Origin: a virus
Lineage: Duplodnaviria; Heunggongvirae; Uroviricota; Caudoviricetes
DNA length: 64,000 nucleotides
Virus record (IMG/VR): IMGVR_UViG_3300025896_000022
Direction: 5' to 3' (one strand)
Part shown: positions 1 to 64,000 of the stretch, one piece after another
Position numbering within the stretch: the stretch's first letter is position 1
How the letters are laid out: every line of letters begins with the position of its first letter
Notes under the pieces: generated by a model
Seen by the model: only the letters and a program-made list of their open reading frames with translations
What the model was told of the DNA's origin: nothing
Database searches by the model: none
Position numbers and translations under genes: made by a program

Positions 1-459
1 AATTAAATCATCTTCTTTTTTAGTTGCTTTTTTTTTTATTTTTTTCCATCCTTCTGGATTTATATTTTTTTGCCAATTATATGTTTTTTCTCTAACAATT
101 TCTGCATTGTCAGAGTACCATTTTCTTTTTGTTGCATTTTTTTTAGTATTAATGCATTGTTTACAAATTGCAGATATTTGTTTTTGAAAACGTGTATATT
201 TATTACTACATTTAGAACAAATGTTGTAATTAAAATATTTTAGTAATAATTTTCTTGTACTAAATCCTGTTTTTTTATTATTAATTTTTATTTTTATTTG
301 ATTAAACTTGTCAGGTATTATGATTTTTGGTTTAATAAATATTTCTTTAGTGTATTTATTAGTTGAAGGTGAATAACGAATTCTATAATTACTTAGAACA
401 ACACCATCTTCTCTAATAGAATATTGTTCATTTGTACCTTCAATGAATTTCGATTCCAT
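1..459 (-). CDS. Partial ORF running off the left edge. It has a NUMOD4-like 'YSIREDGVVLSNYR' motif and a CxxC…CxxC cluster, so it may be a homing-endonuclease-like or zinc-finger protein.
   Basis: The reverse complement has ATG at 457-459 and reads through to position 1 with no stop (MESKFIEGTNEQYSIREDGVVLSNYRI…CSKCSNKY…CKQC…). The ORF track omits it because it is incomplete. Confidence 0.3.
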   Translation of the reverse strand, partial: MESKFIEGTNEQYSIREDGVVLSNYRIRYSPSTNKYTKEIFIKPKIIIPDKFNQIKIKINNKKTGFSTRKLLLKYFNYNICSKCSNKYTRFQKQISAICKQCINTKKNATKRKWYSDNAEIVREKTYNWQKNINPEGWKKIKKKATKKEDDLI

Positions 460-461
460 TA

Positions 462-767
462 TTATTCAAATAACACTGCAGGTGCTCCTACATTATACAT
501 TAACATTAAATAGAATCTGATACAATGGATATTTATATCATCAGCTCTACCAAATGATTCACTTAGATTATTATCTACCATTGCTTGAACAAAGCTGCCA
601 CCTGGGTAACCTACTTTCCATTTAGTACATAATATACTTGTACCAATTTGAATAATATGATTTTTTTCAATGTGCATCATTGTGTATGGAAGATATTGTA
701 TTCCATATTTGTCAAAATAGTCAGAAACCAATGCTCTAACTATTTCTTGTTGTTGTTCTGAATTCAT
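462..767 (-). CDS. hypothetical protein
   Basis: 101-aa ORF, tightly packed with its neighbours on the same strand. Confidence 0.4.
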   Translation of the reverse strand: MNSEQQQEIVRALVSDYFDKYGIQYLPYTMMHIEKNHIIQIGTSILCTKWKVGYPGGSFVQAMVDNNLSESFGRADDINIHCIRFYLMLMYNVGAPAVLFE

Positions 768-1087
768 ATAATTTTTTTTAAATTTTTAAGATTTTCAAGT
801 TCAATTGCATGGTGTTTTTCTTCTTCAGTTTCTTCAGGAAGTAAATGTTCAAGTATTTCTGGATAAGGATATTGCCAACTATCTTCACCATGAAAACAGT
901 CTTTATTTTTAAATTTAACTGAACATGCTTTTTCATAACTACCAGTAATTGTACCAACAACACCAATATATTTAGTCATAGTACTTTCAACAAATGCAGG
1001 AAATCCATCAAATTTAAAACCTCTGACTTTTAATCCTACAAGATCTGCATGAAACTTGTCTTTTGTATCTTCAATTACAAAACTCAT
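764..1087 (-). CDS. hypothetical protein
   Basis: 107-aa ORF overlapping the next ORF by 4 nt, which suggests translational coupling. Confidence 0.4.
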   Translation of the reverse strand: MSFVIEDTKDKFHADLVGLKVRGFKFDGFPAFVESTMTKYIGVVGTITGSYEKACSVKFKNKDCFHGEDSWQYPYPEILEHLLPEETEEEKHHAIELENLKNLKKII

Positions 1088-1206
1088 ATTTATTTTCTAT
1101 TTGTTAAATTTATCTACTAAATAGTCTATTACAACACCTGCTAATGTTAAGAATCCAAGTATTGCTAAAAATATTACTATAAATACTATTACATTTTCCA
1201 TAACTT

Positions 1207-1446
1207 TTAGTCTTTTTGGTAATCAAGTACAATATCTATAATCTCATCATATATAGAATTACTGATAAGTTCAATAATTTCTATGTCTCCAGCTTTTACT
1301 GATTCTAATTCGAATTCAGCATTACTTCCTGGAGTACCAGTCATATTATCATCATAACGTTCTTCCTTTTCTTCTGGATGATAAGTTCCACTTACTGTTA
1401 AAAGAACTCTTTCAACAGCAATAGTTTGTTCAATTTTTTTACTCAT
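1207..1446 (-). CDS. hypothetical acidic protein
   Basis: 79-aa ORF. Confidence 0.35.
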   Translation of the reverse strand: MSKKIEQTIAVERVLLTVSGTYHPEEKEERYDDNMTGTPGSNAEFELESVKAGDIEIIELISNSIYDEIIDIVLDYQKD

Positions 1447-1774
1447 TACTTTTTACAATTGATATTAACTTAATTAAACATTCAAGTTCTGCTTCTTCGT
1501 AGGTTTTGAAATTGCCTTTTGAAATATTTGATTGATGTAAACCATTTATATGGTATGTAGATATATTTCCACCATAACTATACTCTGTCATTATACAAGA
1601 GAATATTTTATACTTCTCTCTAAACCATCTGAAAGCTATTGCATTATAACCACTTCTTTCAACAGAATCAATTGGTTGAGCATCTAATATTATAGGTGTA
1701 AAACCACTACCAAAACCTTTTTCTTTTAACCATTCAAAGAATCCTAAAGATTCTAATTCATTATATATTTTCAT
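1439..1774 (-). CDS. hypothetical protein. Its N-terminal 'ELESLGF' motif recurs in ORF 2467..2790.
   Basis: 111-aa ORF. The 'YNELESLGFFEW' segment resembles 'YEQALALKELGFDE' in the 2467..2790 product. Confidence 0.4.
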   Translation of the reverse strand: MKIYNELESLGFFEWLKEKGFGSGFTPIILDAQPIDSVERSGYNAIAFRWFREKYKIFSCIMTEYSYGGNISTYHINGLHQSNISKGNFKTYEEAELECLIKLISIVKSNE

Positions 1775-2549
1775 TTGTTATGTATTTAAAAGTGAATCCA
1801 CCACATTGTTTTTGTTTTTCTTTACAGCATCTAATAATGCCTGATTTACTTATGTTAAGTTGTTTTGATGCAGTACAAATTGAATCAAATTCTTGTATAA
1901 ATGTGTTATCTAAATTATATTGTTGAATAGGTTTACCTATTTGCCCTACATGACCAAAATGAGATTGTAGTTTGTCATAACTCCATAAGTATCCTCCAGC
2001 AGATTTAGAAAAACCTCTTTTTTTAATAGAATGTCCAATAGATGATGAATGTATTCCTGTCTGTCTTTCTGCTTCTCTCAATGATATATATTCTTGTAAA
2101 AATACACCGTCTTTTGAGTATTGATAAACTTTTTTCATAGTAGATTGACAAGTTTTAGTAGTACCTTTAGTTTTACTACCAATTAATTTTTTTGTTTCAT
2201 CACTTAATGTACCTGATTTATCTAAAGTTGTTGTCATCTTGCAATTAAGTCCAGATTTACTAAGTACGTTATAGTATTCTTGCCAGTATCTTTCTCTTTC
2301 ATTTAACAAACTTTCTTTACATTCTTCAACTATAATGAAGTCATGTAGGTCAATACCATACTTATTAAATGAAGCTTTTAATCTAACTTGAGATGAACCT
2401 CCTTTAGGTTCAAAATAAGTTAATATTCTTCTTCTAATATCATTAGATTGACCTATATAAACTCTGTTATTTGGACTTGTTATTTTGTAGATTCCACAAA
2501 TCTTTACATCCTTTCTCAATTTTTCTAATTCTTTCTTCATGAGTATCAC
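1761..2549 (-). CDS. GIY-YIG family homing endonuclease
   Basis: The N-terminus 'GIYKITSPNNRVYIGQSNDIRRRILTYF' is a canonical GIY…YIG…R motif. The 262-aa size with a basic DNA-binding tail fits freestanding Seg/I-TevI-like enzymes. It overlaps the upstream ORF by 83 nt. Confidence 0.7.
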   Translation of the reverse strand: MILMKKELEKLRKDVKICGIYKITSPNNRVYIGQSNDIRRRILTYFEPKGGSSQVRLKASFNKYGIDLHDFIIVEECKESLLNERERYWQEYYNVLSKSGLNCKMTTTLDKSGTLSDETKKLIGSKTKGTTKTCQSTMKKVYQYSKDGVFLQEYISLREAERQTGIHSSSIGHSIKKRGFSKSAGGYLWSYDKLQSHFGHVGQIGKPIQQYNLDNTFIQEFDSICTASKQLNISKSGIIRCCKEKQKQCGGFTFKYITNENI

Positions 2550-2790
2550 TACCTTTTAATTCTATATCTATTTGTTTATTACTACAAATATACAAAAAAT
2601 TTATTGCTTGTTGGTACAGTGGTGAAGTACAAACTATATCATTCAAATCTTCATTTCTCCTACCCATATTTGGTCTTAGTACAAGATGTTTTTTATCTCC
2701 AGTATAATAACCAAAACAAGGTTCATCAAATCCTAATTCTTTTAAAGCTAATGCTTGTTCATATGAAATGAACTCATTTTCTATTTTCAT
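2467..2790 (-). CDS. hypothetical protein
   Basis: 107-aa ORF whose 3' end is overlapped by the GIY-YIG gene. Confidence 0.35.
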   Translation of the reverse strand: MKIENEFISYEQALALKELGFDEPCFGYYTGDKKHLVLRPNMGRRNEDLNDIVCTSPLYQQAINFLYICSNKQIDIELKGSDTHEERIRKIEKGCKDLWNLQNNKSK

Positions 2791-2792
2791 AA

Positions 2793-3173
2793 TTAATCTC
2801 TGTGAAATTCAATTAAATATCCATCTGCAATAAGAATTCTAAGACAAGTATCATCATCAAATAATTGTAATGTAATCTTTGTTCCATCTTGATCAACGCA
2901 ATCAATTACTTGATAACCCTGTCCACTTGATGTTTTACCATCTACTTCTCCAGAAATTTGATGCATTGTTCTATTTTTGCCACTTGTATAATACAATACA
3001 ATATCTCGTAAATGATTTGCATTAAATACAACTGTAACTTCTGAATAAACCCATGGTTGTAATACACCTTTTTCTTTAGTAACAAAAGATGTATATTTTT
3101 TGACAAATGTGTCTTGTGCAAATGTTGTCATGCTCAATATAAATAGTAGAGCTACTAATAGTAGTTTTTTCAT
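2793..3173 (-). CDS. secreted protein with an N-terminal signal peptide
   Basis: MKKLLLVALLFILSMTTFAQ is a signal peptide with an AQ↓D-like cleavage site. Confidence 0.45.
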   Translation of the reverse strand: MKKLLLVALLFILSMTTFAQDTFVKKYTSFVTKEKGVLQPWVYSEVTVVFNANHLRDIVLYYTSGKNRTMHQISGEVDGKTSSGQGYQVIDCVDQDGTKITLQLFDDDTCLRILIADGYLIEFHRD

Positions 3174-3176
3174 AAT

Positions 3177-3425
3177 TTATTGAATATTTTCTTCATAATT
3201 TGTTTGATTCTTTCCAGATCCAGATGTTTGAGTTGTAATTGTTTCACCTCTTGATGTAAAATAGTGGTATTTTGCATTGTCTTCAAAACGATACATTTTT
3301 ATACCATCTTTTTCAAATAAAAAGTCTACTTCAACTTGATTACCTTCAGTACTTGAAGATACTGCTACTTTTTTACAACTTGTCATACCTAATAGTATTA
3401 TTACTATTAATAATAGTTTTTTCAT
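3177..3425 (-). CDS. small lipoprotein
   Basis: MKKLLLIVIILLGMTSCKK is a signal peptide with a lipobox-like LGMTSC. Confidence 0.45.
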   Translation of the reverse strand: MKKLLLIVIILLGMTSCKKVAVSSSTEGNQVEVDFLFEKDGIKMYRFEDNAKYHYFTSRGETITTQTSGSGKNQTNYEENIQ

Positions 3426-3450
3426 TTTAATAAAATTTTTGATTAGTTTA

Positions 3451-3762
3451 TTAGCACCTATGATAATGTTGAATGTTTTCTTTTCTAGTTAACCATTCTA
3501 GATTAATATAGTCGTTATTAGATTTTACTTTATCAATATGATTGACAGTTTCTTTATTGTAAGGATTTGCAACAAAATACTTTGCTACTAATCTATGTAT
3601 TTTTACTTTAGTAACTTTACCATTTGTAGAAATATTACAATAATTATATCCTCTTGCGTTGACATTTTGTTTAAGAATTTGCTTTTTACTATTCTTAAAC
3701 CTTCCTAAACTTGAAATAAAGTAATTAGGGTTCTCTATAAGTTGTTTCCATTGTTCTTTCAT
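3451..3762 (-). CDS. HNH homing endonuclease (NUMOD4 + HNH_3-like)
   Basis: 'NYFISSLGRFKN' is a NUMOD4-like motif. 'HRLVAKYFV…NHIDKVKSNNDYINLEWLTRKEN' is an HNH motif. Confidence 0.7.
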   Translation of the reverse strand: MKEQWKQLIENPNYFISSLGRFKNSKKQILKQNVNARGYNYCNISTNGKVTKVKIHRLVAKYFVANPYNKETVNHIDKVKSNNDYINLEWLTRKENIQHYHRC

Positions 3763-3790
3763 TTACCAAAGATATTAAATTAGCACTCAA

Positions 3791-3818
3791 CTACCAAATT
3801 ATATTTCAAATTTGGTAG
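3791..3818. promoter_or_regulatory. Perfect 10-bp inverted repeat (CTACCAAATT-8 nt-AATTTGGTAG) at the start of a ~520-nt ORF-poor non-coding region
   Basis: Read directly from the sequence. It lies about 30 nt upstream of the HNH gene start on the minus strand. Confidence 0.4.
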
Positions 3819-4433
3819 AAGAATACTAAAAAGCTGCACCCTCTTTTTTACAATTAATATTCAAGCAAGGTTTAAAGCCTTGTGTAAAAGAGTAGGGTCA
3901 CGTAGTTAATATGACGTTTGTTGATTACTACCAATTAAAGTGTAACACAACGGTTCTTTAACTACTTGCTGAGAATCATTACGTGAGTAGTATATCAATT
4001 TAATACTCTTAATATTTATTGCTTTCTCAAGGCAACTCACGTTCATACATTTCTGTATGTATCTTTATGTAAATAACAACTTCATAGATGCTACGTTAAC
4101 TGTAGAGAAGTTTAATCATCATTTTTATTTACAAAGCATCAATGTTTAGGCTATTTTTTACCAACCTTGGTCTTTCAGGGTTACTGGTTTGCTGACTTTA
4201 CTATTAACCCTTTTTCAAACCATCAACCTAACAGCGAGCATTGGTAATTTTTTAAAGAATAGTTTTTTCTATGTTTTTCAACTCATATTTTTGAATTGAT
4301 TGCAACACAAAAGTTTTCTTTCTTTCTTTGTCACATAGTCTTGCTGCTTCTGCTTCAGCTTCTTCTAAAGTTTCCCATTTCTTAGATGGCGAATTCATAC
4401 CTTCTACATGAACCATATAAAACTTTTCCATAA

Positions 4434-5282
4434 TTATCTATTTAATAAAATATTAGAACTTGAACCAAAAACATTATTAGAACCATAAGGAGATACACCT
4501 CTATTTGCCCATACTCTTTCTGTTTCTGCTTTATATAATTCTAGTAACTTAGGTTGAGATAATATTTCTTTTGTCTTAGCATCAAATATTGCTGCTTCAT
4601 AATTACCTTTTGCTAATGCAACTTTTTTCAATGCAGTTTGTTCAGCTTGTTTAGTTTGAGATATAATAGTTGCTGTTTCTTGTAGTACTGCAATCTTTCT
4701 TTCAATAGCTGCTTTATATGATTTAGGTAATTGCATTTTAAGAATTGCAATATTATTTAATGTAAATCCTTCTTTTTCTAATGCTATTGTTAAAGTTTTA
4801 CTTACTTCTGATTCGTATATGTTTCTATGTTGTAACAAACTATCTGATGCAAATCCTACAGCATTATCTAATAACTCTTTTCTGACAATAGTTCTAACTC
4901 TTGAATTAATTAAATCTTCCATATCAACTCTATATTTTATAAATAAATCAGCTGCTCTTGCTCTTTGCAACTGTAAGTTAATAGATACATCTAATCCAAA
5001 TGTAGCTCCATCTGCAGATGTTACATCAATATGTTCATCTGTTGGAGAATCTTCACTATCATCTGCTGTCCAAACTTTATGTTGAACTGATGTTGGATAC
5101 ATAAATACATCCTGTGTTGGTGGGAAATAAAAGATAAATCCACTTGCCATTTCAATATTTGGAACACCTTTATCATTTCCAATTTGATCTACTACTAATG
5201 CAACTTCACTTGAATCAGCTGTTGTACATGATGTTACAATCATTGATAAAACTACTCCTAATAACCATAATGATTTTTTCAT
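4434..5282 (-). CDS. SPFH/band-7 (prohibitin/HflC-like) domain lipoprotein
   Basis: It has a signal peptide plus lipobox (VLSMIVTSC). The C-terminal half has an SPFH-like pattern (…EKEGFTLNNIAILKMQLPKSYKAAIERKIAVLQE…QAEQTALKKVALAKGNYEAA…). Confidence 0.5.
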   Translation of the reverse strand: MKKSLWLLGVVLSMIVTSCTTADSSEVALVVDQIGNDKGVPNIEMASGFIFYFPPTQDVFMYPTSVQHKVWTADDSEDSPTDEHIDVTSADGATFGLDVSINLQLQRARAADLFIKYRVDMEDLINSRVRTIVRKELLDNAVGFASDSLLQHRNIYESEVSKTLTIALEKEGFTLNNIAILKMQLPKSYKAAIERKIAVLQETATIISQTKQAEQTALKKVALAKGNYEAAIFDAKTKEILSQPKLLELYKAETERVWANRGVSPYGSNNVFGSSSNILLNR

Positions 5283-5285
5283 AAT

Positions 5286-5519
5286 CTAATTTTTGTTTAA
5301 TTTGTTTTTAATAATTTTTATTATTTGTTTAAATATCAACATATTCCAAAAAGATGCTGAAAAAATTGTCAAAAGTAGTGATGCTAAACCCATCACAAAG
5401 GCAAATGTAGATGGTTTACTCATTAAATGCAAACTTAACACAACCATTCCTATTGTAGAAATGGCTATGATAAATAAGCAAACTAATAGTAACCAAATAT
5501 TGTTTAATAATTTAGTCAT
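5286..5519 (-). CDS. small integral membrane protein with two predicted TM helices. It may be an NfeD/YqiJ-like partner of the SPFH protein.
   Basis: 77 aa and strongly hydrophobic. It is immediately downstream of the SPFH gene, separated from it by 4 nt. Confidence 0.4.
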   Translation of the reverse strand: MTKLLNNIWLLLVCLFIIAISTIGMVVLSLHLMSKPSTFAFVMGLASLLLTIFSASFWNMLIFKQIIKIIKNKLNKN

Positions 5520-7372
5520 TATATGATCATTTTTTCTTTGATTAATTTATCTACTTTTTTAGATACATATGAAATCATATCATTTGGTAGATTTTCTATG
5601 TTTGTCATTTTAATAAAATAATCAAACATCTCTTCTGAAGGTACTTCTTCATCAATTGCAATTTGAATTACTTGAAATCCTAATGCTTGTGCCATAGTAA
5701 CCTTTTTTCTGGTGTCATTGATAGCAGCTTGACCATTATATCCACTTGCTGCTGGTTGACCATCAGAAATAACAAATAATAATCCTGGATCAGGTGTTTT
5801 ATTTCTAACACGTTTAGCAACAGCATAAATTGCATCGCCATCTCTATTGTAACTTCTTGCTCTTGCAGAACCTAATGCATATGGATCCATGTTTGTTCCT
5901 GGTTCACGATAAATTCTAATAGTACAATCTTGACTTTTTTCATCTGCAGTATGACCATAAATATACAATTGAACATCAGGTTGCTTTTTAAATACTTCAT
6001 TGATGAAAATTGCTGCTTGACGTGCTTTTGGCATTCTTTCACCACAACCCATAGAACCTGATTCATCAATCAATACAGTTATATTAACTTTATTAGTTGT
6101 TACTTGACCAAATCTTTCATAAATAGTTGGCACTCTTTGAATTGCTTCTGCAAGTTTATTAGTATCTAGTCTACCTGAACGCATGGATTTCATAGAAAAC
6201 TGATAATCTTTTGCTTTACGTGAAAATAACTTAGCAAGAACTTGAGCTTTTGTACTATTAATTTTTGTTAAATCTTTTAGATATTTGTTTTTATCAGTTT
6301 CAGATTTTACAAAATAAACTTTACCATCAAATGATTCACCAGTTTTACTAAAATTATGACTTGAAGCCATTGCTCTTTTTTCTTTCATGTCGTCAGTAAA
6401 ATCATCAAAATCATCTTGAAAATCATCTGAATTATCACCATCAGGTGCATTCATCATTCCTTCCATCATTTTTGATGCTAAATCATTCATGTCAGATTTA
6501 CTTGGTTTAGGTGCTTTTCCACCAGAACCTTCATCTTCATTTTCTTCTTTACCTTCGCCTTCACCATCACCTTTTTCTTCTTCTTTCTTTTCTTCTGCAA
6601 CAATGAATTTATCAATTACACCAGAAAGATATTGAGCTTGTCTTTCACAATCTGCAGATGTAATTGGAAATCCATGTTTTTTCATGTAATTTTCAATCTG
6701 CGAAAGAGGTTTTGCAAACTCTTCTACTTCTTCATCAGTTACATGTGCTGGATACCTAAGAAATTTAGTAATAGTTTCAGTAAGTCTTTTTCCAGCATGT
6801 TCTTCTTCACCAAGTGGTTCATATGTTTTATCATATTTATACTGTTTAAATTTTTGAACAAACTTAGAATAACCTGGAAATCTATCTGCTAATTTTTTGT
6901 CAACTCTTTCAGTATTTAGTATTGAAAACATCAAATCTTTTACTGTTGTAGTAGTAGCACTATTTCGCGCATTCATGGTACGTGAGTATTCGCTTCTTGT
7001 TTGCAAGGTTGCAAGAGCTGCATTTTGAATTGCAGCACCATAAAACGCATCTAAAAGCTCTACATCATGATTCATATATTCACCATCTTCTGAACGTAAC
7101 ATGTTCAAAGGAACTGGAATAGTTGTTTTATCACTTACTGCTCTAAGTTTATTTGAATGATCAAATTTTATATCTTTTGGAACACCAATTACTCTAAACA
7201 TAGAACCAATCATTTTGGCTGCGGATCTTAAGTTTTGATTATCTCTTACAAAATAAGAAGAGTAACCTGTTCTACCAGAATCCCAATCAAACAACTTTTT
7301 ACTTGGATCATAAAAAGAATAAGCATCTTCTTCTTTTCTTTTCCACCAGTCTTTTTTAAATTTTATACTCAT
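5519..7372 (-). CDS. cobT: von Willebrand factor A (vWA) domain protein, CobT-like
   Basis: The C-terminal 'VLIDESGSMGCGERMPKARQAAIFINEVF…VISDGQP' is a vWA MIDAS (DxSGS) motif. It has an acidic low-complexity linker and is 617 aa. It sits next to a MoxR/CobS-like AAA+ gene. Confidence 0.55.
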   Translation of the reverse strand: MSIKFKKDWWKRKEEDAYSFYDPSKKLFDWDSGRTGYSSYFVRDNQNLRSAAKMIGSMFRVIGVPKDIKFDHSNKLRAVSDKTTIPVPLNMLRSEDGEYMNHDVELLDAFYGAAIQNAALATLQTRSEYSRTMNARNSATTTTVKDLMFSILNTERVDKKLADRFPGYSKFVQKFKQYKYDKTYEPLGEEEHAGKRLTETITKFLRYPAHVTDEEVEEFAKPLSQIENYMKKHGFPITSADCERQAQYLSGVIDKFIVAEEKKEEEKGDGEGEGKEENEDEGSGGKAPKPSKSDMNDLASKMMEGMMNAPDGDNSDDFQDDFDDFTDDMKEKRAMASSHNFSKTGESFDGKVYFVKSETDKNKYLKDLTKINSTKAQVLAKLFSRKAKDYQFSMKSMRSGRLDTNKLAEAIQRVPTIYERFGQVTTNKVNITVLIDESGSMGCGERMPKARQAAIFINEVFKKQPDVQLYIYGHTADEKSQDCTIRIYREPGTNMDPYALGSARARSYNRDGDAIYAVAKRVRNKTPDPGLLFVISDGQPAASGYNGQAAINDTRKKVTMAQALGFQVIQIAIDEEVPSEEMFDYFIKMTNIENLPNDMISYVSKKVDKLIKEKMII

Positions 7373-7378
7373 GACTTT

Positions 7379-7600
7379 TTATTTTTTATTAAATTCTAAA
7401 ATTATTACATGTGGATTTAATTCTTTAAAAAGTTTTAATTGCTGATTAAGTGGAGAATTTTCATTTTCTAAATTTTCAACATGTAATCGAACACTTTCAA
7501 CTAAATTTCCAATTGTATCATATTTGACAATTTCTTTTTCAATACCATGTATCATGGCTTGCCACATTTGTTTACTTGGTAAACTTCGTTCTTTTTCCAT
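7379..7600 (-). CDS. hypothetical protein
   Basis: 73-aa ORF. Confidence 0.3.
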   Translation of the reverse strand: MEKERSLPSKQMWQAMIHGIEKEIVKYDTIGNLVESVRLHVENLENENSPLNQQLKLFKELNPHVIILEFNKK

Positions 7601-7757
7601 GTTCTTTTTCTATTAAACTTTTCTTTTTTGCACGAAACTCACCCCAATCATTGTTATGACGATTCCACATGTTATATACATTTTCAGGAATATCTTTAAG
7701 TGCAATTAATCCTTGTTTGAATTTTGCAACAATTGTATGTTTATAAGTTTTACCCAT
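7572..7757 (-). CDS. hypothetical basic protein
   Basis: 61-aa ORF. Confidence 0.3.
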   Translation of the reverse strand: MGKTYKHTIVAKFKQGLIALKDIPENVYNMWNRHNNDWGEFRAKKKSLIEKEHGKRTKFTK

Positions 7758-7831
7758 ATTTTTGTAATTTTATGTATGATAAATCCAACACTAACTGTTA
7801 AATTCTGTATTACGGTATGCTATATATAACA

Positions 7832-8455
7832 TTATCGTACTCTTATTTTTTGTTTTTTATTAATCGTTACTGATTGATTTTTTGAAAATGAAATTGCAAG
7901 TTTTATAACTTTTTGCAAAAGTGTTGTTTGCAAAGATTCACCATTTTCAATTAAACTTAAAGTTGAACGATTGATATTTAAATAATCACATAATTGTGAT
8001 TGAGTTAATTTGTAAGACCACCTTACACTTTTGAAAAAATGTGGTAAATCATTAAGAAAATGATCCATATTTTCCAAAAATTCAGTTTTTAATTCAAAAA
8101 ATAAAATTGATTTTGCTTCTTTCATTAGTGCAACATTGAATAAATTTTGATTTATTGCAGTAAATTCAGATATCCAAAACAACTCTTTATTTGAAAGTTG
8201 ATCTAACAAAATATCTTTTTCAAGTATTTCAACTTTTGGTGATAACTGAAGAATTCTTAGTTCTTCAACCCATTTTCTTACATGTTCATTATGCGAGTAA
8301 TGCACGTGTTTTATAGGTCTTTCAACACCAATTGTTGTTTTACCAACATAAACTCCCAAGTCATTTCTTGGATCTTTTAAAACATAAATAAGATTTGTTG
8401 TTTCCATAGTAGTATCTCTTTTTAATAAGATACTAAATAATGTTGGAAAAAACAA
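7832..8455 (-). CDS. GIY-YIG-like nuclease domain protein with a C-terminal XRE-type HTH
   Basis: The N-terminus 'IYVLKDPRNDLGVYVGKTT…R' is GIY-YIG-like. The C-terminus 'LTQSQLCDYLNINRSTLSLIENGE' is HTH_XRE-like. Confidence 0.4.
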   Translation of the reverse strand: MFFPTLFSILLKRDTTMETTNLIYVLKDPRNDLGVYVGKTTIGVERPIKHVHYSHNEHVRKWVEELRILQLSPKVEILEKDILLDQLSNKELFWISEFTAINQNLFNVALMKEAKSILFFELKTEFLENMDHFLNDLPHFFKSVRWSYKLTQSQLCDYLNINRSTLSLIENGESLQTTLLQKVIKLAISFSKNQSVTINKKQKIRVR

Positions 8456-8505
8456 ACAAAATAGCTATTAGTGAAGGATATATCATACAAGATTGCTTGA
8501 TCCTA

Positions 8506-9780
8506 TTAAAACGCAGCAATAATTGATAATACTTTACTACGTTCAGAAGTACCAATACCATCTTCAAAAAGAGGCATAATAACACTTTGAATTGCGCTAG
8601 TAAGTTCAAAACCATCTACAATTAATCCAGCAGTTTGTAAAGTATGTCTTACTGAAACTGGAGTAGATAATTCTTGGTCTTTATATTGTTTTCTAATTTC
8701 ATTAGAAACTTTAACAATAGCAGATGCAGATTTTTCATCAACACCTGTACGAATTTTTAAGATGTTAATTTCATCTTCTTCTTGAGGATATCCTAATTCA
8801 ATAGGAAAAAATCTATCTAACAATGCTCTATCTATAGCGTTAGTACCAGAGTACTCAGAACCTAGATTAGCAGTTGCAAAAAATACAGTTTCTGGATTTA
8901 CTTGAACTTGACGATCACATTCTTCACAAGCGACATCTACAGGTAAATATCTTCTGTTATCTAAACAAGGAAACAAGATATTATTTGCAGCTAAAGGTGC
9001 TCTGTTTAACTCGTCAAGAAGTACAATGCCTCCAGATTTAATGTGTCCAACAAAAGGTGCAAATTCAAATTCTGAATGACCTAATTTACCAATTCTGTGA
9101 ACGCCTAGTAATGCTGATTGAGCATCTTGAACAGTACCCATATCTTGTATGTACAATGGTTTTGCCATTGCTTTTGCAAGGTGATTTAACAATTCTGTTT
9201 TACCTGAACCTGTAGGTCCCATAAGTAAAGTATTTTCACCTCTCAACACATTTCTCACAAGTAAGTACCAGATATCTGGTTCAATGTGAAAACCACAATC
9301 TTCCTTGGTAGGCACTGGATAATTTGCAGAAATTGTACGCTTTAAATTAGTTCCTGCAGGAAGTGCTTCACCAGCAGCAGGTAATGCAAATTTTGCATCC
9401 CAATCAAATTTGTAACCATAAGGTTCATATTTAGTTGCCATTTCTTTTGCTTTTTCCACACCAAATTCTGAATGATCAATCATATAATCAATCAAAAAGT
9501 CTACAAGTGGAATACGTGATGGATCACTAATAGGAAATACATCATTCATGTAATACATTGCTGTAATACCTTCTTTACGAATATGTAAGTGATCTGATTC
9601 AGGAAAATCATAACCATCTGCACAGAATACTGTACCTAATGGAAATTTTACAATGTCAGCAATAGGTGCTGTTATTTTAATATCTTTTACGTTGATAGGT
9701 AAACTTTTTTCAAAAGATTGACCTGCTAATGTTTCAACTTCAAAAGATGTACCGTTTAATAATGCTCTAAATAGGATCAT
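8506..9780 (-). CDS. cobS: AAA+ ATPase of the MoxR / CobS-like family
   Basis: Walker A is 'LLMGPTGSGKTELLNHLA'. Walker B / sensor is 'IVLLDELNRAPLAANNILFPCLD' followed by 'FFATANLG'. This is an AAA_5-type arrangement, and it sits next to a vWA protein. Confidence 0.65.
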   Translation of the reverse strand: MILFRALLNGTSFEVETLAGQSFEKSLPINVKDIKITAPIADIVKFPLGTVFCADGYDFPESDHLHIRKEGITAMYYMNDVFPISDPSRIPLVDFLIDYMIDHSEFGVEKAKEMATKYEPYGYKFDWDAKFALPAAGEALPAGTNLKRTISANYPVPTKEDCGFHIEPDIWYLLVRNVLRGENTLLMGPTGSGKTELLNHLAKAMAKPLYIQDMGTVQDAQSALLGVHRIGKLGHSEFEFAPFVGHIKSGGIVLLDELNRAPLAANNILFPCLDNRRYLPVDVACEECDRQVQVNPETVFFATANLGSEYSGTNAIDRALLDRFFPIELGYPQEEDEINILKIRTGVDEKSASAIVKVSNEIRKQYKDQELSTPVSVRHTLQTAGLIVDGFELTSAIQSVIMPLFEDGIGTSERSKVLSIIAAF

Positions 9781-9804
9781 AATTTAATTTTTAATATTTA
9801 ATAA

Positions 9805-10380
9805 TTACTTTAATGTGGACATAAAACCTCCACAGGTTTCTAAAAAAGAATGAAATCTTTTTAAATCGTCAAGTTTTAAACTGCATTCTGGATGATATTC
9901 GACTACTCCTTTACCTATAACAGGTAACATCACAAAAAAAGTAGGTGTTAATGTGTTTAATTCTTCAATCAGATCATTATTGCTGATTGGATTGTTGTCA
10001 AATGTATACCAATTACCAGTTTTCATATATATTCTGTCGTAATTATACGCTTCTAAGAAATTTATATGTCTTGATAAATGTTTTGCTAGTTCTTCACAGT
10101 CATCAGCATTTTCAACTCCTTTAGATACATCACCTAAATCAAGTTTTTTAATAACTTGAATTTGATTAAGTAATGTTACAAGTAATTTCCAATCTGATTC
10201 TGGTAAAGTAATGCTAGCTCCAGGTAATGTATTTACATAATTATGCATTAATTGCATGTAATCACCTAAATGTTCTGATGAACAATTTTCTGGTATTTCA
10301 GGTAATACAAAATCACCTGTCATTGGATGTAATCCTATTAAATCTACTGACATATATTTAATATTTAAAAAAGGTAACAC
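9805..10380 (-). CDS. hypothetical protein
   Basis: 191-aa ORF. Confidence 0.4.
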   Translation of the reverse strand: MLPFLNIKYMSVDLIGLHPMTGDFVLPEIPENCSSEHLGDYMQLMHNYVNTLPGASITLPESDWKLLVTLLNQIQVIKKLDLGDVSKGVENADDCEELAKHLSRHINFLEAYNYDRIYMKTGNWYTFDNNPISNNDLIEELNTLTPTFFVMLPVIGKGVVEYHPECSLKLDDLKRFHSFLETCGGFMSTLK

Positions 10381-10426
10381 AGATTCGCTATAAAAAACAT
10401 TTGAATCTATGTTACCTTGTTATGTA

Positions 10427-10972
10427 TTATGCAAGACCTCCTTTAAAATCACTAATGTTGAATCCTGATTCATCATTATTATCATCATCTGAATCTAAAT
10501 TACTGAAAGGATTTCGCATTTTTCTGATTTCTTTTTTTAGTGCTTCAAGTTTATCTTCATCTTTGCTATTAACAGCATCATCCATTCTTTTTTTAAAATC
10601 TCTGATTTGTTCTGCAACTGCTGTTGGTAAATTATCAACCATTTTATCAAATTGATCATTTGTTAGTTTTTTTGGTACTTTTTTTGACATTCTTGAAGGT
10701 TTTGTAATACTTTTTATAATGTTTTTTTTAATACCTTGTAACTGATCAATTAAAACATCTACCATACCAATTATTTCCATTGGTTTACCTGTTGACATTG
10801 TTAAAGAAGATTCAGGAAATCCATTTTCATCTTGAGATGCTCCAATAATCAAATGACTATTGTAATCTTCAGAATTGTTTTTAATATTTACTTGAATTTT
10901 TCTCATTTCATTTACTACACACTTTTTTTCTTGATTTTTCATTTTAATTTGTATTTGGTTATTTAAATTCAC
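10427..10972 (-). CDS. hypothetical protein with an acidic C-terminus
   Basis: 181-aa ORF. Confidence 0.4.
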   Translation of the reverse strand: MNLNNQIQIKMKNQEKKCVVNEMRKIQVNIKNNSEDYNSHLIIGASQDENGFPESSLTMSTGKPMEIIGMVDVLIDQLQGIKKNIIKSITKPSRMSKKVPKKLTNDQFDKMVDNLPTAVAEQIRDFKKRMDDAVNSKDEDKLEALKKEIRKMRNPFSNLDSDDDNNDESGFNISDFKGGLA

Positions 10973-11276
10973 TAATTAGATTCTTCAAAAAATCATCGCA
11001 TTCTTCAATCAATTCTGCAATAGGTTTAAGTTTTACAACTACATCACATAATGTATTATAAAATGCAGTTTCCTTAAACATTTCAACATGCTCAGGTTTA
11101 ACTTCTTTCATTGCTGTTGCAATTCCCATTGGTGTTTCTACTTGTTTGGTTATTACATTTTTATCAAGATTTTTGTTCATTGTTTTTAGATAACTTTCTA
11201 ATCTATAATAAACTAATAATAATTCTTGATTAGTTAAACCTGCATACTTTTCTACTTCTTTTTTCTTTGTAGCCAT
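10959..11276 (-). CDS. hypothetical protein
   Basis: 105-aa ORF. Confidence 0.4.
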   Translation of the reverse strand: MATKKKEVEKYAGLTNQELLLVYYRLESYLKTMNKNLDKNVITKQVETPMGIATAMKEVKPEHVEMFKETAFYNTLCDVVVKLKPIAELIEECDDFLKNLISEFK

Positions 11277-11800
11277 TATAGTTGAATATTTTCAGATGAT
11301 AGTGTGTAAAAATTTCTAGGTAATAATCTTCTTTTAATAAACTCGTCTATTATTTCACGAGTTGTTATACCTAATTTCTTTAAAGTTGCGCTTTTTGGCA
11401 ACTCTAACAACCAATCAAAATCTTTTTCACCTATATTAACGTGAGAAAAAATACTATTTACAAGATTTGTTTCATTCTTGTACAATTTTTTTGCTTTCAT
11501 AACATGCAATGCTCTACTTGCTTTATTGTAATCATTTACAATTCTGCTAATAGATATTGGTGATAATGAAGCAATTTGTTCTGGACTATATTCTGTTAGT
11601 CCATACATTAATCTTCTATACATTTGACGTTGAATCAAATTCAAATGAATTCGATCTTGAGTTTCTTGTATATGTTTTGGTTTGTGTTCTGTTTTTGCTT
11701 GATATGTATCAACATATTTTTGCATAATCACATTGCCATTTTTGTCAATTGCAATTGTTCCTTGAGCAGTTGCAGTGATGGATTTAAATTGTTCCTTCAT
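11276..11800 (-). CDS. hypothetical protein, possibly an HTH-containing transcription regulator or sigma-factor-like protein
   Basis: The C-terminal 'LPKSATLKKLGITTREIIDEFIKRR' resembles an HTH or sigma region 4. This is weak evidence. Confidence 0.3.
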   Translation of the reverse strand: MKEQFKSITATAQGTIAIDKNGNVIMQKYVDTYQAKTEHKPKHIQETQDRIHLNLIQRQMYRRLMYGLTEYSPEQIASLSPISISRIVNDYNKASRALHVMKAKKLYKNETNLVNSIFSHVNIGEKDFDWLLELPKSATLKKLGITTREIIDEFIKRRLLPRNFYTLSSENIQL

Positions 11801-11880
11801 TTTTGAGGATTTTAGATGTTTGACATAAAGTTTAAATTAAACAGATTTAAATATCTGTTGTCTTGTCAATAAAAACTGTA

Positions 11881-12075
11881 TTATTTTTTATAGATAACTG
11901 CTTCTAAATCAATGAAATGAGAAGCAGTTTTTAATACAATTAAATTTGTCATGCTTATTGGTGATAATAAAAACATAATGAGATCAATCATCTGAATTTT
12001 ACCTGTAGTTTTATAGGTATCAAATGTCATAAAGTATCCCATTATGTATGTAAATAATATATATAATGCTAACAT
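11881..12075 (-). CDS. small membrane protein
   Basis: 64 aa and hydrophobic. Confidence 0.3.
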   Translation of the reverse strand: MLALYILFTYIMGYFMTFDTYKTTGKIQMIDLIMFLLSPISMTNLIVLKTASHFIDLEAVIYKK

Positions 12076-12077
12076 AA

Positions 12078-12344
12078 TTATTTATTATAAATATATTTAT
12101 GTGGAATAAATAATTCCAATCCTTCAAGTACACTATTTTCTTTAGCTAACTTGTACACTTCTTTAGGTGTTTCTCCTGTTATAACACAATTAAAACCATC
12201 AATATCTTTACCTATTGCAATTACTTTAGGTGATTTAAGATTTTTAATAGCATCTTCAATTGTATATTCTGAATCTAAATCACCATTGCAAGAAAACATA
12301 TTTTCTTCTTGCATTTTTAAAAACATTTCTCCTGATTTACTCAT
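12078..12344 (-). CDS. hypothetical protein
   Basis: 88-aa ORF. Confidence 0.35.
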   Translation of the reverse strand: MSKSGEMFLKMQEENMFSCNGDLDSEYTIEDAIKNLKSPKVIAIGKDIDGFNCVITGETPKEVYKLAKENSVLEGLELFIPHKYIYNK

Positions 12345-12723
12345 TATCTGCAGGTTTTACATTTTTAATATGAATTCCTTTATGCACATTAAATGTTACA
12401 TTTAGTTTTTCAGTTCCTTCAGGAATGTTGTGTTTTTCGTAAAATTCTTCTTTAGATGTATGAGCACCTTCAATAGATTTTGACCATTCCATAAATTCTT
12501 CAAATTCTTCTTCTGAAAGTGCATTGACAAAATCAACCATTTCCAACATTTTTAATACACTATCAAGATCTTCTTGAGTAAGCACATTTTCACCACATTT
12601 AGGACAAGGTGCGTTTAACCATTTTTTATAGTTTTCAACTTTGATAGTTTTATCTATCCAATCACAAGAAGGACTGTCACATTGCAGTCCTCCTGATTTA
12701 CGTTCAATTCTTTGTGTTTCCAT
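12337..12723 (-). CDS. hypothetical protein with a Cys cluster that may bind zinc
   Basis: CDSPSCDW…CPKCGENV. Confidence 0.35.
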   Translation of the reverse strand: METQRIERKSGGLQCDSPSCDWIDKTIKVENYKKWLNAPCPKCGENVLTQEDLDSVLKMLEMVDFVNALSEEEFEEFMEWSKSIEGAHTSKEEFYEKHNIPEGTEKLNVTFNVHKGIHIKNVKPADNE

Positions 12724-12751
12724 GTTAAATTTCTACTGTTTTTGTATATAT

Positions 12752-13036
12752 TTATGAATCAAGGTCTTGTAAAACATTTAAAAACACTCTAATGTTTTCA
12801 ATTGTGTCTGGTGCAAATAACATTGTCGAAACAAAAACTCTACCACGAAGAACAAATTGAGTTCCTTCATTTGGTGCATCTTTTAATTTAATTTGTTCTT
12901 CCTTTGATAAATATCTTACAAATTCAATTAAAATATTACCATCTTCTTGTTTTGTATAATGAATCCTTTTGTTGTAAGATTTTGCTACAAATGCATTTTT
13001 ATATGCAGTTATTTTAGTTATATCTGATTTTGCCAT
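12752..13036 (-). CDS. hypothetical protein
   Basis: 94-aa ORF. Confidence 0.35.
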   Translation of the reverse strand: MAKSDITKITAYKNAFVAKSYNKRIHYTKQEDGNILIEFVRYLSKEEQIKLKDAPNEGTQFVLRGRVFVSTMLFAPDTIENIRVFLNVLQDLDS

Positions 13037-13206
13037 TTACTTTTTATTTAAGTTTAATTTGTCTAACTCGTTACATACATTTGTAATTAATGCATCAATT
13101 TTCTTTGCTACTGGATGAACACTTTTACGTGGAAATAAATCCTGAAGTTGTGACAACATAACATATTGAGATTTTAACTCAATAGTTCTAATAGTTTCTA
13201 CTGGAG

Positions 13207-13446
13207 TCATAATTCTTCTTTTTTGTAAATTTCTAATATTTGTTTATAGTCATACCATTTACCGCAGAAGAAATAAGCATTTTCCCCACTATTAAATGAT
13301 TGTATCTCATTTAACCATTCCGTAAACTTAATAGCAAATTTTTCTGCTAACTCATTAAACATTTCATTCATTCTTGAATAAGAAATATCTTCTCTGTTAT
13401 ATGCATCTAAAATTTCCCTAGTTTGTGCTTGTCTAATTGCTTTCAT
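13207..13446 (-). CDS. hypothetical protein
   Basis: 79-aa ORF. Confidence 0.35.
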   Translation of the reverse strand: MKAIRQAQTREILDAYNREDISYSRMNEMFNELAEKFAIKFTEWLNEIQSFNSGENAYFFCGKWYDYKQILEIYKKEEL

Positions 13447-13448
13447 AA

Positions 13449-13757
13449 TTAAACAAGTTCAGGATAATCATCACATTCTTTATCAATGTGCAATTGTTTT
13501 ACATCTAAATATTCTTTTAAAAACTTTTTGTCAATAACAACATCATAATCTATGACATCATCAAAAAACTCAAGATCTTGTAAAAATACTTCTTCATCTG
13601 TATCTTTGTTTATAATTTTTACAGATAAGTTTTCTTGATTGTATTCTATCATAAGATATTTTACAATTATACCGTCAATTTTTACTCTTTTATCTAAACA
13701 ATAATACTTTTGTATTATATTGCCAAGAATAACTACTTCATATAGTGTTGCTTCCAT
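13449..13757 (-). CDS. hypothetical acidic protein
   Basis: 102-aa ORF. Confidence 0.35.
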   Translation of the reverse strand: MEATLYEVVILGNIIQKYYCLDKRVKIDGIIVKYLMIEYNQENLSVKIINKDTDEEVFLQDLEFFDDVIDYDVVIDKKFLKEYLDVKQLHIDKECDDYPELV

Positions 13758-14062
13758 TATGGCAATGCAAGTTTAGAATTTAAACTAATATGATTTTCTT
13801 GTAAAAATTTGTAATCACTCTCCATTTTACGCATATCTTGTTCGCGTAAATCAGATAGTTTTTTACCAACAGATAACAAGATGTTATTTTGAGTTTTAGT
13901 ATCAAAATCACGTCTTAATAAATAGACAACTTTGTCTATATAATCATTTTCAATTTCTGGTTCTGGTGATAAAAACAAATACATTTTTGTTTTTAGTTCA
14001 TTCCATTTTTGTTTAAACTTTTTCATAATCTTATTTTTTGTTTTTGTGTACTTTTTTTGCAA
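13757..14062 (-). CDS. hypothetical protein
   Basis: 101-aa ORF. Confidence 0.35.
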   Translation of the reverse strand: MQKKYTKTKNKIMKKFKQKWNELKTKMYLFLSPEPEIENDYIDKVVYLLRRDFDTKTQNNILLSVGKKLSDLREQDMRKMESDYKFLQENHISLNSKLALP

Positions 14063-14381
14063 TTCCTGTCATTGATGCTGGATCAATTAAATATGCATCA
14101 ATTAAATCTTTAATGTTTTTCATTTCCCATAAAGGAACTTTTGATATTGTTTTTAAATATTTATCATAAGTTTCATACAATGCTATTGTATCTTCTTCCT
14201 TATGTTCAAAATATATATCAAAGAATTTATCTTCTAACTTTTTAAATTGTAATAAAAAGTTATTTACAAAGTTTTTAAAAACTCCTGTAAACCAGTTTTC
14301 TGCTTTCATGTCAACTATATAGTTCTGAAGCACTTGCGCTGCTATAGCTGTGTGTAATACTTTTAATTCTTGCGGAATCAT
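14031..14381 (-). CDS. hypothetical protein
   Basis: 116-aa ORF. Confidence 0.35.
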   Translation of the reverse strand: MIPQELKVLHTAIAAQVLQNYIVDMKAENWFTGVFKNFVNNFLLQFKKLEDKFFDIYFEHKEEDTIALYETYDKYLKTISKVPLWEMKNIKDLIDAYLIDPASMTGIAKKVHKNKK

Positions 14382-14728
14382 TTTCTTTTAAGTTTTTGAT
14401 TTGATGTATGTAATATTTCAAAACATGTTGGATCAATATTAGCAGCAAATTTATTTCTTTCAATATGCACACTAGATACATCTAAATTAATTTCTTTAGT
14501 AGTTATATCTATTAAAGAAATTTTACTTACCCAAGTAATATCACCAACTGTTGGCACATAATCTTTTAAAGATTTTGGTGCAGTATCAACAACTTTTTTT
14601 TTACTACCTTCATACCAATGAAGTTCTTTTACAATTAATAAAAAAACAACATCCATTTCTTTTGGTATTTCACTATATTTATAACTCATCTTCTGTAATA
14701 GATAAATATGCACTAAATGAAAGTGCAA
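14378..14728 (-). CDS. hypothetical protein. The true start is probably an internal Met.
   Basis: 116-aa ORF overlapping the small membrane ORF 14679..14876. Confidence 0.3.
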   Translation of the reverse strand: MHFHLVHIYLLQKMSYKYSEIPKEMDVVFLLIVKELHWYEGSKKKVVDTAPKSLKDYVPTVGDITWVSKISLIDITTKEINLDVSSVHIERNKFAANIDPTCFEILHTSNQKLKRK

Positions 14729-14876
14729 GTGTTACAAATAGCAATTGTATAATCCAGTCAAATAAACTGTATTTATCAAAAATAAATGCTTTACCTAAAG
14801 TAAACAATCCTTCAAGTAAAAATAATACTAGTAATCCTGCAGTCATTGCAATGATTAGTTTTAACAGATTTCTCAT
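14679..14876 (-). CDS. small membrane protein with two TM helices
   Basis: 65 aa and hydrophobic. Confidence 0.3.
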   Translation of the reverse strand: MRNLLKLIIAMTAGLLVLFLLEGLFTLGKAFIFDKYSLFDWIIQLLFVTLALSFSAYLSITEDEL

Positions 14877-14917
14877 AATTATGATTATTAAATTAATTAT
14901 TCAAATAAATAATATAG

Positions 14918-14946
14918 TGCAATTTTCTCTCTAGCGTTATAGTAGA
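14918..14946. promoter_or_regulatory. Hairpin / inverted repeat TTTCTCTCTA-9 nt-TAGAGAGAAA in a 240-nt intergenic region
   Basis: Read directly from the sequence. A second near-palindrome GTGAAAACACAGTGTTTCAC lies at about 15052-15073. Confidence 0.35.
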
Positions 14947-15127
14947 GAGAAATTACACTATTTGTAGTTGTGTTGTTGATTTAAACCAACAAAAAGTTTA
15001 CTGTCTTTCCAGTTGTCACTCATATACAAATTTGTTACCTGAAAATTACAAAGTGAAAACACAGTGTTTCACACACACGTACCAGTAACAGTAGAAACGA
15101 TCATTTGTACGACCAACATTGTAGAGT

Positions 15128-15343
15128 TTACAAGGATTTATTAGATACGTGTGTGTCCAATATATTTTCTATAGTAGTAGAATTGTATTTTAAAAGAAGT
15201 ATTCTTTCTTGTTTTCCAAATTTTACTTTAATTGCTTCACCAGGAATAACATTAATAATTTCTCCTGTACCAAATTTTGTATGTCTAATAAACTTACCAA
15301 TTTCAAAATCATTATTGCTGACAACTTTTTCTGTCTTTTTCAT
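15128..15343 (-). CDS. hypothetical protein
   Basis: 71-aa ORF. Confidence 0.35.
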   Translation of the reverse strand: MKKTEKVVSNNDFEIGKFIRHTKFGTGEIINVIPGEAIKVKFGKQERILLLKYNSTTIENILDTHVSNKSL

Positions 15344-15434
15344 AATCTTATTTTTTTTTCGTGTAGTTTAATCCAAATGTGAGTTACCATTATAGCACTA
15401 TATAAGCAACATACTGCTTGTAAGTATTCCATAG

Positions 15435-15665
15435 TTAACGTGTTTCAATTGTTATTTCAAAAATATCATTAGACATATCTGCTGCATCAACCATATTTCT
15501 AACTTTAGTAGCTATTTCTTTATGATTGTATCCAAATATTTCAATGATATACTTTGCTTTACCTTCTTTTTTACCATCTGGAATAAAATATTGCATTGAT
15601 GGTTCTGTGGTTTTCCTAACCTTATTGTCAGAAGTACCAACATAAAATGTTTCTGTATATGCCAT
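15435..15665 (-). CDS. hypothetical protein
   Basis: 76-aa ORF. Confidence 0.35.
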   Translation of the reverse strand: MAYTETFYVGTSDNKVRKTTEPSMQYFIPDGKKEGKAKYIIEIFGYNHKEIATKVRNMVDAADMSNDIFEITIETR

Positions 15666-15674
15666 GATTACATG

Positions 15675-16013
15675 TTAAGAATTACCATTAGGATCACGTA
15701 GATCTTCTACTTCATCTTCATCATCCTCTGGAAAATGTTTATTCCATTCATCGGGTGTTATACCTGATATAAGAAATTCTCTATCATCTGTTGATAAGTG
15801 AGGCATAGCATCTTGTATATAAGAACCAGATTGCCATTTATTAAATTGTTCTTGTGTAACATCAATATCTAATGTACGTGTTATACCTGTTAGAGTTGAT
15901 TCTTTTGTTATTTTCATTTCTAATATGTTGTTAATTATTAATTGAGTGAAAGAAATTTGCGGGGTTTTACTACTCTTTAAAAATCTATTATATATATAAG
16001 TAATAAAGAACAT
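15675..16013 (-). CDS. hypothetical protein with an acidic C-terminus
   Basis: 112-aa ORF. Confidence 0.35.
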   Translation of the reverse strand: MFFITYIYNRFLKSSKTPQISFTQLIINNILEMKITKESTLTGITRTLDIDVTQEQFNKWQSGSYIQDAMPHLSTDDREFLISGITPDEWNKHFPEDDEDEVEDLRDPNGNS

Positions 16014-16155
16014 ATATAGATAGATATAAGTTAACTAAGTAGTATTGTATGTGTGTAACTATGTTGTTAACTAGTGTTTTATATGGTTATATAGCCATAT
16101 AGTGACGAGTTTTATTTGTTAAAATACAATATTTTTAAAGTAGATTAATAGTTTA

Positions 16156-16187
16156 GAGGGTGTTTTCATGTCATTATTAACACCCTC
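16156..16187 (-). terminator. hairpin GAGGGTGTT-14 nt-AACACCCTC
   Basis: Perfect 9-bp stem. It belongs to the same 'GAGGGTG/CACCCTC' hairpin family as 17382..17405. Confidence 0.35.
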
Positions 16188-16262
16188 ATGACTATTTTAC
16201 AAACCAATTGTATTTTGTAATCTGTTGTGTGTCAAGGATTTAAAAAAAACTAGTCTCAATTT

Positions 16263-16308
16263 CCTATATATAAGGTATAAGACATTACATCTACTCCTTA
16301 TATATAGG
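16263..16308 (-). terminator. 13-bp perfect inverted repeat CCTATATATAAGG-20 nt-CCTTATATATAGG, 20 nt downstream of the stop of gene 16329..16817. On the minus strand a T8 run follows it.
   Basis: Read directly from the sequence. Confidence 0.5.
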
Positions 16309-16328
16309 TCATTAAGAATTAATAGTTA

Positions 16329-16817
16329 TTAAAGTTCTGCTGTTGCTGTTGATTTAACAGTTGCATTACTTTTAACTACTACATTGTCATGTGCAATTAA
16401 CACATCTTGTTCATTACCTGTTGCGTCATAGGTAGAGAATCTTAAAATTCTTTCACCACCTAGAGTTAACTCGTCACCATCAGCACCTGCACGCTTTATG
16501 TAACTACTAATAGAAGTTTCATAATCAACATTTTTGTTGAGTTGTGCAGCGATGTTCTCAGGTAGTTGAGACTCAAGATATTCTCTGGTGACAATCTTAC
16601 CAGGAACTTGTAAACTCTTATGAGCACTAACAAAAGTCTTTAAGATTTCTGTTGTTGCACGTAATATACATGCGCGTTTTTGCTCACGTATCCAACCATC
16701 AGCACCTATACTGATTGCTGTTTGTTGCAACTGAATATAACCATATTCAGGATTTGATTTATAGTTTGTTATCAAACTATTTGACTTGCTGTTAACTACG
16801 ATTTGTACTGTAGACAT
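16329..16817 (-). CDS. hypothetical protein, paralogue A of a tandem pair
   Basis: 162 aa. Its sequence closely matches ORF 17416..17928 ('ADGWIRE…LNKNVDYETSIS.YIKRAG.DG.ELTLGGERILRF…IAHDN…'). It has its own flanking non-coding regions and terminator. Confidence 0.5.
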   Translation of the reverse strand: MSTVQIVVNSKSNSLITNYKSNPEYGYIQLQQTAISIGADGWIREQKRACILRATTEILKTFVSAHKSLQVPGKIVTREYLESQLPENIAAQLNKNVDYETSISSYIKRAGADGDELTLGGERILRFSTYDATGNEQDVLIAHDNVVVKSNATVKSTATAEL

Positions 16818-17381
16818 AACTAAATTTAATTAAAGATTAATACTAAATTCAATTGGGGGTAGAGAGTAGTATGTAGACAACCTTTTCTCAGGGTGGTTGT
16901 GTACCTCTATTCAAGTGGTTTCGAGTGGTTAAATTTATACTCCTCTGGGAAGTGGAAAAAAATTTTAATAAAGTTGTCTCCACCCTGTGTATAAAGTAGA
17001 CCACTATTTTATAACCATGTGATTATCAGTCATTTGTATTTGTAGTAAAATAATAATAAATGTTGAGAAAGAACTCAATTCAGAGTGGTTTAACTTCTAT
17101 TCAGTGGTGTAACCAAGGATATATTACCACCTATACTTATTGAATAAAGATTGATTTGATGTTGAGAAAGAACTGCTAGTTATTTAGCAGCTCAATCTCA
17201 AATCAATGGGTAGTTATTTATTAAGTTTTTTCCATTCTTTATAATCATTCAAATCAGAAAGTTCTATTTCTTTTAGTACACTTTCATATATTTCTTCAGC
17301 ATGTTTTTGCGATTTTGCAGGGTATACTAATCCCTTGACAATAAAGTATTTCATGAGTTATTTATTAAGAGTTATAAAATA

Positions 17382-17405
17382 AGAGGGTGCAATTACACAC
17401 CCTCT
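17382..17405 (-). terminator. hairpin AGAGGGTG-8 nt-CACCCTCT immediately 3' of the minus-strand gene 17416..17928
   Basis: Perfect 8-bp stem, 10 nt after the stop codon. Confidence 0.45.
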
Positions 17406-17415
17406 TGATTAATTA

Positions 17416-17928
17416 CTACAATTCAGCTTTAGCAGTAGCATCTGATTTAGCAGCCATAACTTCACTGATATTATCATGCGCAATTCTTGCGTCTTGAGAT
17501 AATCCAGATGGATCATACGAAGTGAAGCGTAGTATTCTCTCACCTCCTAATGTTAATTCAACACCATCTTTTCCTGCACGTTTAATGTAAGGAGAGATAG
17601 ATGTTTCATAATCAACATTCTTATTTAATCGTGAACTATAAGATTCAGGAATCTGAGACTCCAGAAACTCGTTCACAATTATTTTACCAGGAAGTGTTAA
17701 GTTTTTACTATTTGCAACAAACTTCTCTAGTATCACAATTTCTGCACGCATTAAAGTACTGCGTGAAGATTCTCTAATCCAACCGTCTGCACTCACAGAC
17801 ATTTCAGATGAATTAAGAGTAATAAAACCATAGTCTGCATTATTTTTATACACACTGATAATTGCGCCATCTTTTCCTGGCTTAATAGAAACATTATTCA
17901 TAATAAAATATTTAATATTTAGTCGCAC
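17416..17928 (-). CDS. hypothetical protein, paralogue B of the tandem pair
   Basis: 170 aa. It matches ORF 16329..16817 over most of its length. Confidence 0.5.
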   Translation of the reverse strand: MRLNIKYFIMNNVSIKPGKDGAIISVYKNNADYGFITLNSSEMSVSADGWIRESSRSTLMRAEIVILEKFVANSKNLTLPGKIIVNEFLESQIPESYSSRLNKNVDYETSISPYIKRAGKDGVELTLGGERILRFTSYDPSGLSQDARIAHDNISEVMAAKSDATAKAEL

Positions 17929-18444
17929 TTATTAGTAGGCAGCGACTTACTCCTGTATTATTTGGGTGGAAGACAGTAGCGACTAACACCCATGTTATTA
18001 TTTATTTGAGTTAAAGTCAAACATTAATAATAAAGTAGACACTAGTGATATAACACTAGTTACAGCAAATGCTGTCATGTACATTACACGATCTGGATTA
18101 GTATTACACCAACCTCCAACTGGAGTGATAGCAATAGTTAGAATCCACAACCACATTGAGATGATGAACAACATCATCTTGAAATTTTCTCTGAGTTTCA
18201 TAATAGAAATTTTTAAAGAGTTATTAATAAAGTTAAAGACTGCCTATATGCATCATATAAATAAATCATGGATGTACAGTCCATGAGTTTTAGTCTGTCA
18301 GGTATCAACGAGTGTTGATGCTACTCTTCCTTGCAGTAGTCACGGAAGTACTTGAACGCTTCTTTCCATGACATAGCAACTATAGAGTATCCTGAGATAA
18401 AATAAATAGTACGCATATGATTACATAATTAGTCTGCATTTCAA

Positions 18445-18494
18445 GGGGGGTAGAGGGTAGATGCGCAAGACTGGGGGAGGCGTTAGGTAGGGGG
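18445..18494 (+). other. G-rich tract (G6, G3, G5, G5 runs) able to form a G-quadruplex, inside a ~360-nt structured non-coding island (18290-18650)
   Basis: Read directly: GGGGGGtagaGGGtagatgcgcaagactGGGGGaGGcgttaggtaGGGGG. The local GC is far above the genome background. Neighbouring hairpins are GCGGTG-attaa-CACCGC and CCCTAGcag…ctaCTAGGG. Confidence 0.4.
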
Positions 18495-18649
18495 TACCAC
18501 CATTCTAACACACAGTATATTTGTATTCCTCCTGTCAAAAAATATTTACAAAATTTTATTACTGCGGTGATTAACACCGCTATTCACTGCAAAAATAAAC
18601 CCTAGCAGAATTAACTACTAGGGTGATTTATGTATTACTATATAGGATA

Positions 18650-18859
18650 TTAGTTAGTGGTCGCTAATAACATATCGCGTTCTTCACTTATTTCACATTC
18701 ATAGTGCCAACTTATATCTGTATCAAATGTAAGTTTAATAAGAGTACCGCCATCTGCTGTTGCTTGAACACCTATTACTTGTCTACCTACTTGGTCTAAA
18801 TCTGTTTTTAAATATACTATTTGACCAAAATCAAAATTACTAGTTACTCTTATACTCAT
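18650..18859 (-). CDS. hypothetical protein
   Basis: 69-aa ORF. Confidence 0.35.
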   Translation of the reverse strand: MSIRVTSNFDFGQIVYLKTDLDQVGRQVIGVQATADGGTLIKLTFDTDISWHYECEISEERDMLLATTN

Positions 18860-18870
18860 GTTGTTGTTGT

Positions 18871-19122
18871 TTAAAGTTCTCTTGTCATTTCAAGAATTAC
18901 TGTATCATATTCGTGTTCACTTATTGCACCAACAAGTTTGTGTACTAATACATCATCTTTAAGAAATACTAATGCTGGTATATTTCTAATGTTATATTTT
19001 CTTGTTAGTTCTTCATCTTTTTCAATGTTGACATTTGTTATTCCTTTTTTATCTTTTAATGTATTTGATAAAACTTTACAAGGTCCACACCAATCTGCAT
19101 AAAATTTTAGTACTGTTATCAT
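18871..19122 (-). CDS. trxA: thioredoxin (small, NrdC/Trx-like)
   Basis: The active site 'WCGPCK' sits at the expected N-terminal position, with the 'FYADWCGPCK' context. Size is 83 aa. Confidence 0.75.
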   Translation of the reverse strand: MITVLKFYADWCGPCKVLSNTLKDKKGITNVNIEKDEELTRKYNIRNIPALVFLKDDVLVHKLVGAISEHEYDTVILEMTREL

Positions 19123-19141
19123 ATTTATATTTTTTTAATTT

Positions 19142-19194
19142 TTTACAAATATATTATAAATTTGTAAAAGTTAAACTTTATTTTATATATTTGT
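19142..19194 (+). promoter_or_regulatory. Divergent promoter region. A 10-bp perfect palindrome (TTTTACAAAT-9 nt-ATTTGTAAAA) overlaps a Bacteroidetes-type promoter (-33 TTTG at 19162-19165, -7 TATATTTG at 19187-19194, 21-nt spacing) for the plus-strand operon that starts at 19219.
   Basis: Read directly. The -7 element matches the TAnnTTTG consensus of Bacteroidetes sigma-A promoters. This is the point where transcription orientation switches. Confidence 0.45.
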
Positions 19195-19218
19195 GGTGTA
19201 ATTAATAACTATTTAAAT

Positions 19219-19581
19219 ATGACAGCAGAAACTAAAATGCCAGAACAACCATCAAAAGAACAAATTATCTCTTGGTACACTGAACAAATTGAAATTGCAA
19301 CATTAAGAAAAACTCTTTCTGAGTTAAATAAAGATATTGCAACATTTGATGCGCAACGTTTAAAAGCAACAATTATGATTGCTCAAATGCAAGAACCTCA
19401 AAAGGCAACTGGTAATGAAATTGAGCATGTTGTTACTCAAGAAGATTTAGATGCAAATCCAGAATTGGTTGAGAACAATGTAAAAGTTGGTGATAAGATT
19501 TTAGTATCTGGAACACCAACTGCAGAAGAACAAGAATTTGAAGAAGATCAAGTTCCAGTTAGAACATTAAAAAAAGAATAA
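19219..19581 (+). CDS. hypothetical protein
   Basis: 120-aa ORF, first gene of the plus-strand block. Confidence 0.4.
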   Translation: MTAETKMPEQPSKEQIISWYTEQIEIATLRKTLSELNKDIATFDAQRLKATIMIAQMQEPQKATGNEIEHVVTQEDLDANPELVENNVKVGDKILVSGTPTAEEQEFEEDQVPVRTLKKE

Positions 19582-19582
19582 G

Positions 19583-19816
19583 ATGTTTAGTAAACCAACA
19601 ACATCGCATTCTTCTTTATTACAGAAGAAAACAAAAATATTAAATGTATTTGTTGTTATGCAAGATGAATTAAAAAAGTTACATGATGAACAAAAAGATT
19701 ATGCAACTAATATTCAAGCAAAATTAAAAGAGTTGTCTGATGAACTTACATCAGTTGAAACAAGTAGAGCAGAGACTACAAAAACCATTAACAAAATTGA
19801 AACAATATTAAAATAA
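19583..19816 (+). CDS. hypothetical coiled-coil protein
   Basis: 77-aa ORF. Confidence 0.35.
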   Translation: MFSKPTTSHSSLLQKKTKILNVFVVMQDELKKLHDEQKDYATNIQAKLKELSDELTSVETSRAETTKTINKIETILK

Positions 19817-20016
19817 TGGAAGATTTTGTAAAACGCATGCACGAAGAGTTAGAGCAGTTAAAAGAAAAAAAAGATAAGTTAAATGACTTTATCACTAATA
19901 ATCCAAAGTTTAGCGAACTAACAAATATCAATAGAATTTTATTGATAAATCAATTTAACGCAATGGAGTTATATTATTATGCTCTTGAATCAAGAATAGA
20001 ATTTATTAACGATTAA
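19816..20016 (+). CDS. hypothetical protein
   Basis: 66-aa ORF whose start overlaps the previous stop (ATGA). Confidence 0.35.
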   Translation: MEDFVKRMHEELEQLKEKKDKLNDFITNNPKFSELTNINRILLINQFNAMELYYYALESRIEFIND

Positions 20017-20025
20017 ATATAAAAA

Positions 20026-20313
20026 ATGTCAGATTTTAAAAAATTAAGAGGAAGAAGAATTTTACTTACTAAACCAGTAAAGAAAGAAAGTGCAATTCAA
20101 TTATCTGCAAATATAGAAGCAGAAATGGATGCAGATGCAATGAAACAATGGACTGCACTTGAAGTATACGCTATTGGGGATGATGTTGAAGAAGTTGCTA
20201 TAGGTGATAAAGTGTATGTACCAACATATGGATTACAACAAGCTGAAATTCTTGAAGTTGGTGGTGCACTAAGAATGATGATTTCTGAAGGAGATATTGC
20301 AATTATTTGGTAA
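20026..20313 (+). CDS. groES: GroES/cpn10-like co-chaperonin (T4 gp31-like)
   Basis: It is 95 aa. 'RILLTKP' followed by a mobile-loop region, then '…EVYAIGDDVEEVAIGDKVYV…ISEGDIAIIW', is collinear with the GroES layout (RVLV…; GDxVl; E.DILAI). Confidence 0.55.
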   Translation: MSDFKKLRGRRILLTKPVKKESAIQLSANIEAEMDADAMKQWTALEVYAIGDDVEEVAIGDKVYVPTYGLQQAEILEVGGALRMMISEGDIAIIW

Positions 20314-20490
20314 AATAATTAGACCTCTACTAGTGCACTGGTATGTATCGAAGATAGGAATTACAGACACTCATTAAAAAGTGTGTTGGCGTGGAGGTCC
20401 TCCAAATCGTAGGTTGGCACAGTTTGTAACTCTGGGGATATTCAAAAGTTACTGATGGCTTAGTCAGTTGTGCCATAAACAACTGTTGAT

Positions 20491-20562
20491 TGCGTGAAGG
20501 TGTAAATGGTTGCATACAGGTCTCATAAACCTAGAGGGGTGGTTCGAGTCCACGACACGCTA
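20491..20562 (+). tRNA. tRNA-like element, possibly tRNA-Met/Ile2 (CAT), with a canonical T-loop GGTTCGAGTCC but several stem mismatches. It may be degenerate.
   Basis: A manual fold gives the anticodon loop CTCATAA, the T-arm GGTGG-TTCGAGT-CCACG and a D-loop AAATGGTT. The acceptor pairs at only 5 of 7 positions. This needs tRNAscan-SE. Confidence 0.3.
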
Positions 20563-20572
20563 CTAAATTACT

Positions 20573-20929
20573 GGGGATGACTGGTTTTGACAGGTCATTA
20601 GTAAGTAGTACAATCAGCCAGAGAGATAACTGTAAACTAAGGTGAATTTAATAAATGACAACAAAGTAATTTCGTTAGATGCTGACCAAGTTAGTGCTAA
20701 CATGAGCAAAGTTTTTTCATTAATTAATGCAGATGTCGAAGAGTTAGAAATAGCTGCGTAGTAAGCATCAACAAGATTTATCAGTTCGATTAAACTGATT
20801 GGTGGTTTTGTCTACATTAGTAGATCCCAGAGTGCTCCTGTAGACTCTTTAAATAAGTATGGGTGCAAAAGCTGTATAAATTGTATTATTGACCATGGTT
20901 TGGACAGGGGTTCGACTCCCCTCATCTCC
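20573..20929 (+). ncRNA. ssrA: tmRNA (ssrA-like, one-piece) carried by the phage
   Basis: The 5' end GGGGATGACTGGTTTTGACAGG matches the tmRNA consensus GGGGnUGnnnnGGnUUCGACnGG. The 3' end GGACAGGGGTTCGACTCCCCTCATCTCCA forms a T-arm (AGGGG-TTCGACT-CCCCT). Its acceptor strand CATCTCC pairs 7/7 (one G·U) with the 5' GGGGATG. The internal tag frame ends …GCA GAT GTC GAA GAG TTA GAA ATA GCT GCG TAG TAA (20729-20764), giving the putative tag A-DVEELEIAA. Confidence 0.7.
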
Positions 20930-21019
20930 ACAAGTGTATGTTATTATAGACAATATCTTATCTATTGTCTATAATAACACACATTAATAACTAATATATT
21001 AGTTAAAAACCTAACAACA

Positions 21020-21415
21020 ATGGATGTAAAAAGAGCACATAAAAAACTTAGATTATCATCACCAGATATAATCAAGTATCAATTACTTACAGAACTCATG
21101 TTCTTTAAGAAAGAAAATTTAATACCTTCTGATTTAGAAATACTTACATTATTAGTAATGTGGGGACCTATTGAGTTAGGTGGTTTTTGTATGGATGCTG
21201 CAAAAGTATTATATCCAGAAACATTACCTGAAGATTTATCACTTCGTTCACAAAATATTAGAAATAGAATTGTTAAATTAGAAAAAAGAAATATTATTGT
21301 TAAATCAAATACTGGTAGAAAAATTATTTCTTTAAATAGTGAAATTAATATCATATCTAATGGAAACATACTATTAGATTATAACTATCTTTCTGTTGAA
21401 CCCATTAAAGCGTAA
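21020..21415 (+). CDS. hypothetical protein
   Basis: 131-aa ORF, first ORF after the RNA locus. Confidence 0.4.
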   Translation: MDVKRAHKKLRLSSPDIIKYQLLTELMFFKKENLIPSDLEILTLLVMWGPIELGGFCMDAAKVLYPETLPEDLSLRSQNIRNRIVKLEKRNIIVKSNTGRKIISLNSEINIISNGNILLDYNYLSVEPIKA

Positions 21416-21788
21416 GTATATAATAGAGAAAACTGCAAAAGATTTAGATATTGCAGTTAATGTAGTTGATGATATAACATCTTTCTATTATAAATCTTTG
21501 CAAAAAAAATTATCATCAGCTAAATTTCATTCTATTAATGTTCCTTGTTTAGGAAATTTTGTAATTAAAAGAAAAACATTAGCAGAAAAAATAAGAAGAA
21601 ATATTTTATTTGTACAGAAAATTGAAAATGATGTTGATATAACAGTTCAAACTTATGAATTAATAATTCAAAAAAGAAAAGATACTGAAGCATTTATTAA
21701 ACTAACAGGATTAATGGATGATGAATACCAAAGAAGACAAGATGTTAAACTTAAAAAACAAGAATATAAAGATGGCAAATCCAATTAG
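21396..21788 (+). CDS. HU/IHF-like DNA-binding protein (putative). It probably starts at TTG.
   Basis: 'KRKYIIEKTAKDLDIAVNVVDDITSFYYKSL…INVPCLGNFVIKRKTLAEKIRRN' follows the HU pattern (K.ELI..IAEK…; V.L.GFG.F.V..R..R.GRNP). Confidence 0.35.
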   Translation: MNPLKRKYIIEKTAKDLDIAVNVVDDITSFYYKSLQKKLSSAKFHSINVPCLGNFVIKRKTLAEKIRRNILFVQKIENDVDITVQTYELIIQKRKDTEAFIKLTGLMDDEYQRRQDVKLKKQEYKDGKSN

Positions 21789-22080
21789 AATATGGAAAAA
21801 TCGTGGACTTATACTAGAAGGTATAAAAAACAATATTTTTAAAACAGAACATGTGGAAAATATTGCAAGTTTTAGAAATGAAATTTGCAATGCTTGTGAT
21901 TTTATTGATAAACAAGGAAGTAAATGTGCTATACCTGGTACACAACCTTGTTGTTCTGAATGTGGATGTTCTTTAAAATTAAAAACAAGATCACTTTCAT
22001 CAGATTGTCCTAAAGGTTTTTGGAAAGCTGAACTTACTGAAGCAGAAGAAGCATCGTTATTAACTCAGTTAAATAAATAA
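21718..22080 (+). CDS. Cys-rich hypothetical protein, putatively zinc-binding
   Basis: CNACDF…CAIPGTQPCCSECGCS…DCPKGFW. Confidence 0.35.
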   Translation: MMNTKEDKMLNLKNKNIKMANPIRIWKNRGLILEGIKNNIFKTEHVENIASFRNEICNACDFIDKQGSKCAIPGTQPCCSECGCSLKLKTRSLSSDCPKGFWKAELTEAEEASLLTQLNK

Positions 22081-22082
22081 TT

Positions 22083-22925
22083 ATGGCAATAGTATTTGAA
22101 GCAACAACACATTCATATGTATCTATAGATCCTGAAGATACAACTAAATGGGTATCTGTAACTACATTATTAAGTTCATTAAAACAACCATTTGATTCAT
22201 TAGCAATTGCTACTAAGTGTTCTCAAAATCAAAAGAATACAAATAAGTGGAAAGGCATGTCTGTTGCAAATATACAAGCAGCATGGAAAAAAGAATCTGA
22301 TCGTGCATGTACATTAGGAAACTGGTATCATGACCAACGTGAGCAAGATATTGTTAGTTGTGAAACTATTGTAAGATACGATGAGTCATTACCTGTAATC
22401 AAACCATTACTTGATGGAACAGGTAAAAAACTTGCACCATTACAAAAGTTAATTAATGGTATATATCCAGAACACATGGTTTATTTAAAATCTGCTGGAA
22501 TTTGTGGTCAATCTGATTTAGTTGAAGTTGTAGATAATACAGTTCATATAACTGATTATAAAACTAATAAAAAAATTGATAAAGAATCTTTTAAAAACTG
22601 GGAAGGTGTTTCTAAAAAAATGCTTGGTCCAGTTTCTCATATGGATGATTGTAATTTAAATCATTATAATCTACAACTCAGTATTTATATGTATATTATA
22701 TTGAAACACAATCCTAACTTAAAACCAGGTAAATTAATAATTCATCATATTACATTTGAAGAAGAAGATGAAAAAGATGAATTTGATTATCCGATTACTA
22801 AAATATCTACTGATGGAGATCCTATTATACGAGATATTGAAGTATTTGAGTTACCATATTTAAAAATAGAAGTAAATGATATTTTACAATGGTATAAAAA
22901 TAATCCTAAACTAATTAAAAAATAA
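22083..22925 (+). CDS. PD-(D/E)xK superfamily nuclease (putative, YqaJ/Cas4-like fold)
   Basis: 'GQSDLVEVVDNTVHITDYKTNKK' has the D…E.K arrangement of PD-(D/E)xK nucleases. Size is 280 aa. Confidence 0.4.
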   Translation: MAIVFEATTHSYVSIDPEDTTKWVSVTTLLSSLKQPFDSLAIATKCSQNQKNTNKWKGMSVANIQAAWKKESDRACTLGNWYHDQREQDIVSCETIVRYDESLPVIKPLLDGTGKKLAPLQKLINGIYPEHMVYLKSAGICGQSDLVEVVDNTVHITDYKTNKKIDKESFKNWEGVSKKMLGPVSHMDDCNLNHYNLQLSIYMYIILKHNPNLKPGKLIIHHITFEEEDEKDEFDYPITKISTDGDPIIRDIEVFELPYLKIEVNDILQWYKNNPKLIKK

Positions 22926-22928
22926 ATA

Positions 22929-23444
22929 ATGATAAGATTATTTGATATTTCCAATGGTACAGTTGTACCAACAGAACATTGTTTTGTATTAAGAGATTTG
23001 AAAATGGTAATGGATTGTTATCCAGAAGATTATCAAAACATATATGCATATTTGTTTTATATGTCTTGTCCAAATCCAGATTTAAATCCATATTTTGATA
23101 CACTAGAACATGAAAAAGAAGAACTTATACTTTCGCAGCTTAATGTCAATTTTAGTACTGAAGATGACACTATCATCCTTGCTCTCGCCTTATGTAAAAA
23201 ACTTTATGAAACCCCTACGTTACGTGCTTACATGGGTATTAAAAGCATGGTGGATAGGTTGGGAATGTATATGGAAACTACTCCTATCGAACATGGTAGG
23301 GATGGAAATATCAATTCTGTGGTTAATGTGGCGGCAAAGTTTGAACAAATTAGAATGTCGTTTAAAGGTGCGTACAAGGATCTTATGGAGGAACAGAAAT
23401 CGCAGGTAAGAGGAGGACAACAAGTTGCTTACGACCAAATGTAA
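22929..23444 (+). CDS. hypothetical protein, a candidate small terminase subunit by position
   Basis: 171 aa, immediately upstream of the large terminase. No motif supports the call. Confidence 0.25.
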   Translation: MIRLFDISNGTVVPTEHCFVLRDLKMVMDCYPEDYQNIYAYLFYMSCPNPDLNPYFDTLEHEKEELILSQLNVNFSTEDDTIILALALCKKLYETPTLRAYMGIKSMVDRLGMYMETTPIEHGRDGNINSVVNVAAKFEQIRMSFKGAYKDLMEEQKSQVRGGQQVAYDQM

Positions 23445-23634
23445 TATTATGAAACTAAATAGATTATACAACTGGTTATTTCATTATAACCCACATACAG
23501 AAAATTGGAATGCATTTCATAGAGATGACCAATCTGCATACTGGAATAAAACAGAAAAAACACATCCTGTATTTACAGCAAAAGAATTTAATGAGTTAAT
23601 AAAAATATTACACACCTCAAATTTATGTATATAA
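23425..23634 (+). CDS. hypothetical protein
   Basis: 69-aa ORF overlapping both neighbours. Confidence 0.3.
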   Translation: MLTTKCNIMKLNRLYNWLFHYNPHTENWNAFHRDDQSAYWNKTEKTHPVFTAKEFNELIKILHTSNLCI

Positions 23635-26600
23635 GTGTACCAACTCATGATTGTGAATTAGATTCATGGTCTGTAACAGACTTTGAAACAAGGGAATTGT
23701 TTGTAGAGTTTCTGACAAAAATGTTCAAGGTTCCTGGTACTTATGAATTTGATGAATGTTCTAACAAGTTTAACGAACAAGCACAGTTATTTAATAAAAA
23801 TAATAAAGTATATTGTGTATCACCTTTACGTTCAAAAGATTATGTAACGTATTGGGATGACCAAAAAGCAAAATGTAGATATGGAGTTATATATAAAAGT
23901 AATGGAAAGACTTGGTATTTAACTAGAGAATATTACATGTGGTTAAATTTTTTGCCTATATATGATAAAGAAGAAGCACGATTTGGATTTGCAAAAGTCA
24001 GAGACGCTCAGTATCATATGGCATTATATGAAGAACTTGCTAGACATTCTTATAAGCATGTTGTTATATTAAAGAAACGTCAGATTGCGTCAAGTTATTA
24101 TCATGGTGCAAAAATGATAAATTACTTTTGGTTTGAAGAAGGTTCTATTAGTAAAATGGCAGGTTCACTTAAAGACTATATTAATGAAAAAGGTACTTGG
24201 CGTTTTCTTGAAGAATATAGAAACTTTTTAAATACTTATACAGCATGGTACAGACCATGTACTCCAGATAAAGTACTTAACTGGGAACAAAAAATTGAAA
24301 TTAATCAAGGTGGTAAAAAACGAGATGTTGGTTTAAAATCAGTTATATTTGGATTAGTACTTGATAAAGATCCTACAAATGGTGTAGGTGGACCATGTAC
24401 ATTATTTTTTCATGAAGAAGCAGGTATTGCACCTAAGATGAATATGACAATGGAATACTTGTTGCCTGCAATGAAATCGGGTATGATATATACTGGTCAA
24501 TTTATTGCAGCAGGTTCAGTAGGAGATTTAGCACAATGTGAACCATTGCGTGAAATGTTAATGAATCCAGATGGTAAAGACATTCTTGCTGTTGAAACTA
24601 ATTTGATTAATGATAAAGGTGAGATTGGAATGTGCGGATTATTTATTCCAGAACAATGGTCAATGTTACCTTGTATTGATGAATATGGTAATTCACAAGT
24701 TGAACTTGCATTAGAAATGATTCTTGCAGAAAGAATAGTATGGAAAAAGAAACTTAAACCAGATGATTATCAACTTCGTATTTCTCAGAAACCTATTAAC
24801 ATTGCTGAAGCATTTGCACATAGAACAAGATCTGTATTTCCATTACACTTGGTAACACAACAACTTAGAAGAATTGAAGAAGGAGAATATTATAAAGAAT
24901 TTTTAGATTTAAATCGTGATGAAACTGGTAAAGTAGTTGCTAAAGAATCTAAAAAAATACCAATATCTGAATTTCCATTATCATCAAAAACTGAAGATAA
25001 AGAAGGTGTTTTAGTTGTATGGGAAAGACCACATAAAGATCCAATATTTGGAATGTATTACGCATCTGTCGATCCAGTTGCTGAAGGAAAGGCAGAGCAT
25101 GTTGATAATATGCTCTATACACCAAAAGGTAGAAAAAGAATAGGTGATATTCAAATAGGTGATAAAGTAACTGGTTCTAATGGAGAAGTTATTAATGTGA
25201 TTGGTGTTTACCCACAAGGAGTTAAAAAAATGTGTAAAATAACGTTTAGTGATGGACATAGTATTAAAGTATGTGAAGATCATTTATGGAATGTAAAATT
25301 AAATGGCGGAACAAAAGGATATATTACACTTTCTGTAAAAGATTTATTAAACAATACTAAAACAATTACATATAATGGAACAGGTAGAAATACTAAAAAA
25401 GAATATACAATTTCTACTTATTATAAAGATAAACAAAATAGAAATAAATGGTCAATACCAATAGTTAAACCTATTAGTTTTGATTTTGGTAAAATATTAC
25501 CTGTTAATCCTTATTTACTAGGTTTACTATTAGGTGATGGAGGATTATCTCAAAAATCTATTAGATTTAGTACAGTTGACACTGAGTTAATAAATTCTAT
25601 TGAACACATATTAGAAGATGACTTATTAATAAAAAAAGTTAAAAATTCAAATTGTGATTATACAATTATTACAAAAGTTGGTTCAAGAAATTCATTAACT
25701 AAAAGATTAAAAGAATTAGGTTTAAAAGGTAAAAGGTCCGAAGATAAATTTATACCACAAGAATACCTATATGCATTAGGATCTTGTAGATTATCTTTAT
25801 TACAAGGATTAATGGATACAGATGGTTCTTATTCAAATCATGGAGCAGAATTTTACTCATCATCAAAAAAATTAGCTTATCAAGTTGTTGAATTAGTACA
25901 ATCATTAGGAGGAATAGCAAAAATAAGATGTAAAAAAACAACTCATTTAGATTCTTATATTGTAAGAGTATTATTGCCTGAATATCTTAATCCTTTTATA
26001 CTAAAAAGAAAAAGAGAAATATATAAACCATCAAAAGTATTTAGCAAATACATAACAAATATAGAATACATTAATGACGCAGAAGCAATATGTATATCTG
26101 TTGATGCTCTTGATAATCTTTATGTTACGGAACATGCTATAGTTACACATAACACAACAACATCAGATTCATTATGTTCTATTTATGTATATAAAACATC
26201 TCAAGAAATTACAACACATAAATCTGATGGCACAATTGAATCTAATATTGAACGCGATAAAATTGTAGCTGCATGGTGTGGTAGATTTGATGATTTAAAT
26301 AAAACACATGAAAGACTTGAGTTAATTATTGAATGGTATAATGCGTGGACAATATGTGAAAATAACGTTAGTGCATTTATTCAGCATATGATTGCGCGTA
26401 GAAAACAAAAGTATTTAGTACCAAAAAATCAAATTATGTTTCTTAAAGAAATACAAGCAAACATGAATGTATTTCAAGAATATGGTTGGAAAAATGTTGG
26501 TACTATGTTTAAAGTAAATATTATACCATATGGTAAACAATTTCTTGAAGAAGAATTAGATTATGAAACTAAAACAGATGGTACTATTGTCAAAACTACA

Positions 26601-26888
26601 TATGGTGTAGAAAGAATACCAGACATCATGTTGTTAAAAGAAATGGCAGCATATAGAGATGGATTAAACGTGGATAGGATTATTGCTTTTTGTGCATTAG
26701 TTGCATTTGCAAAAGTGCAAGAATCCAATCGTGGTTACACTAAACGTGTTGAAAGAGAAGATGATAATTTGCAAAAGTCAAATAAAAATGCTAAATTGAG
26801 AGTGAGTCCATTTAGACATATGGGTGGTTCATATTCAATTAATTCATCTATGAGAAAACCTCATAATCCTTTTAAAAACATAAGATAA
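23625..26888 (+). CDS. terL: terminase large subunit (TerL) with an in-frame intein of about 347 aa carrying a LAGLIDADG homing endonuclease
   Basis: It has an ATPase-like N-terminal half and a Walker-B-like 'CTLFFHEEAG'. The nuclease-domain first catalytic motif 'SVDPVAEGK…' is interrupted by an intein. The intein shows a Hint N-block (GRKRIGDIQIGDKVTGSNGEVINV), two LAGLIDADG motifs (LLGLLLGDGGL; LQGLMDTDGSY) and a C-terminal '…VTHN|T' junction. The extein resumes 'TTTSDSLCSIYVY', matching the 'D.sa' part of the terminase nuclease motif. Confidence 0.7.
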   Translation: MYISVPTHDCELDSWSVTDFETRELFVEFLTKMFKVPGTYEFDECSNKFNEQAQLFNKNNKVYCVSPLRSKDYVTYWDDQKAKCRYGVIYKSNGKTWYLTREYYMWLNFLPIYDKEEARFGFAKVRDAQYHMALYEELARHSYKHVVILKKRQIASSYYHGAKMINYFWFEEGSISKMAGSLKDYINEKGTWRFLEEYRNFLNTYTAWYRPCTPDKVLNWEQKIEINQGGKKRDVGLKSVIFGLVLDKDPTNGVGGPCTLFFHEEAGIAPKMNMTMEYLLPAMKSGMIYTGQFIAAGSVGDLAQCEPLREMLMNPDGKDILAVETNLINDKGEIGMCGLFIPEQWSMLPCIDEYGNSQVELALEMILAERIVWKKKLKPDDYQLRISQKPINIAEAFAHRTRSVFPLHLVTQQLRRIEEGEYYKEFLDLNRDETGKVVAKESKKIPISEFPLSSKTEDKEGVLVVWERPHKDPIFGMYYASVDPVAEGKAEHVDNMLYTPKGRKRIGDIQIGDKVTGSNGEVINVIGVYPQGVKKMCKITFSDGHSIKVCEDHLWNVKLNGGTKGYITLSVKDLLNNTKTITYNGTGRNTKKEYTISTYYKDKQNRNKWSIPIVKPISFDFGKILPVNPYLLGLLLGDGGLSQKSIRFSTVDTELINSIEHILEDDLLIKKVKNSNCDYTIITKVGSRNSLTKRLKELGLKGKRSEDKFIPQEYLYALGSCRLSLLQGLMDTDGSYSNHGAEFYSSSKKLAYQVVELVQSLGGIAKIRCKKTTHLDSYIVRVLLPEYLNPFILKRKREIYKPSKVFSKYITNIEYINDAEAICISVDALDNLYVTEHAIVTHNTTTSDSLCSIYVYKTSQEITTHKSDGTIESNIERDKIVAAWCGRFDDLNKTHERLELIIEWYNAWTICENNVSAFIQHMIARRKQKYLVPKNQIMFLKEIQANMNVFQEYGWKNVGTMFKVNIIPYGKQFLEEELDYETKTDGTIVKTTYGVERIPDIMLLKEMAAYRDGLNVDRIIAFCALVAFAKVQESNRGYTKRVEREDDNLQKSNKNAKLRVSPFRHMGGSYSINSSMRKPHNPFKNIR
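25110..26153 (+). mobile_element. intein (Hint domain plus LAGLIDADG endonuclease) within terL. The C-terminal boundary is well defined (His-Asn 26148-26153, then Thr+1). The N-terminal boundary is approximate.
   Basis: See the TerL entry. The residue at the inferred N-terminal junction is not a canonical Cys/Ser, so the exact start may lie a few codons away. Confidence 0.6.
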
Positions 26889-26919
26889 TAATATATAACT
26901 TCGTCAAAATATATAAATT

Positions 26920-29649
26920 ATGCCAAAAATATATAACGCACTCCAGTTAAAAAATGGTGCAAAATCAGATTATAATAGAATGGGTACTATTACCCAACCT
27001 GTACAATTTTTATTAAATAAAGATAAAGATGAACAGTGGGCAGCATGGAATATGGACTGGCATGAAATGCAAGGTTTAAAGATGATTAGACGTAATGCAC
27101 GTAGGTTATTAAAAAATTATAAACTTGCAAATGGTATTATTGATAAATCTGATTACATTATTGAAGAAGATAATGAAATGGCTGATCTTATTGATACATT
27201 AACCAAAGAAGATGAATCAGCATTTGAGTTAAAATTTTTTCCAATTATACCTAATGTTATTAATGTATTAACTGGTGAATTTGCTAAACGTAATGATCGT
27301 ATATCATACAGAGCAGTTGATGATTTTTCATTTAATGAATTATCTGAAATGAAAAGAGGCATGATTGAAGAAAATCTTGTTCATTACGCAGAACAAAAAA
27401 TGCAAGAAACCATTCAACAAATGAGTTTAGACTTGCAAGATGAGCAACAAGCGCAACAAGCTCAGCAAATGATGTCACCAGATAATTTAAAATCACTTCC
27501 TGAAATTGAACAATTCTTTAAAAAAGATTATCGTTCAATGGTAGAACAATGGGCATCTCATCAGCACAATGTTGATACTGAACGTTTTACAATGAAAGAA
27601 CTTGAAAATCTTGCGTTTAGAGATATGCTAATTGCAGATAGAGAGTTTTGGCATTTTAACATGCGTGAAGATGATTATGAAATTGAATTATGGAATCCAC
27701 TATTAACATTTTACCATAAATCACCAGAAGCAAGATATATATCTCAATCTAACTGGGCAGGTAGAATGGATCTTATGACTATTTCTGACATCATTGATAA
27801 GTATGGTTACATGATGAATGAAGAACAAATGGCTGCACTTGAAGTAATATATCCAGTAAAATCTGCAGGATATATGTTACCTGGTGTACAAAATGATGGT
27901 TCTTTTTATGATGCCACTAGATCGCATGATTGGAATGTAGAAGGACCTTCATTAGGAATGCGTCAATTTACTGCACATAGGGATTCAGTTTTAAATACAG
28001 GTGATGATATTATTTATAGAATCTTAAATGAATCAGAAGATTTAATGGATTTTAGTAATTATTCTTTATTACGTGTTACTACAGTATATTGGAAATCACA
28101 AAGAATGGTTGGTCATTTGACCAAATTTACTGAGGATGGTATTCCTGTTGAAATGATTATTGATGAAAATTATAAAGTAACAGATAAACCAGTTTATGAC
28201 AATACTGTTTTAAAAAATAAATCAAAAGATAACTTAGTATTTGGTGAGCACATAGATTGGATATGGATTAATCAAACATGGGGTGGTATTAAGATAGGTC
28301 CAAATAGACCATCATTTTATGGTAATAATGATAGTACTGGATTTTCTCCTATATACTTAAATGTTAGACCAGTAAAGTTTCAATTTAAAGGAGACTTTAC
28401 TTTATATGGTTGTAAGTTACCTGTTGAAGGTTGTGTATTCTCTGATAGAAATACAAAATCAAGAGCACTAGTTGATAAAATGAAACCTTTTCAAGTAGGA
28501 TATAATTTGGTTAATAATCAGATTGCAGACATACTTGTTGATGAATTAGGTACAGTTATTATGCTTGATCAAAATGCATTACCACGTCACTCTATGGGTG
28601 AAGATTGGGGTAAAGATAATTTTGCAAAAGCATATGTTGCCATGAAGAATTTTCAAATGTTGCCTTTAGATACATCTATAACTAATACTGAAAATGCATT
28701 AAACTTTCAACATTATCAAGTACTTAATTTAGAACAGACACAACGTTTATTATCGCGTATACAATTAGCAGGATATTTCAAAAATCAAGCATTTGAAGCA
28801 ATTGGTATTACACCACAAAGATTAGGTGGTGCAACATCGCAAGAAACTGCAACTGGAATTACACAAGCATTAAATCAATCATTCTCACAAACTGAAATGT
28901 ATTTTGTACAACATTCAGAAAACTTAATGCCACGTATTCATCAAATGCGAACAGATCTTGCACAATACTATCATTCTAATCGACCAAGTATTAGATTGCA
29001 GTATATGACCTCTATGGATGAAAAAGTTAATTTTGAAATAAATGGTACTGAATTACTTGCAAGAGAGTTGAATGTGTTCCCTTCTACTAAAGTAAATCAA
29101 CGTGCAATAACAGAACAAATTAGAGGACTAGCTCTTTCTAATAATACTGCTGGTGCATCAATATATGATTTAGGTAATATTATCAAAGCAGATAGTATGG
29201 CAGAAATTACGCATGTATTGAAAGGTATTGAAGAAAAAGTTACTAAAGAAAAACAATCTGAACAACAATCTGCACAACAAGGTATTCAAATGCAACAACA
29301 AGCAGAAACTGAAAGACAAGATAAGAAACTTGCTTTTGAAGCAGAACAAGCTGCGTTGGATAGAGAAAATAACAAAATGGTTGCAGAGATACGTTCTGCT
29401 GGAATGACTGCAATGCAAGATAGAGATGCAAATAATCAAAATGATTATATTGATACGTTAAAATATCTCGATGAAAAAAATGCAAGAAATGAATCTGCAT
29501 CATTGGCAAGAGATAAAGAAATAAATTCACAAGTTAACGAACAAACTAAAGCAAATTTACAACGTCAAGATTTACAAGTACGTGAAAGAATTGCTGATAA
29601 ACAAGTTCAAGTTGCTACTATAAACAAAAATAAATATGATAAAAAATAA
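26920..29649 (+). CDS. portal protein (putative, unusually large at 909 aa)
   Basis: It is the first large gene after terL. It has a Q-rich coiled-coil C-terminus. The call is by position only. Confidence 0.4.
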   Translation: MPKIYNALQLKNGAKSDYNRMGTITQPVQFLLNKDKDEQWAAWNMDWHEMQGLKMIRRNARRLLKNYKLANGIIDKSDYIIEEDNEMADLIDTLTKEDESAFELKFFPIIPNVINVLTGEFAKRNDRISYRAVDDFSFNELSEMKRGMIEENLVHYAEQKMQETIQQMSLDLQDEQQAQQAQQMMSPDNLKSLPEIEQFFKKDYRSMVEQWASHQHNVDTERFTMKELENLAFRDMLIADREFWHFNMREDDYEIELWNPLLTFYHKSPEARYISQSNWAGRMDLMTISDIIDKYGYMMNEEQMAALEVIYPVKSAGYMLPGVQNDGSFYDATRSHDWNVEGPSLGMRQFTAHRDSVLNTGDDIIYRILNESEDLMDFSNYSLLRVTTVYWKSQRMVGHLTKFTEDGIPVEMIIDENYKVTDKPVYDNTVLKNKSKDNLVFGEHIDWIWINQTWGGIKIGPNRPSFYGNNDSTGFSPIYLNVRPVKFQFKGDFTLYGCKLPVEGCVFSDRNTKSRALVDKMKPFQVGYNLVNNQIADILVDELGTVIMLDQNALPRHSMGEDWGKDNFAKAYVAMKNFQMLPLDTSITNTENALNFQHYQVLNLEQTQRLLSRIQLAGYFKNQAFEAIGITPQRLGGATSQETATGITQALNQSFSQTEMYFVQHSENLMPRIHQMRTDLAQYYHSNRPSIRLQYMTSMDEKVNFEINGTELLARELNVFPSTKVNQRAITEQIRGLALSNNTAGASIYDLGNIIKADSMAEITHVLKGIEEKVTKEKQSEQQSAQQGIQMQQQAETERQDKKLAFEAEQAALDRENNKMVAEIRSAGMTAMQDRDANNQNDYIDTLKYLDEKNARNESASLARDKEINSQVNEQTKANLQRQDLQVRERIADKQVQVATINKNKYDKK

Positions 29650-29766
29650 TTATAGCGTTGTAGTCGAAAAAAATTACAAATAATTTTGCATATATGTAAA
29701 TCTTTAAGATTTAATTATGTAGATTATATATGAAGAAGAATAAGAACCAAACTAACAACAAAAAAA

Positions 29767-31011
29767 ATGAGTGCAGAAAAAGACAATTTAACAGTTGATA
29801 ATGTTACAATAGATAACATTGATGATTTTTTACCAATGCCTGGTGCAGAAAGTATTGTAACAGGTGAGGATAATGAGGATAAACAAAATTTATTTTCTTC
29901 TCCTAATAAATCAGTTAATCTTGATTTCTTAGATGAAGATGATAAAAGTAAAGGAAGTCCAGATGAAACTTCACAAGCAATTGCAGAACTAGATGATGCA
30001 TTAGAAAGTGGTGAAGAAGAAGATTTTAAACCTAAAGGTGGTAGAAAAAAAACTGACAAAAGTGGATTAGTTGATTTTTTAAAGAAAAGAATTGAAGGTA
30101 ATGAAATGTTTGCATTTGATGATTATGATGATTCAAAGCAAAGTTTAGATGATTATCTTGGAGGACTTACTGAGAAAGATGTTGAGGAATTATGGAAAGC
30201 AAATGTAGACAACATGAAAAATGAAGTTGCTGCAGCTACCCCAAAAGAGTTCTTTGAAAGTTTACCTGATGAATTACAATATGCTGCAGAGTATGTTGCA
30301 AAAGGGGGACAAGATTTAAAAGGTTTATTTAGAGCACTTGCACAAGTTGAAGAAGTAAGATCACTTGATCCAAGACAACCAGAACATCAGGAAATGATTG
30401 TAAGACAATATTTACAAGCATCTGGTTTTGGAGGTGGAGATCAAGAATTAATAGAAGACCAAATTCAAGAATGGTTTGATAATGGTAATCTTCAAAAGAA
30501 AGCATCTCAATTTCAACCAAAGTTGAATGATATGCAAGAACAAGTTGTTCAATCAAAACTTGCACAACAAGAAGCATTTAAACAAGATCAACAAGCAAAA
30601 AAAGAAGCATATATGCAAAACATATATGAAACATTAAAACCATCAGAATTGAATGGTGTTAAGATTGATAATAAAAGACAAAAAATGTTGTGGGATGAAT
30701 TAACCACAGTAAAATATGAAAGTCTTACTGGTAGACCAACCAATTTACTTGGTAAGTTATTAGAAGATTATCAATTTGGTCAAAAACCAAGATATGATTT
30801 AATTGCTGAAACATTATGGTTACTTTCTGATCCAGATGATTATAAAGAAAACATAAGAAAACAAGCAAAAAATGAAGCAGTTCAAAATACTGTAAGACAG
30901 TTAAAAACTGAAGAAGCACGTAAATTATCTTCTTATGTAAAAGAAGATGATGAAGAGGAAAAGACATCATCAAAAAGATTATCAAAACCTCAAAATATAT
31001 TTAGAAGATAA
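29767..31011 (+). CDS. acidic scaffolding-like protein (putative)
   Basis: 414 aa, very rich in D/E/K and predicted helical. Located between the portal candidate and the capsid candidate. Confidence 0.35.
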   Translation: MSAEKDNLTVDNVTIDNIDDFLPMPGAESIVTGEDNEDKQNLFSSPNKSVNLDFLDEDDKSKGSPDETSQAIAELDDALESGEEEDFKPKGGRKKTDKSGLVDFLKKRIEGNEMFAFDDYDDSKQSLDDYLGGLTEKDVEELWKANVDNMKNEVAAATPKEFFESLPDELQYAAEYVAKGGQDLKGLFRALAQVEEVRSLDPRQPEHQEMIVRQYLQASGFGGGDQELIEDQIQEWFDNGNLQKKASQFQPKLNDMQEQVVQSKLAQQEAFKQDQQAKKEAYMQNIYETLKPSELNGVKIDNKRQKMLWDELTTVKYESLTGRPTNLLGKLLEDYQFGQKPRYDLIAETLWLLSDPDDYKENIRKQAKNEAVQNTVRQLKTEEARKLSSYVKEDDEEEKTSSKRLSKPQNIFRR

Positions 31012-31052
31012 CAACAAATAAATTTATAACATAACCTTAATTATTTTTAAAA

Positions 31053-32696
31053 ATGAGTACACCTGTATTAAACAATGGTCTCTTCCTACGCGATACAACT
31101 TACAAAGTTAGTTCGCATGTAGATTCTTACCATTTGCAGAATATGCTTAAAACTTCAGAACCTATGGATTTAGGACCTGTTGATTTATGGGCAATGACGC
31201 AAAAGGTAGAAATGCCACTTTATCAAATGGCATCTTTTGGTGGTAAAAACACCATAATGGTAGACAATGCTCGCGGAGAGTACAAATGGCAAACACCAAT
31301 TGTACAAGATCTTCCATACATTGTTGAAGATGTAGAACCAACTCAAACTTCTTTAGGAGCTGATGGTACTAACTTCAAAATCAAAATTAACAGACGTATG
31401 TTTGGTTCTGGTGATATTATCACTTATGACAAATATAAAGGTCTTGAGTTGTATATTGTTCCTAGTGAAGATATTTTACCTTCTGGTGATGGTTTCATTT
31501 ATACTGTACAATTAGTAAACAATAGTAATACTGCAACTTTAGATAAAAAATATCTTAAACCAGGTACTAAATTCTTCAGAAAAGGTTCTGCAAGAGGTGA
31601 GTATGGAGAGAAATTTTCTGATATTGGAGAATTGCAAAATGGTTTCAGAGAGTACTACAACTTTGTTGGAGGTGCTGAAGCTCATGTACATTATTCTATT
31701 TCTTCTCGTGCTGACATGATGATGAAAGGTGGTCTTAATGCAGATGGTACAGTTCCTGTAACTGAAATCTGGAGATCATTTGATAAAAATCTTGATCCAT
31801 CTATCACTAAGATTGATGACATGGTTAAAACAATGGGTAAAGATTGGATTAAGAAATCTTATGACAATGGTAACTTAACTCGTTCATTTGTAACTAATCT
31901 TGAAGCAGCTCACTTATCTAAAGTAGCAAATGACATCGAAACTTATTTGATGTGGGGACAAGGTGGTAGAATTAAACAAGATGGTCCAGATGATATTAGA
32001 TTATCTGTAGGTCTTTGGTCTCAGTTGGATAACTCTTTCAAAAGAATTTACAACAAAAATAGTTTTAACTTGGAATTGTTTAGAAGTGAAATTTTCAACT
32101 TCTACAATGGTAAAGTAGAATTTAAAGGACCAGATCCAAATAGACAAATCATTGTTCAAACTGGTATGGCTGGTATGCGTATGGTAAATGAGGCAATCAA
32201 AAAAGAAGCATTTAGTGGTGCAACTGGTGGTGGTCTAATTGCTAACATGGATCAATCTGGTACTGGTGCTATCTCTGGTAAAAATGCAATGGACTTGAAT
32301 TTTGGATTTGCATTTACATCTTACACAATTCCTTTCTTGGCAAATGTGAAATTTGTATTGAATCCTGCATTTGACAATGTTCATACAAATGATATTGAGA
32401 ATCCAATCATTGATGGTTATCCATTATCTTCTTACAACTTTATTGTGTTTGATATTACTGATAACACTAATGATAACATTTTCTTGTTGAAACTTAAATG
32501 GGATAGTGAGATGAAATGGTTCTATCAAAATGGTACTATGGACTATATGGGTAGATCTCAAGGATTTGCATCTTCTGGAAACTTCAATGGTTATAGAGTA
32601 TTTATGACTCAAACAATGCCAAGTATCTGGGTAAAAGATCCAACTAAAGTGTTAAAAATTGTTATGAGAAACCCTATTACTGGTGGTTCATTCTAA
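31053..32696 (+). CDS. major virion structural protein (candidate major capsid protein)
   Basis: 547 aa, directly after the scaffold-like gene. Three consecutive perfect hairpins in the downstream intergenic region, starting with ACTGAGAGAA-8 nt-TTCTCTCAGT at 32716..32743, indicate an expression boundary. Confidence 0.35.
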   Translation: MSTPVLNNGLFLRDTTYKVSSHVDSYHLQNMLKTSEPMDLGPVDLWAMTQKVEMPLYQMASFGGKNTIMVDNARGEYKWQTPIVQDLPYIVEDVEPTQTSLGADGTNFKIKINRRMFGSGDIITYDKYKGLELYIVPSEDILPSGDGFIYTVQLVNNSNTATLDKKYLKPGTKFFRKGSARGEYGEKFSDIGELQNGFREYYNFVGGAEAHVHYSISSRADMMMKGGLNADGTVPVTEIWRSFDKNLDPSITKIDDMVKTMGKDWIKKSYDNGNLTRSFVTNLEAAHLSKVANDIETYLMWGQGGRIKQDGPDDIRLSVGLWSQLDNSFKRIYNKNSFNLELFRSEIFNFYNGKVEFKGPDPNRQIIVQTGMAGMRMVNEAIKKEAFSGATGGGLIANMDQSGTGAISGKNAMDLNFGFAFTSYTIPFLANVKFVLNPAFDNVHTNDIENPIIDGYPLSSYNFIVFDITDNTNDNIFLLKLKWDSEMKWFYQNGTMDYMGRSQGFASSGNFNGYRVFMTQTMPSIWVKDPTKVLKIVMRNPITGGSF

Positions 32697-32715
32697 TAAT
32701 TGATTATATTTGTAA

Positions 32716-32743
32716 ACTGAGAGAATGTAAAAGTTCTCTCAGT
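32716..32743 (+). terminator. perfect 10-bp stem hairpin ACTGAGAGAA-TGTAAAAG-TTCTCTCAGT after the structural gene
   Basis: Read directly. It is followed by two more inverted repeats, TGTAAGAC…GTCTTACA (about 32758-32793) and CTCCTAA…TTAGGAG (about 32796-32835). Confidence 0.45.
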
Positions 32744-32889
32744 TATTACAAAAAATGTGTAAGACAGGAATGCGCGATCTGGATAGTCTTACATACTCCT
32801 AAGATATAACAACCTTGACGTGGTTTAGGAGCTTTTACTAATAGTTATAAAAACAGAGAGAAACAGAATAAATAACCAAATTAACAAAC

Positions 32890-33906
32890 ATGGAAGTAAC
32901 AGTAATCGACAAACATCAGTCGTTAAAAAGAAACAGTTCATTGACAATTAGACCTTATGTTGACCAAGACATGGCAAACATGGGATTAGAAAAGTATCAA
33001 ATGGCATTATTTGAAGGAGTATTTCATGAGGAATCTCTTGCTTGTTTAGAATACAATGGTATTAGAAGATATGTATCTGGATTAAATGAATTTGCTCCAG
33101 AAATTAAATTGATGCCAACTGAACAAAAAGAAGCAGCAATTAAAGACATTAGAAAAACAGTTGCACAACTTGAAAGAGAATTAGCAGCAAATGTACTTGA
33201 TGAATCTGATCCTGATTTTTGGAATAAAGTAAAATTACTTAAACCAGATAATGATGATTTTTGGGGAAAAATAACTATGAGATTTGGTAATGAACCAGTT
33301 TTTTTAGATCCTGTAACGGATCCATATGATTTAATTAAATTACGTGGTATTGAAGCAGGTGGATTTAGCATAGTTGCAAAATCATTAGAAGATGCAAGAA
33401 GAGGTTCATCTCAATTTAAATTTTATTTAGATAAATATGAAGAAACTGCTACATTAAAAACTGAAGTTAAAAAAATCAGAAATAAAGCATTATCTGAATT
33501 GCAAAAATTATATGATAAGAATGCAAATAAATTATTTTATGTATGTAAAGTAATTGATCCTAATTCTACTCAATATAAAAAGTCTACTCCACTTGATATA
33601 CTTTATGACAACATGGATAAGTATATTAATGGTGAAACTGTTGATAAAGACAAGAAAAAAACTGCAAGTAAATTTTTAGAAGTAGCAACTCTTGATATGG
33701 AAACTCTTAAGTTAAGAGCAGTCATAAAAGATTCTAATTACTATAAATTAATTGCTACACGAGGAGATGGTAATATCTATCACATGAAGTCAGGTTCAAT
33801 GTTAGGTAAAAATCCTTCAGACATTTTATTATATTTAAAGAATCCTTTAAATGAAGATATTCTTTTAGATGTAACAACAAATGTTGAACATTACTGGAAC
33901 GTTTAA
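32890..33906 (+). CDS. structural-module hypothetical protein
   Basis: 338-aa ORF. Confidence 0.4.
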   Translation: MEVTVIDKHQSLKRNSSLTIRPYVDQDMANMGLEKYQMALFEGVFHEESLACLEYNGIRRYVSGLNEFAPEIKLMPTEQKEAAIKDIRKTVAQLERELAANVLDESDPDFWNKVKLLKPDNDDFWGKITMRFGNEPVFLDPVTDPYDLIKLRGIEAGGFSIVAKSLEDARRGSSQFKFYLDKYEETATLKTEVKKIRNKALSELQKLYDKNANKLFYVCKVIDPNSTQYKKSTPLDILYDNMDKYINGETVDKDKKKTASKFLEVATLDMETLKLRAVIKDSNYYKLIATRGDGNIYHMKSGSMLGKNPSDILLYLKNPLNEDILLDVTTNVEHYWNV

Positions 33907-34062
33907 TTTAAAACTATATATTATGTCATTTAATAAAACACAATTAGGTAAAGATGCAAAAGAAGCAAAAAAACCTGTAAGTAAACAAAATGCAAAACCA
34001 ATTATATCATCTATGAAGTATGGTGGTATGAAAGGTGGTAAAAAATGTTAATATAAATTACA

Positions 34063-34773
34063 ATGACCAATACACTTATACAAATAAAAATTAAACAGCG
34101 TTTAAACAAACTTGCTTCACTTGATTATGATAACATTGAGTGTTGGCAAGTCAGTGAAGCATTTAATAAAGCGCAACTTGAATGGTTTCGTAGACAAGTG
34201 CATGGTCATAACCAAGGTAAAGAAGGTGATGAATCAACTAAAATGAATATTGATGATATTCAAATATTGATTACAAATACTACATCAACTTGGAATGCAA
34301 CAAAACATGATTTGTATTATGAAACAGAACCATTACCATCTGATTATTTGTATTTCAAAAGATTGTCAGTAAATTGTATTTCAGAGTGTTGTCCTAAACC
34401 GCGACCAATGATTACATATCTTGCACAAGTTGGTGATATAGATAATTTACTTGCTGATAATTTTAGAAGTCCAAGTGCACAATGGGGTGAAACTCTTTGT
34501 ACAATTTCTGGAAATAGAATTAAAATTTATACAAATGGTGAATTTAATTTAGGTACACCAACATTATACTATTTTAGAAAACCAGTTGAAATTGCATTTA
34601 CTGGTTGTATGAATCCAAGTGATGGTAGTGTCGCAACATCTGATATATCTTGTGAATTTAAAGATGATATAGTTGAAATGATTATAGATGAAACATGTTC
34701 TATTTTAGCTGGTGACGTTGAATCAATGAGTCAGTTTCAAAGAGAAAAACAAAATGCAACATTAAACAATTAA
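34063..34773 (+). CDS. structural-module hypothetical protein
   Basis: 236-aa ORF. Confidence 0.4.
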   Translation: MTNTLIQIKIKQRLNKLASLDYDNIECWQVSEAFNKAQLEWFRRQVHGHNQGKEGDESTKMNIDDIQILITNTTSTWNATKHDLYYETEPLPSDYLYFKRLSVNCISECCPKPRPMITYLAQVGDIDNLLADNFRSPSAQWGETLCTISGNRIKIYTNGEFNLGTPTLYYFRKPVEIAFTGCMNPSDGSVATSDISCEFKDDIVEMIIDETCSILAGDVESMSQFQREKQNATLNN

Positions 34774-34783
34774 AAATATAAAT

Positions 34784-35227
34784 ATGGATTTTGCAGGAGA
34801 TTTTAAATTAAATAAATTAAAAAGAGCAGGAGTTTCTGGTGGTTCATCACTTGAAAGTCAAACAGCCTCTTGTGTAAGTGAACTAATGAATGCTGCTACT
34901 AGTTTTCATAAGTTACATTTAAAAGTAACTGGTTTAGGTTCATTTGCTGCTCATAAAGCATTGAATGAATTATATGATGCAATGCCTGGACATGCTGATG
35001 ATTTAGCAGAAGGATTCCAAGGTGCTGCAGAAAAATTATTAAGTTATGAAGATTCTGCACCAAGAATTTTGAATTCTGTAGAAGAATCATTATCTTATAT
35101 AAGAGATTTATATCAACAAGTAACTTCATTACAAGCAGTTATGCCTTATAGTGAAATTGTAAATGACCTTGATATGGTCAAAAGTACACTGAATAGTATT
35201 AAATATAAATTACTATTCCTCAAATAA
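34784..35227 (+). CDS. structural-module hypothetical protein
   Basis: 147-aa ORF. Confidence 0.4.
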   Translation: MDFAGDFKLNKLKRAGVSGGSSLESQTASCVSELMNAATSFHKLHLKVTGLGSFAAHKALNELYDAMPGHADDLAEGFQGAAEKLLSYEDSAPRILNSVEESLSYIRDLYQQVTSLQAVMPYSEIVNDLDMVKSTLNSIKYKLLFLK

Positions 35228-35259
35228 TAATGTATTATTAACTTTAAATATTTTAAATT

Positions 35260-36909
35260 ATGTCTTATTTTCCACACGCCTACCAGAAGGCACTTGTAGC
35301 CAATTCGTTGATTACTGCATCTGGAACAGCAAGTTCTGCTTTAACAGCAGGTCAACTTGCATTAATTAATGCGCAAACTAATGTTTCTGCTGATTTATCT
35401 TCAGGTACATCTTTGACTTATTCTGCTACTCCTTTAGCTTATTTAGCACAAGGTAGTTTTCACACATCAGATAAATTAGGACCTTTTCATGGAGGTTATA
35501 AAGAATCTGTTAAGTCAAAAGGTATCAATCCTAAGTATATTAGTAAATTTACTTTAAGTTTGCCTTCTACTCCAATTCAAGATATTCAACAAATTCCTGT
35601 TGCTTCTTTATGCAGTGTTACTTGTAATACTACTTATAGATTACGTCTTGACATTAAAGGTTCTTCTGCTTTACGTTTTCTTACTCATAATGCATATTAC
35701 ACGTTAGATGCGCATACAGGATGTTGTGATTCAAGTTCTAATAATGTAGATCCAAACATTGTATTGTTAGGATGGGCAGATAGACTTGCATTATATCCAA
35801 CTGTAAAAGATTTTGTACAAGGAACTGTATGGAATAGAGTATTAAACTCTGGAACAGGTACAGGTGTTACTGCAACAACTACTCAACAATATTTAACTGT
35901 TGGTACAGTTACAGGTATTGCTGCTGGTCAAAGAGTTGTATTTACTCCAACTACTGGTTCTGTATGTTCTTCTGGAAATATTACAGGTAATGTATTTACT
36001 GCTACAAGTTTAACTGGTGCAGGATTATTTTCTGTAGGTCAAATTTTAACTGGTGCTGGAGTAGCTGCTGGTACTCAAATTACTAGATTAATTAGTGGTG
36101 GTGGTGGTGCAGGTTCTGTATTTGAAGTAAATGTATCACAAGATACTGGTACAATTACAACTATTACTTCAACATCTCCTATAACTGCCTATGTTAAATC
36201 AATTGCTAGTTCAAATGTTTCTTTATATGCTGCAACTACTTTAAATACTGTAAATACTACTGATATTACTGCATTTACAACTGGTATTATTGCTAATACC
36301 GCTGTTAAATTTTATAAAGCAATAACAACTGCAACATATACAACTTTAACAGGTGATACTAATCCTGATTCAGTTGAATCATTTTTAGAAATTGTTGGCG
36401 CATATGTTGATACTACTTTTGGTGATTGTTCATTCTCTCCAAGAGATCATGTTGAATATCAACCAGTTGAAATTTATGCTTCTGTTACTGCATTAGATCC
36501 ATTAGGAAATCAATGTTTAGCATCTTGTTTTGTACCAACTGAAATTCAACAAGCTGTTCAAGGTAAAGGATTTGGTGAAACTTTAATAAGAGAATTAATT
36601 CTTGCTAAAAGATACCAACAAGAACCATGGCAACAAGATCCACGTTTGAGAGAGGTGCTTGATTATAATCCTTTTGGTGAAGTTACACGTACTGGTAAAT
36701 ATCTTATTTATAATTTATTACACAGTGTTCCACGTAAATCTAATCCTTCTGGAATGATGGATAATGATCAATATTTAATTAGAATTTTTGTACCTGTAAC
36801 TTCTACTGTTGCTGCAGCTCGTACATCAATGTCTGCTTTTGAAACAAATATTGACAACTGGATGGTTACTGCTGGTAATCAAGATGCAAGATTTGTATTG
36901 TTAGCATAA
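35260..36909 (+). CDS. abundant virion structural protein (candidate major capsid or tail sheath), rich in T/S/G/A
   Basis: 549 aa. A textbook rho-independent terminator follows it immediately, suggesting high expression. Confidence 0.4.
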   Translation: MSYFPHAYQKALVANSLITASGTASSALTAGQLALINAQTNVSADLSSGTSLTYSATPLAYLAQGSFHTSDKLGPFHGGYKESVKSKGINPKYISKFTLSLPSTPIQDIQQIPVASLCSVTCNTTYRLRLDIKGSSALRFLTHNAYYTLDAHTGCCDSSSNNVDPNIVLLGWADRLALYPTVKDFVQGTVWNRVLNSGTGTGVTATTTQQYLTVGTVTGIAAGQRVVFTPTTGSVCSSGNITGNVFTATSLTGAGLFSVGQILTGAGVAAGTQITRLISGGGGAGSVFEVNVSQDTGTITTITSTSPITAYVKSIASSNVSLYAATTLNTVNTTDITAFTTGIIANTAVKFYKAITTATYTTLTGDTNPDSVESFLEIVGAYVDTTFGDCSFSPRDHVEYQPVEIYASVTALDPLGNQCLASCFVPTEIQQAVQGKGFGETLIRELILAKRYQQEPWQQDPRLREVLDYNPFGEVTRTGKYLIYNLLHSVPRKSNPSGMMDNDQYLIRIFVPVTSTVAAARTSMSAFETNIDNWMVTAGNQDARFVLLA

Positions 36910-36932
36910 CATTATAATATATATTCAAATAT

Positions 36933-36966
36933 GAGGAGAGATTAAAAGTCTCTCCTCTTTTTGTTT
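36933..36966 (+). terminator. rho-independent terminator GAGGAGAGA-TTAAAAG-TCTCTCCTC-TTTTTGTTTT
   Basis: Perfect 9-bp GC-containing stem plus a T-run, 24 nt after the stop of gene 35260..36909. Confidence 0.8.
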
Positions 36967-37021
36967 TATTTAATTTTTTTTCGTAAATTCTTATTGTAAT
37001 GATATTAATACTAAATTAGTT

Positions 37022-37588
37022 ATGGCAATTAGACATACACTCGCATTAGACATTCCAGAAACAGCATGTGAAAATATTTTAAGAATATTTGATGCATCTG
37101 TATATGGATTAGGATTAGAAATTGATTGTCCAAGACTTGATATTTATTTACCAGGATTCTCACTTCCAGTGTATTATACACAAGAAGATGGGTTAACTCC
37201 AGGTTTTATGTCAAATTTTTCAACAGCAGATTTAGGTATTACATCACATGATCAACCTGCTGGTACATTCCCTGATGGATTATATACAATAAGATATAGT
37301 GTATCGCCTAATGAAACTGTTAATGTGCAGTATTATCATTTAAGAACAACAACATTAGTAAATACATATTATAGAGAAATCTGTAAAGTACAATTACAAG
37401 CATGTGAACCAAATGCAGAACAACATCAAAAACTACATGATTTAAGATATATTAAAATGTACATTGATGCTGCAAAAGCAAAAGCAGAATATTGTCATGC
37501 TCCTGTTCAAGCTGTAGAAATGTATGAATATGCTGAAAGATTATTAGCAAAGTATCTTACTGGATGTTGTGTATCATGTAACAAATAA
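37022..37588 (+). CDS. structural-module hypothetical protein
   Basis: 188 aa, ending in a CC…C.C cluster. Confidence 0.4.
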   Translation: MAIRHTLALDIPETACENILRIFDASVYGLGLEIDCPRLDIYLPGFSLPVYYTQEDGLTPGFMSNFSTADLGITSHDQPAGTFPDGLYTIRYSVSPNETVNVQYYHLRTTTLVNTYYREICKVQLQACEPNAEQHQKLHDLRYIKMYIDAAKAKAEYCHAPVQAVEMYEYAERLLAKYLTGCCVSCNK

Positions 37589-37606
37589 CCAATAAAATAA
37601 AATAAT

Positions 37607-37744
37607 ATGATTTGTAATAACTGTAAAACTACATTAAGTTGTGGTTGTCAACAAAGAAAAGCATCTGATGGTACTATGGTATGTAGTAGTTGTTTATCAA
37701 ATTATGAAACTACTTTAGCAAATAATAAAAACTTGAATAAGTAA
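37607..37744 (+). CDS. small Cys-rich (zinc-ribbon-like) protein of 45 aa, not in the ORF track
   Basis: MICNNCKTTLSCGCQQRK…MVCSSCLSNYE has a CxxC…CxC…CxxC pattern and fills a gap between genes. Confidence 0.3.
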   Translation: MICNNCKTTLSCGCQQRKASDGTMVCSSCLSNYETTLANNKNLNK

Positions 37745-37968
37745 TGGATCCTTTAACTCGTATTAATGAAATATTTGCTCAAACTATATACGCTAAATAC
37801 AAGCGTAAAAGATATGGTTTAAAAAATTGTTCTGCTACTATAACTGAAGAGTTAGCAGATGATTTACGCAATTTAGTTATACGTGCAAAAGAAATGGAAA
37901 ATTGTAGTTGTGTTATGAGCAGTGGTTGTTCATTATCAATAATTGAAGAAAAAATTAATACATTATAA
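37744..37968 (+). CDS. hypothetical protein
   Basis: 74-aa ORF. Confidence 0.3.
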   Translation: MDPLTRINEIFAQTIYAKYKRKRYGLKNCSATITEELADDLRNLVIRAKEMENCSCVMSSGCSLSIIEEKINTL

Positions 37969-39559
37969 AATGGCAATACCAGTAACTAATCCAGGTTCTA
38001 ATAGAGATAACTGTCCTAAAATATCTACATCATGTGTGATATGGCAAGGACCAGATATTCCATGTATTGACTTATGTGGTGGTGATTCAATTGATGAAGT
38101 TGTATTTAAACTTGCTACTTTATTATGTACTATTTCTGATGGTTTGTTAGATGTATCAACTTTAGATTTTCAATGTTTAGTTGATTTGGAAACTGAACAA
38201 ATACCTACTAATTTGCAAAGTACTATACAACTTATTATATCACATATATGTAATAATATAAATGTATCTTCTTTTGCAAGAGTAGCATCATTTACTTCTA
38301 CTGGTGAAGCAATATTAGTATTACCTGAATGTTTATATTATACTGATGAAAATAATGATTTAATTACATCATTACCTCAATCAGATTATAATACTTATGT
38401 AGCAAATAAAGTATGTGATGTTATATTAATAGTAAATACGCATACACAAAGTATTGGTAATTTAACTGGTAGAGTTAATACTTTACAAGCATTAGTTGAA
38501 TCAATAGAACCATTATCTATACCAGATATTTATGTTGTATCACAATGTGCTTCAGATTTTTTACCTGATCGACAAATATTAATACAAGATGCTTTTACTA
38601 ATTTAGAAAAAAACTATTGTGATTTTAAATCATTTATTGGTACAAGTACTTCTTTGTATAATAGTATAAATAGTCAAATACCAAATTTATCTAGTTTTCG
38701 TCAATTGGTATATCCTGATTTACAAATGGGTAATTTAGTTGATTGGGTAGCAACTCCTACACGATTAAGTGATACTATAACAAATTTATGGTTAACTATT
38801 GGTGATATAAGAACTAAGTTTCAATCTTATTTAGATGAGATAGTTACAATACCATGTATACTTGCTTTACCTGAAAATGTTGCAGTTACAACTATTGCAT
38901 CTAGTTATGCTACATTAGTATTTGATTCATCTTCACTTGGTGGAATTGAAAGACCATTATCATATAAAGTTGATATTTATAATACTAGTGATACATTGTT
39001 TACAACACCATTATTTTCTCAAATTGTAAATGAAACAGATTTTCAAAAAACTATTAATATATCAAGTGTAAATATTTTACCAGCAACTTCTTATAGAATT
39101 AATGTATCTTCAATTTATACTTGCGGTGCATCAGTTCCTGCATTTATTATTTCAGAATTATTAACTGCAACTAATTTATATACATTAGATTATACAAATA
39201 CTGGTGTTACTAGCACTGTTAGTTGTGGTGGAGATAGTTATGATTTAGAAGTTCAAACTGTAACATTAAGTTTAATTACTATAATTGGTTCTATACCTAA
39301 AGTTAATGACTACACTGAACCATTACAAATAACTATAAGATATGAATCAACTAGTTGTGGTTTACCAGAAATCAGTTATACTGATGTAACTTATGAAATA
39401 GCAGTTGGTGATAGTGATGTTATTTTTGATTATATTTCTAAACAACCAGTTATATGTTTAGATAAATCTTGTTCAGATGAAATAACAACTCTTGCATGTG
39501 GAGTATATATTTCTAAACCTGGAATTGAGTTTACTGATAAATTATTACCTTGTGTATAA
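37943..39559 (+). CDS. tail fiber or adhesin family protein carrying the shared N-terminal Cys motif
   Basis: The N-terminal 'SCVIWQGPDIPCIDLCGGDSIDEVVFKLATLLC' is shared with ORFs 39579 and 41072. Size is 538 aa. Confidence 0.45.
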   Translation: MKKKLIHYKMAIPVTNPGSNRDNCPKISTSCVIWQGPDIPCIDLCGGDSIDEVVFKLATLLCTISDGLLDVSTLDFQCLVDLETEQIPTNLQSTIQLIISHICNNINVSSFARVASFTSTGEAILVLPECLYYTDENNDLITSLPQSDYNTYVANKVCDVILIVNTHTQSIGNLTGRVNTLQALVESIEPLSIPDIYVVSQCASDFLPDRQILIQDAFTNLEKNYCDFKSFIGTSTSLYNSINSQIPNLSSFRQLVYPDLQMGNLVDWVATPTRLSDTITNLWLTIGDIRTKFQSYLDEIVTIPCILALPENVAVTTIASSYATLVFDSSSLGGIERPLSYKVDIYNTSDTLFTTPLFSQIVNETDFQKTINISSVNILPATSYRINVSSIYTCGASVPAFIISELLTATNLYTLDYTNTGVTSTVSCGGDSYDLEVQTVTLSLITIIGSIPKVNDYTEPLQITIRYESTSCGLPEISYTDVTYEIAVGDSDVIFDYISKQPVICLDKSCSDEITTLACGVYISKPGIEFTDKLLPCV

Positions 39560-39578
39560 CAATTAAAAATTAATAAAT

Positions 39579-40394
39579 ATGTCTTGTCCAAATAATAATT
39601 GTGATTCATCTTGTACTTGTAACCAATGTTGTCCACCAGTACTACCACCAATTCCACCTACACCTCCAAGTTGTATAGGAACGGAATGTGATGAAATATA
39701 TAATGCTGCATGTGTAACATATACAGGTAATACTATTGATTGTTTAAATATACCAAATGGTTCATCATTAAATAATATTATTCAAGTATTAGCACAAAAA
39801 CTTTGTGATTGTGATACAGGTAGATGTTTAAGTCCATTAGAATTATTTTTTAATAGAATTGCTTCAATAAATAATAATGCAAAAGTTTACAATGAAAATT
39901 CTAATGTAAAAGATATACTTAATACTATATTTGAAAAAGGAGGATTAGTTTTTAAAAAATGTAAATACTGTTGTCCTAATAGTTCATTTTATGCACTTTC
40001 ATTAAATGCATCAAATAGAGATGAAATTTATGAGTTATGCAATAATGGTCTTGGATATCCTATTCAAGTTCCTTTATTAAATAGTGAACTAAATTATATT
40101 TCATGTGCAACAACATTTTTAACTTTGTTTGATGATACTTTAGGAAACAATGTATCAGCATTAACACCATCAACAATTTATGAATTTGGAGGCTTTAATG
40201 GTAATTCTGGATTGTGTGAATTAAATAAAATTTTACCATCTTTATTTACAACTGAAGAAATTACTTCTTTAATGTATAAGATAAATGAACGTGATTTGTT
40301 TGTGGCATGTGATACAGTTAATGGAAATATTTTTATTGGTAGTCGTACAAATTATAAAGATTACTTATGTCAACTTGAAAATAATTGTAAATAA
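39579..40394 (+). CDS. tail fiber or adhesin family protein carrying the shared N-terminal Cys motif
   Basis: 'ACVTYTGNTIDCLNIPNGSSLNNIIQVLAQKLCDC', preceded by a Pro-rich linker. Confidence 0.45.
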   Translation: MSCPNNNCDSSCTCNQCCPPVLPPIPPTPPSCIGTECDEIYNAACVTYTGNTIDCLNIPNGSSLNNIIQVLAQKLCDCDTGRCLSPLELFFNRIASINNNAKVYNENSNVKDILNTIFEKGGLVFKKCKYCCPNSSFYALSLNASNRDEIYELCNNGLGYPIQVPLLNSELNYISCATTFLTLFDDTLGNNVSALTPSTIYEFGGFNGNSGLCELNKILPSLFTTEEITSLMYKINERDLFVACDTVNGNIFIGSRTNYKDYLCQLENNCK

Positions 40395-40416
40395 TAATTA
40401 AAAAAAATAAATAACC

Positions 40417-41052
40417 ATGAGTTCATTTGTAAATCCTATAATAAAGTATATTCAACAAATTATTGCAATTAGTCAAAATGATGAAATAAGCATTTCTCAA
40501 GCTTTTGCAAATAATAATTTTATTGAAATTACAAATTCATCTGATAATATAGTACCAGATAATTCAACATTATATTTAATAAGTCCATTTTTATATAATA
40601 ATGTTTATATATTAGAACAAACACTTACATGTTTACAAAATGGATTTGGTGTTCCTTTAAATGTACCATTTAACTACGAATCACAAAAAATATCAAATGA
40701 TCAAGTATCAATAAAAAATATTAAAGATTTACATATAACTACAACAGCATGTAATACTTTTAGTTCAAGTTCTTTAGAATTAAATGAATTGATTTTAAAT
40801 AAATATTGGAATTATCCAATAACTGAACGTGGTGGATATTATGAATATGGTTTAACTGAATTTAATACATTTAGTAATGAATCAGGATTATCTGATATAA
40901 TTACATATTTAAAAACATTACCTACTAGTGTTAATGAATATAATACATTACAATATGTATTAGAACAATTTGTTAATGGAGGATTTGCAGCATTTAATTA
41001 TAATGATACATTATATGCAGGTACACCAGCAGGTTTTTGTAATTGGTATTAA
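40417..41052 (+). CDS. structural-module hypothetical protein
   Basis: 211-aa ORF. Confidence 0.4.
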   Translation: MSSFVNPIIKYIQQIIAISQNDEISISQAFANNNFIEITNSSDNIVPDNSTLYLISPFLYNNVYILEQTLTCLQNGFGVPLNVPFNYESQKISNDQVSIKNIKDLHITTTACNTFSSSSLELNELILNKYWNYPITERGGYYEYGLTEFNTFSNESGLSDIITYLKTLPTSVNEYNTLQYVLEQFVNGGFAAFNYNDTLYAGTPAGFCNWY

Positions 41053-41071
41053 TTAAATAAAAAAAATAATT

Positions 41072-43294
41072 ATGTTTCCAAATATTCCATGTACTGATTG
41101 TGATCCATGTCCAACACCAGTTGTACCAGTTCCAATACCAGATTTGTCAGAATTAGTTTGTAGTATTTTCTATGATGACACATGCGTGTTTTATTCTGGG
41201 GAAGATATTCCTTGTGCAGGTATACTAAATGGAATGTTTTTAAATGAAGTATTACAAATATTAAGTAATACTTCATGTACTTATTGTGGTGGCATACCAA
41301 AAGTATTACAACCATTAAAATTAACAAAAGATGTTTGTGGTAGAAAAAGTGATAGTCCATCATATGAACTAGTATATGTATATAGACCAACAGGGGTTTT
41401 TTCTGATGTAATAAGTAATAATGATATAATTTATGAATCAGATAGAATAACAAAATATGTAGGTAATAATTTAATTTATGGCGCAAGAACATTTGATGCA
41501 AGTAGACTTACAATAATAAATATTAATGACAATGGTATTGTAACTTTAAATACAACAATTGCTTCTATAACACCAGCACCTGAATCATCTAATAATGAAT
41601 TTAATACTTGTGTTGATGCAACAGTAAATGATTTAATATTATCTATAATTGGAACTGATATAAAAATTTATGATGATCCTTATTTAGGAAATCCATTACC
41701 ATTAACTGATGTATTAACTGAAACATATTATTTTGCAACACAAACTTTGTATGGTTGTGAAAGTACTTTTACTTGGATTTTAGTTAGTGTTGGTACAGTA
41801 TACCAACCTGAAGCAGATTCACCTCAAACATTTTGTACAAATTCAACAGTGGCAAATTTAGTTGCATATGGTGATAATATTAAATGGTATACAGCATCAA
41901 CAGGTGGTACATTATTAGCAAATACAACTCAACTAGTTTCTGGTGTAACATACTATTGTTCTCAAACTACAGGAACTTGTGAAAGTGAAATAAGAACAGC
42001 AGTTCTTGCAACAATTGGAATACCATCAACTCCTATTGCAGTTAATCAAACATTTTGTTCTGTACCAACGCCAACAATTGCAGACTTAGTAGTGACAGGT
42101 ACAACTGGTACAGTAAAATGGTATACAACTGCAATTGGTGGAACAGCATTATCATCTGGAACTAATTTGATTTCAGGAACTACTTATTATGTATCACAAA
42201 CTATAGGTTCTTGTGAAAGTGCTAAAAAATCAATTTCTATTATAGTAACTACAAAAGTAACACCATTATTTACACAAGTTTCTAATGTATGTTCAGGTGT
42301 AACAATGATTCCATTACCAACTACATCAACAAATGGTATTACAGGAACTTGGTCTCCTGCACTAAATAATACAACAAATACACTATACACGTTTACTCCA
42401 ACTACAGGATTGTGTGCCAATACAACTACAATGACAATAGGAGTTGATACAGTTGCTACTCCAACAGTATCTGCACAAACATTTTGTGGTGGTGGAACTG
42501 TAAGTAATCTTGTTGCAACTGGTACTAATTTAAAATGGTATAATGTTGCAACTGGTGGAACTGCTTTATATAGTTCTGTACCTTTAGTAACAGGTACATA
42601 TTATGTATCTCAAACACTTGGAATTTGTGAAAGTGCAAGAGTATCTTGTGCAGTTACTACATCAAATTTTGTTTTTTCATTAAGAAATGCTGAACATACA
42701 ACATATAGTGATGGAACACCAATACCACAAATAACAAATAATACAGAATGGACAACTGACCCTAGTACTGGATTACCTAGAACAACTGGTGCTTGGTGCT
42801 ATTATAATAATGATCCTGCAAATGGTGCTGTTTATGGCAAACTGTACAATTGGTATGCTGTAGCAGGAATATATAATGCAGCATCACTAGCAAACCCAGT
42901 ATTAAGAAAACAATTTGCACCAAATGGTTATCGTGTTCCAACATTTACGGAGGGATATAATTTTATTAATTGTTTAGGTGGAACATCTGTTGCAGGAGGA
43001 AAGATGAAAGAAGCAGGTACAACACATTGGCAAAGTCCTAACACAGACGCTACAAATAGTAGTGGTTTTACTGGCTTACCTGGAGGTTATCGTAATTACA
43101 ATGGTCCATTTTATAATATTAATTTAAATAATTATTATTTTTTTTCTACAGAAAATGAATTACATGATTCAAATGGAGTAGTAATAGAGATTCAGGGTGC
43201 AGTAATGTATTTAGATTATCGTTATTCAGTAGTAAATTTGTCAGGAGCTCGTAAAAGTAATGGAATGTCAATAAGATTAATCGCAGATATTTAA
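41072..43294 (+). CDS. tail fiber protein with an N-terminal Cys motif, about 4 tandem Ig-like repeats and a C-terminal FISUMP (Fibrobacter succinogenes major paralogous, TIGR02145-like) domain
   Basis: Repeats follow the pattern '(V/I)KWY(T/N)..TGGT.L……L.(S)G.TYY.SQT.G.CES.' The C-terminus 'GAWCYYNNDPANGAVYGKLYNWYAV…GYRVPT…GGKMKEAGTTHWQSPNTDATNSSGFTGLPGGYR' matches the FISUMP consensus. Confidence 0.6.
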   Translation: MFPNIPCTDCDPCPTPVVPVPIPDLSELVCSIFYDDTCVFYSGEDIPCAGILNGMFLNEVLQILSNTSCTYCGGIPKVLQPLKLTKDVCGRKSDSPSYELVYVYRPTGVFSDVISNNDIIYESDRITKYVGNNLIYGARTFDASRLTIININDNGIVTLNTTIASITPAPESSNNEFNTCVDATVNDLILSIIGTDIKIYDDPYLGNPLPLTDVLTETYYFATQTLYGCESTFTWILVSVGTVYQPEADSPQTFCTNSTVANLVAYGDNIKWYTASTGGTLLANTTQLVSGVTYYCSQTTGTCESEIRTAVLATIGIPSTPIAVNQTFCSVPTPTIADLVVTGTTGTVKWYTTAIGGTALSSGTNLISGTTYYVSQTIGSCESAKKSISIIVTTKVTPLFTQVSNVCSGVTMIPLPTTSTNGITGTWSPALNNTTNTLYTFTPTTGLCANTTTMTIGVDTVATPTVSAQTFCGGGTVSNLVATGTNLKWYNVATGGTALYSSVPLVTGTYYVSQTLGICESARVSCAVTTSNFVFSLRNAEHTTYSDGTPIPQITNNTEWTTDPSTGLPRTTGAWCYYNNDPANGAVYGKLYNWYAVAGIYNAASLANPVLRKQFAPNGYRVPTFTEGYNFINCLGGTSVAGGKMKEAGTTHWQSPNTDATNSSGFTGLPGGYRNYNGPFYNINLNNYYFFSTENELHDSNGVVIEIQGAVMYLDYRYSVVNLSGARKSNGMSIRLIADI
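42680..43294 (+). repeat. FISUMP-domain coding segment, copy 1. It has a roughly 70-80% nucleotide-similar paralogue at 51520..52060.
   Basis: Aligned by eye: tggtgcttggtgctattataataatgatcctgcaaatgg… against tggagcatggtgctattataataatgattctgcaaataa…. Confidence 0.5.
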
Positions 43295-43335
43295 TATGAT
43301 ATGGTTTGTTGGTTTTCCATATTGTATGAGAACTT

Positions 43336-43366
43336 CCCTCGTGTAACAGCGAGGGTTGTTTTTTAT
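43336..43366 (+). terminator. rho-independent terminator CCCTCG-TGTAACAG-CGAGGG-TTGTTTTTTAT
   Basis: Read directly, about 40 nt after the stop of the fiber gene. Confidence 0.65.
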
Positions 43367-43385
43367 AATAAAAAAATAACTACAT

Positions 43386-44678
43386 TTGTATAACTCTAAA
43401 TATTTAATTATGAGATTAATTAGTAAATTGGTCTATCAAGGACTTACAAGAAAAAATTCAAATCAAAAAGAAGCTGATAGATTAAAATTATCTTTAAATG
43501 ATTACATGTCAATTAAAAAAAATACTTTAGATATTATAAAAAATATGACTGAAGATCAAGTAATGGATGATGTATTTTTTTATAACATAGACAAACGTGT
43601 TTTAATACAACAACCCCAAGAATCTAAAGTGACTGAAATACACCAAAATCTTGAAACTGGCACAAGTAAAATTTCAGCAATTTCTTCTACAGAACCTAAG
43701 ACACCAGAAGAAATAATAAAACTATTAGGAATAGATATAACACAATGGAAATTATCACAATTCTGGAACAAAGAACAAAATAATAAATGGTTAGTTTCTG
43801 CATTAATAACAAGAGTTCCATTACAAGAAAAAATACAAATATCATTTCTACAAGAATTAGCGACTTATAAATTACCAATATTTCCAAAACTAGACCCTGC
43901 AATTATTAATTCAGATTCATCTGAAAAAGTTTGTGGGGTTATTTCATTACAAGATTTACATTTTGGTAAAGTAGGTAATGAAAACATGAATGACATTATG
44001 GAAAAAGCAGTGCTATACCTAGTTGGTAAAGCATATCGTAATTATCATATTGAAAAAATTATATTTATTATTGGACCAGATACTTTAAATATGGATACTT
44101 TTGATGGTACTACAACAAAAGGAACTCCTGTTGAAAATTCTGAAGTAGCAACTAAAGCATATGTAAAAGCATTTGATGCTGTATGTAGTGCAATTACAAC
44201 ATTAAAGAATTTTTGTGAAAATCTTGAAGTAGTATTTATTCCAGGTAATCATGATAGGTTATCTTCTTATCATATGATACATGCAGCATCCCAAGTATTT
44301 AGACAACAATATGATATAACTTTTAATGTAGAATATGCTGAACGTAAAGTAATTACTTATGGTAAAAATATGATTGCTGTTGAACATGGTGATGCTTCTT
44401 CTAAAAATAATCCTTTAGTGTATGCTGTTGAGTTTCCTGATCAATGGGGAAAATCAAATCATAGAATGTTATATACAGGGCATTATCATGGTAGAAAAAC
44501 TAAAGAAGTAATTACTGAAAATGAAGAACAAGGATTTGTTACTAGAATCATACCTGCATTAACTTCATCAGATTATTATCATTATCATAATAAATGGACT
44601 GGAAATCAACGTTCTGCTATTATGCACATACATCATGCAGATAAAGGATTAATATCTGAATTTGTATACTCAGTATAA
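43386..44678 (+). CDS. calcineurin-like metallophosphoesterase (MPP superfamily) embedded in the tail module
   Basis: Motifs in order are 'DLHFG', 'IIGPDTLNMD', 'FIPGNHDR', 'VEHGD' and 'GHYHG'. This is the canonical MPP arrangement (D.H…GD…GNH[DE]…H…GH.H). Confidence 0.55.
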   Translation: MYNSKYLIMRLISKLVYQGLTRKNSNQKEADRLKLSLNDYMSIKKNTLDIIKNMTEDQVMDDVFFYNIDKRVLIQQPQESKVTEIHQNLETGTSKISAISSTEPKTPEEIIKLLGIDITQWKLSQFWNKEQNNKWLVSALITRVPLQEKIQISFLQELATYKLPIFPKLDPAIINSDSSEKVCGVISLQDLHFGKVGNENMNDIMEKAVLYLVGKAYRNYHIEKIIFIIGPDTLNMDTFDGTTTKGTPVENSEVATKAYVKAFDAVCSAITTLKNFCENLEVVFIPGNHDRLSSYHMIHAASQVFRQQYDITFNVEYAERKVITYGKNMIAVEHGDASSKNNPLVYAVEFPDQWGKSNHRMLYTGHYHGRKTKEVITENEEQGFVTRIIPALTSSDYYHYHNKWTGNQRSAIMHIHHADKGLISEFVYSV

Positions 44679-44738
44679 TATATATCACCAATTGTTTTAA
44701 TATGTACATAATTTTTAGTAAATTCTTAATGTAAACAA

Positions 44739-45314
44739 ATGTCAAACAAACCAGATTTAAATGCACCAAGATTTAGAAAAACAAGTGAAGGTACTCTTAA
44801 TATGGAGTTTATAAAATTGTTAAAACAAAAAGTACCATCAAGTGTAAATTTATCAAATGAACAAATTAAAAATATAATTAAAACGTTCAATGAAAATATT
44901 TGGAAAACTGTTATAGATAAACGCGATGGCGTTGAGTTACCTGAATTAATTGGTCATATGTTTATAGGTACTTGTCCAAAATCAAAAAAGAAAAATATTG
45001 ATTTTAAAGCAAGTGAAAACTATAAACAAACTGTACAACATAGAAATTGGGAAAGTGATCAACATTTGGCAAAAATATTTTTTACAAATTTTGGTAGTAA
45101 ATATAGATTTAAAAATCATGAGTTATGGGCATTTAATGCAACTAGAGATTTTAGTAGAGAAGTTGCAAGAGTATATCCTTTTACTTGGAAAAAATATTTA
45201 CAAATAGATCCAAAAGTTAAAATATCAAATATCTATAAAACAAATAGTTATAGATTAGAAAAAAAAGATACTGAACAAGAACAACTCAAAGATTATGATG
45301 AGTTCGATTTATAA
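44739..45314 (+). CDS. structural-module hypothetical protein
   Basis: 191-aa ORF. Confidence 0.4.
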   Translation: MSNKPDLNAPRFRKTSEGTLNMEFIKLLKQKVPSSVNLSNEQIKNIIKTFNENIWKTVIDKRDGVELPELIGHMFIGTCPKSKKKNIDFKASENYKQTVQHRNWESDQHLAKIFFTNFGSKYRFKNHELWAFNATRDFSREVARVYPFTWKKYLQIDPKVKISNIYKTNSYRLEKKDTEQEQLKDYDEFDL

Positions 45315-45322
45315 ATAATATT

Positions 45323-45994
45323 ATGACAACAATAGGAGAAGTTTTATCAAGAGTACGTAATCAGATAAAAGCAGTTAAACAAGATGCTTTTTTAACTGAT
45401 AGATTTTTGTATTCTATGATTATGAAACATGCAAAAATGCTTGTTCGTAGACAAGATATACAAAATAGAATAATGAAGTTTAATAGTGTATTTCAAGTAT
45501 TAAACTATGTTGAACTAATTGAAGTAGATAAAGCTGAATCTAAATGTCATGGTATTACATCAGGTTGTACGTTTAAGCGTACAAAAGATAAACTACCTAA
45601 CTTAATGGAAGGACACTGGGGACCTATATTTAGAAGTGTATCTTCATTAGATTTGTCAGAAGAAATTTCACCAACTTATTCTATTACTTATGAAAAAATG
45701 GCAAATCAAAAAACATTTAAATATAACAATAAAAAATACTATTGGTATATTGATGGTTATTTATATTTTCCAAATTTAGAATGGGATGCTGTACGCATAG
45801 AAGGAATTTTTGAAGGTGATATTAGTTCATATAATTGCGATGTAACTGATGATTGTTTATATATACAAGATAAAAGTTTTTCAATACCAGAATATTTATA
45901 TGCTGAAATTGAACAAAATGTAGTAAAAGATTTAGGAGCAATGATTAGTGTTCCATCTGATACTCAACAAGATAATAGAAATATAATAAATTAA
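45323..45994 (+). CDS. structural-module hypothetical protein, possibly baseplate
   Basis: 223-aa ORF. Confidence 0.4.
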   Translation: MTTIGEVLSRVRNQIKAVKQDAFLTDRFLYSMIMKHAKMLVRRQDIQNRIMKFNSVFQVLNYVELIEVDKAESKCHGITSGCTFKRTKDKLPNLMEGHWGPIFRSVSSLDLSEEISPTYSITYEKMANQKTFKYNNKKYYWYIDGYLYFPNLEWDAVRIEGIFEGDISSYNCDVTDDCLYIQDKSFSIPEYLYAEIEQNVVKDLGAMISVPSDTQQDNRNIIN

Positions 45995-45998
45995 TACT

Positions 45999-47102
45999 AT
46001 GGCATTAGTTGAACCACAATACAGAACTTTTGATGATCTTATAGACAGTGTCAAAATAGATTTATATACATGGGATCTTGAAGGATTAATTAATCCACAA
46101 CAACTTATTAAAGTTGCAATGCGTGTTAATTATGATTTAGGTTTGCGTATAAATCAATCACGTTCAAAAGCAATAGAAATACATAAAGGCAAAGGTAAAA
46201 TGCCTGATGATTTTTATGTACTTAATTTTGCATTAGTATGCGAAGAAAGACAAGTAGATGAAATACCAACATATAATAAAACTTATACTGAAGGTATTTT
46301 AGAAGGTGTAACTCTTGCTGAAAACTTTTTAGCAGATAAATTTGTTAATCAATCTACAACAATAGTAGATATTACGCAAGGTGCAAATATAATCAATCAT
46401 CAATTACATACACAAAACATTATTGTACAAGCATTTGCAAACGATGGTTCTGTATTAGATTTTGATGTAACAATAATTGATTCTGAAAATATTACAATTG
46501 ATTCATTATCAATGACAACTATACCAAATGTAAAAGTAATCATAATGGGAGCAAAAATTAGTACAATAGGTACTGGTTCTGGTTCTTGTCCTGCATTACT
46601 TGATTGTGCATCTAATGGTACACCGCAAGTACATTATGTTACAAATGGTAGAAGAGTTGATAGTAAAAAATTAATTCCTTTAAGTATGCAAAAATCTAAA
46701 TCAATTACTGATGATTGTTTTAATTTAAATACAAAAAGTCATTATGATGCATTTTTAAGAAATGGATATTTACATGTTAATTTTGATGAAGGTGTTGTTT
46801 ATGTAAATTATCAATCTTTAATGGAAGATGATGATGGTAACTTATTAATACTTGATCATCCTTATTGTAATGAGTATTATGAATATGCAATTAAACAACG
46901 TATTTATGAGAACTTATTTATGAGTGGTGAAACTGTATCAAATCATTTACAGTTAATGGAACAAAAATTACGTGCTGCAAGAACAATTGCTTTATCATTT
47001 GTAAATACTCCAGATTTTGGTGAAATGAAACGTACATGGGAAATGAATAGAAGAGCACAATATCACAATTACTACAATATGTTTAAGAGTAAAGTTTATT
47101 AA
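45999..47102 (+). CDS. structural-module hypothetical protein, possibly baseplate
   Basis: 367 aa. Its stop overlaps the start of the giant gene. Confidence 0.4.
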   Translation: MALVEPQYRTFDDLIDSVKIDLYTWDLEGLINPQQLIKVAMRVNYDLGLRINQSRSKAIEIHKGKGKMPDDFYVLNFALVCEERQVDEIPTYNKTYTEGILEGVTLAENFLADKFVNQSTTIVDITQGANIINHQLHTQNIIVQAFANDGSVLDFDVTIIDSENITIDSLSMTTIPNVKVIIMGAKISTIGTGSGSCPALLDCASNGTPQVHYVTNGRRVDSKKLIPLSMQKSKSITDDCFNLNTKSHYDAFLRNGYLHVNFDEGVVYVNYQSLMEDDDGNLLILDHPYCNEYYEYAIKQRIYENLFMSGETVSNHLQLMEQKLRAARTIALSFVNTPDFGEMKRTWEMNRRAQYHNYYNMFKSKVY

Positions 47103-47104
47103 TC

Positions 47105-50100
47105 ATGAGTGAAGATAAAAATAATTCAGGTGCTGCACCGCAGTTAATGAATAGTTTTATGAAAGGAATGAATAAAGATAACTCTGATGTTTTTGTTCCT
47201 GAAAGTGTTTGGATAAATGCTATTAATGCTGTAACTAATTCACATAATGGTGAACTTGGTTCAATTGGTAATGAGCAATCAAACTTATACTGTGAAACTT
47301 TTCCTTATCAGGTAATTGGTATATTAAATAAATATAAAACTGAATGGGTAGTATTTTCAACAGATAATACAAGTTCAGAAATTGGTTTATTTGATGAAAG
47401 TACTTGCGCGTATATTTCTTTAGTTAATGATCCTTGTTTAAATTTTAGTACATTTAATTTAATAACTGGTGCAGTTAAAATGAATTATGATTGTACATAT
47501 TCTGCATACTGGCAAGATAATTTGAATCCAGATAGAACAATGAATTTGGATCCTACACGCATACCATATATTTGTACTCCAAGTTCAGATCCAGATGCAT
47601 GTGGTGTTGAAGTATGTAGTGAAAATTTAGATTGTGATAAATTAAGATTACATCCATTAGTAAAACAAGCATGTGTTAAAGTAAGTAAATCTACAGGATC
47701 AGGTCAATTAAATAATGGTACATATCAAGCAGTTATTGCATATTCTGAAAATGGAATAAAATTGACTGATTATAGTATGCCAAGTAATCCACAAGGATTA
47801 TGGGATCATTCTGGTATTGGTGGTTCATTAGACATAACAATAACTGATTTAGATCAAAACTTTGAAGAGTTTCAATTAGTTGTAATTGGTACTGTAAATC
47901 AACAAACAACAGCAAAGATTATTGGATATTATTCTATTAATCAATCACAAATACATTTAGATTTAATTAATGCTTCATTAATAACTGCAGACCTTTCTAC
48001 TATACCATTAAAAAAAGTAGTATATGAAAAAAGTGATAAAATGTTTGATATTGGTGGTTACTTATTACGTAGTGGTGTAACATCTCAACCATTTTTTAAT
48101 TATCAACCATTAGCAAATACTATAAAAGTAAACTGGGTTGCTGTGCAATATCCGTCAGATTACTATTGGAATGGTGGTAATGAAGTTGGATACATGCGTG
48201 ATGAAGTATATTCATTTTTTATTAGATGGGTATATAAAACTGGTGCACGTTCTGCATCATTTCATATTCCTGGAAGAGTTTCTCGTACAGCAGATATGAC
48301 TGACATTGATGTACGAGCAAATGATATTTTAGAATCAACAAGAAATAAATGTTGGCAAGTATACGATACTTCAACAATTACATCAACTTCACATGTAAGA
48401 AGACCTGATGGTGGTATTATTATTGCAAAAGGTGATATGGCATATTGGGAATCAACTGAGTCATATCCAAATAGTAAACCTGAAATATGGGGTGAATTAT
48501 GTAATAAACTAATTAGACATCATAAGATGCCATCTAATGAAACTACTCATATACATGATACAACAGGTGAATTCATAAATATATTAGGTGTTGAGTTTAC
48601 AAATATATCTCAACCAATAGATATACATAATAAACCAATAACTGATATTATTGGATATGAAATATTAAGAGGTTCTCGTGAAGGTAATAGAAGTATATTA
48701 GCAAAAGGTATATTTAATAATATGGTTGAGTATCCTTTAGATGGTGTAAAATCTAAAAAAGGATTATATCAAAACTATCCATATAATGATGTCAGTAGTG
48801 ATCCTTTTATGGAAACACCTGCGTCATTAGTATATAAAAAAGATATATTCTCTTTTCATGCACCTGAAAATAACTTAGTTAAACCATATGTTGGTAATGG
48901 AGGATATGTAAGAATTTATACTGAAGAAATTGGTGAATCAGTTACTACACCAGAACTTGCATACATGCATCCTAAGTTTAAATTTATACATGAAGATGCA
49001 TTTGGAGCTGTTGCTGCTATTGCTGCTGGATATGCATTACTTGAACTACTTGGATCAACTGATACTAAATCAAGTTCTGTAGGTCATTTTACAGCACCGC
49101 TTTCTGGAGAAATAACTTCAACAATAATTCCATGGGTTACAACAGCGGCAGGTGGAAGTAATCTTGGGGAATCAAATGCTGTCGAAAGAATTCCAACATT
49201 AAACTTTGATTCAGAAAGTAGCACAACTAAAAAATCAGGAACTGCGTCAATATATTCAGATTTTTTAATTCATAATGTAAATTCTGATACAAATTCTGCA
49301 ACATCTGGACCAGGTGGTATTGCACAAGGTGTTACTATTGCAGCTACAGCTTTAGAAATATTTACTGCAATAGGTCAAGGAATTATGACTTTTAATAAAG
49401 TATTTGATATATGGTTAAAAATAATATATGATATTATTTCATATAAAGATTATGTTATACAATTAAATAGTCATAGTTTTTATGCATCACATGATCATGT
49501 ACAAAATATAAATGTACCATTTGGAATACAACCTTCTTTTAATAGAACTATAAAATCAAATGCTTCTAAATATATTGGTTCAGGATTACAAGATTTTAGT
49601 AATTCTCACAAAGTTAACAATGTTAATAGAACAAAATTTTTAGCATTACAATTAGATAATGAATTACCATTTACGTTAAATACTGATGAGTCAAGAAATT
49701 TAATTCCAGATACAAATAATGCATTTGTAACATTTAAAGATTCTGGTAAACGTAATGGTTGGACTGTATCTTATTATGGTGCAATTAAATATGATTATCA
49801 AAATCAATATGGACAATTATATGCAATAACACAAATACCTATTAATTCATGTGTTTATGATATTACTGATAATATATCTTTAAAACATAGCTCATCTCAA
49901 ATATTTGGTGGTGATGTTTATATAAATAGATATACTGAAAAAAATCCATATTATTTTTATAACACTTGGTTAACTGATGTTACTAATGGTACAACGTGGA
50001 ATTATCAAAATTATATTAACGGACCACAACCTGCTTATTGGTTAAATTCTGAATTATATGATGCTTCAAAATTTGGCATACATATAAATTGGCATTTAAT

Positions 50101-52060
50101 ACCAACTTTTGATATAAATTCACCTGGAGATTATTATAATTTTCATGGTAAAGAGGCAACTGGAACTCCAAGTACAAGTTTTCAAAATGCATGGATGTAT
50201 TTGTTTAATAATGGTATACGTGATTTTTTTACTGAATCAGAATTAAACCTTGCATTTAGAGACTATGGTGAAAATAGTTGGGAGAAATTTTATGATCCAG
50301 TTGGTGATTCATTTACTGATATATCATTAATGTTTAGAGCAGACTTAATAACAAAACCTACATACTATGAATATGACTTATCACTCAGCGCATCCAAATT
50401 GTACAGTAACTTCTCATCTTGGTCAAATCTCCTTCCAAGGGACTATGATCCTGCCATCTATACAACATGTTTTGAATACTACCCAAGAAGGGTTATCTAT
50501 TCATTACAACAGCAAGAAGGACTTAAAAGAGATAACTGGAGAAACTATTTACAATTTAACTATAGAGACTTTGAAGGAAAAGTAAATACTTTTAAATCAT
50601 TAAATGCACAAGGTTCTTTAATATTATTTGAAGATACTGAACCTATGCAGTTTGTTGGTGTTGATACATTTCAATCTACTGCTGGTGTAAAATATACAAC
50701 TGGAGATGCTGGATTGTTTCAACAAAATATGCAATCTATTGTTAATGCAGATGACTCATTTCAATATGGTACTAGTATTTCTAGTAAATCTGTTATCAAT
50801 ACACCATATGGATTATTTTGGGTATCACAAAATACTGGTAAAATATTTAATTATGCAGGTAGTGGTATTACAGATATATCTATTGGTGGAATGAAGTATT
50901 GGTTTTTACAAAATATACCATCACCATTATTAAAAGTATATCCTGATTTTCCATTATATGATAATGTAGTAGAAGGTATTTCTATTCAAACTGTATTTGA
51001 TTCACAATATGAATTAATATATTTTACTAAAAAAGATTATTTACCTAAACCTGAATTTGCAAATATTAAAGACTGTTTAGTTTTTGTACCTGGTGAAGGA
51101 TTTTTTATTAATGCTTCTATATGTCCAGGATTTAATACAGGAACTACACAAGTAAAAACTTGTAAACCTGGATTTACATATAATCCACAAACTGATTTAT
51201 GTGAGAAAGTTGTTACAACAAATATATGTCCAACTGGTTCCACATATCAAAATGGTTCATGCGTCATAGTTAATGAATATCGCGCAGTATGTTGTGATAC
51301 AGTTGCGCCAACTGTAACTTTAGTACAATCATTTTGTACTGCAGCTACTGTTGCAGATTTAGTTGCAACAGGGATAACAATTAAATGGTATAATGTTGCT
51401 ACAGGTGGTATTCCATTATTAACAACAACTCCGTTAAATACTGGTAATTATTATGCATCACAAACAATTGCTGGTTGTGAAGGACCAAGATCATTAGTTA
51501 ATGTAACTTGTTTTTCATTTATTTCTGCACCAAAAAATTTAGATGTAACAAATTATCGTAATGGTGATGCAATTCCTCAAGTAACTGATCCAACTGCATG
51601 GTTAAATCTAACTACTGGAGCATGGTGCTATTATAATAATGATTCTGCAAATAATACAACTTATGGAAAATTATACAATTGGTATGCTGTTAATGATCCA
51701 AGAGGATTGGCTCCAATTGGATGGCATATTCCAACTGCAACTGAATATAATACATTTTTTGCTTGTTTAGGAGGAAGTGGAATAGCAGGAAGTAAAATGA
51801 AAGAAATAGGTACTAGTCATTGGACATCTCCTAATACAGGTGCAACAAATAGTAGCGGTTTTACTGGTTTACCTGGTGGGTATCGTACTAGTTATAGTTT
51901 ATTTTACAATATTAATACTGATGGTAGTTGGTGGGGTTCATCAGAAACTAATACAACAAGTGCATGGAATTTTTTAATGAATTATAATCAAACATACGCA
52001 CTAAGTTCTGCTAGTGATAAAAATGCAGGTTTATCTGTTCGTTTGTTTAAAGATGTTTAA
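47105..52060 (+). CDS. giant tail fiber or baseplate-associated adhesin of 1651 aa, with a C-terminal Ig-like repeat and FISUMP domain
   Basis: The C-terminus '…IKWYNVATGGIPLLTTTPLNTGNYYASQTIAGCEGPRS…GAWCYYNNDSANNTTYGKLYNWYAVNDPRGLAPIGWHIPTATEY…GSKMKEIGTSHWTSPNTGATNSSGFTGLPGGYR' is paralogous to the C-terminus of ORF 41072. Confidence 0.55.
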   Translation: MSEDKNNSGAAPQLMNSFMKGMNKDNSDVFVPESVWINAINAVTNSHNGELGSIGNEQSNLYCETFPYQVIGILNKYKTEWVVFSTDNTSSEIGLFDESTCAYISLVNDPCLNFSTFNLITGAVKMNYDCTYSAYWQDNLNPDRTMNLDPTRIPYICTPSSDPDACGVEVCSENLDCDKLRLHPLVKQACVKVSKSTGSGQLNNGTYQAVIAYSENGIKLTDYSMPSNPQGLWDHSGIGGSLDITITDLDQNFEEFQLVVIGTVNQQTTAKIIGYYSINQSQIHLDLINASLITADLSTIPLKKVVYEKSDKMFDIGGYLLRSGVTSQPFFNYQPLANTIKVNWVAVQYPSDYYWNGGNEVGYMRDEVYSFFIRWVYKTGARSASFHIPGRVSRTADMTDIDVRANDILESTRNKCWQVYDTSTITSTSHVRRPDGGIIIAKGDMAYWESTESYPNSKPEIWGELCNKLIRHHKMPSNETTHIHDTTGEFINILGVEFTNISQPIDIHNKPITDIIGYEILRGSREGNRSILAKGIFNNMVEYPLDGVKSKKGLYQNYPYNDVSSDPFMETPASLVYKKDIFSFHAPENNLVKPYVGNGGYVRIYTEEIGESVTTPELAYMHPKFKFIHEDAFGAVAAIAAGYALLELLGSTDTKSSSVGHFTAPLSGEITSTIIPWVTTAAGGSNLGESNAVERIPTLNFDSESSTTKKSGTASIYSDFLIHNVNSDTNSATSGPGGIAQGVTIAATALEIFTAIGQGIMTFNKVFDIWLKIIYDIISYKDYVIQLNSHSFYASHDHVQNINVPFGIQPSFNRTIKSNASKYIGSGLQDFSNSHKVNNVNRTKFLALQLDNELPFTLNTDESRNLIPDTNNAFVTFKDSGKRNGWTVSYYGAIKYDYQNQYGQLYAITQIPINSCVYDITDNISLKHSSSQIFGGDVYINRYTEKNPYYFYNTWLTDVTNGTTWNYQNYINGPQPAYWLNSELYDASKFGIHINWHLIPTFDINSPGDYYNFHGKEATGTPSTSFQNAWMYLFNNGIRDFFTESELNLAFRDYGENSWEKFYDPVGDSFTDISLMFRADLITKPTYYEYDLSLSASKLYSNFSSWSNLLPRDYDPAIYTTCFEYYPRRVIYSLQQQEGLKRDNWRNYLQFNYRDFEGKVNTFKSLNAQGSLILFEDTEPMQFVGVDTFQSTAGVKYTTGDAGLFQQNMQSIVNADDSFQYGTSISSKSVINTPYGLFWVSQNTGKIFNYAGSGITDISIGGMKYWFLQNIPSPLLKVYPDFPLYDNVVEGISIQTVFDSQYELIYFTKKDYLPKPEFANIKDCLVFVPGEGFFINASICPGFNTGTTQVKTCKPGFTYNPQTDLCEKVVTTNICPTGSTYQNGSCVIVNEYRAVCCDTVAPTVTLVQSFCTAATVADLVATGITIKWYNVATGGIPLLTTTPLNTGNYYASQTIAGCEGPRSLVNVTCFSFISAPKNLDVTNYRNGDAIPQVTDPTAWLNLTTGAWCYYNNDSANNTTYGKLYNWYAVNDPRGLAPIGWHIPTATEYNTFFACLGGSGIAGSKMKEIGTSHWTSPNTGATNSSGFTGLPGGYRTSYSLFYNINTDGSWWGSSETNTTSAWNFLMNYNQTYALSSASDKNAGLSVRLFKDV
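51520..52060 (+). repeat. FISUMP-domain coding segment, copy 2
   Basis: see 42680..43294. Confidence 0.5.
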
Positions 52061-52079
52061 TAAATAAAATAATAATAAA

Positions 52080-53051
52080 ATGGCATGTACTTGTACAAAT
52101 CCAACTGATACTCAGGTAGTTAGAAATGGTATTACATATTGTCAACAGTTAACTACTGTTGCAGCAAATCCTTGTCCTGTTGGTTGTAGTTTTAATATTG
52201 CAACTAATTTATGTACATGTACTGAAACTGCTGAACCAATTGTAGAAGCATTACTTATACCAGTAAATATAAAAGATTATTTAAATGAAATTAATTGGAC
52301 AATAAGTTATGATCCAAAATTAAAAATATGGTTATCATTTCATGATTGGCATCCAGAATGGTTGATACCATCTAATGATCATTTTTTAACTATTAAAACT
52401 AAAACTGATTTAGATTCATTAGGAGGTATAATTCCTGGTGCATTACCTGAAACAAAAATATGGAGACATAATGTTAGAACAGATAGTTATGTAAACTTTT
52501 ATAATGATAATTATCCATGGGAAGTTGAGTATCAAATAGCTACACCAAATGCAATTACTACTTTAAGAAGTATTGAATATACACTTGACGTATATAAATA
52601 TTTTAATAATGGTAAAGATATTTTTCATAAATTAGATCAAAATTTTGATAGAGTTGTGGTATATAATTCTGAACAGATTTCTGGTAACTTATTATTAAAT
52701 TTGAAAACTAAAAATAATCCACTTGATTTATTAAATTATCCATCACCATCAGCAAATGGTATTGATATTCAGTTTAGTAAAGAAGAAAATAAATTTAGAT
52801 TTAATCAGTTTTTTGATGTTACAAATGATAGAGGCGAATACTCAGGTGTTCAAGTACCTATGTGGGTAACTGCACCTGATGGTTATCATAAAGTATTAAA
52901 TCCTGTTAATACAGATTATTTTAAAATTGCAACTGAGCATAAAAAGTTTAGACACTATGGTAATAGATTAATATTACGTAAAAACATAAGTGGTGAAAAC
53001 AAAATGATATTGAAATTTGTTAATAATAAATATTTACTAAGTCCTCGATAA
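52080..53051 (+). CDS. structural-module protein with a Cys-rich N-terminus
   Basis: MACTCTNP…CPVGCSF…CTCTE. Size is 323 aa. Confidence 0.4.
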   Translation: MACTCTNPTDTQVVRNGITYCQQLTTVAANPCPVGCSFNIATNLCTCTETAEPIVEALLIPVNIKDYLNEINWTISYDPKLKIWLSFHDWHPEWLIPSNDHFLTIKTKTDLDSLGGIIPGALPETKIWRHNVRTDSYVNFYNDNYPWEVEYQIATPNAITTLRSIEYTLDVYKYFNNGKDIFHKLDQNFDRVVVYNSEQISGNLLLNLKTKNNPLDLLNYPSPSANGIDIQFSKEENKFRFNQFFDVTNDRGEYSGVQVPMWVTAPDGYHKVLNPVNTDYFKIATEHKKFRHYGNRLILRKNISGENKMILKFVNNKYLLSPR

Positions 53052-53052
53052 T

Positions 53053-56000
53053 ATGGCAACTAATAAAGAAATACTATTAAAGTTTATTAATGAACAATCA
53101 CAAAGAGTTCAATCTGATATATCTCGACAAGGATATAAAAGAGATTCTCCTTATGTTGATAGACCTAAAAATGTAATACAAGGACAACCTGGTCAACCTA
53201 CACCTATAACAATGCAAGGAGTGGACAAAACTCTTATGGGTACAGATGAACATGGAAATCAAAAAATAATGCATCCTGGACAAGAATATGAGTTTCCTGG
53301 TTCTGAAGTTACTGAAACTCCTATTGCTAAAAATGGTGGTGATATGATTAAACGTGCAGATGGTTCTTATTCACATAGAGGATTATGGGATAACATTAGA
53401 GCAGCAAAAGGTTCTGGTAAAAAAGCAACTGCTCAAATGTTGCAACAAGAAAAAAAAATAAAATCAGAATATAAAAATGGTGGTTCATTATTGACAAAAA
53501 CAATTACTTGTAATAATTGTGGTTGGTCATGGAAAGCTGCAGATGGTGGTAATGATGTTAACACTTGTCATAAATGTGGTAAAGAAGTTCTTATAAAAGC
53601 ACAAGCAGGTGGTGACACATATAAGTTTGGACCTATACCAATTACTAATGGTGACTTTTATGATGTTGATTTGACTAAACAACAATATGGTGGTGGAAAT
53701 ATGATAGATGTTTCTGTTAATCAACCAATTGTAGTTCCATCACAAGGTAGTTATCCATTAAGTTATAGAGATAGAGGACCAGTAAATGCTGCAGGTATTC
53801 CAAGTGATGAAGAAGGTGTTTTATTTACAAATGCAAAAAAAGTAAGCAGAATTGATGAACAAGGTAAACCATTAACACGTAATCAGATTGCAGAAAATCA
53901 AATTATGTGGAATGCGCAAAAACAAGCATATGGTCCTGCACAACAAGATTTTAATATCTGGAAAAACAATGAACAAAATACTAGTCAAGGATTTTATAAT
54001 ACAAAAGAATATGATAAATTAATAAGTAAACGTAATGAAGGTCCTGATGTAGGTATAGAAGGTTTATGTGATCCAAATTTTTCACACACAAAATGTGGCA
54101 TATCAAAACAAGGTGCAAAAGAAAATAAAGCAGACTGGTCTAAAAAACAACTTGGTGGTGAAAATCAAGATGAACTTGAGTGGATTAAAAAATATGTTAG
54201 TTCACCTAAGTATAGAGAACGCATAACAAATGCTGGTTATGATAATCCTGATAAACAAATAAATAAAAGATTACAAAATTTAGAAAATGTAAATATTGCA
54301 GAAAATCCTAATATACAAGGTAGTCAGTATAATCCAAATGAAAATACTATTGAAACTAATTATCCTGCAGATTTAGAATATTATAATATACATAAAAATC
54401 TATATCCTACAAGACCAGAATTAAGTAGTGTTATAGCACACGAACTTGCACATGCAGAAACTAATAGATCACATTCAGCAACATCATTGTTAAACAAACA
54501 TGATAGAGAACAACTAAAAAATAGATTAGTTCCTGATGCTGATGAAGATTTACAAGTGTATATTGATAATTATTTAAGACAAGATAAATCACATCATAAT
54601 ATCATACCTGAAGAAAACAAAGCAGATATAAATGCATATAGATATGATTTACGTAATCAATATGATGCTGGTACTCAAGACTTTACTAAAGAACATTTAG
54701 ATAAATCACCAAGTTCATTTGCAAAAGAAAGATTATTAAAAAATTATTCTGATGAAGATTTAATATGGTTAATGAATAATGTTGCACAGAACAATTCAGA
54801 TAATAATCAAATGCCTATTGCACAAATAGGTGGATTAACTTTTCTACAACCAACTAGTAATAAATTACCAGAAGGATATATAATACCTTATTCTGTTCCT
54901 AGTACTGAAAGAGCTGGATCAATTGGGGGAACAAATGGAGAACCTGCTTATTTAATTCCTAATTTTAAATATGGGCATCCTATATATGATCCTGTAGAAG
55001 AATTTAAAAGAACAGGAGAACATTTGGGTGGTCCATTTAAAACATGGCAAGAAGCAGATGAATGGGAAAGAACTGTAAGACATCCAGCAGTTGAAAAAAA
55101 GCAAACAATTATGTTTCCTCAAGAACAGTTTCAATATGGTGGTGATAAATTTTTACCAAAAGATGAAAGAGATAATTCTCGTGCATCAGTTGATAATACA
55201 AGAGTAAATAATTTTAATGATGCAAGATTATTTTCTAAAACTGCAAGAAATAAAACTCAAAAAGAAATTGATAAAGAAATTATTGAAGAAAGAAATAAAA
55301 AAATTGAGGCAAGTATAAATGCGTCACAACATGGTGGTCATTATACTAAAGAAAATTGGAGACAAAAGTTAGCAGATGAAACACAAGCAACTGGAGATAA
55401 ACTAAGAATATTTCCAAATGATGCACATAGTGCAATTGATGACTATCTTAATCCAGGAGTATTTATTGGTAATATGGCATCTAAATTAGGCAGTGCACCA
55501 TTACGCGCGCAACAAGAAGATTCATATATGCCATATGTAACATCAATTGGTGAACCTGTTGTAATGGGAGCTGTTGGTGAACTTGCTGCACCATATATAA
55601 ATAAAGCAGGTAAAGTTGTTAAAAAAGCATTAGGTACAGAAGAAGGTTTATTATCTAATGCATATAAAATAAATCCTTATGCAGAAAGATTAAACAATCC
55701 AAATAAATCATATAGAGTTGCAGGAATGAATGCTTTTGAAGATTTTCAAAATACAGGAGTATTAAGAAGTATAGCTCCTAAAATTGAAACTAATTTTGCA
55801 GAAGGAATACTACCAGCTAGACCTACATCTTTTCCATCATTTCAAAAAGGATATGCAGATATGAGTTATGCTTCTCCAAAAGGTGCTGTTGTATTTGAAA
55901 CAGAACTTCCTACATTTAGAAGAGGAGATATAAATCCAGTAACAGGTTTTCCTATTAGAGGAAGACATTATGCACATAGAGTTATAAATCCTGAAACAGG

Positions 56001-57519
56001 TGGAGCATTATCTGAAATTCCAGCAGCTGATATAAAAGTATTTGGAGATAAACCACATTGGTTACAAGGATATAAAGAAGTTGGAAATACTAATTCAGGA
56101 TTTAAAACAAGTATAGCTCCTGAGTTAAGACAAGGATTAAGAACAGCAGGTTTATCTTTTGCATCTTCTGTAGAAAATACTGGAAACATATCAAAAAATT
56201 TAAAAAATTTAAATTTTGCTAAAGATTGGGCATCTAAATATGGGTATGAGTTACCAGAAAATTTAACAAGAATTTCTCAATCTGATGAACTTACTAATAG
56301 AACTATAAGAGGTTTAGCAAATAGACATAATACTTTTGTTAGAGGAGTAAGTACAAACTGGGAACACCTTGCTCAAAAAAATCCAGAAATAATAAAACAT
56401 CTTGAAAATCAAGGTTTTAATCTTGAAACAGAAGAAGGTTCAAAAGCTGCTGCAGAATACATGAGTTCACATCAACCTATAAATACAGGATATGGTAGAT
56501 TTGGTTTAAAAGAAAACGAGAATGCATTATATTTATCAAACTCAGTTCCAACTGCAGAAGGATATACATATGGAAATGGTTATGTAGTTAAAGTTAAAAG
56601 ACCAACAGATTTTTCATCAGCAAATAGAGAAGACTGGTTAACAAATAATGATTTTGATGTAAATCTTGGATTTAAAGGTTCACCATTTGGAAAGGGTATT
56701 GTTAAAAATGATTATATAAAAAGATTCCCAACAAACTTTAGAGAAACTCTTGCTATAACAGGAGATCCTGATAAAATGGTAAAATTACAGAATGCTGTAA
56801 AACAAAAAGAATTAATATATAATGATTTGGCACATCAATCATGGAGAAATTATAATGATAAAATTGATCTTTTAAAATATAAAACAGATCCTGATTATAG
56901 AAATAGATTTTTCATTGATGATGCAGAGAATAGATTTTTTTTAAGAAATTCTCCTAATATTTTTGATAAAATGCATATGAAGTATTTACAAAATGCAAAA
57001 AATTTATCAGAAACATATTATAATTCATTACCTTTAGTTGATATAGTAAAAGGTGTTTATGGTGATCCTGATGTATGGAAAGCATTTGGTAAAAATCTTT
57101 TTGGTAAACTAGATCCTTTTTCACATTATGCAATTAAAGGAAAAGAAGGTGAAAAAGTTTTAGAAGTTTTAAGATCAACTAAAGTTAATCCTGAAACTTG
57201 GGAAAATACTTCACGTGCTCATATAAACAAGTATACAAATAAATTAACTAGAAGAAAAGAAGGTGGTGAAAATATTAATTATAAGTTTCAAATAGGTAGT
57301 AATGCATTATCAAAATTTATAACACCAAAAGAAATGGGTGGATTATTTTACAAAGATGAAAATGGTACTTTACCACATAACCAATCAGTAAAGAAGTATC
57401 TTGCACCTGAACAAACATTAATTAATTTTATGACTAAGATGCAAAAAGAAAATGGTGGTGCTGTACCCTTTGAAGATTATTACAAAGCAAACATAATAAA
57501 TTCAAGAAATAAATCGTAA
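53053..57519 (+). CDS. giant low-complexity virion protein of 1488 aa (an internal/ejected or tape-measure-like candidate) with an HExxH zincin-like motif and a zinc ribbon
   Basis: 'SVIAHELAHAETNRSH' is an HExxH motif. 'CNNCGWSW…CHKCGKEV' is a CxxC…CxxC ribbon. The composition is rich in N/K/G/Y/E. Confidence 0.4.
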   Translation: MATNKEILLKFINEQSQRVQSDISRQGYKRDSPYVDRPKNVIQGQPGQPTPITMQGVDKTLMGTDEHGNQKIMHPGQEYEFPGSEVTETPIAKNGGDMIKRADGSYSHRGLWDNIRAAKGSGKKATAQMLQQEKKIKSEYKNGGSLLTKTITCNNCGWSWKAADGGNDVNTCHKCGKEVLIKAQAGGDTYKFGPIPITNGDFYDVDLTKQQYGGGNMIDVSVNQPIVVPSQGSYPLSYRDRGPVNAAGIPSDEEGVLFTNAKKVSRIDEQGKPLTRNQIAENQIMWNAQKQAYGPAQQDFNIWKNNEQNTSQGFYNTKEYDKLISKRNEGPDVGIEGLCDPNFSHTKCGISKQGAKENKADWSKKQLGGENQDELEWIKKYVSSPKYRERITNAGYDNPDKQINKRLQNLENVNIAENPNIQGSQYNPNENTIETNYPADLEYYNIHKNLYPTRPELSSVIAHELAHAETNRSHSATSLLNKHDREQLKNRLVPDADEDLQVYIDNYLRQDKSHHNIIPEENKADINAYRYDLRNQYDAGTQDFTKEHLDKSPSSFAKERLLKNYSDEDLIWLMNNVAQNNSDNNQMPIAQIGGLTFLQPTSNKLPEGYIIPYSVPSTERAGSIGGTNGEPAYLIPNFKYGHPIYDPVEEFKRTGEHLGGPFKTWQEADEWERTVRHPAVEKKQTIMFPQEQFQYGGDKFLPKDERDNSRASVDNTRVNNFNDARLFSKTARNKTQKEIDKEIIEERNKKIEASINASQHGGHYTKENWRQKLADETQATGDKLRIFPNDAHSAIDDYLNPGVFIGNMASKLGSAPLRAQQEDSYMPYVTSIGEPVVMGAVGELAAPYINKAGKVVKKALGTEEGLLSNAYKINPYAERLNNPNKSYRVAGMNAFEDFQNTGVLRSIAPKIETNFAEGILPARPTSFPSFQKGYADMSYASPKGAVVFETELPTFRRGDINPVTGFPIRGRHYAHRVINPETGGALSEIPAADIKVFGDKPHWLQGYKEVGNTNSGFKTSIAPELRQGLRTAGLSFASSVENTGNISKNLKNLNFAKDWASKYGYELPENLTRISQSDELTNRTIRGLANRHNTFVRGVSTNWEHLAQKNPEIIKHLENQGFNLETEEGSKAAAEYMSSHQPINTGYGRFGLKENENALYLSNSVPTAEGYTYGNGYVVKVKRPTDFSSANREDWLTNNDFDVNLGFKGSPFGKGIVKNDYIKRFPTNFRETLAITGDPDKMVKLQNAVKQKELIYNDLAHQSWRNYNDKIDLLKYKTDPDYRNRFFIDDAENRFFLRNSPNIFDKMHMKYLQNAKNLSETYYNSLPLVDIVKGVYGDPDVWKAFGKNLFGKLDPFSHYAIKGKEGEKVLEVLRSTKVNPETWENTSRAHINKYTNKLTRRKEGGENINYKFQIGSNALSKFITPKEMGGLFYKDENGTLPHNQSVKKYLAPEQTLINFMTKMQKENGGAVPFEDYYKANIINSRNKS

Positions 57520-57568
57520 ATTAGTAATGTAATCATGTGATAATAAACATGTAACTAAAACTTTCAAT

Positions 57569-59230
57569 ATGCAAAATTCAAATCAAAATAGATGTCCTGA
57601 GTGTGAAAAAAATAATGAATCATTATTGTATAGACAAACTATGGAAGAAGGTGGTGATTGGATTCAAGGTGCTATAAAGCATCCTGGTAGATGTACTCCA
57701 GGTTCTCCTAACTATGACTGTCCAAAAGGTAGTCCACAATGGAATCTTGCACAAAGATTTAAACATGGTGACTTACACAAGGAACAAGATGGTGGTCAAC
57801 AAAAAGATGAAATGATGCAAATTATTATGGCATATGCTCAGTTACATCAAGTTAAACCAGAAGTTGTTATTCAAGAAATACAAAAGTTATCTCCTGAAGA
57901 ACAAAAACAAGCAATGCAAACTATGGTCACTGAATTACAAGGTGATCAAGGTCAGCAACCAGAATCACAAGTTGCTGAACAAACTGAAAATCCTCAAGAA
58001 GGACAGTATGCAAATGGAGGTGATATTCCTACTGGTAATCTTTATGGTGGAAATGAATACAGATATGATAATGGTGGTAATTATCCTATTTCTGGTGCAA
58101 CAGGTTTAGGTAATGGTGTGCCTTATATAGTACCAGCATTAAACTCAGCAACAGGTGATTCACCAATGTATGAACCATTAAAAGCAATAACTGGTTTTAT
58201 GGGACTTGCAACTGCATTAGGTGGTGCAGGATTAGGATATGGTAAAGCAGCACAATGGGCAGGTAATAAAATACTACCAAATGGTGCAACAAAAAATGAT
58301 TTTAATACTTCATTAAATAAAGTAAATAATAAAATAAAAGGATACATGGATTTTGGTTCTGATTTAAATACAGATGTGTTTAAGTCAAATACTCAAAAAG
58401 CACCTGTTGTCAATAATAGTAATGTACCAAATATAGATTATAATAAACCTGTGACTGGTCCTGAATATCAAGGTGAATATGATACTATGGTAACAGCTTA
58501 TGGTGGTGTTATTCCACAAGCACAATTTGGAATTACTGTTCCACAAGGAGCACCATACGCACAACCAAATAATGCACCTGATCCAAATCAATTTCCACAA
58601 AATAACACAACTGATGCATTTACAAGATCACAAGGTCAACAAGCATACACTCAATATAATAATGCAGTAAAATCTTTTGCAAATCCTTTTGATACAAATA
58701 ATATGTCTCAATCTGAATTAAATAGTTTTGATGCAAATAAAAAACCAGAAAATTGGTATACTAAAAATATGCCAGGAGGTGCAAGTACATTTGGAAAACC
58801 ATTAGTATCAACTACATATGCACAACAACCAACTCAAGATATAAATGTTCATCCTGATAGTAATTCTAATTTGCATGATTATGTACAAAAAGGTATTGCA
58901 GGTGCAGGAGCATTTGAAAACTATTTAAGTTACATGAATAATAGATCTGCAAAAAATGATTATAATGCAATGATAAAAAGAAAAGGAAATACAGATTATA
59001 GAAGTTCTGCTAATCCTGCAAATGCACAAGGTAACTATACTATGAATGTAGGATTCCAAAACTTTCAACCTGGAATGCATACGCCTCAACAAGATTTTGG
59101 AACAACTGCAAAATATGGTGGTACTTCTAAAAGACAACTTTATAAATCAGGTGGAGAATATCAAGTATCAGAAGATGAGTTATTACAACTTATGAGAGAT
59201 GGTGCTGAAATTGAATTCATTAATAAATAA
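57569..59230 (+). CDS. low-complexity, prion-like virion protein rich in Q/N/G/Y/P, with an N-terminal zinc ribbon
   Basis: The N-terminus is 'CPECEKNNE…CTPGSPNYDCPKG'. Runs rich in Q, N, G and Y follow it. Size is 553 aa. Confidence 0.4.
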   Translation: MQNSNQNRCPECEKNNESLLYRQTMEEGGDWIQGAIKHPGRCTPGSPNYDCPKGSPQWNLAQRFKHGDLHKEQDGGQQKDEMMQIIMAYAQLHQVKPEVVIQEIQKLSPEEQKQAMQTMVTELQGDQGQQPESQVAEQTENPQEGQYANGGDIPTGNLYGGNEYRYDNGGNYPISGATGLGNGVPYIVPALNSATGDSPMYEPLKAITGFMGLATALGGAGLGYGKAAQWAGNKILPNGATKNDFNTSLNKVNNKIKGYMDFGSDLNTDVFKSNTQKAPVVNNSNVPNIDYNKPVTGPEYQGEYDTMVTAYGGVIPQAQFGITVPQGAPYAQPNNAPDPNQFPQNNTTDAFTRSQGQQAYTQYNNAVKSFANPFDTNNMSQSELNSFDANKKPENWYTKNMPGGASTFGKPLVSTTYAQQPTQDINVHPDSNSNLHDYVQKGIAGAGAFENYLSYMNNRSAKNDYNAMIKRKGNTDYRSSANPANAQGNYTMNVGFQNFQPGMHTPQQDFGTTAKYGGTSKRQLYKSGGEYQVSEDELLQLMRDGAEIEFINK

Positions 59231-59324
59231 CAAAAAGTTAATCTAAATAGGAAAAAACAAATTATATTTGTAAATTCTAAATGTAATAGGTTTACCGATT
59301 TTTAACTTTAAACTCTAAAAGTTT

Positions 59325-62300
59325 ATGTACAATATTAGAATAAAACAATTACCTAAAACAGGTGAACAGAGAAATTATAGTTTAGTAGATAGAAATGATT
59401 TATATATCAAAGTAAATCCATTAAATAGTGATACTAATGTTAAAAATACTATTAGTGCAGTACCACGTGAAGAAGCAAATATAGAAGCGGAAGGTGGAGA
59501 AACTGTTATTGGTGATATTAATGGTGATGGATTTTTAGAACATAATACTATTGTAGGTAAACGTCATACACAAGGTGGTGTACCATTAAATGTTGCACCA
59601 GGTTCATTTATATTTTCTGATACTAAAAAGTTAAAAATAAAAGATCCTGAAATTTTAAATTTATTTGGAGTTAGTCCAAGTAAAGGTGGAGTTACTCCTG
59701 CTGCTATTGCAAAAAAATATCAGACAAATAATTACATGAATGTTTTGAAATCTGATGATACAGATGAAATTTCAAAACGCACAGCATCTAAAATGTTAGA
59801 AAACAATTTAGAAAAACTTGGCATGCTTGCATTAGTTCAAGAATCTATGAAAGGATTTCCTGACGGTATACCAGCAATTGCTGAATCTGTTATGGCAGGT
59901 CTTCAAGGACAACAAAGTCAAGGTCAACCACAACAACCAGGTCAAGAACAAGGTGAAGGTGTTGCACATGAAGTAATGGAAGGTCAAGAAGAACCAGGTG
60001 AACAAGAAGGAAAAATGCGTTATGGTGGCGCATACTATCAAAGAGCTGGTATTGTTACACAAAAACAAAAACCATATATTCCAACAAATACATATAAAGT
60101 TGGTCCAGATACTTCTGAAGGTTATTTAGATAGAGTTGGTGATGCTAATATATTTCGTAGTTCTTCTAGGGATATTGTAGATCCTAGAATGTATGAAGCA
60201 ACACAAAAACTTAATCCTTTTTCTGACAGAGTTGAAGGAGTAGGTGATTACATTTCTAATGCATGGTCTGCACCACAAAAAGAAATGAATAATTTATTGA
60301 CAGGGTATTATGAATCTCCTATGGATACTGCTGCAAGATATTCAGAAATAAACCCAACAGTGAGATTTATTGGGGATGTTGCATCTGATCCAATGATGTG
60401 GCCTGAAGCAGCATATGCAGTTAGTAAAGGAGCAGTAAAACTTACTGGTAAAGCAATAAAAAAAGCAGTTCCGTATGCAGAAAAAGTTGCAGAATTAACT
60501 GTAAGATATGGAAAACAAGCTGCTGATTTTTTATCTCAGTATATTGGCAAAATTCCTTTTGAACAAGTTTTAGCAAAAGGTTCTATAATTGCTAGTAAAG
60601 GACTTCAAGCATCTACACATGTAGGAAATGAATCTTCAAAAGATGGTTATGAAAGAATAATTCATGCAAAATTAAATGGTGAAGATGGTCAAATTGGATT
60701 AAAAAATAATAAATGGTTTGACACATATACAGGAAAAGAAATTACTAAATTTGGAAAGTATAATCCTATACAAAATGTAAATAGTATGTCGCCTATGTCT
60801 AATATAATTCCATTAGATACTACAACTGTTGAACAAGATAGAATACCTGAAGAAGATAATGCTGGTATTCCTGAAATGCCACAAACTAGTGTGTCACCAC
60901 AACAAAGACAAGTTATACCAAGTGTACAACAACAAACACCAGTAAAATCTAATACAACATTTAGACCACATAATTTACAATATACAATTCCTTCTGGACC
61001 TCATAAAGGTAAAGTTGTTGATGCATATGCATCTAAAGATACATTAACATATCAAGAACCTGGTACTGACAAATTTGTTTATGTACCTGGTACATTTGCT
61101 TATGGTGGCAGTTTACCAAAACATCAAGGTACGATACCAGGTGTTCCAAGTACTGTACAAGGACAACCAGTAGTAGTTCCAACTCATGGTGGTACATATA
61201 CAAATCAACCATCTGATATAATGCATTTACCAAGTACACCAATTGGTACTCCAAATATGAAAGCGGATCCAAGATGGATAGGTACAAAATATAAAACTGA
61301 ATGGGAACCTGCAGTTAAAACTGCATTATCAACTCCTGAAGGTGCGAAAGCAGTTGATGAATATTTAACTTCTTATGGTGGTAAATATGGTCCAAATATT
61401 TTAAAACAATTAGAAGGATTAACTGGACAAGCAAGAACTGATAAAACTTTAGCTTTAGCAACAGACACAAAACCAGGTCCTTTTCATGAAGCAATTGCAT
61501 CTGCAATAGTTCCTAGACAACCTGTTGTGCCACCAACACCAGGAAAAAAACAAGCATTTTCTTGTGTAAATGGTGTAGTTACTACAGTTAAGTATCCTGA
61601 TAATGGTGCTATACCTGCAGGTGCATTTGCAAACAAAGTAGATGCTGAAGCAATATGTGCACCTAAAAAAGATATTATATCAAGTGCACCAGAACAGAAA
61701 AAAAATACACCATGGTGGATACAAGATAGTGTACAGTATGCAAATGAAATGGGTGATAGTGTAAATAAATATGAACCTACTATGCAACAGGTAGATGTAA
61801 CAACACCTGGTTATGTATTAAAAGATCCAGCTGCAAGACTTGCTGCACAAAAAGAACAAGCTGCAAGACAACAAGAAGGATTATATGGTAGTACTGCTGG
61901 TAATGTAGCAGGTGCATCTATGGTAGGAGTTGGTGATAAAGAACTTGGTGCATCAAGAGATATAATTGGAGATGTAGAAAATCAAAATGTTGATATTGTA
62001 AATCAAGCAGCAGGAACAAATGCACAAATAGTTAATCAAGGTAATTTATTAAAAGGTCAAGCATTACAAAAATATATTGCTGAATCTGCAACTGCAAATC
62101 AACAATATGATAATGCTAGACGTGATTTAAGAAATAGACAAACAAATGCTTTTGTTAATGGTACAACAAATTGGATGGCACATAAACAAATGGAAGATGT
62201 ATTATTTCCTAATGTTGCAGTAAATTCTATTACAGGTGATGTAACTTTTCCACATGGAAGAGCAGCATATGATGCACAAGGTAATGAAGTTTATAATCCT

Positions 62301-62594
62301 TATGTAAATCCAATGTCTGGAAAAAGTGCAAGTAATAAATATGATGCATCAGATTATTTTGAACTTAAAAAGAAACTTAAAGAACAATATCCAAATGCAT
62401 CTGATGATGATTTAATGCAAGCATTAAAACTTCAAATGACTGGTAAATATACACAAGAATCAAATAGTCAACCAATTTCAAAACAACAAATGATTCTGCC
62501 AACTAAACAATCAAGATATGGTGGATACATTAAAAAATATGGTGGAGTAGTAAATGAATATGGTGCATTACCATTATACTTTTTTGAAGATTAA
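59325..62594 (+). CDS. giant low-complexity virion protein of 1089 aa with a Q/P/G-rich tract
   Basis: 'GLQGQQSQGQPQQPGQEQGEG'. The C-terminal 'RYGGYIKKYGG' carries the same (K/R)YGG element found in the two preceding proteins. Confidence 0.4.
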   Translation: MYNIRIKQLPKTGEQRNYSLVDRNDLYIKVNPLNSDTNVKNTISAVPREEANIEAEGGETVIGDINGDGFLEHNTIVGKRHTQGGVPLNVAPGSFIFSDTKKLKIKDPEILNLFGVSPSKGGVTPAAIAKKYQTNNYMNVLKSDDTDEISKRTASKMLENNLEKLGMLALVQESMKGFPDGIPAIAESVMAGLQGQQSQGQPQQPGQEQGEGVAHEVMEGQEEPGEQEGKMRYGGAYYQRAGIVTQKQKPYIPTNTYKVGPDTSEGYLDRVGDANIFRSSSRDIVDPRMYEATQKLNPFSDRVEGVGDYISNAWSAPQKEMNNLLTGYYESPMDTAARYSEINPTVRFIGDVASDPMMWPEAAYAVSKGAVKLTGKAIKKAVPYAEKVAELTVRYGKQAADFLSQYIGKIPFEQVLAKGSIIASKGLQASTHVGNESSKDGYERIIHAKLNGEDGQIGLKNNKWFDTYTGKEITKFGKYNPIQNVNSMSPMSNIIPLDTTTVEQDRIPEEDNAGIPEMPQTSVSPQQRQVIPSVQQQTPVKSNTTFRPHNLQYTIPSGPHKGKVVDAYASKDTLTYQEPGTDKFVYVPGTFAYGGSLPKHQGTIPGVPSTVQGQPVVVPTHGGTYTNQPSDIMHLPSTPIGTPNMKADPRWIGTKYKTEWEPAVKTALSTPEGAKAVDEYLTSYGGKYGPNILKQLEGLTGQARTDKTLALATDTKPGPFHEAIASAIVPRQPVVPPTPGKKQAFSCVNGVVTTVKYPDNGAIPAGAFANKVDAEAICAPKKDIISSAPEQKKNTPWWIQDSVQYANEMGDSVNKYEPTMQQVDVTTPGYVLKDPAARLAAQKEQAARQQEGLYGSTAGNVAGASMVGVGDKELGASRDIIGDVENQNVDIVNQAAGTNAQIVNQGNLLKGQALQKYIAESATANQQYDNARRDLRNRQTNAFVNGTTNWMAHKQMEDVLFPNVAVNSITGDVTFPHGRAAYDAQGNEVYNPYVNPMSGKSASNKYDASDYFELKKKLKEQYPNASDDDLMQALKLQMTGKYTQESNSQPISKQQMILPTKQSRYGGYIKKYGGVVNEYGALPLYFFED

Positions 62595-62616
62595 TATATT
62601 ATAAAACAATAATTAC

Positions 62617-64000
62617 ATGGCAACATTTATTAAAGGCGTAACCGATGAGTTTCCACAACAAAATTTATATAAACCTGATTATAGTTTTCTTACTCAGGTG
62701 TATGGAACTCGTCAAGCAGAATATGATCGTGGATTTGATTATGTAAAAAATATAATTAATTCTGCATTAAATAGTCCATTGACTTCAGCATCAAATGAAG
62801 AATATCGTAAAGAGTTATTTAAAAAAATACAAGGTTCTTTAAAAGATATTACAAATTTAGATTTATCAAATCCTGCAAATATTAGTATTGCAAACTCACT
62901 TGTTGATCCAATTACTAAAGATAAAGAGTTAGCACGTGATATGGCACTAACAAAATATTATAGTACTGAAATTGGAAAGTATAATTCAATGAAGGAAAGT
63001 GATGATATTAAAGTAAGAGCACAAGCAAGTGATTATAGTTTAGCATACATGAATCAAGGTATTTCTGAATTAAAAAGTTCTAAACGTGGTGATGGTAGTA
63101 TATTAAAAGCACAACCAAAAAACTTTGTCAAATTTGCTGATATGGATAATTTTGTTCAGGAAAGAATGAAAGAACTTAAATTTGAAAGAGTTGTTGATAA
63201 AGTTACTGGTTTATATAAAGAAACTATTACCAATGGTAAAGGAACTGAAATGTCTTTTGCAAAATTCTACAAAGATCAAGTTCAACAATTTGGTGGATTT
63301 AATGAACAACTTGGTGTAATAGGAGCAGTAGATAGTGAAAATGCTATTCAAGAAGAAATGACTACAAGTAAAGTTTCAAGAGAACAAGCAATACAAAGTA
63401 TTTCTAACAAATTAATTACACCAGTAAAAGAACAAGCAGTAAAAACTCAAGATGAATCAGTATCACAATTAGATGATATAAAAGAAAAAATAGAACTTTT
63501 TGATAGAGAACATCCTGATGGTATTCCTGTTACTAAAAAAGAATATTATGACAATTTAGTAAATACAAAAACTGCATTAGAAAAAGATACAGCAAATGCT
63601 GTTAAAGATAATAAAGATATTGATACTGGTGGTGCAAATCACATTGTATCAAATTTACAAAATTTATTTAAAAATAATGCATTAAATAGTAGAGCAATAA
63701 AATGGGGTACTGACTATGCAACTTTAACAGCAAAGTATGAAATAGATGAAAATAAAGTTGGTTTAGAGTTATATAAAATTCAAGCAGATAAGCAAATGGC
63801 ATTTGCAAAAATGAACAATGATAACTTTATGAAAAATAAAGAACTTGCTCAACAAAAAACTATTGCAGATAATAACCTTGAATTTGAATATAAAAAAGCT
63901 GCTGCTAGTGGTGCAATATCTTCTAGTCATATTATTAGTACAAAACAAACTGATTTAGCAATGCCTGCAATACAAGTTTTATCACAAGCATTAACATCAT
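62617..64000 (+). CDS. partial ORF continuing beyond the right edge. It is a structural-module hypothetical protein.
   Basis: ATG at 62617 (MATFIKGVTDEF…) with an open frame to the window end. Confidence 0.4.
   Translation, partial: MATFIKGVTDEFPQQNLYKPDYSFLTQVYGTRQAEYDRGFDYVKNIINSALNSPLTSASNEEYRKELFKKIQGSLKDITNLDLSNPANISIANSLVDPITKDKELARDMALTKYYSTEIGKYNSMKESDDIKVRAQASDYSLAYMNQGISELKSSKRGDGSILKAQPKNFVKFADMDNFVQERMKELKFERVVDKVTGLYKETITNGKGTEMSFAKFYKDQVQQFGGFNEQLGVIGAVDSENAIQEEMTTSKVSREQAIQSISNKLITPVKEQAVKTQDESVSQLDDIKEKIELFDREHPDGIPVTKKEYYDNLVNTKTALEKDTANAVKDNKDIDTGGANHIVSNLQNLFKNNALNSRAIKWGTDYATLTAKYEIDENKVGLELYKIQADKQMAFAKMNNDNFMKNKELAQQKTIADNNLEFEYKKAAASGAISSSHIISTKQTDLAMPAIQVLSQALTS

Follow-up and report, generated by a model that had tools for sequence, protein, structure and literature searches.

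FISUMP domains in a modular tail-fibre family and a split muzzle gene of an environmental crAss-like phage

Several receptor-binding proteins with a conserved N-terminal attachment domain are found in multi-tailspike phages such as CBA120 and in the K1-5/SP6 adaptor systems. In Bacteroides phage crAss001 the tail ring proteins R2 and R1 (gp43) are followed in gene order by the muzzle gp44, the hexameric gatekeeper of the tail tip. The gp44 family is large and its members vary in length via insertions into the distal domain, and a role in cell contact has been proposed for this “crass” domain (Bayfield et al., 2023, PMC10172136); the hubs of crAss001 are stabilised by disulfides (PMC10172136). 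Cellulophaga phage phi4:1 encodes gp042 (phrog_37948) as a single 2289-aa ORF whose product is present in virions by MS/MS proteomics, according to its record annotation. In the fibres of Zeta crAss-like phages a stem at the N-terminus is followed by Ig-like spacers and finally by a lectin at the C-terminus (PMC12386605), and Fib_succ_major/DUF1566 domains of C-type-lectin fold have been published as phage target proteins (PMC8143477, PMC5758913). In bacteria, lipoprotein signals have been reported for FISUMP proteins (PMC5758913).

The window analysed here, a 64-kb stretch of DNA, belongs by its gene content to an environmental crAss-like phage whose host is probably a Bacteroidota bacterium; its major capsid protein matches PF23898, and terminase and portal genes lie alongside. 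We consider that the region from 37.9 to 53.1 kb encodes the host-recognition part of the tail, and we give this best explanation as a whole, conjectural steps included, a probability of roughly 0.65.

A fibre family with a common N-terminal module

The fibre genes and their modules are arranged as follows.

37970..39559, plus strand: fibre protein 1 (529 aa), 57% identical to L002:1269-2876
38012..38128, plus strand: anchor module of fibre 1, C24-C62 in 37943 ORF numbering (alignment; BLASTP E 5e-5 and 6e-4; HMM match)
39579..40394, plus strand: fibre protein 2 (271 aa), 51% identical to L002:2899-3723
39687..39806, plus strand: anchor module of fibre 2, C37-C76 (BLASTP, alignment, HMM match)
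40417..41052, plus strand: 211-aa protein without the anchor module, 44% identical to its L002 orthologue
41072..43294, plus strand: fibre protein 3 (740 aa), with Cys/Pro leader, anchor, stem, Ig-like array and C-terminal FISUMP
41159..41278, plus strand: anchor module of fibre 3, C30-C69 (BLASTP, alignment, HMM match)
41603..42661, plus strand: Ig_7 (PF19081) array of fibre 3, residues ~178-530 (three Pfam stretches, E 8.2e-19)
42683..43294, plus strand: C-terminal FISUMP of fibre 3, residues 538-740, stop codon included (TIGR02145 58.6 bits, PF09603 90.9 bits)

The products of ORFs 37943, 39579 and 41072 share a 40-aa N-terminal module with four cysteines, which lies behind Cys/Pro-rich leaders, a likeness already seen in the initial annotation and confirmed by pairwise BLASTP (E 7e-7, 5e-5 and 6e-4) and by alignment with the three orthologues in the metagenomic contig L002. 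Positions C30, C38, V39, G43, I46, C48, G54 and C69 are invariant among these six proteins, and the module follows the pattern C-x6/7-C-V-x3-G-x2-I-x-C-x5-G-x14-C. The start of fibre 1 is likely the ATG at 37970 (MAIPVTNPGS...), in agreement with the L002 orthologue; with the TTG at 37943 given by the ORF lister, the gene would overlap the ORF before it, which runs to 37968. The N-terminal ~290 aa of fibre 1 are conserved widely in related phages while its C-terminal part is more variable, and of the 336 IMG/VR stretches with a match to its N-module pattern, 324 hold a confirmed relative. An anchor profile matches ORF N-termini in about 40 of the 79 FISUMP-bearing viral loci, and in related phages the anchor is joined to tail-collar-like tips, collagen or SprB repeats. 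The L002 orthologue of fibre 3 keeps residues 1-158, followed by an unrelated C-terminal part. These counts and the replaced tip in L002 support the modular family that had been proposed, whose members share an N-terminal anchor while their distal parts can be exchanged.

Anchor-bearing relatives match the solved tail fibre 9qgo (E 9e-4) and, weakly, T4 gp10 (E 0.12), and the module is apparently confined to a single clade of environmental crAss-like phages. The arrangement is like that of CBA120 and K1-5/SP6 in its conserved N-terminal plug, its variable distal domains, its several paralogues side by side and an evolution that outpaces the core genes; the anchors of those systems are not known to resemble the 40-residue four-cysteine module. 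Against L002 the fibre genes are 44-57% identical and the neighbouring core genes 80-90%, and the fibre genes evolve much faster than the core. The anchor would act as a common plug that docks each fibre on the tail, either at the hub/collar or on another fibre, possibly locked by disulfides by analogy with crAss001, and the distal parts of the three anchored fibres would be interchangeable. The docking site itself is a guess, since no similarity between the module and the crAss001 gp22 N-terminus was detected and the window yielded no recognisable tail-hub homologue.

Fibre 2 consists of a Cys/Pro-rich leader, the anchor and a C-terminal domain without an assigned fold. The C-terminal ~60 aa of the neighbouring 211-aa protein resemble the fibre 2 C-terminus (hhalign probability 78%, E 1.9e-5, and a weak BLASTP match), and this protein may be an accessory or distal fibre subunit. 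In fibre 3, the repeats of the form KWY..ATGG..YY.SQT..CE that had been noticed ahead of the C-terminal domain are real and correspond to Pfam Ig_7 (three stretches, 68 bits), with BLAST adding a fourth, degenerate copy (repeats at residues 180-232, 252-304, 326-385 and 470-524). The Ig-like array comprises four Ig_7-type repeats and one other Ig-like segment; DNA repeat families D2, D3, D7 and D14 cover its Ig_7 part, which is likely a flexible spacer.

A muzzle gene divided at an insertion hot-spot

Downstream of the fibres lie the ring genes and the predicted muzzle.

45323..45994, plus strand: tail ring protein R2 (PF25702 CrAss_Ring_2, E 2e-24; BLASTP against crAss001 gp40, E 5e-6)
45999..47102, plus strand: tail ring protein R1 (PF24228 CrAss_Ring_1, E 1.3e-9)
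47105..52060, plus strand: predicted muzzle N-terminal fragment (1651 aa), placed by R2-R1-muzzle gene order, gp44, phrog_37948 and phi4:1 gp042
51122..51262, plus strand: cysteine-rich mini-repeats (CxxGxxY[NQ]...C) just 5' of the inserted cassette
51305..51508, plus strand: Ig_7 domain of the muzzle cassette, residues 1401-1468 (PF19081 25.4 bits, cut-off 27.3)
51533..52060, plus strand: C-terminal FISUMP of the muzzle N-fragment, residues 1477-1651, stop codon included (modelled C-type-lectin-like fold)
52058..52079, plus strand: junction of the split muzzle gene (TAA TAA, more TAA codons, then ATG)
52080..53051, plus strand: predicted muzzle C-terminal fragment (323 aa), corresponding to phrog_37948 positions 2047-2244 and phi4:1 gp042 residues 2031-2245

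The product of ORF 47105 had been counted among the fibres and adhesins, a placement that is ruled out by its lack of the anchor module, its position immediately 3' of R2 and R1, the same order as in crAss001, and its match to gp44 (residues 18-388 against gp44 residues 9-394, BLASTP E 5e-5, ~22% identity). By sequence it is a homologue of the gp44 muzzle. It resembles gp44 in directly following R1 and in its detectably similar N-terminal region; unlike gp44, a single 1371-aa ORF without FISUMP, VWA or Ig_7 insert, the window muzzle is split into 1651 and 323 aa, and its first product ends in an Ig_7-FISUMP cassette. The hhalign comparison of ORF 52080 with gp44 is insignificant (E 0.016, probability 3%). 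Most of the length of 47105 and 52080 is collinear with the phi4:1 protein gp042, which covers residues 435-1377 of the former and then 43-275 of the latter with order kept; gp042 differs in being one ORF, ~25% identical, with a different segment of ~230 residues at the window's cassette and split.

Residues 1-1381 of ORF 47105 form the conserved body and residues ~1395-1651 the added cassette: against L002 identity is 71% up to residue 1381 and the sequences are unrelated beyond, while the muzzle of L009 retains Ig_7-FISUMP at 47% identity. ORF 52080, which is in the +1 frame relative to 47105, is the counterpart of the last ~260-300 residues of single-ORF muzzle proteins. The relative P0128 reads straight across the junction in a single ORF (62% identical), 103 of the 150 best 52080 homologues (representatives) have at least 1300 aa, fitting a fused gene, and the long homologues compared or listed (e.g., P0128, P0130, P0132, P0134) match at their C-terminal end. 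The muzzle is fused in 19 of 23 IMG/VR loci.

A further copy of the CxxGxxY[NQ]...C mini-repeat opens ORF 52080, and together with those in 47105 it marks an insertion hot-spot. The equivalent stretches match CBM_14 at 21.3 bits in P0128, just under the 22.1 cut-off, and at 23.0 bits in L262, just over it. At this site fused relatives carry a VWA domain (P0132 and P0134) or an in-frame FISUMP (P0155), and L262 has a DUF5122 propeller at about the same position, as placed by the preceding CBM_14-like repeat rather than by collinear comparison. The muzzle here is best read as encoded by two ORFs, with the cassette and the stop codons at the hot-spot; because P0155 carries its FISUMP in-frame, the split is not structurally required.

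Identity, fold and spread of the FISUMP domains

The FISUMP assignment of both C-termini holds: TIGR02145 scores 58.6 bits for ORF 41072 and 81.4 bits for ORF 47105 (curated cut-off 41.65), and PF09603 90.9 and 121.4 bits (cut-off 33.9). The single Ig_7 copy of ORF 47105 falls just under its cut-off and is clearly homologous to the last copy in 41072. In scoring above the curated cut-offs the phage domains are like bacterial FISUMP of Bacteroidota, Ignavibacteria and Fibrobacter, with homologues 55-67% identical in Flavobacterium, Chitinophagaceae, Ferruginibacter and Ignavibacteria MAGs; the closest relatives found of the fibre 3 domain are in Flavobacteriaceae genomes (53-55% identity). Such domains are common in Bacteroidota, and their Ig_7 partner is also typical of Bacteroidota surface proteins. 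The bacterial proteins are often short, and the top matches carry one or two FISUMP domains; in contrast, the phage domain is fused to virion proteins without signal peptide context.

The structure model of the domain (pLDDT 96.4) has a C-type-lectin-like fold, as in known phage receptor-binding variable proteins, so that setting alignment to lectin folds against the FISUMP assignment, as was done earlier, was a false opposition. The modelled fold class and C-terminal lectin position are shared with Mtd, TvpA, the DUF1566/Fib_succ_major DGR targets of Bacteroides phages and the Zeta crAss-like fibres, and the latter also resemble fibre 3 in the order of stem, Ig-like spacers and lectin head and in their location in the tail-fibre region (PMC12386605). 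To call FISUMP on phage fibres unusual was an overstatement given at least 291 FISUMP-encoding stretches in IMG/VR, the published C-type-lectin-fold targets (PMC8143477, PMC5758913) and the Zeta crAss-like fibres (PMC12386605). FISUMP on phage structural proteins is not exotic, and lectin-tipped fibres have been described in crAss-like phages; what is unusual here is a muzzle gene split in two where the lectin module sits. Unlike the lectin-fibre systems, one of the window's copies is on the muzzle.

Alternative readings and a proposed mechanism

That most muzzle relatives are single ORFs would suit a split produced by faulty assembly or sequencing, or a muzzle decayed to a pseudogene. However, L002, L009 and L263 show the same split, with its TAA-rich junction, multiple stops and conserved start M(A/T)CTC, which makes four independent metagenomic contigs whose C-terminal fragments are 27-76% identical (L001/L002 76%, L009 66%, L263 27.5%), and both fragments are conserved as proteins against L002 (47105 71-88%, 52080 76%); conservation of the split and of both fragments already largely refutes such a reading, to which we give next to no weight. 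The initial annotation had instead taken both proteins for fibres, with Ig_7-FISUMP modules duplicated in the genome and feeding homologous recombination and fibre shuffling. The order of Ig_7 and FISUMP is indeed equal in both, the alignment has E 1e-66, and the 70-80% nucleotide identity cited for the copies is found in short ungapped cores (78% over 108 nt, 72% over 211 nt), but it does not extend to the whole: codon-aligned DNA is 62-63% identical, third positions 58%, blastn between 42680-43294 and 51520-52060 gives 67.6% over 346 nt, and the longest exact match is 21 nt. Moreover, the 47105 domain is 62-67% identical to bacterial domains and only ~51% to its counterpart in 41072, found at rank 185 of 194 by similarity to it; this distance ranking indicates that the two are probably not sister sequences. 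With the muzzle homology of ORF 47105 also against the two-fibre reading, the copies appear old and divergent rather than a recent duplication and recombination substrate, and we consider this model quite unlikely; a 12-residue insert shared by the L009 muzzle FISUMP and the window's fibre copy hints at a past exchange between fibre and muzzle.

A further possibility is that the FISUMP domains serve as the variable proteins of a diversity-generating retroelement (DGR), with its reverse transcriptase and template repeat placed beyond the 64-kb window. This is very unlikely: the scanned window ORFs yielded no reverse transcriptase, neither FISUMP 3' end has a third near-identical repeat in the window, mismatches between the two copies have no adenine bias, and bacterial FISUMP domains are mostly not DGR targets. 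The window domain is a canonical FISUMP, unlike the DGR-target lectins with their weak DUF1566/FISUMP match. Some phages carry Ig-like and lectin-like decorations that have an accessory role in adherence, such as T4 Hoc and the crAssphage BACON repeats, and Ig_7-FISUMP could likewise hold virions to polysaccharide in the environment, to particles, or to mucus or biofilm matrix and raise encounter rates, leaving true receptor recognition to other fibres or the crass domain. FISUMP is just one of several alternative inserts at its site, and its presence in only 1 of 80 fibre-1-related loci makes it dispensable for the clade; on the other hand, the module occupies two first-contact positions, one at a fibre end and one at the tail tip, the fibre genes change much faster than the core genes, and close relatives exchange the module as they do host-range determinants. 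We regard tethering as unlikely, if the least strained of these alternatives.

We return to host recognition by the tail. In fibre 3 the Ig_7 chain would hold out the FISUMP domain as a binding head, and the phage would display lectin-like heads at two places, fibre and tail tip. The fibre FISUMP may bind first, and reversibly, to a glycan or glycoprotein on the host surface, and the muzzle FISUMP may then bind at close range and help to trigger opening. The cassette would sit at an insertion hot-spot on the surface of the distal crass domain, and the last ~300 muzzle residues, made separately from ORF 52080, would assemble in trans with the N-fragment. The split would give a free C-terminus, at which the tip module could be exchanged much as fibre genes exchange their 3' ends. 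After the muzzle body, the tip module is FISUMP in the window and in L009 and an unrelated module in L002.

The structural gene block and the split muzzle

The window, with a G+C content of about 29%, carries on its plus strand a set of structural genes by which the phage is recognized as crAss-like:

23625-26888 (+), large terminase
26920-29649 (+), portal
(+), major capsid protein (Pfam Crass_capsid, E = 7e-32)
45323-45994 (+), tail ring protein R2 (PF25702, E = 2e-24)
45999-47102 (+), tail ring protein R1 (PF24228)

Its closest contigs are the uncultivated IMG/VR viruses L001/L002 and L009, and the Cellulophaga phages phi4:1 and phi17:2 are remoter relatives. When the window proteins were compared with the tail-hub, fibre and cargo proteins of crAss001, the comparison picked up R1 and R2 only. 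The crAss001 genes run from R2 (gp40) through R1 (gp43) to the muzzle gp44, a hexameric gate of roughly 1 MDa at the tail tip whose distal "crass" domain has been proposed to contact the cell (PMC10172136). A muzzle of this type is built from a ring-joining domain, a 7-bladed propeller, two Ig domains and the crass fold. ORF 47105 occupies the corresponding position, directly 3' of the R2-R1 pair, beginning 3 nt past R1. In a pairwise test residues 18-388 of its 1651-aa product align with gp44 residues 9-394 (E = 5e-5, 22% identity), and a second segment matches gp44 at E = 0.069. The protein also belongs to PHROG families of large virion structural proteins that include phi4:1 gp042, which proteomics places in virions, and its N-terminus lacks the cysteine module of the neighboring fibre proteins. 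The initial annotation had taken 47105 for a fibre; its place after R2 and R1, its matches to gp44 and gp042 and the missing module instead lead us to assign it, from sequence and gene order, as a probable muzzle.

The muzzle gene is divided in two. Both phrog_37948 and phi4:1 gp042, the latter a single ORF of 2289 aa, match residues ~435-1377 of 47105 and then residues 43-275 of the 323-aa ORF 52080, with the order kept. When 1.84 billion representatives were searched in full with HMMER, 52080 had 656 matches; proteins of at least 1300 aa make up 103 of the best 150, and in the matches listed or compared the similarity lies at the C-terminal end of the long homologues. In the single-ORF homologue P0128 (62% identical) the equivalent of 47105 residue 1375 runs directly into that of 52080 residue 29, and the muzzle is fused at 19 of 23 IMG/VR loci. 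The 52080 profile meets the gp44 C-terminus at the right position, in a match that is not significant (E = 0.016, probability 3%). Together, the collinear alignments indicate that a single ancestral protein is here encoded in two pieces, 47105 and 52080.

At the junction TAA TAA is followed by three further TAA codons and an ATG, with 52080 in the +1 frame; this run of stops and the conserved ATG lead us to reject a fusion of the two ORFs by stop-codon recoding or frameshifting. Nor is the split an artefact, since L001/L002, L009 and the distantly related contig L263 show it too, M(A/T)CTC being the conserved start. That insertion of a FISUMP domain (Fib_succ_major) caused the split is an explanation weakened by two relatives: the L002 muzzle is split while carrying another module, and the homologue P0155 carries FISUMP in-frame.

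Several other genes lie in or beside the structural block. The terminase (1087 aa) appears to bear an intein, with LAGLIDADG_3 at residues 721-778; its residues ~484-850 match PHROGs of an unrelated primase, helicase loader and ribonucleotide reductase, inteins being common to unrelated proteins and so giving rise to such cross-family matches. At 34784-35227 (+), amid the capsid and tail genes, lies a DUF5856 protein whose PHROG name is "starvation-inducible transcriptional regulator". A metallophosphatase or DNA-repair-exonuclease-like gene at 43386-44678 (+; phrog_704, E = 1e-49), 81% conserved in L002, has the fibre genes on one side and the ring genes on the other. The next gene after the muzzle, 53053-57519 (+), encodes a 1488-aa protein (phrog_24249, "tail protein") that forms a mosaic when set beside the 2162-aa counterpart in L002 (L002:16465-22953), with blocks of 48-76% identity rearranged or repeated.

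FISUMP domains: fold, ancestry and distribution

The presence of FISUMP at the C-termini of ORFs 41072 (740 aa) and 47105 was borne out by profile searches, both copies scoring above the curated cut-offs of TIGR02145 (41.65 bits) and PF09603 (Fib_succ_major, 33.9 bits): 58.6 and 90.9 bits for 41072, 81.4 and 121.4 bits for 47105. Whereas bacterial FISUMP domains typically occur in secreted proteins or lipoproteins with an N-terminal signal, both copies here are C-terminal modules of phage structural proteins. The Ig-like repeats noted ahead of them are also present and correspond to Ig_7 (PF19081, the CHU_C-associated Ig-like domain). ORF 41072 has three recognized copies (68.1 bits over three stretches against a threshold of 27.3) and one degenerate copy, and 47105 has one, which at 25.4 bits falls slightly under the threshold and aligns with those of 41072.

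A model of the muzzle FISUMP domain built on a 122-sequence alignment reached a pLDDT of 96.4; a first model of Ig_7 plus FISUMP from 27 sequences (pLDDT 58) was discarded as too poor. The confident model resembles solved C-type-lectin-like domains of the DGR variable-protein/FGE-sulfatase branch, and the matches listed include the Legionella Lcl C-terminal domain (7.3), an FGE paralogue (6.9), the DUF1566-containing Bacteroides fimbrial protein 4eps (6.7), a Bdellovibrio fibre tip (6.4), Mtd (5.2), PorK and the invasin InvE. FISUMP thus models as a C-type-lectin-like fold, in agreement with the DGR literature, where Fib_succ_major is grouped with DUF1566 targets, and the opposition that had been drawn between a FISUMP identity and a lectin fold falls away. 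No PDB chain was found by sequence searches with 47105, 41072, 53053 or the FISUMP profile.

The two copies had been described as duplicated and 70-80% identical in nucleotides. Identity of that order is confined to short cores, with 78% across 108 nt and 72% across 211 nt; blastn gives 67.6% over 346 nt, the codon-aligned identity is 62-63% (58% at third positions) and no exact match exceeds 21 nt. The 47105 copy shares 62-67% identity with FISUMP domains in MAGs of Bacteroidota and Ignavibacteria from freshwater and groundwater, whereas the 41072 copy, about 51% identical to it, ranks 185th of 194 in similarity; the sequences closest to the 41072 copy are from Flavobacteriaceae (53-55%). We reject a recent duplication given this low identity and the bacterial domains standing nearer to the 47105 copy, and regard the copies as paralogues of long standing or as modules acquired separately from the host phylum. 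Targeting of FISUMP by a DGR can likewise be rejected for the visible 64 kb of the genome: there is no DGR reverse transcriptase among the scanned ORFs, no further repeat of the FISUMP 3' ends within the window and no adenine bias in the mismatches between the copies.

Among deposited phage genomes in INPHARED, tblastn detected FISUMP in 4 of 50,697 records, and BFVD holds three annotated viral FISUMP proteins. The INPHARED count alone would suggest rarity, an impression corrected by at least 291 FISUMP-encoding stretches in IMG/VR. In about 20 of the 79 FISUMP-bearing viral loci the FISUMP gene is followed, a few kb on, by a muzzle homologue. The tail fibres of Zeta crAss-like phages combine an N-terminal stem, Ig-like spacers and a C-terminal lectin (PMC12386605), so that the design of the 41072 fibre is already known in kind. 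The use of FISUMP as a phage binding head, which had been called unusual, is not new in kind; what we regard as modestly novel is a muzzle that is split and bears a cassette, together with the fibre anchor found across the clade. Overall, the initial annotation was essentially right in what it observed and partly right in how it interpreted it.

The fibre genes and their putative four-cysteine anchor

The N-terminal module reported for three adjacent proteins was recovered as a 40-residue putative anchor shared by fibre 1 (listed from TTG 37943, ATG 37970 being the likelier start), fibre 2 (39579) and fibre 3 (41072), with pairwise BLASTP E-values of 7e-7, 5e-5 and 6e-4. In an alignment that includes three L002 orthologues the positions C30, C38, V39, G43, I46, C48, G54 and C69 are invariant. 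The proteins thus share a conserved N-terminus and differ in their distal domains, as members of a fibre family do; ORF 40417 lacks the anchor and has a C-terminus similar to that of fibre 2. Core genes are 80-90% identical to those of L002 and the fibre genes 44-57%, with 41072 alignable over residues 1-158 only. Faster divergence than core genes is the usual signature of host-range genes, and the divergence of the fibre genes is consistent with it.

In fibre 1 the pattern reads CVIWQGPD, which is present in 336 IMG/VR stretches, 324 of which are confirmed relatives, on contigs of up to 136 kb; among 80 such loci, 38 carry between two and four ORFs with an anchor, and FISUMP is sporadic in this clade (1 of 80). 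Of the 79 viral loci with FISUMP, about 40 have ORFs whose N-termini match the anchor profile; three of these ORFs are themselves tipped by FISUMP. A word-indexed homologue search with the profile yielded only seven proteins, mostly fragmentary. In some related phages the anchor is attached to collagen or SprB repeats. Other anchored tips match the solved tail fibre 9qgo (E = 9e-4) and, weakly, T4 gp10 (E = 0.12) through a tail-collar motif; these tail-collar-like tips are not recognized by Pfam, and the PDB profile search is weakly positive.

Disulfide-stabilised hubs have been reported for crAss001 (PMC10172136), and by analogy the cysteine richness of the anchor would fit hubs of that type; no similarity was found between the anchor and the crAss001 gp22 N-terminus or hub proteins. 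Directly 5' of the fibre genes, the stretch 37022-37968 (+) comprises the gene of a conserved cysteine-rich protein of 188 aa (84% identical to L002) and, after it, two small ORFs of 45 aa (with eight cysteines) and 74 aa. These genes may encode a fibre-docking hub; their proteins have no detectable similarity to crAss001 gp38 or gp39.

Module exchange at the split site and features elsewhere in the window

The split site, flanked by small cysteine-rich repeats, is an insertion hot-spot. VWA domains occupy it in P0132 and P0134 and FISUMP, in-frame, in P0155; the VWA of P0128 lies elsewhere, at a second site downstream of this one. In L262 a DUF5122 propeller lies at about this position, placed via a preceding CBM_14-like repeat rather than by collinear comparison. 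L002 is 71% identical to 47105 up to residue 1381, after which it carries an unrelated module of ~250 residues, and L009 retains Ig_7-FISUMP at 47% identity. A 12-residue insert (AAVGIHNSASLTDPSLRKQIAP) is common to the L009 muzzle FISUMP (L009:6100-7041) and the window's fibre FISUMP (42683-43291) and absent from the window's muzzle FISUMP, a hint that fibre and muzzle have exchanged the module in the past.

How crAss-like phages recognize their receptors is still little understood. A bolder reading, with a probability of about 0.35, is that the split muzzle is a modular receptor-binding protein whose C-terminus, freed by the split at a surface hot-spot, takes up host-derived cassettes, with 52080 completing the crass domain in trans and the tip partly setting host range. 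In the mechanism that we consider most likely, the three fibres would plug into the tail via the shared cysteine module, and fibre 3 would be the first to touch a host surface glycan or glycoprotein, by way of a lectin-like head that a flexible Ig_7 arm holds out. The N-terminal muzzle fragment would display another lectin head, unlike the first and present six times at the tip should the muzzle be hexameric like that of crAss001, while the 52080 product would complete the distal domain and the free C-terminus would permit cassette exchange. An accessory role in adherence for the Ig_7-FISUMP modules seems to us improbable.

If the modular reading is true, host range would be set in part at the tail tip through cassette exchange, not by point mutation or a DGR, and a protein hitherto viewed as a conserved gatekeeper would have been turned modular, with Ig_7-FISUMP here and another module in relatives. 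Contact of the muzzle with the cell surface has so far been a proposal only, and the region yields concrete, testable candidates: lectin-like heads on a fibre and on the tail tip, and a defined muzzle hot-spot that lineages fill with VWA, propeller or FISUMP. The naturally split muzzle could also serve to test two-chain assembly of the distal crass domain, and the anchor, marking a large clade of environmental crAss-like phages, could aid fibre-gene annotation. Current concepts are left unchanged; known modular fibre and lectin themes are extended to a new virion position.

Elsewhere in the window, a full-length tmRNA gene lies at 20573-20933 (+), just 5' of the plus-strand block leading into the structural genes (Rfam RF00023 at 85.2 bits, where the gathering score is 47; E = 1.3e-31), with the tag peptide ADQVSANMSKVFSLINADVEELEIAA given by ARAGORN. 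Further upstream are a GIY-YIG/NUMOD homing endonuclease (1761-2549), an SPFH/Band 7 protein (4434-5282, -), a weak VWA match (5519-7372, -; 22.1 bits, under the 23.8 cut-off) and a MoxR-type AAA+ ATPase (8506-9780, -). A 130-nt direct repeat of 73% identity (16417-16546 and 17504-17633) lies inside the neighboring minus-strand ORFs 16329-16817 and 17416-17928, which are probably paralogous small genes.
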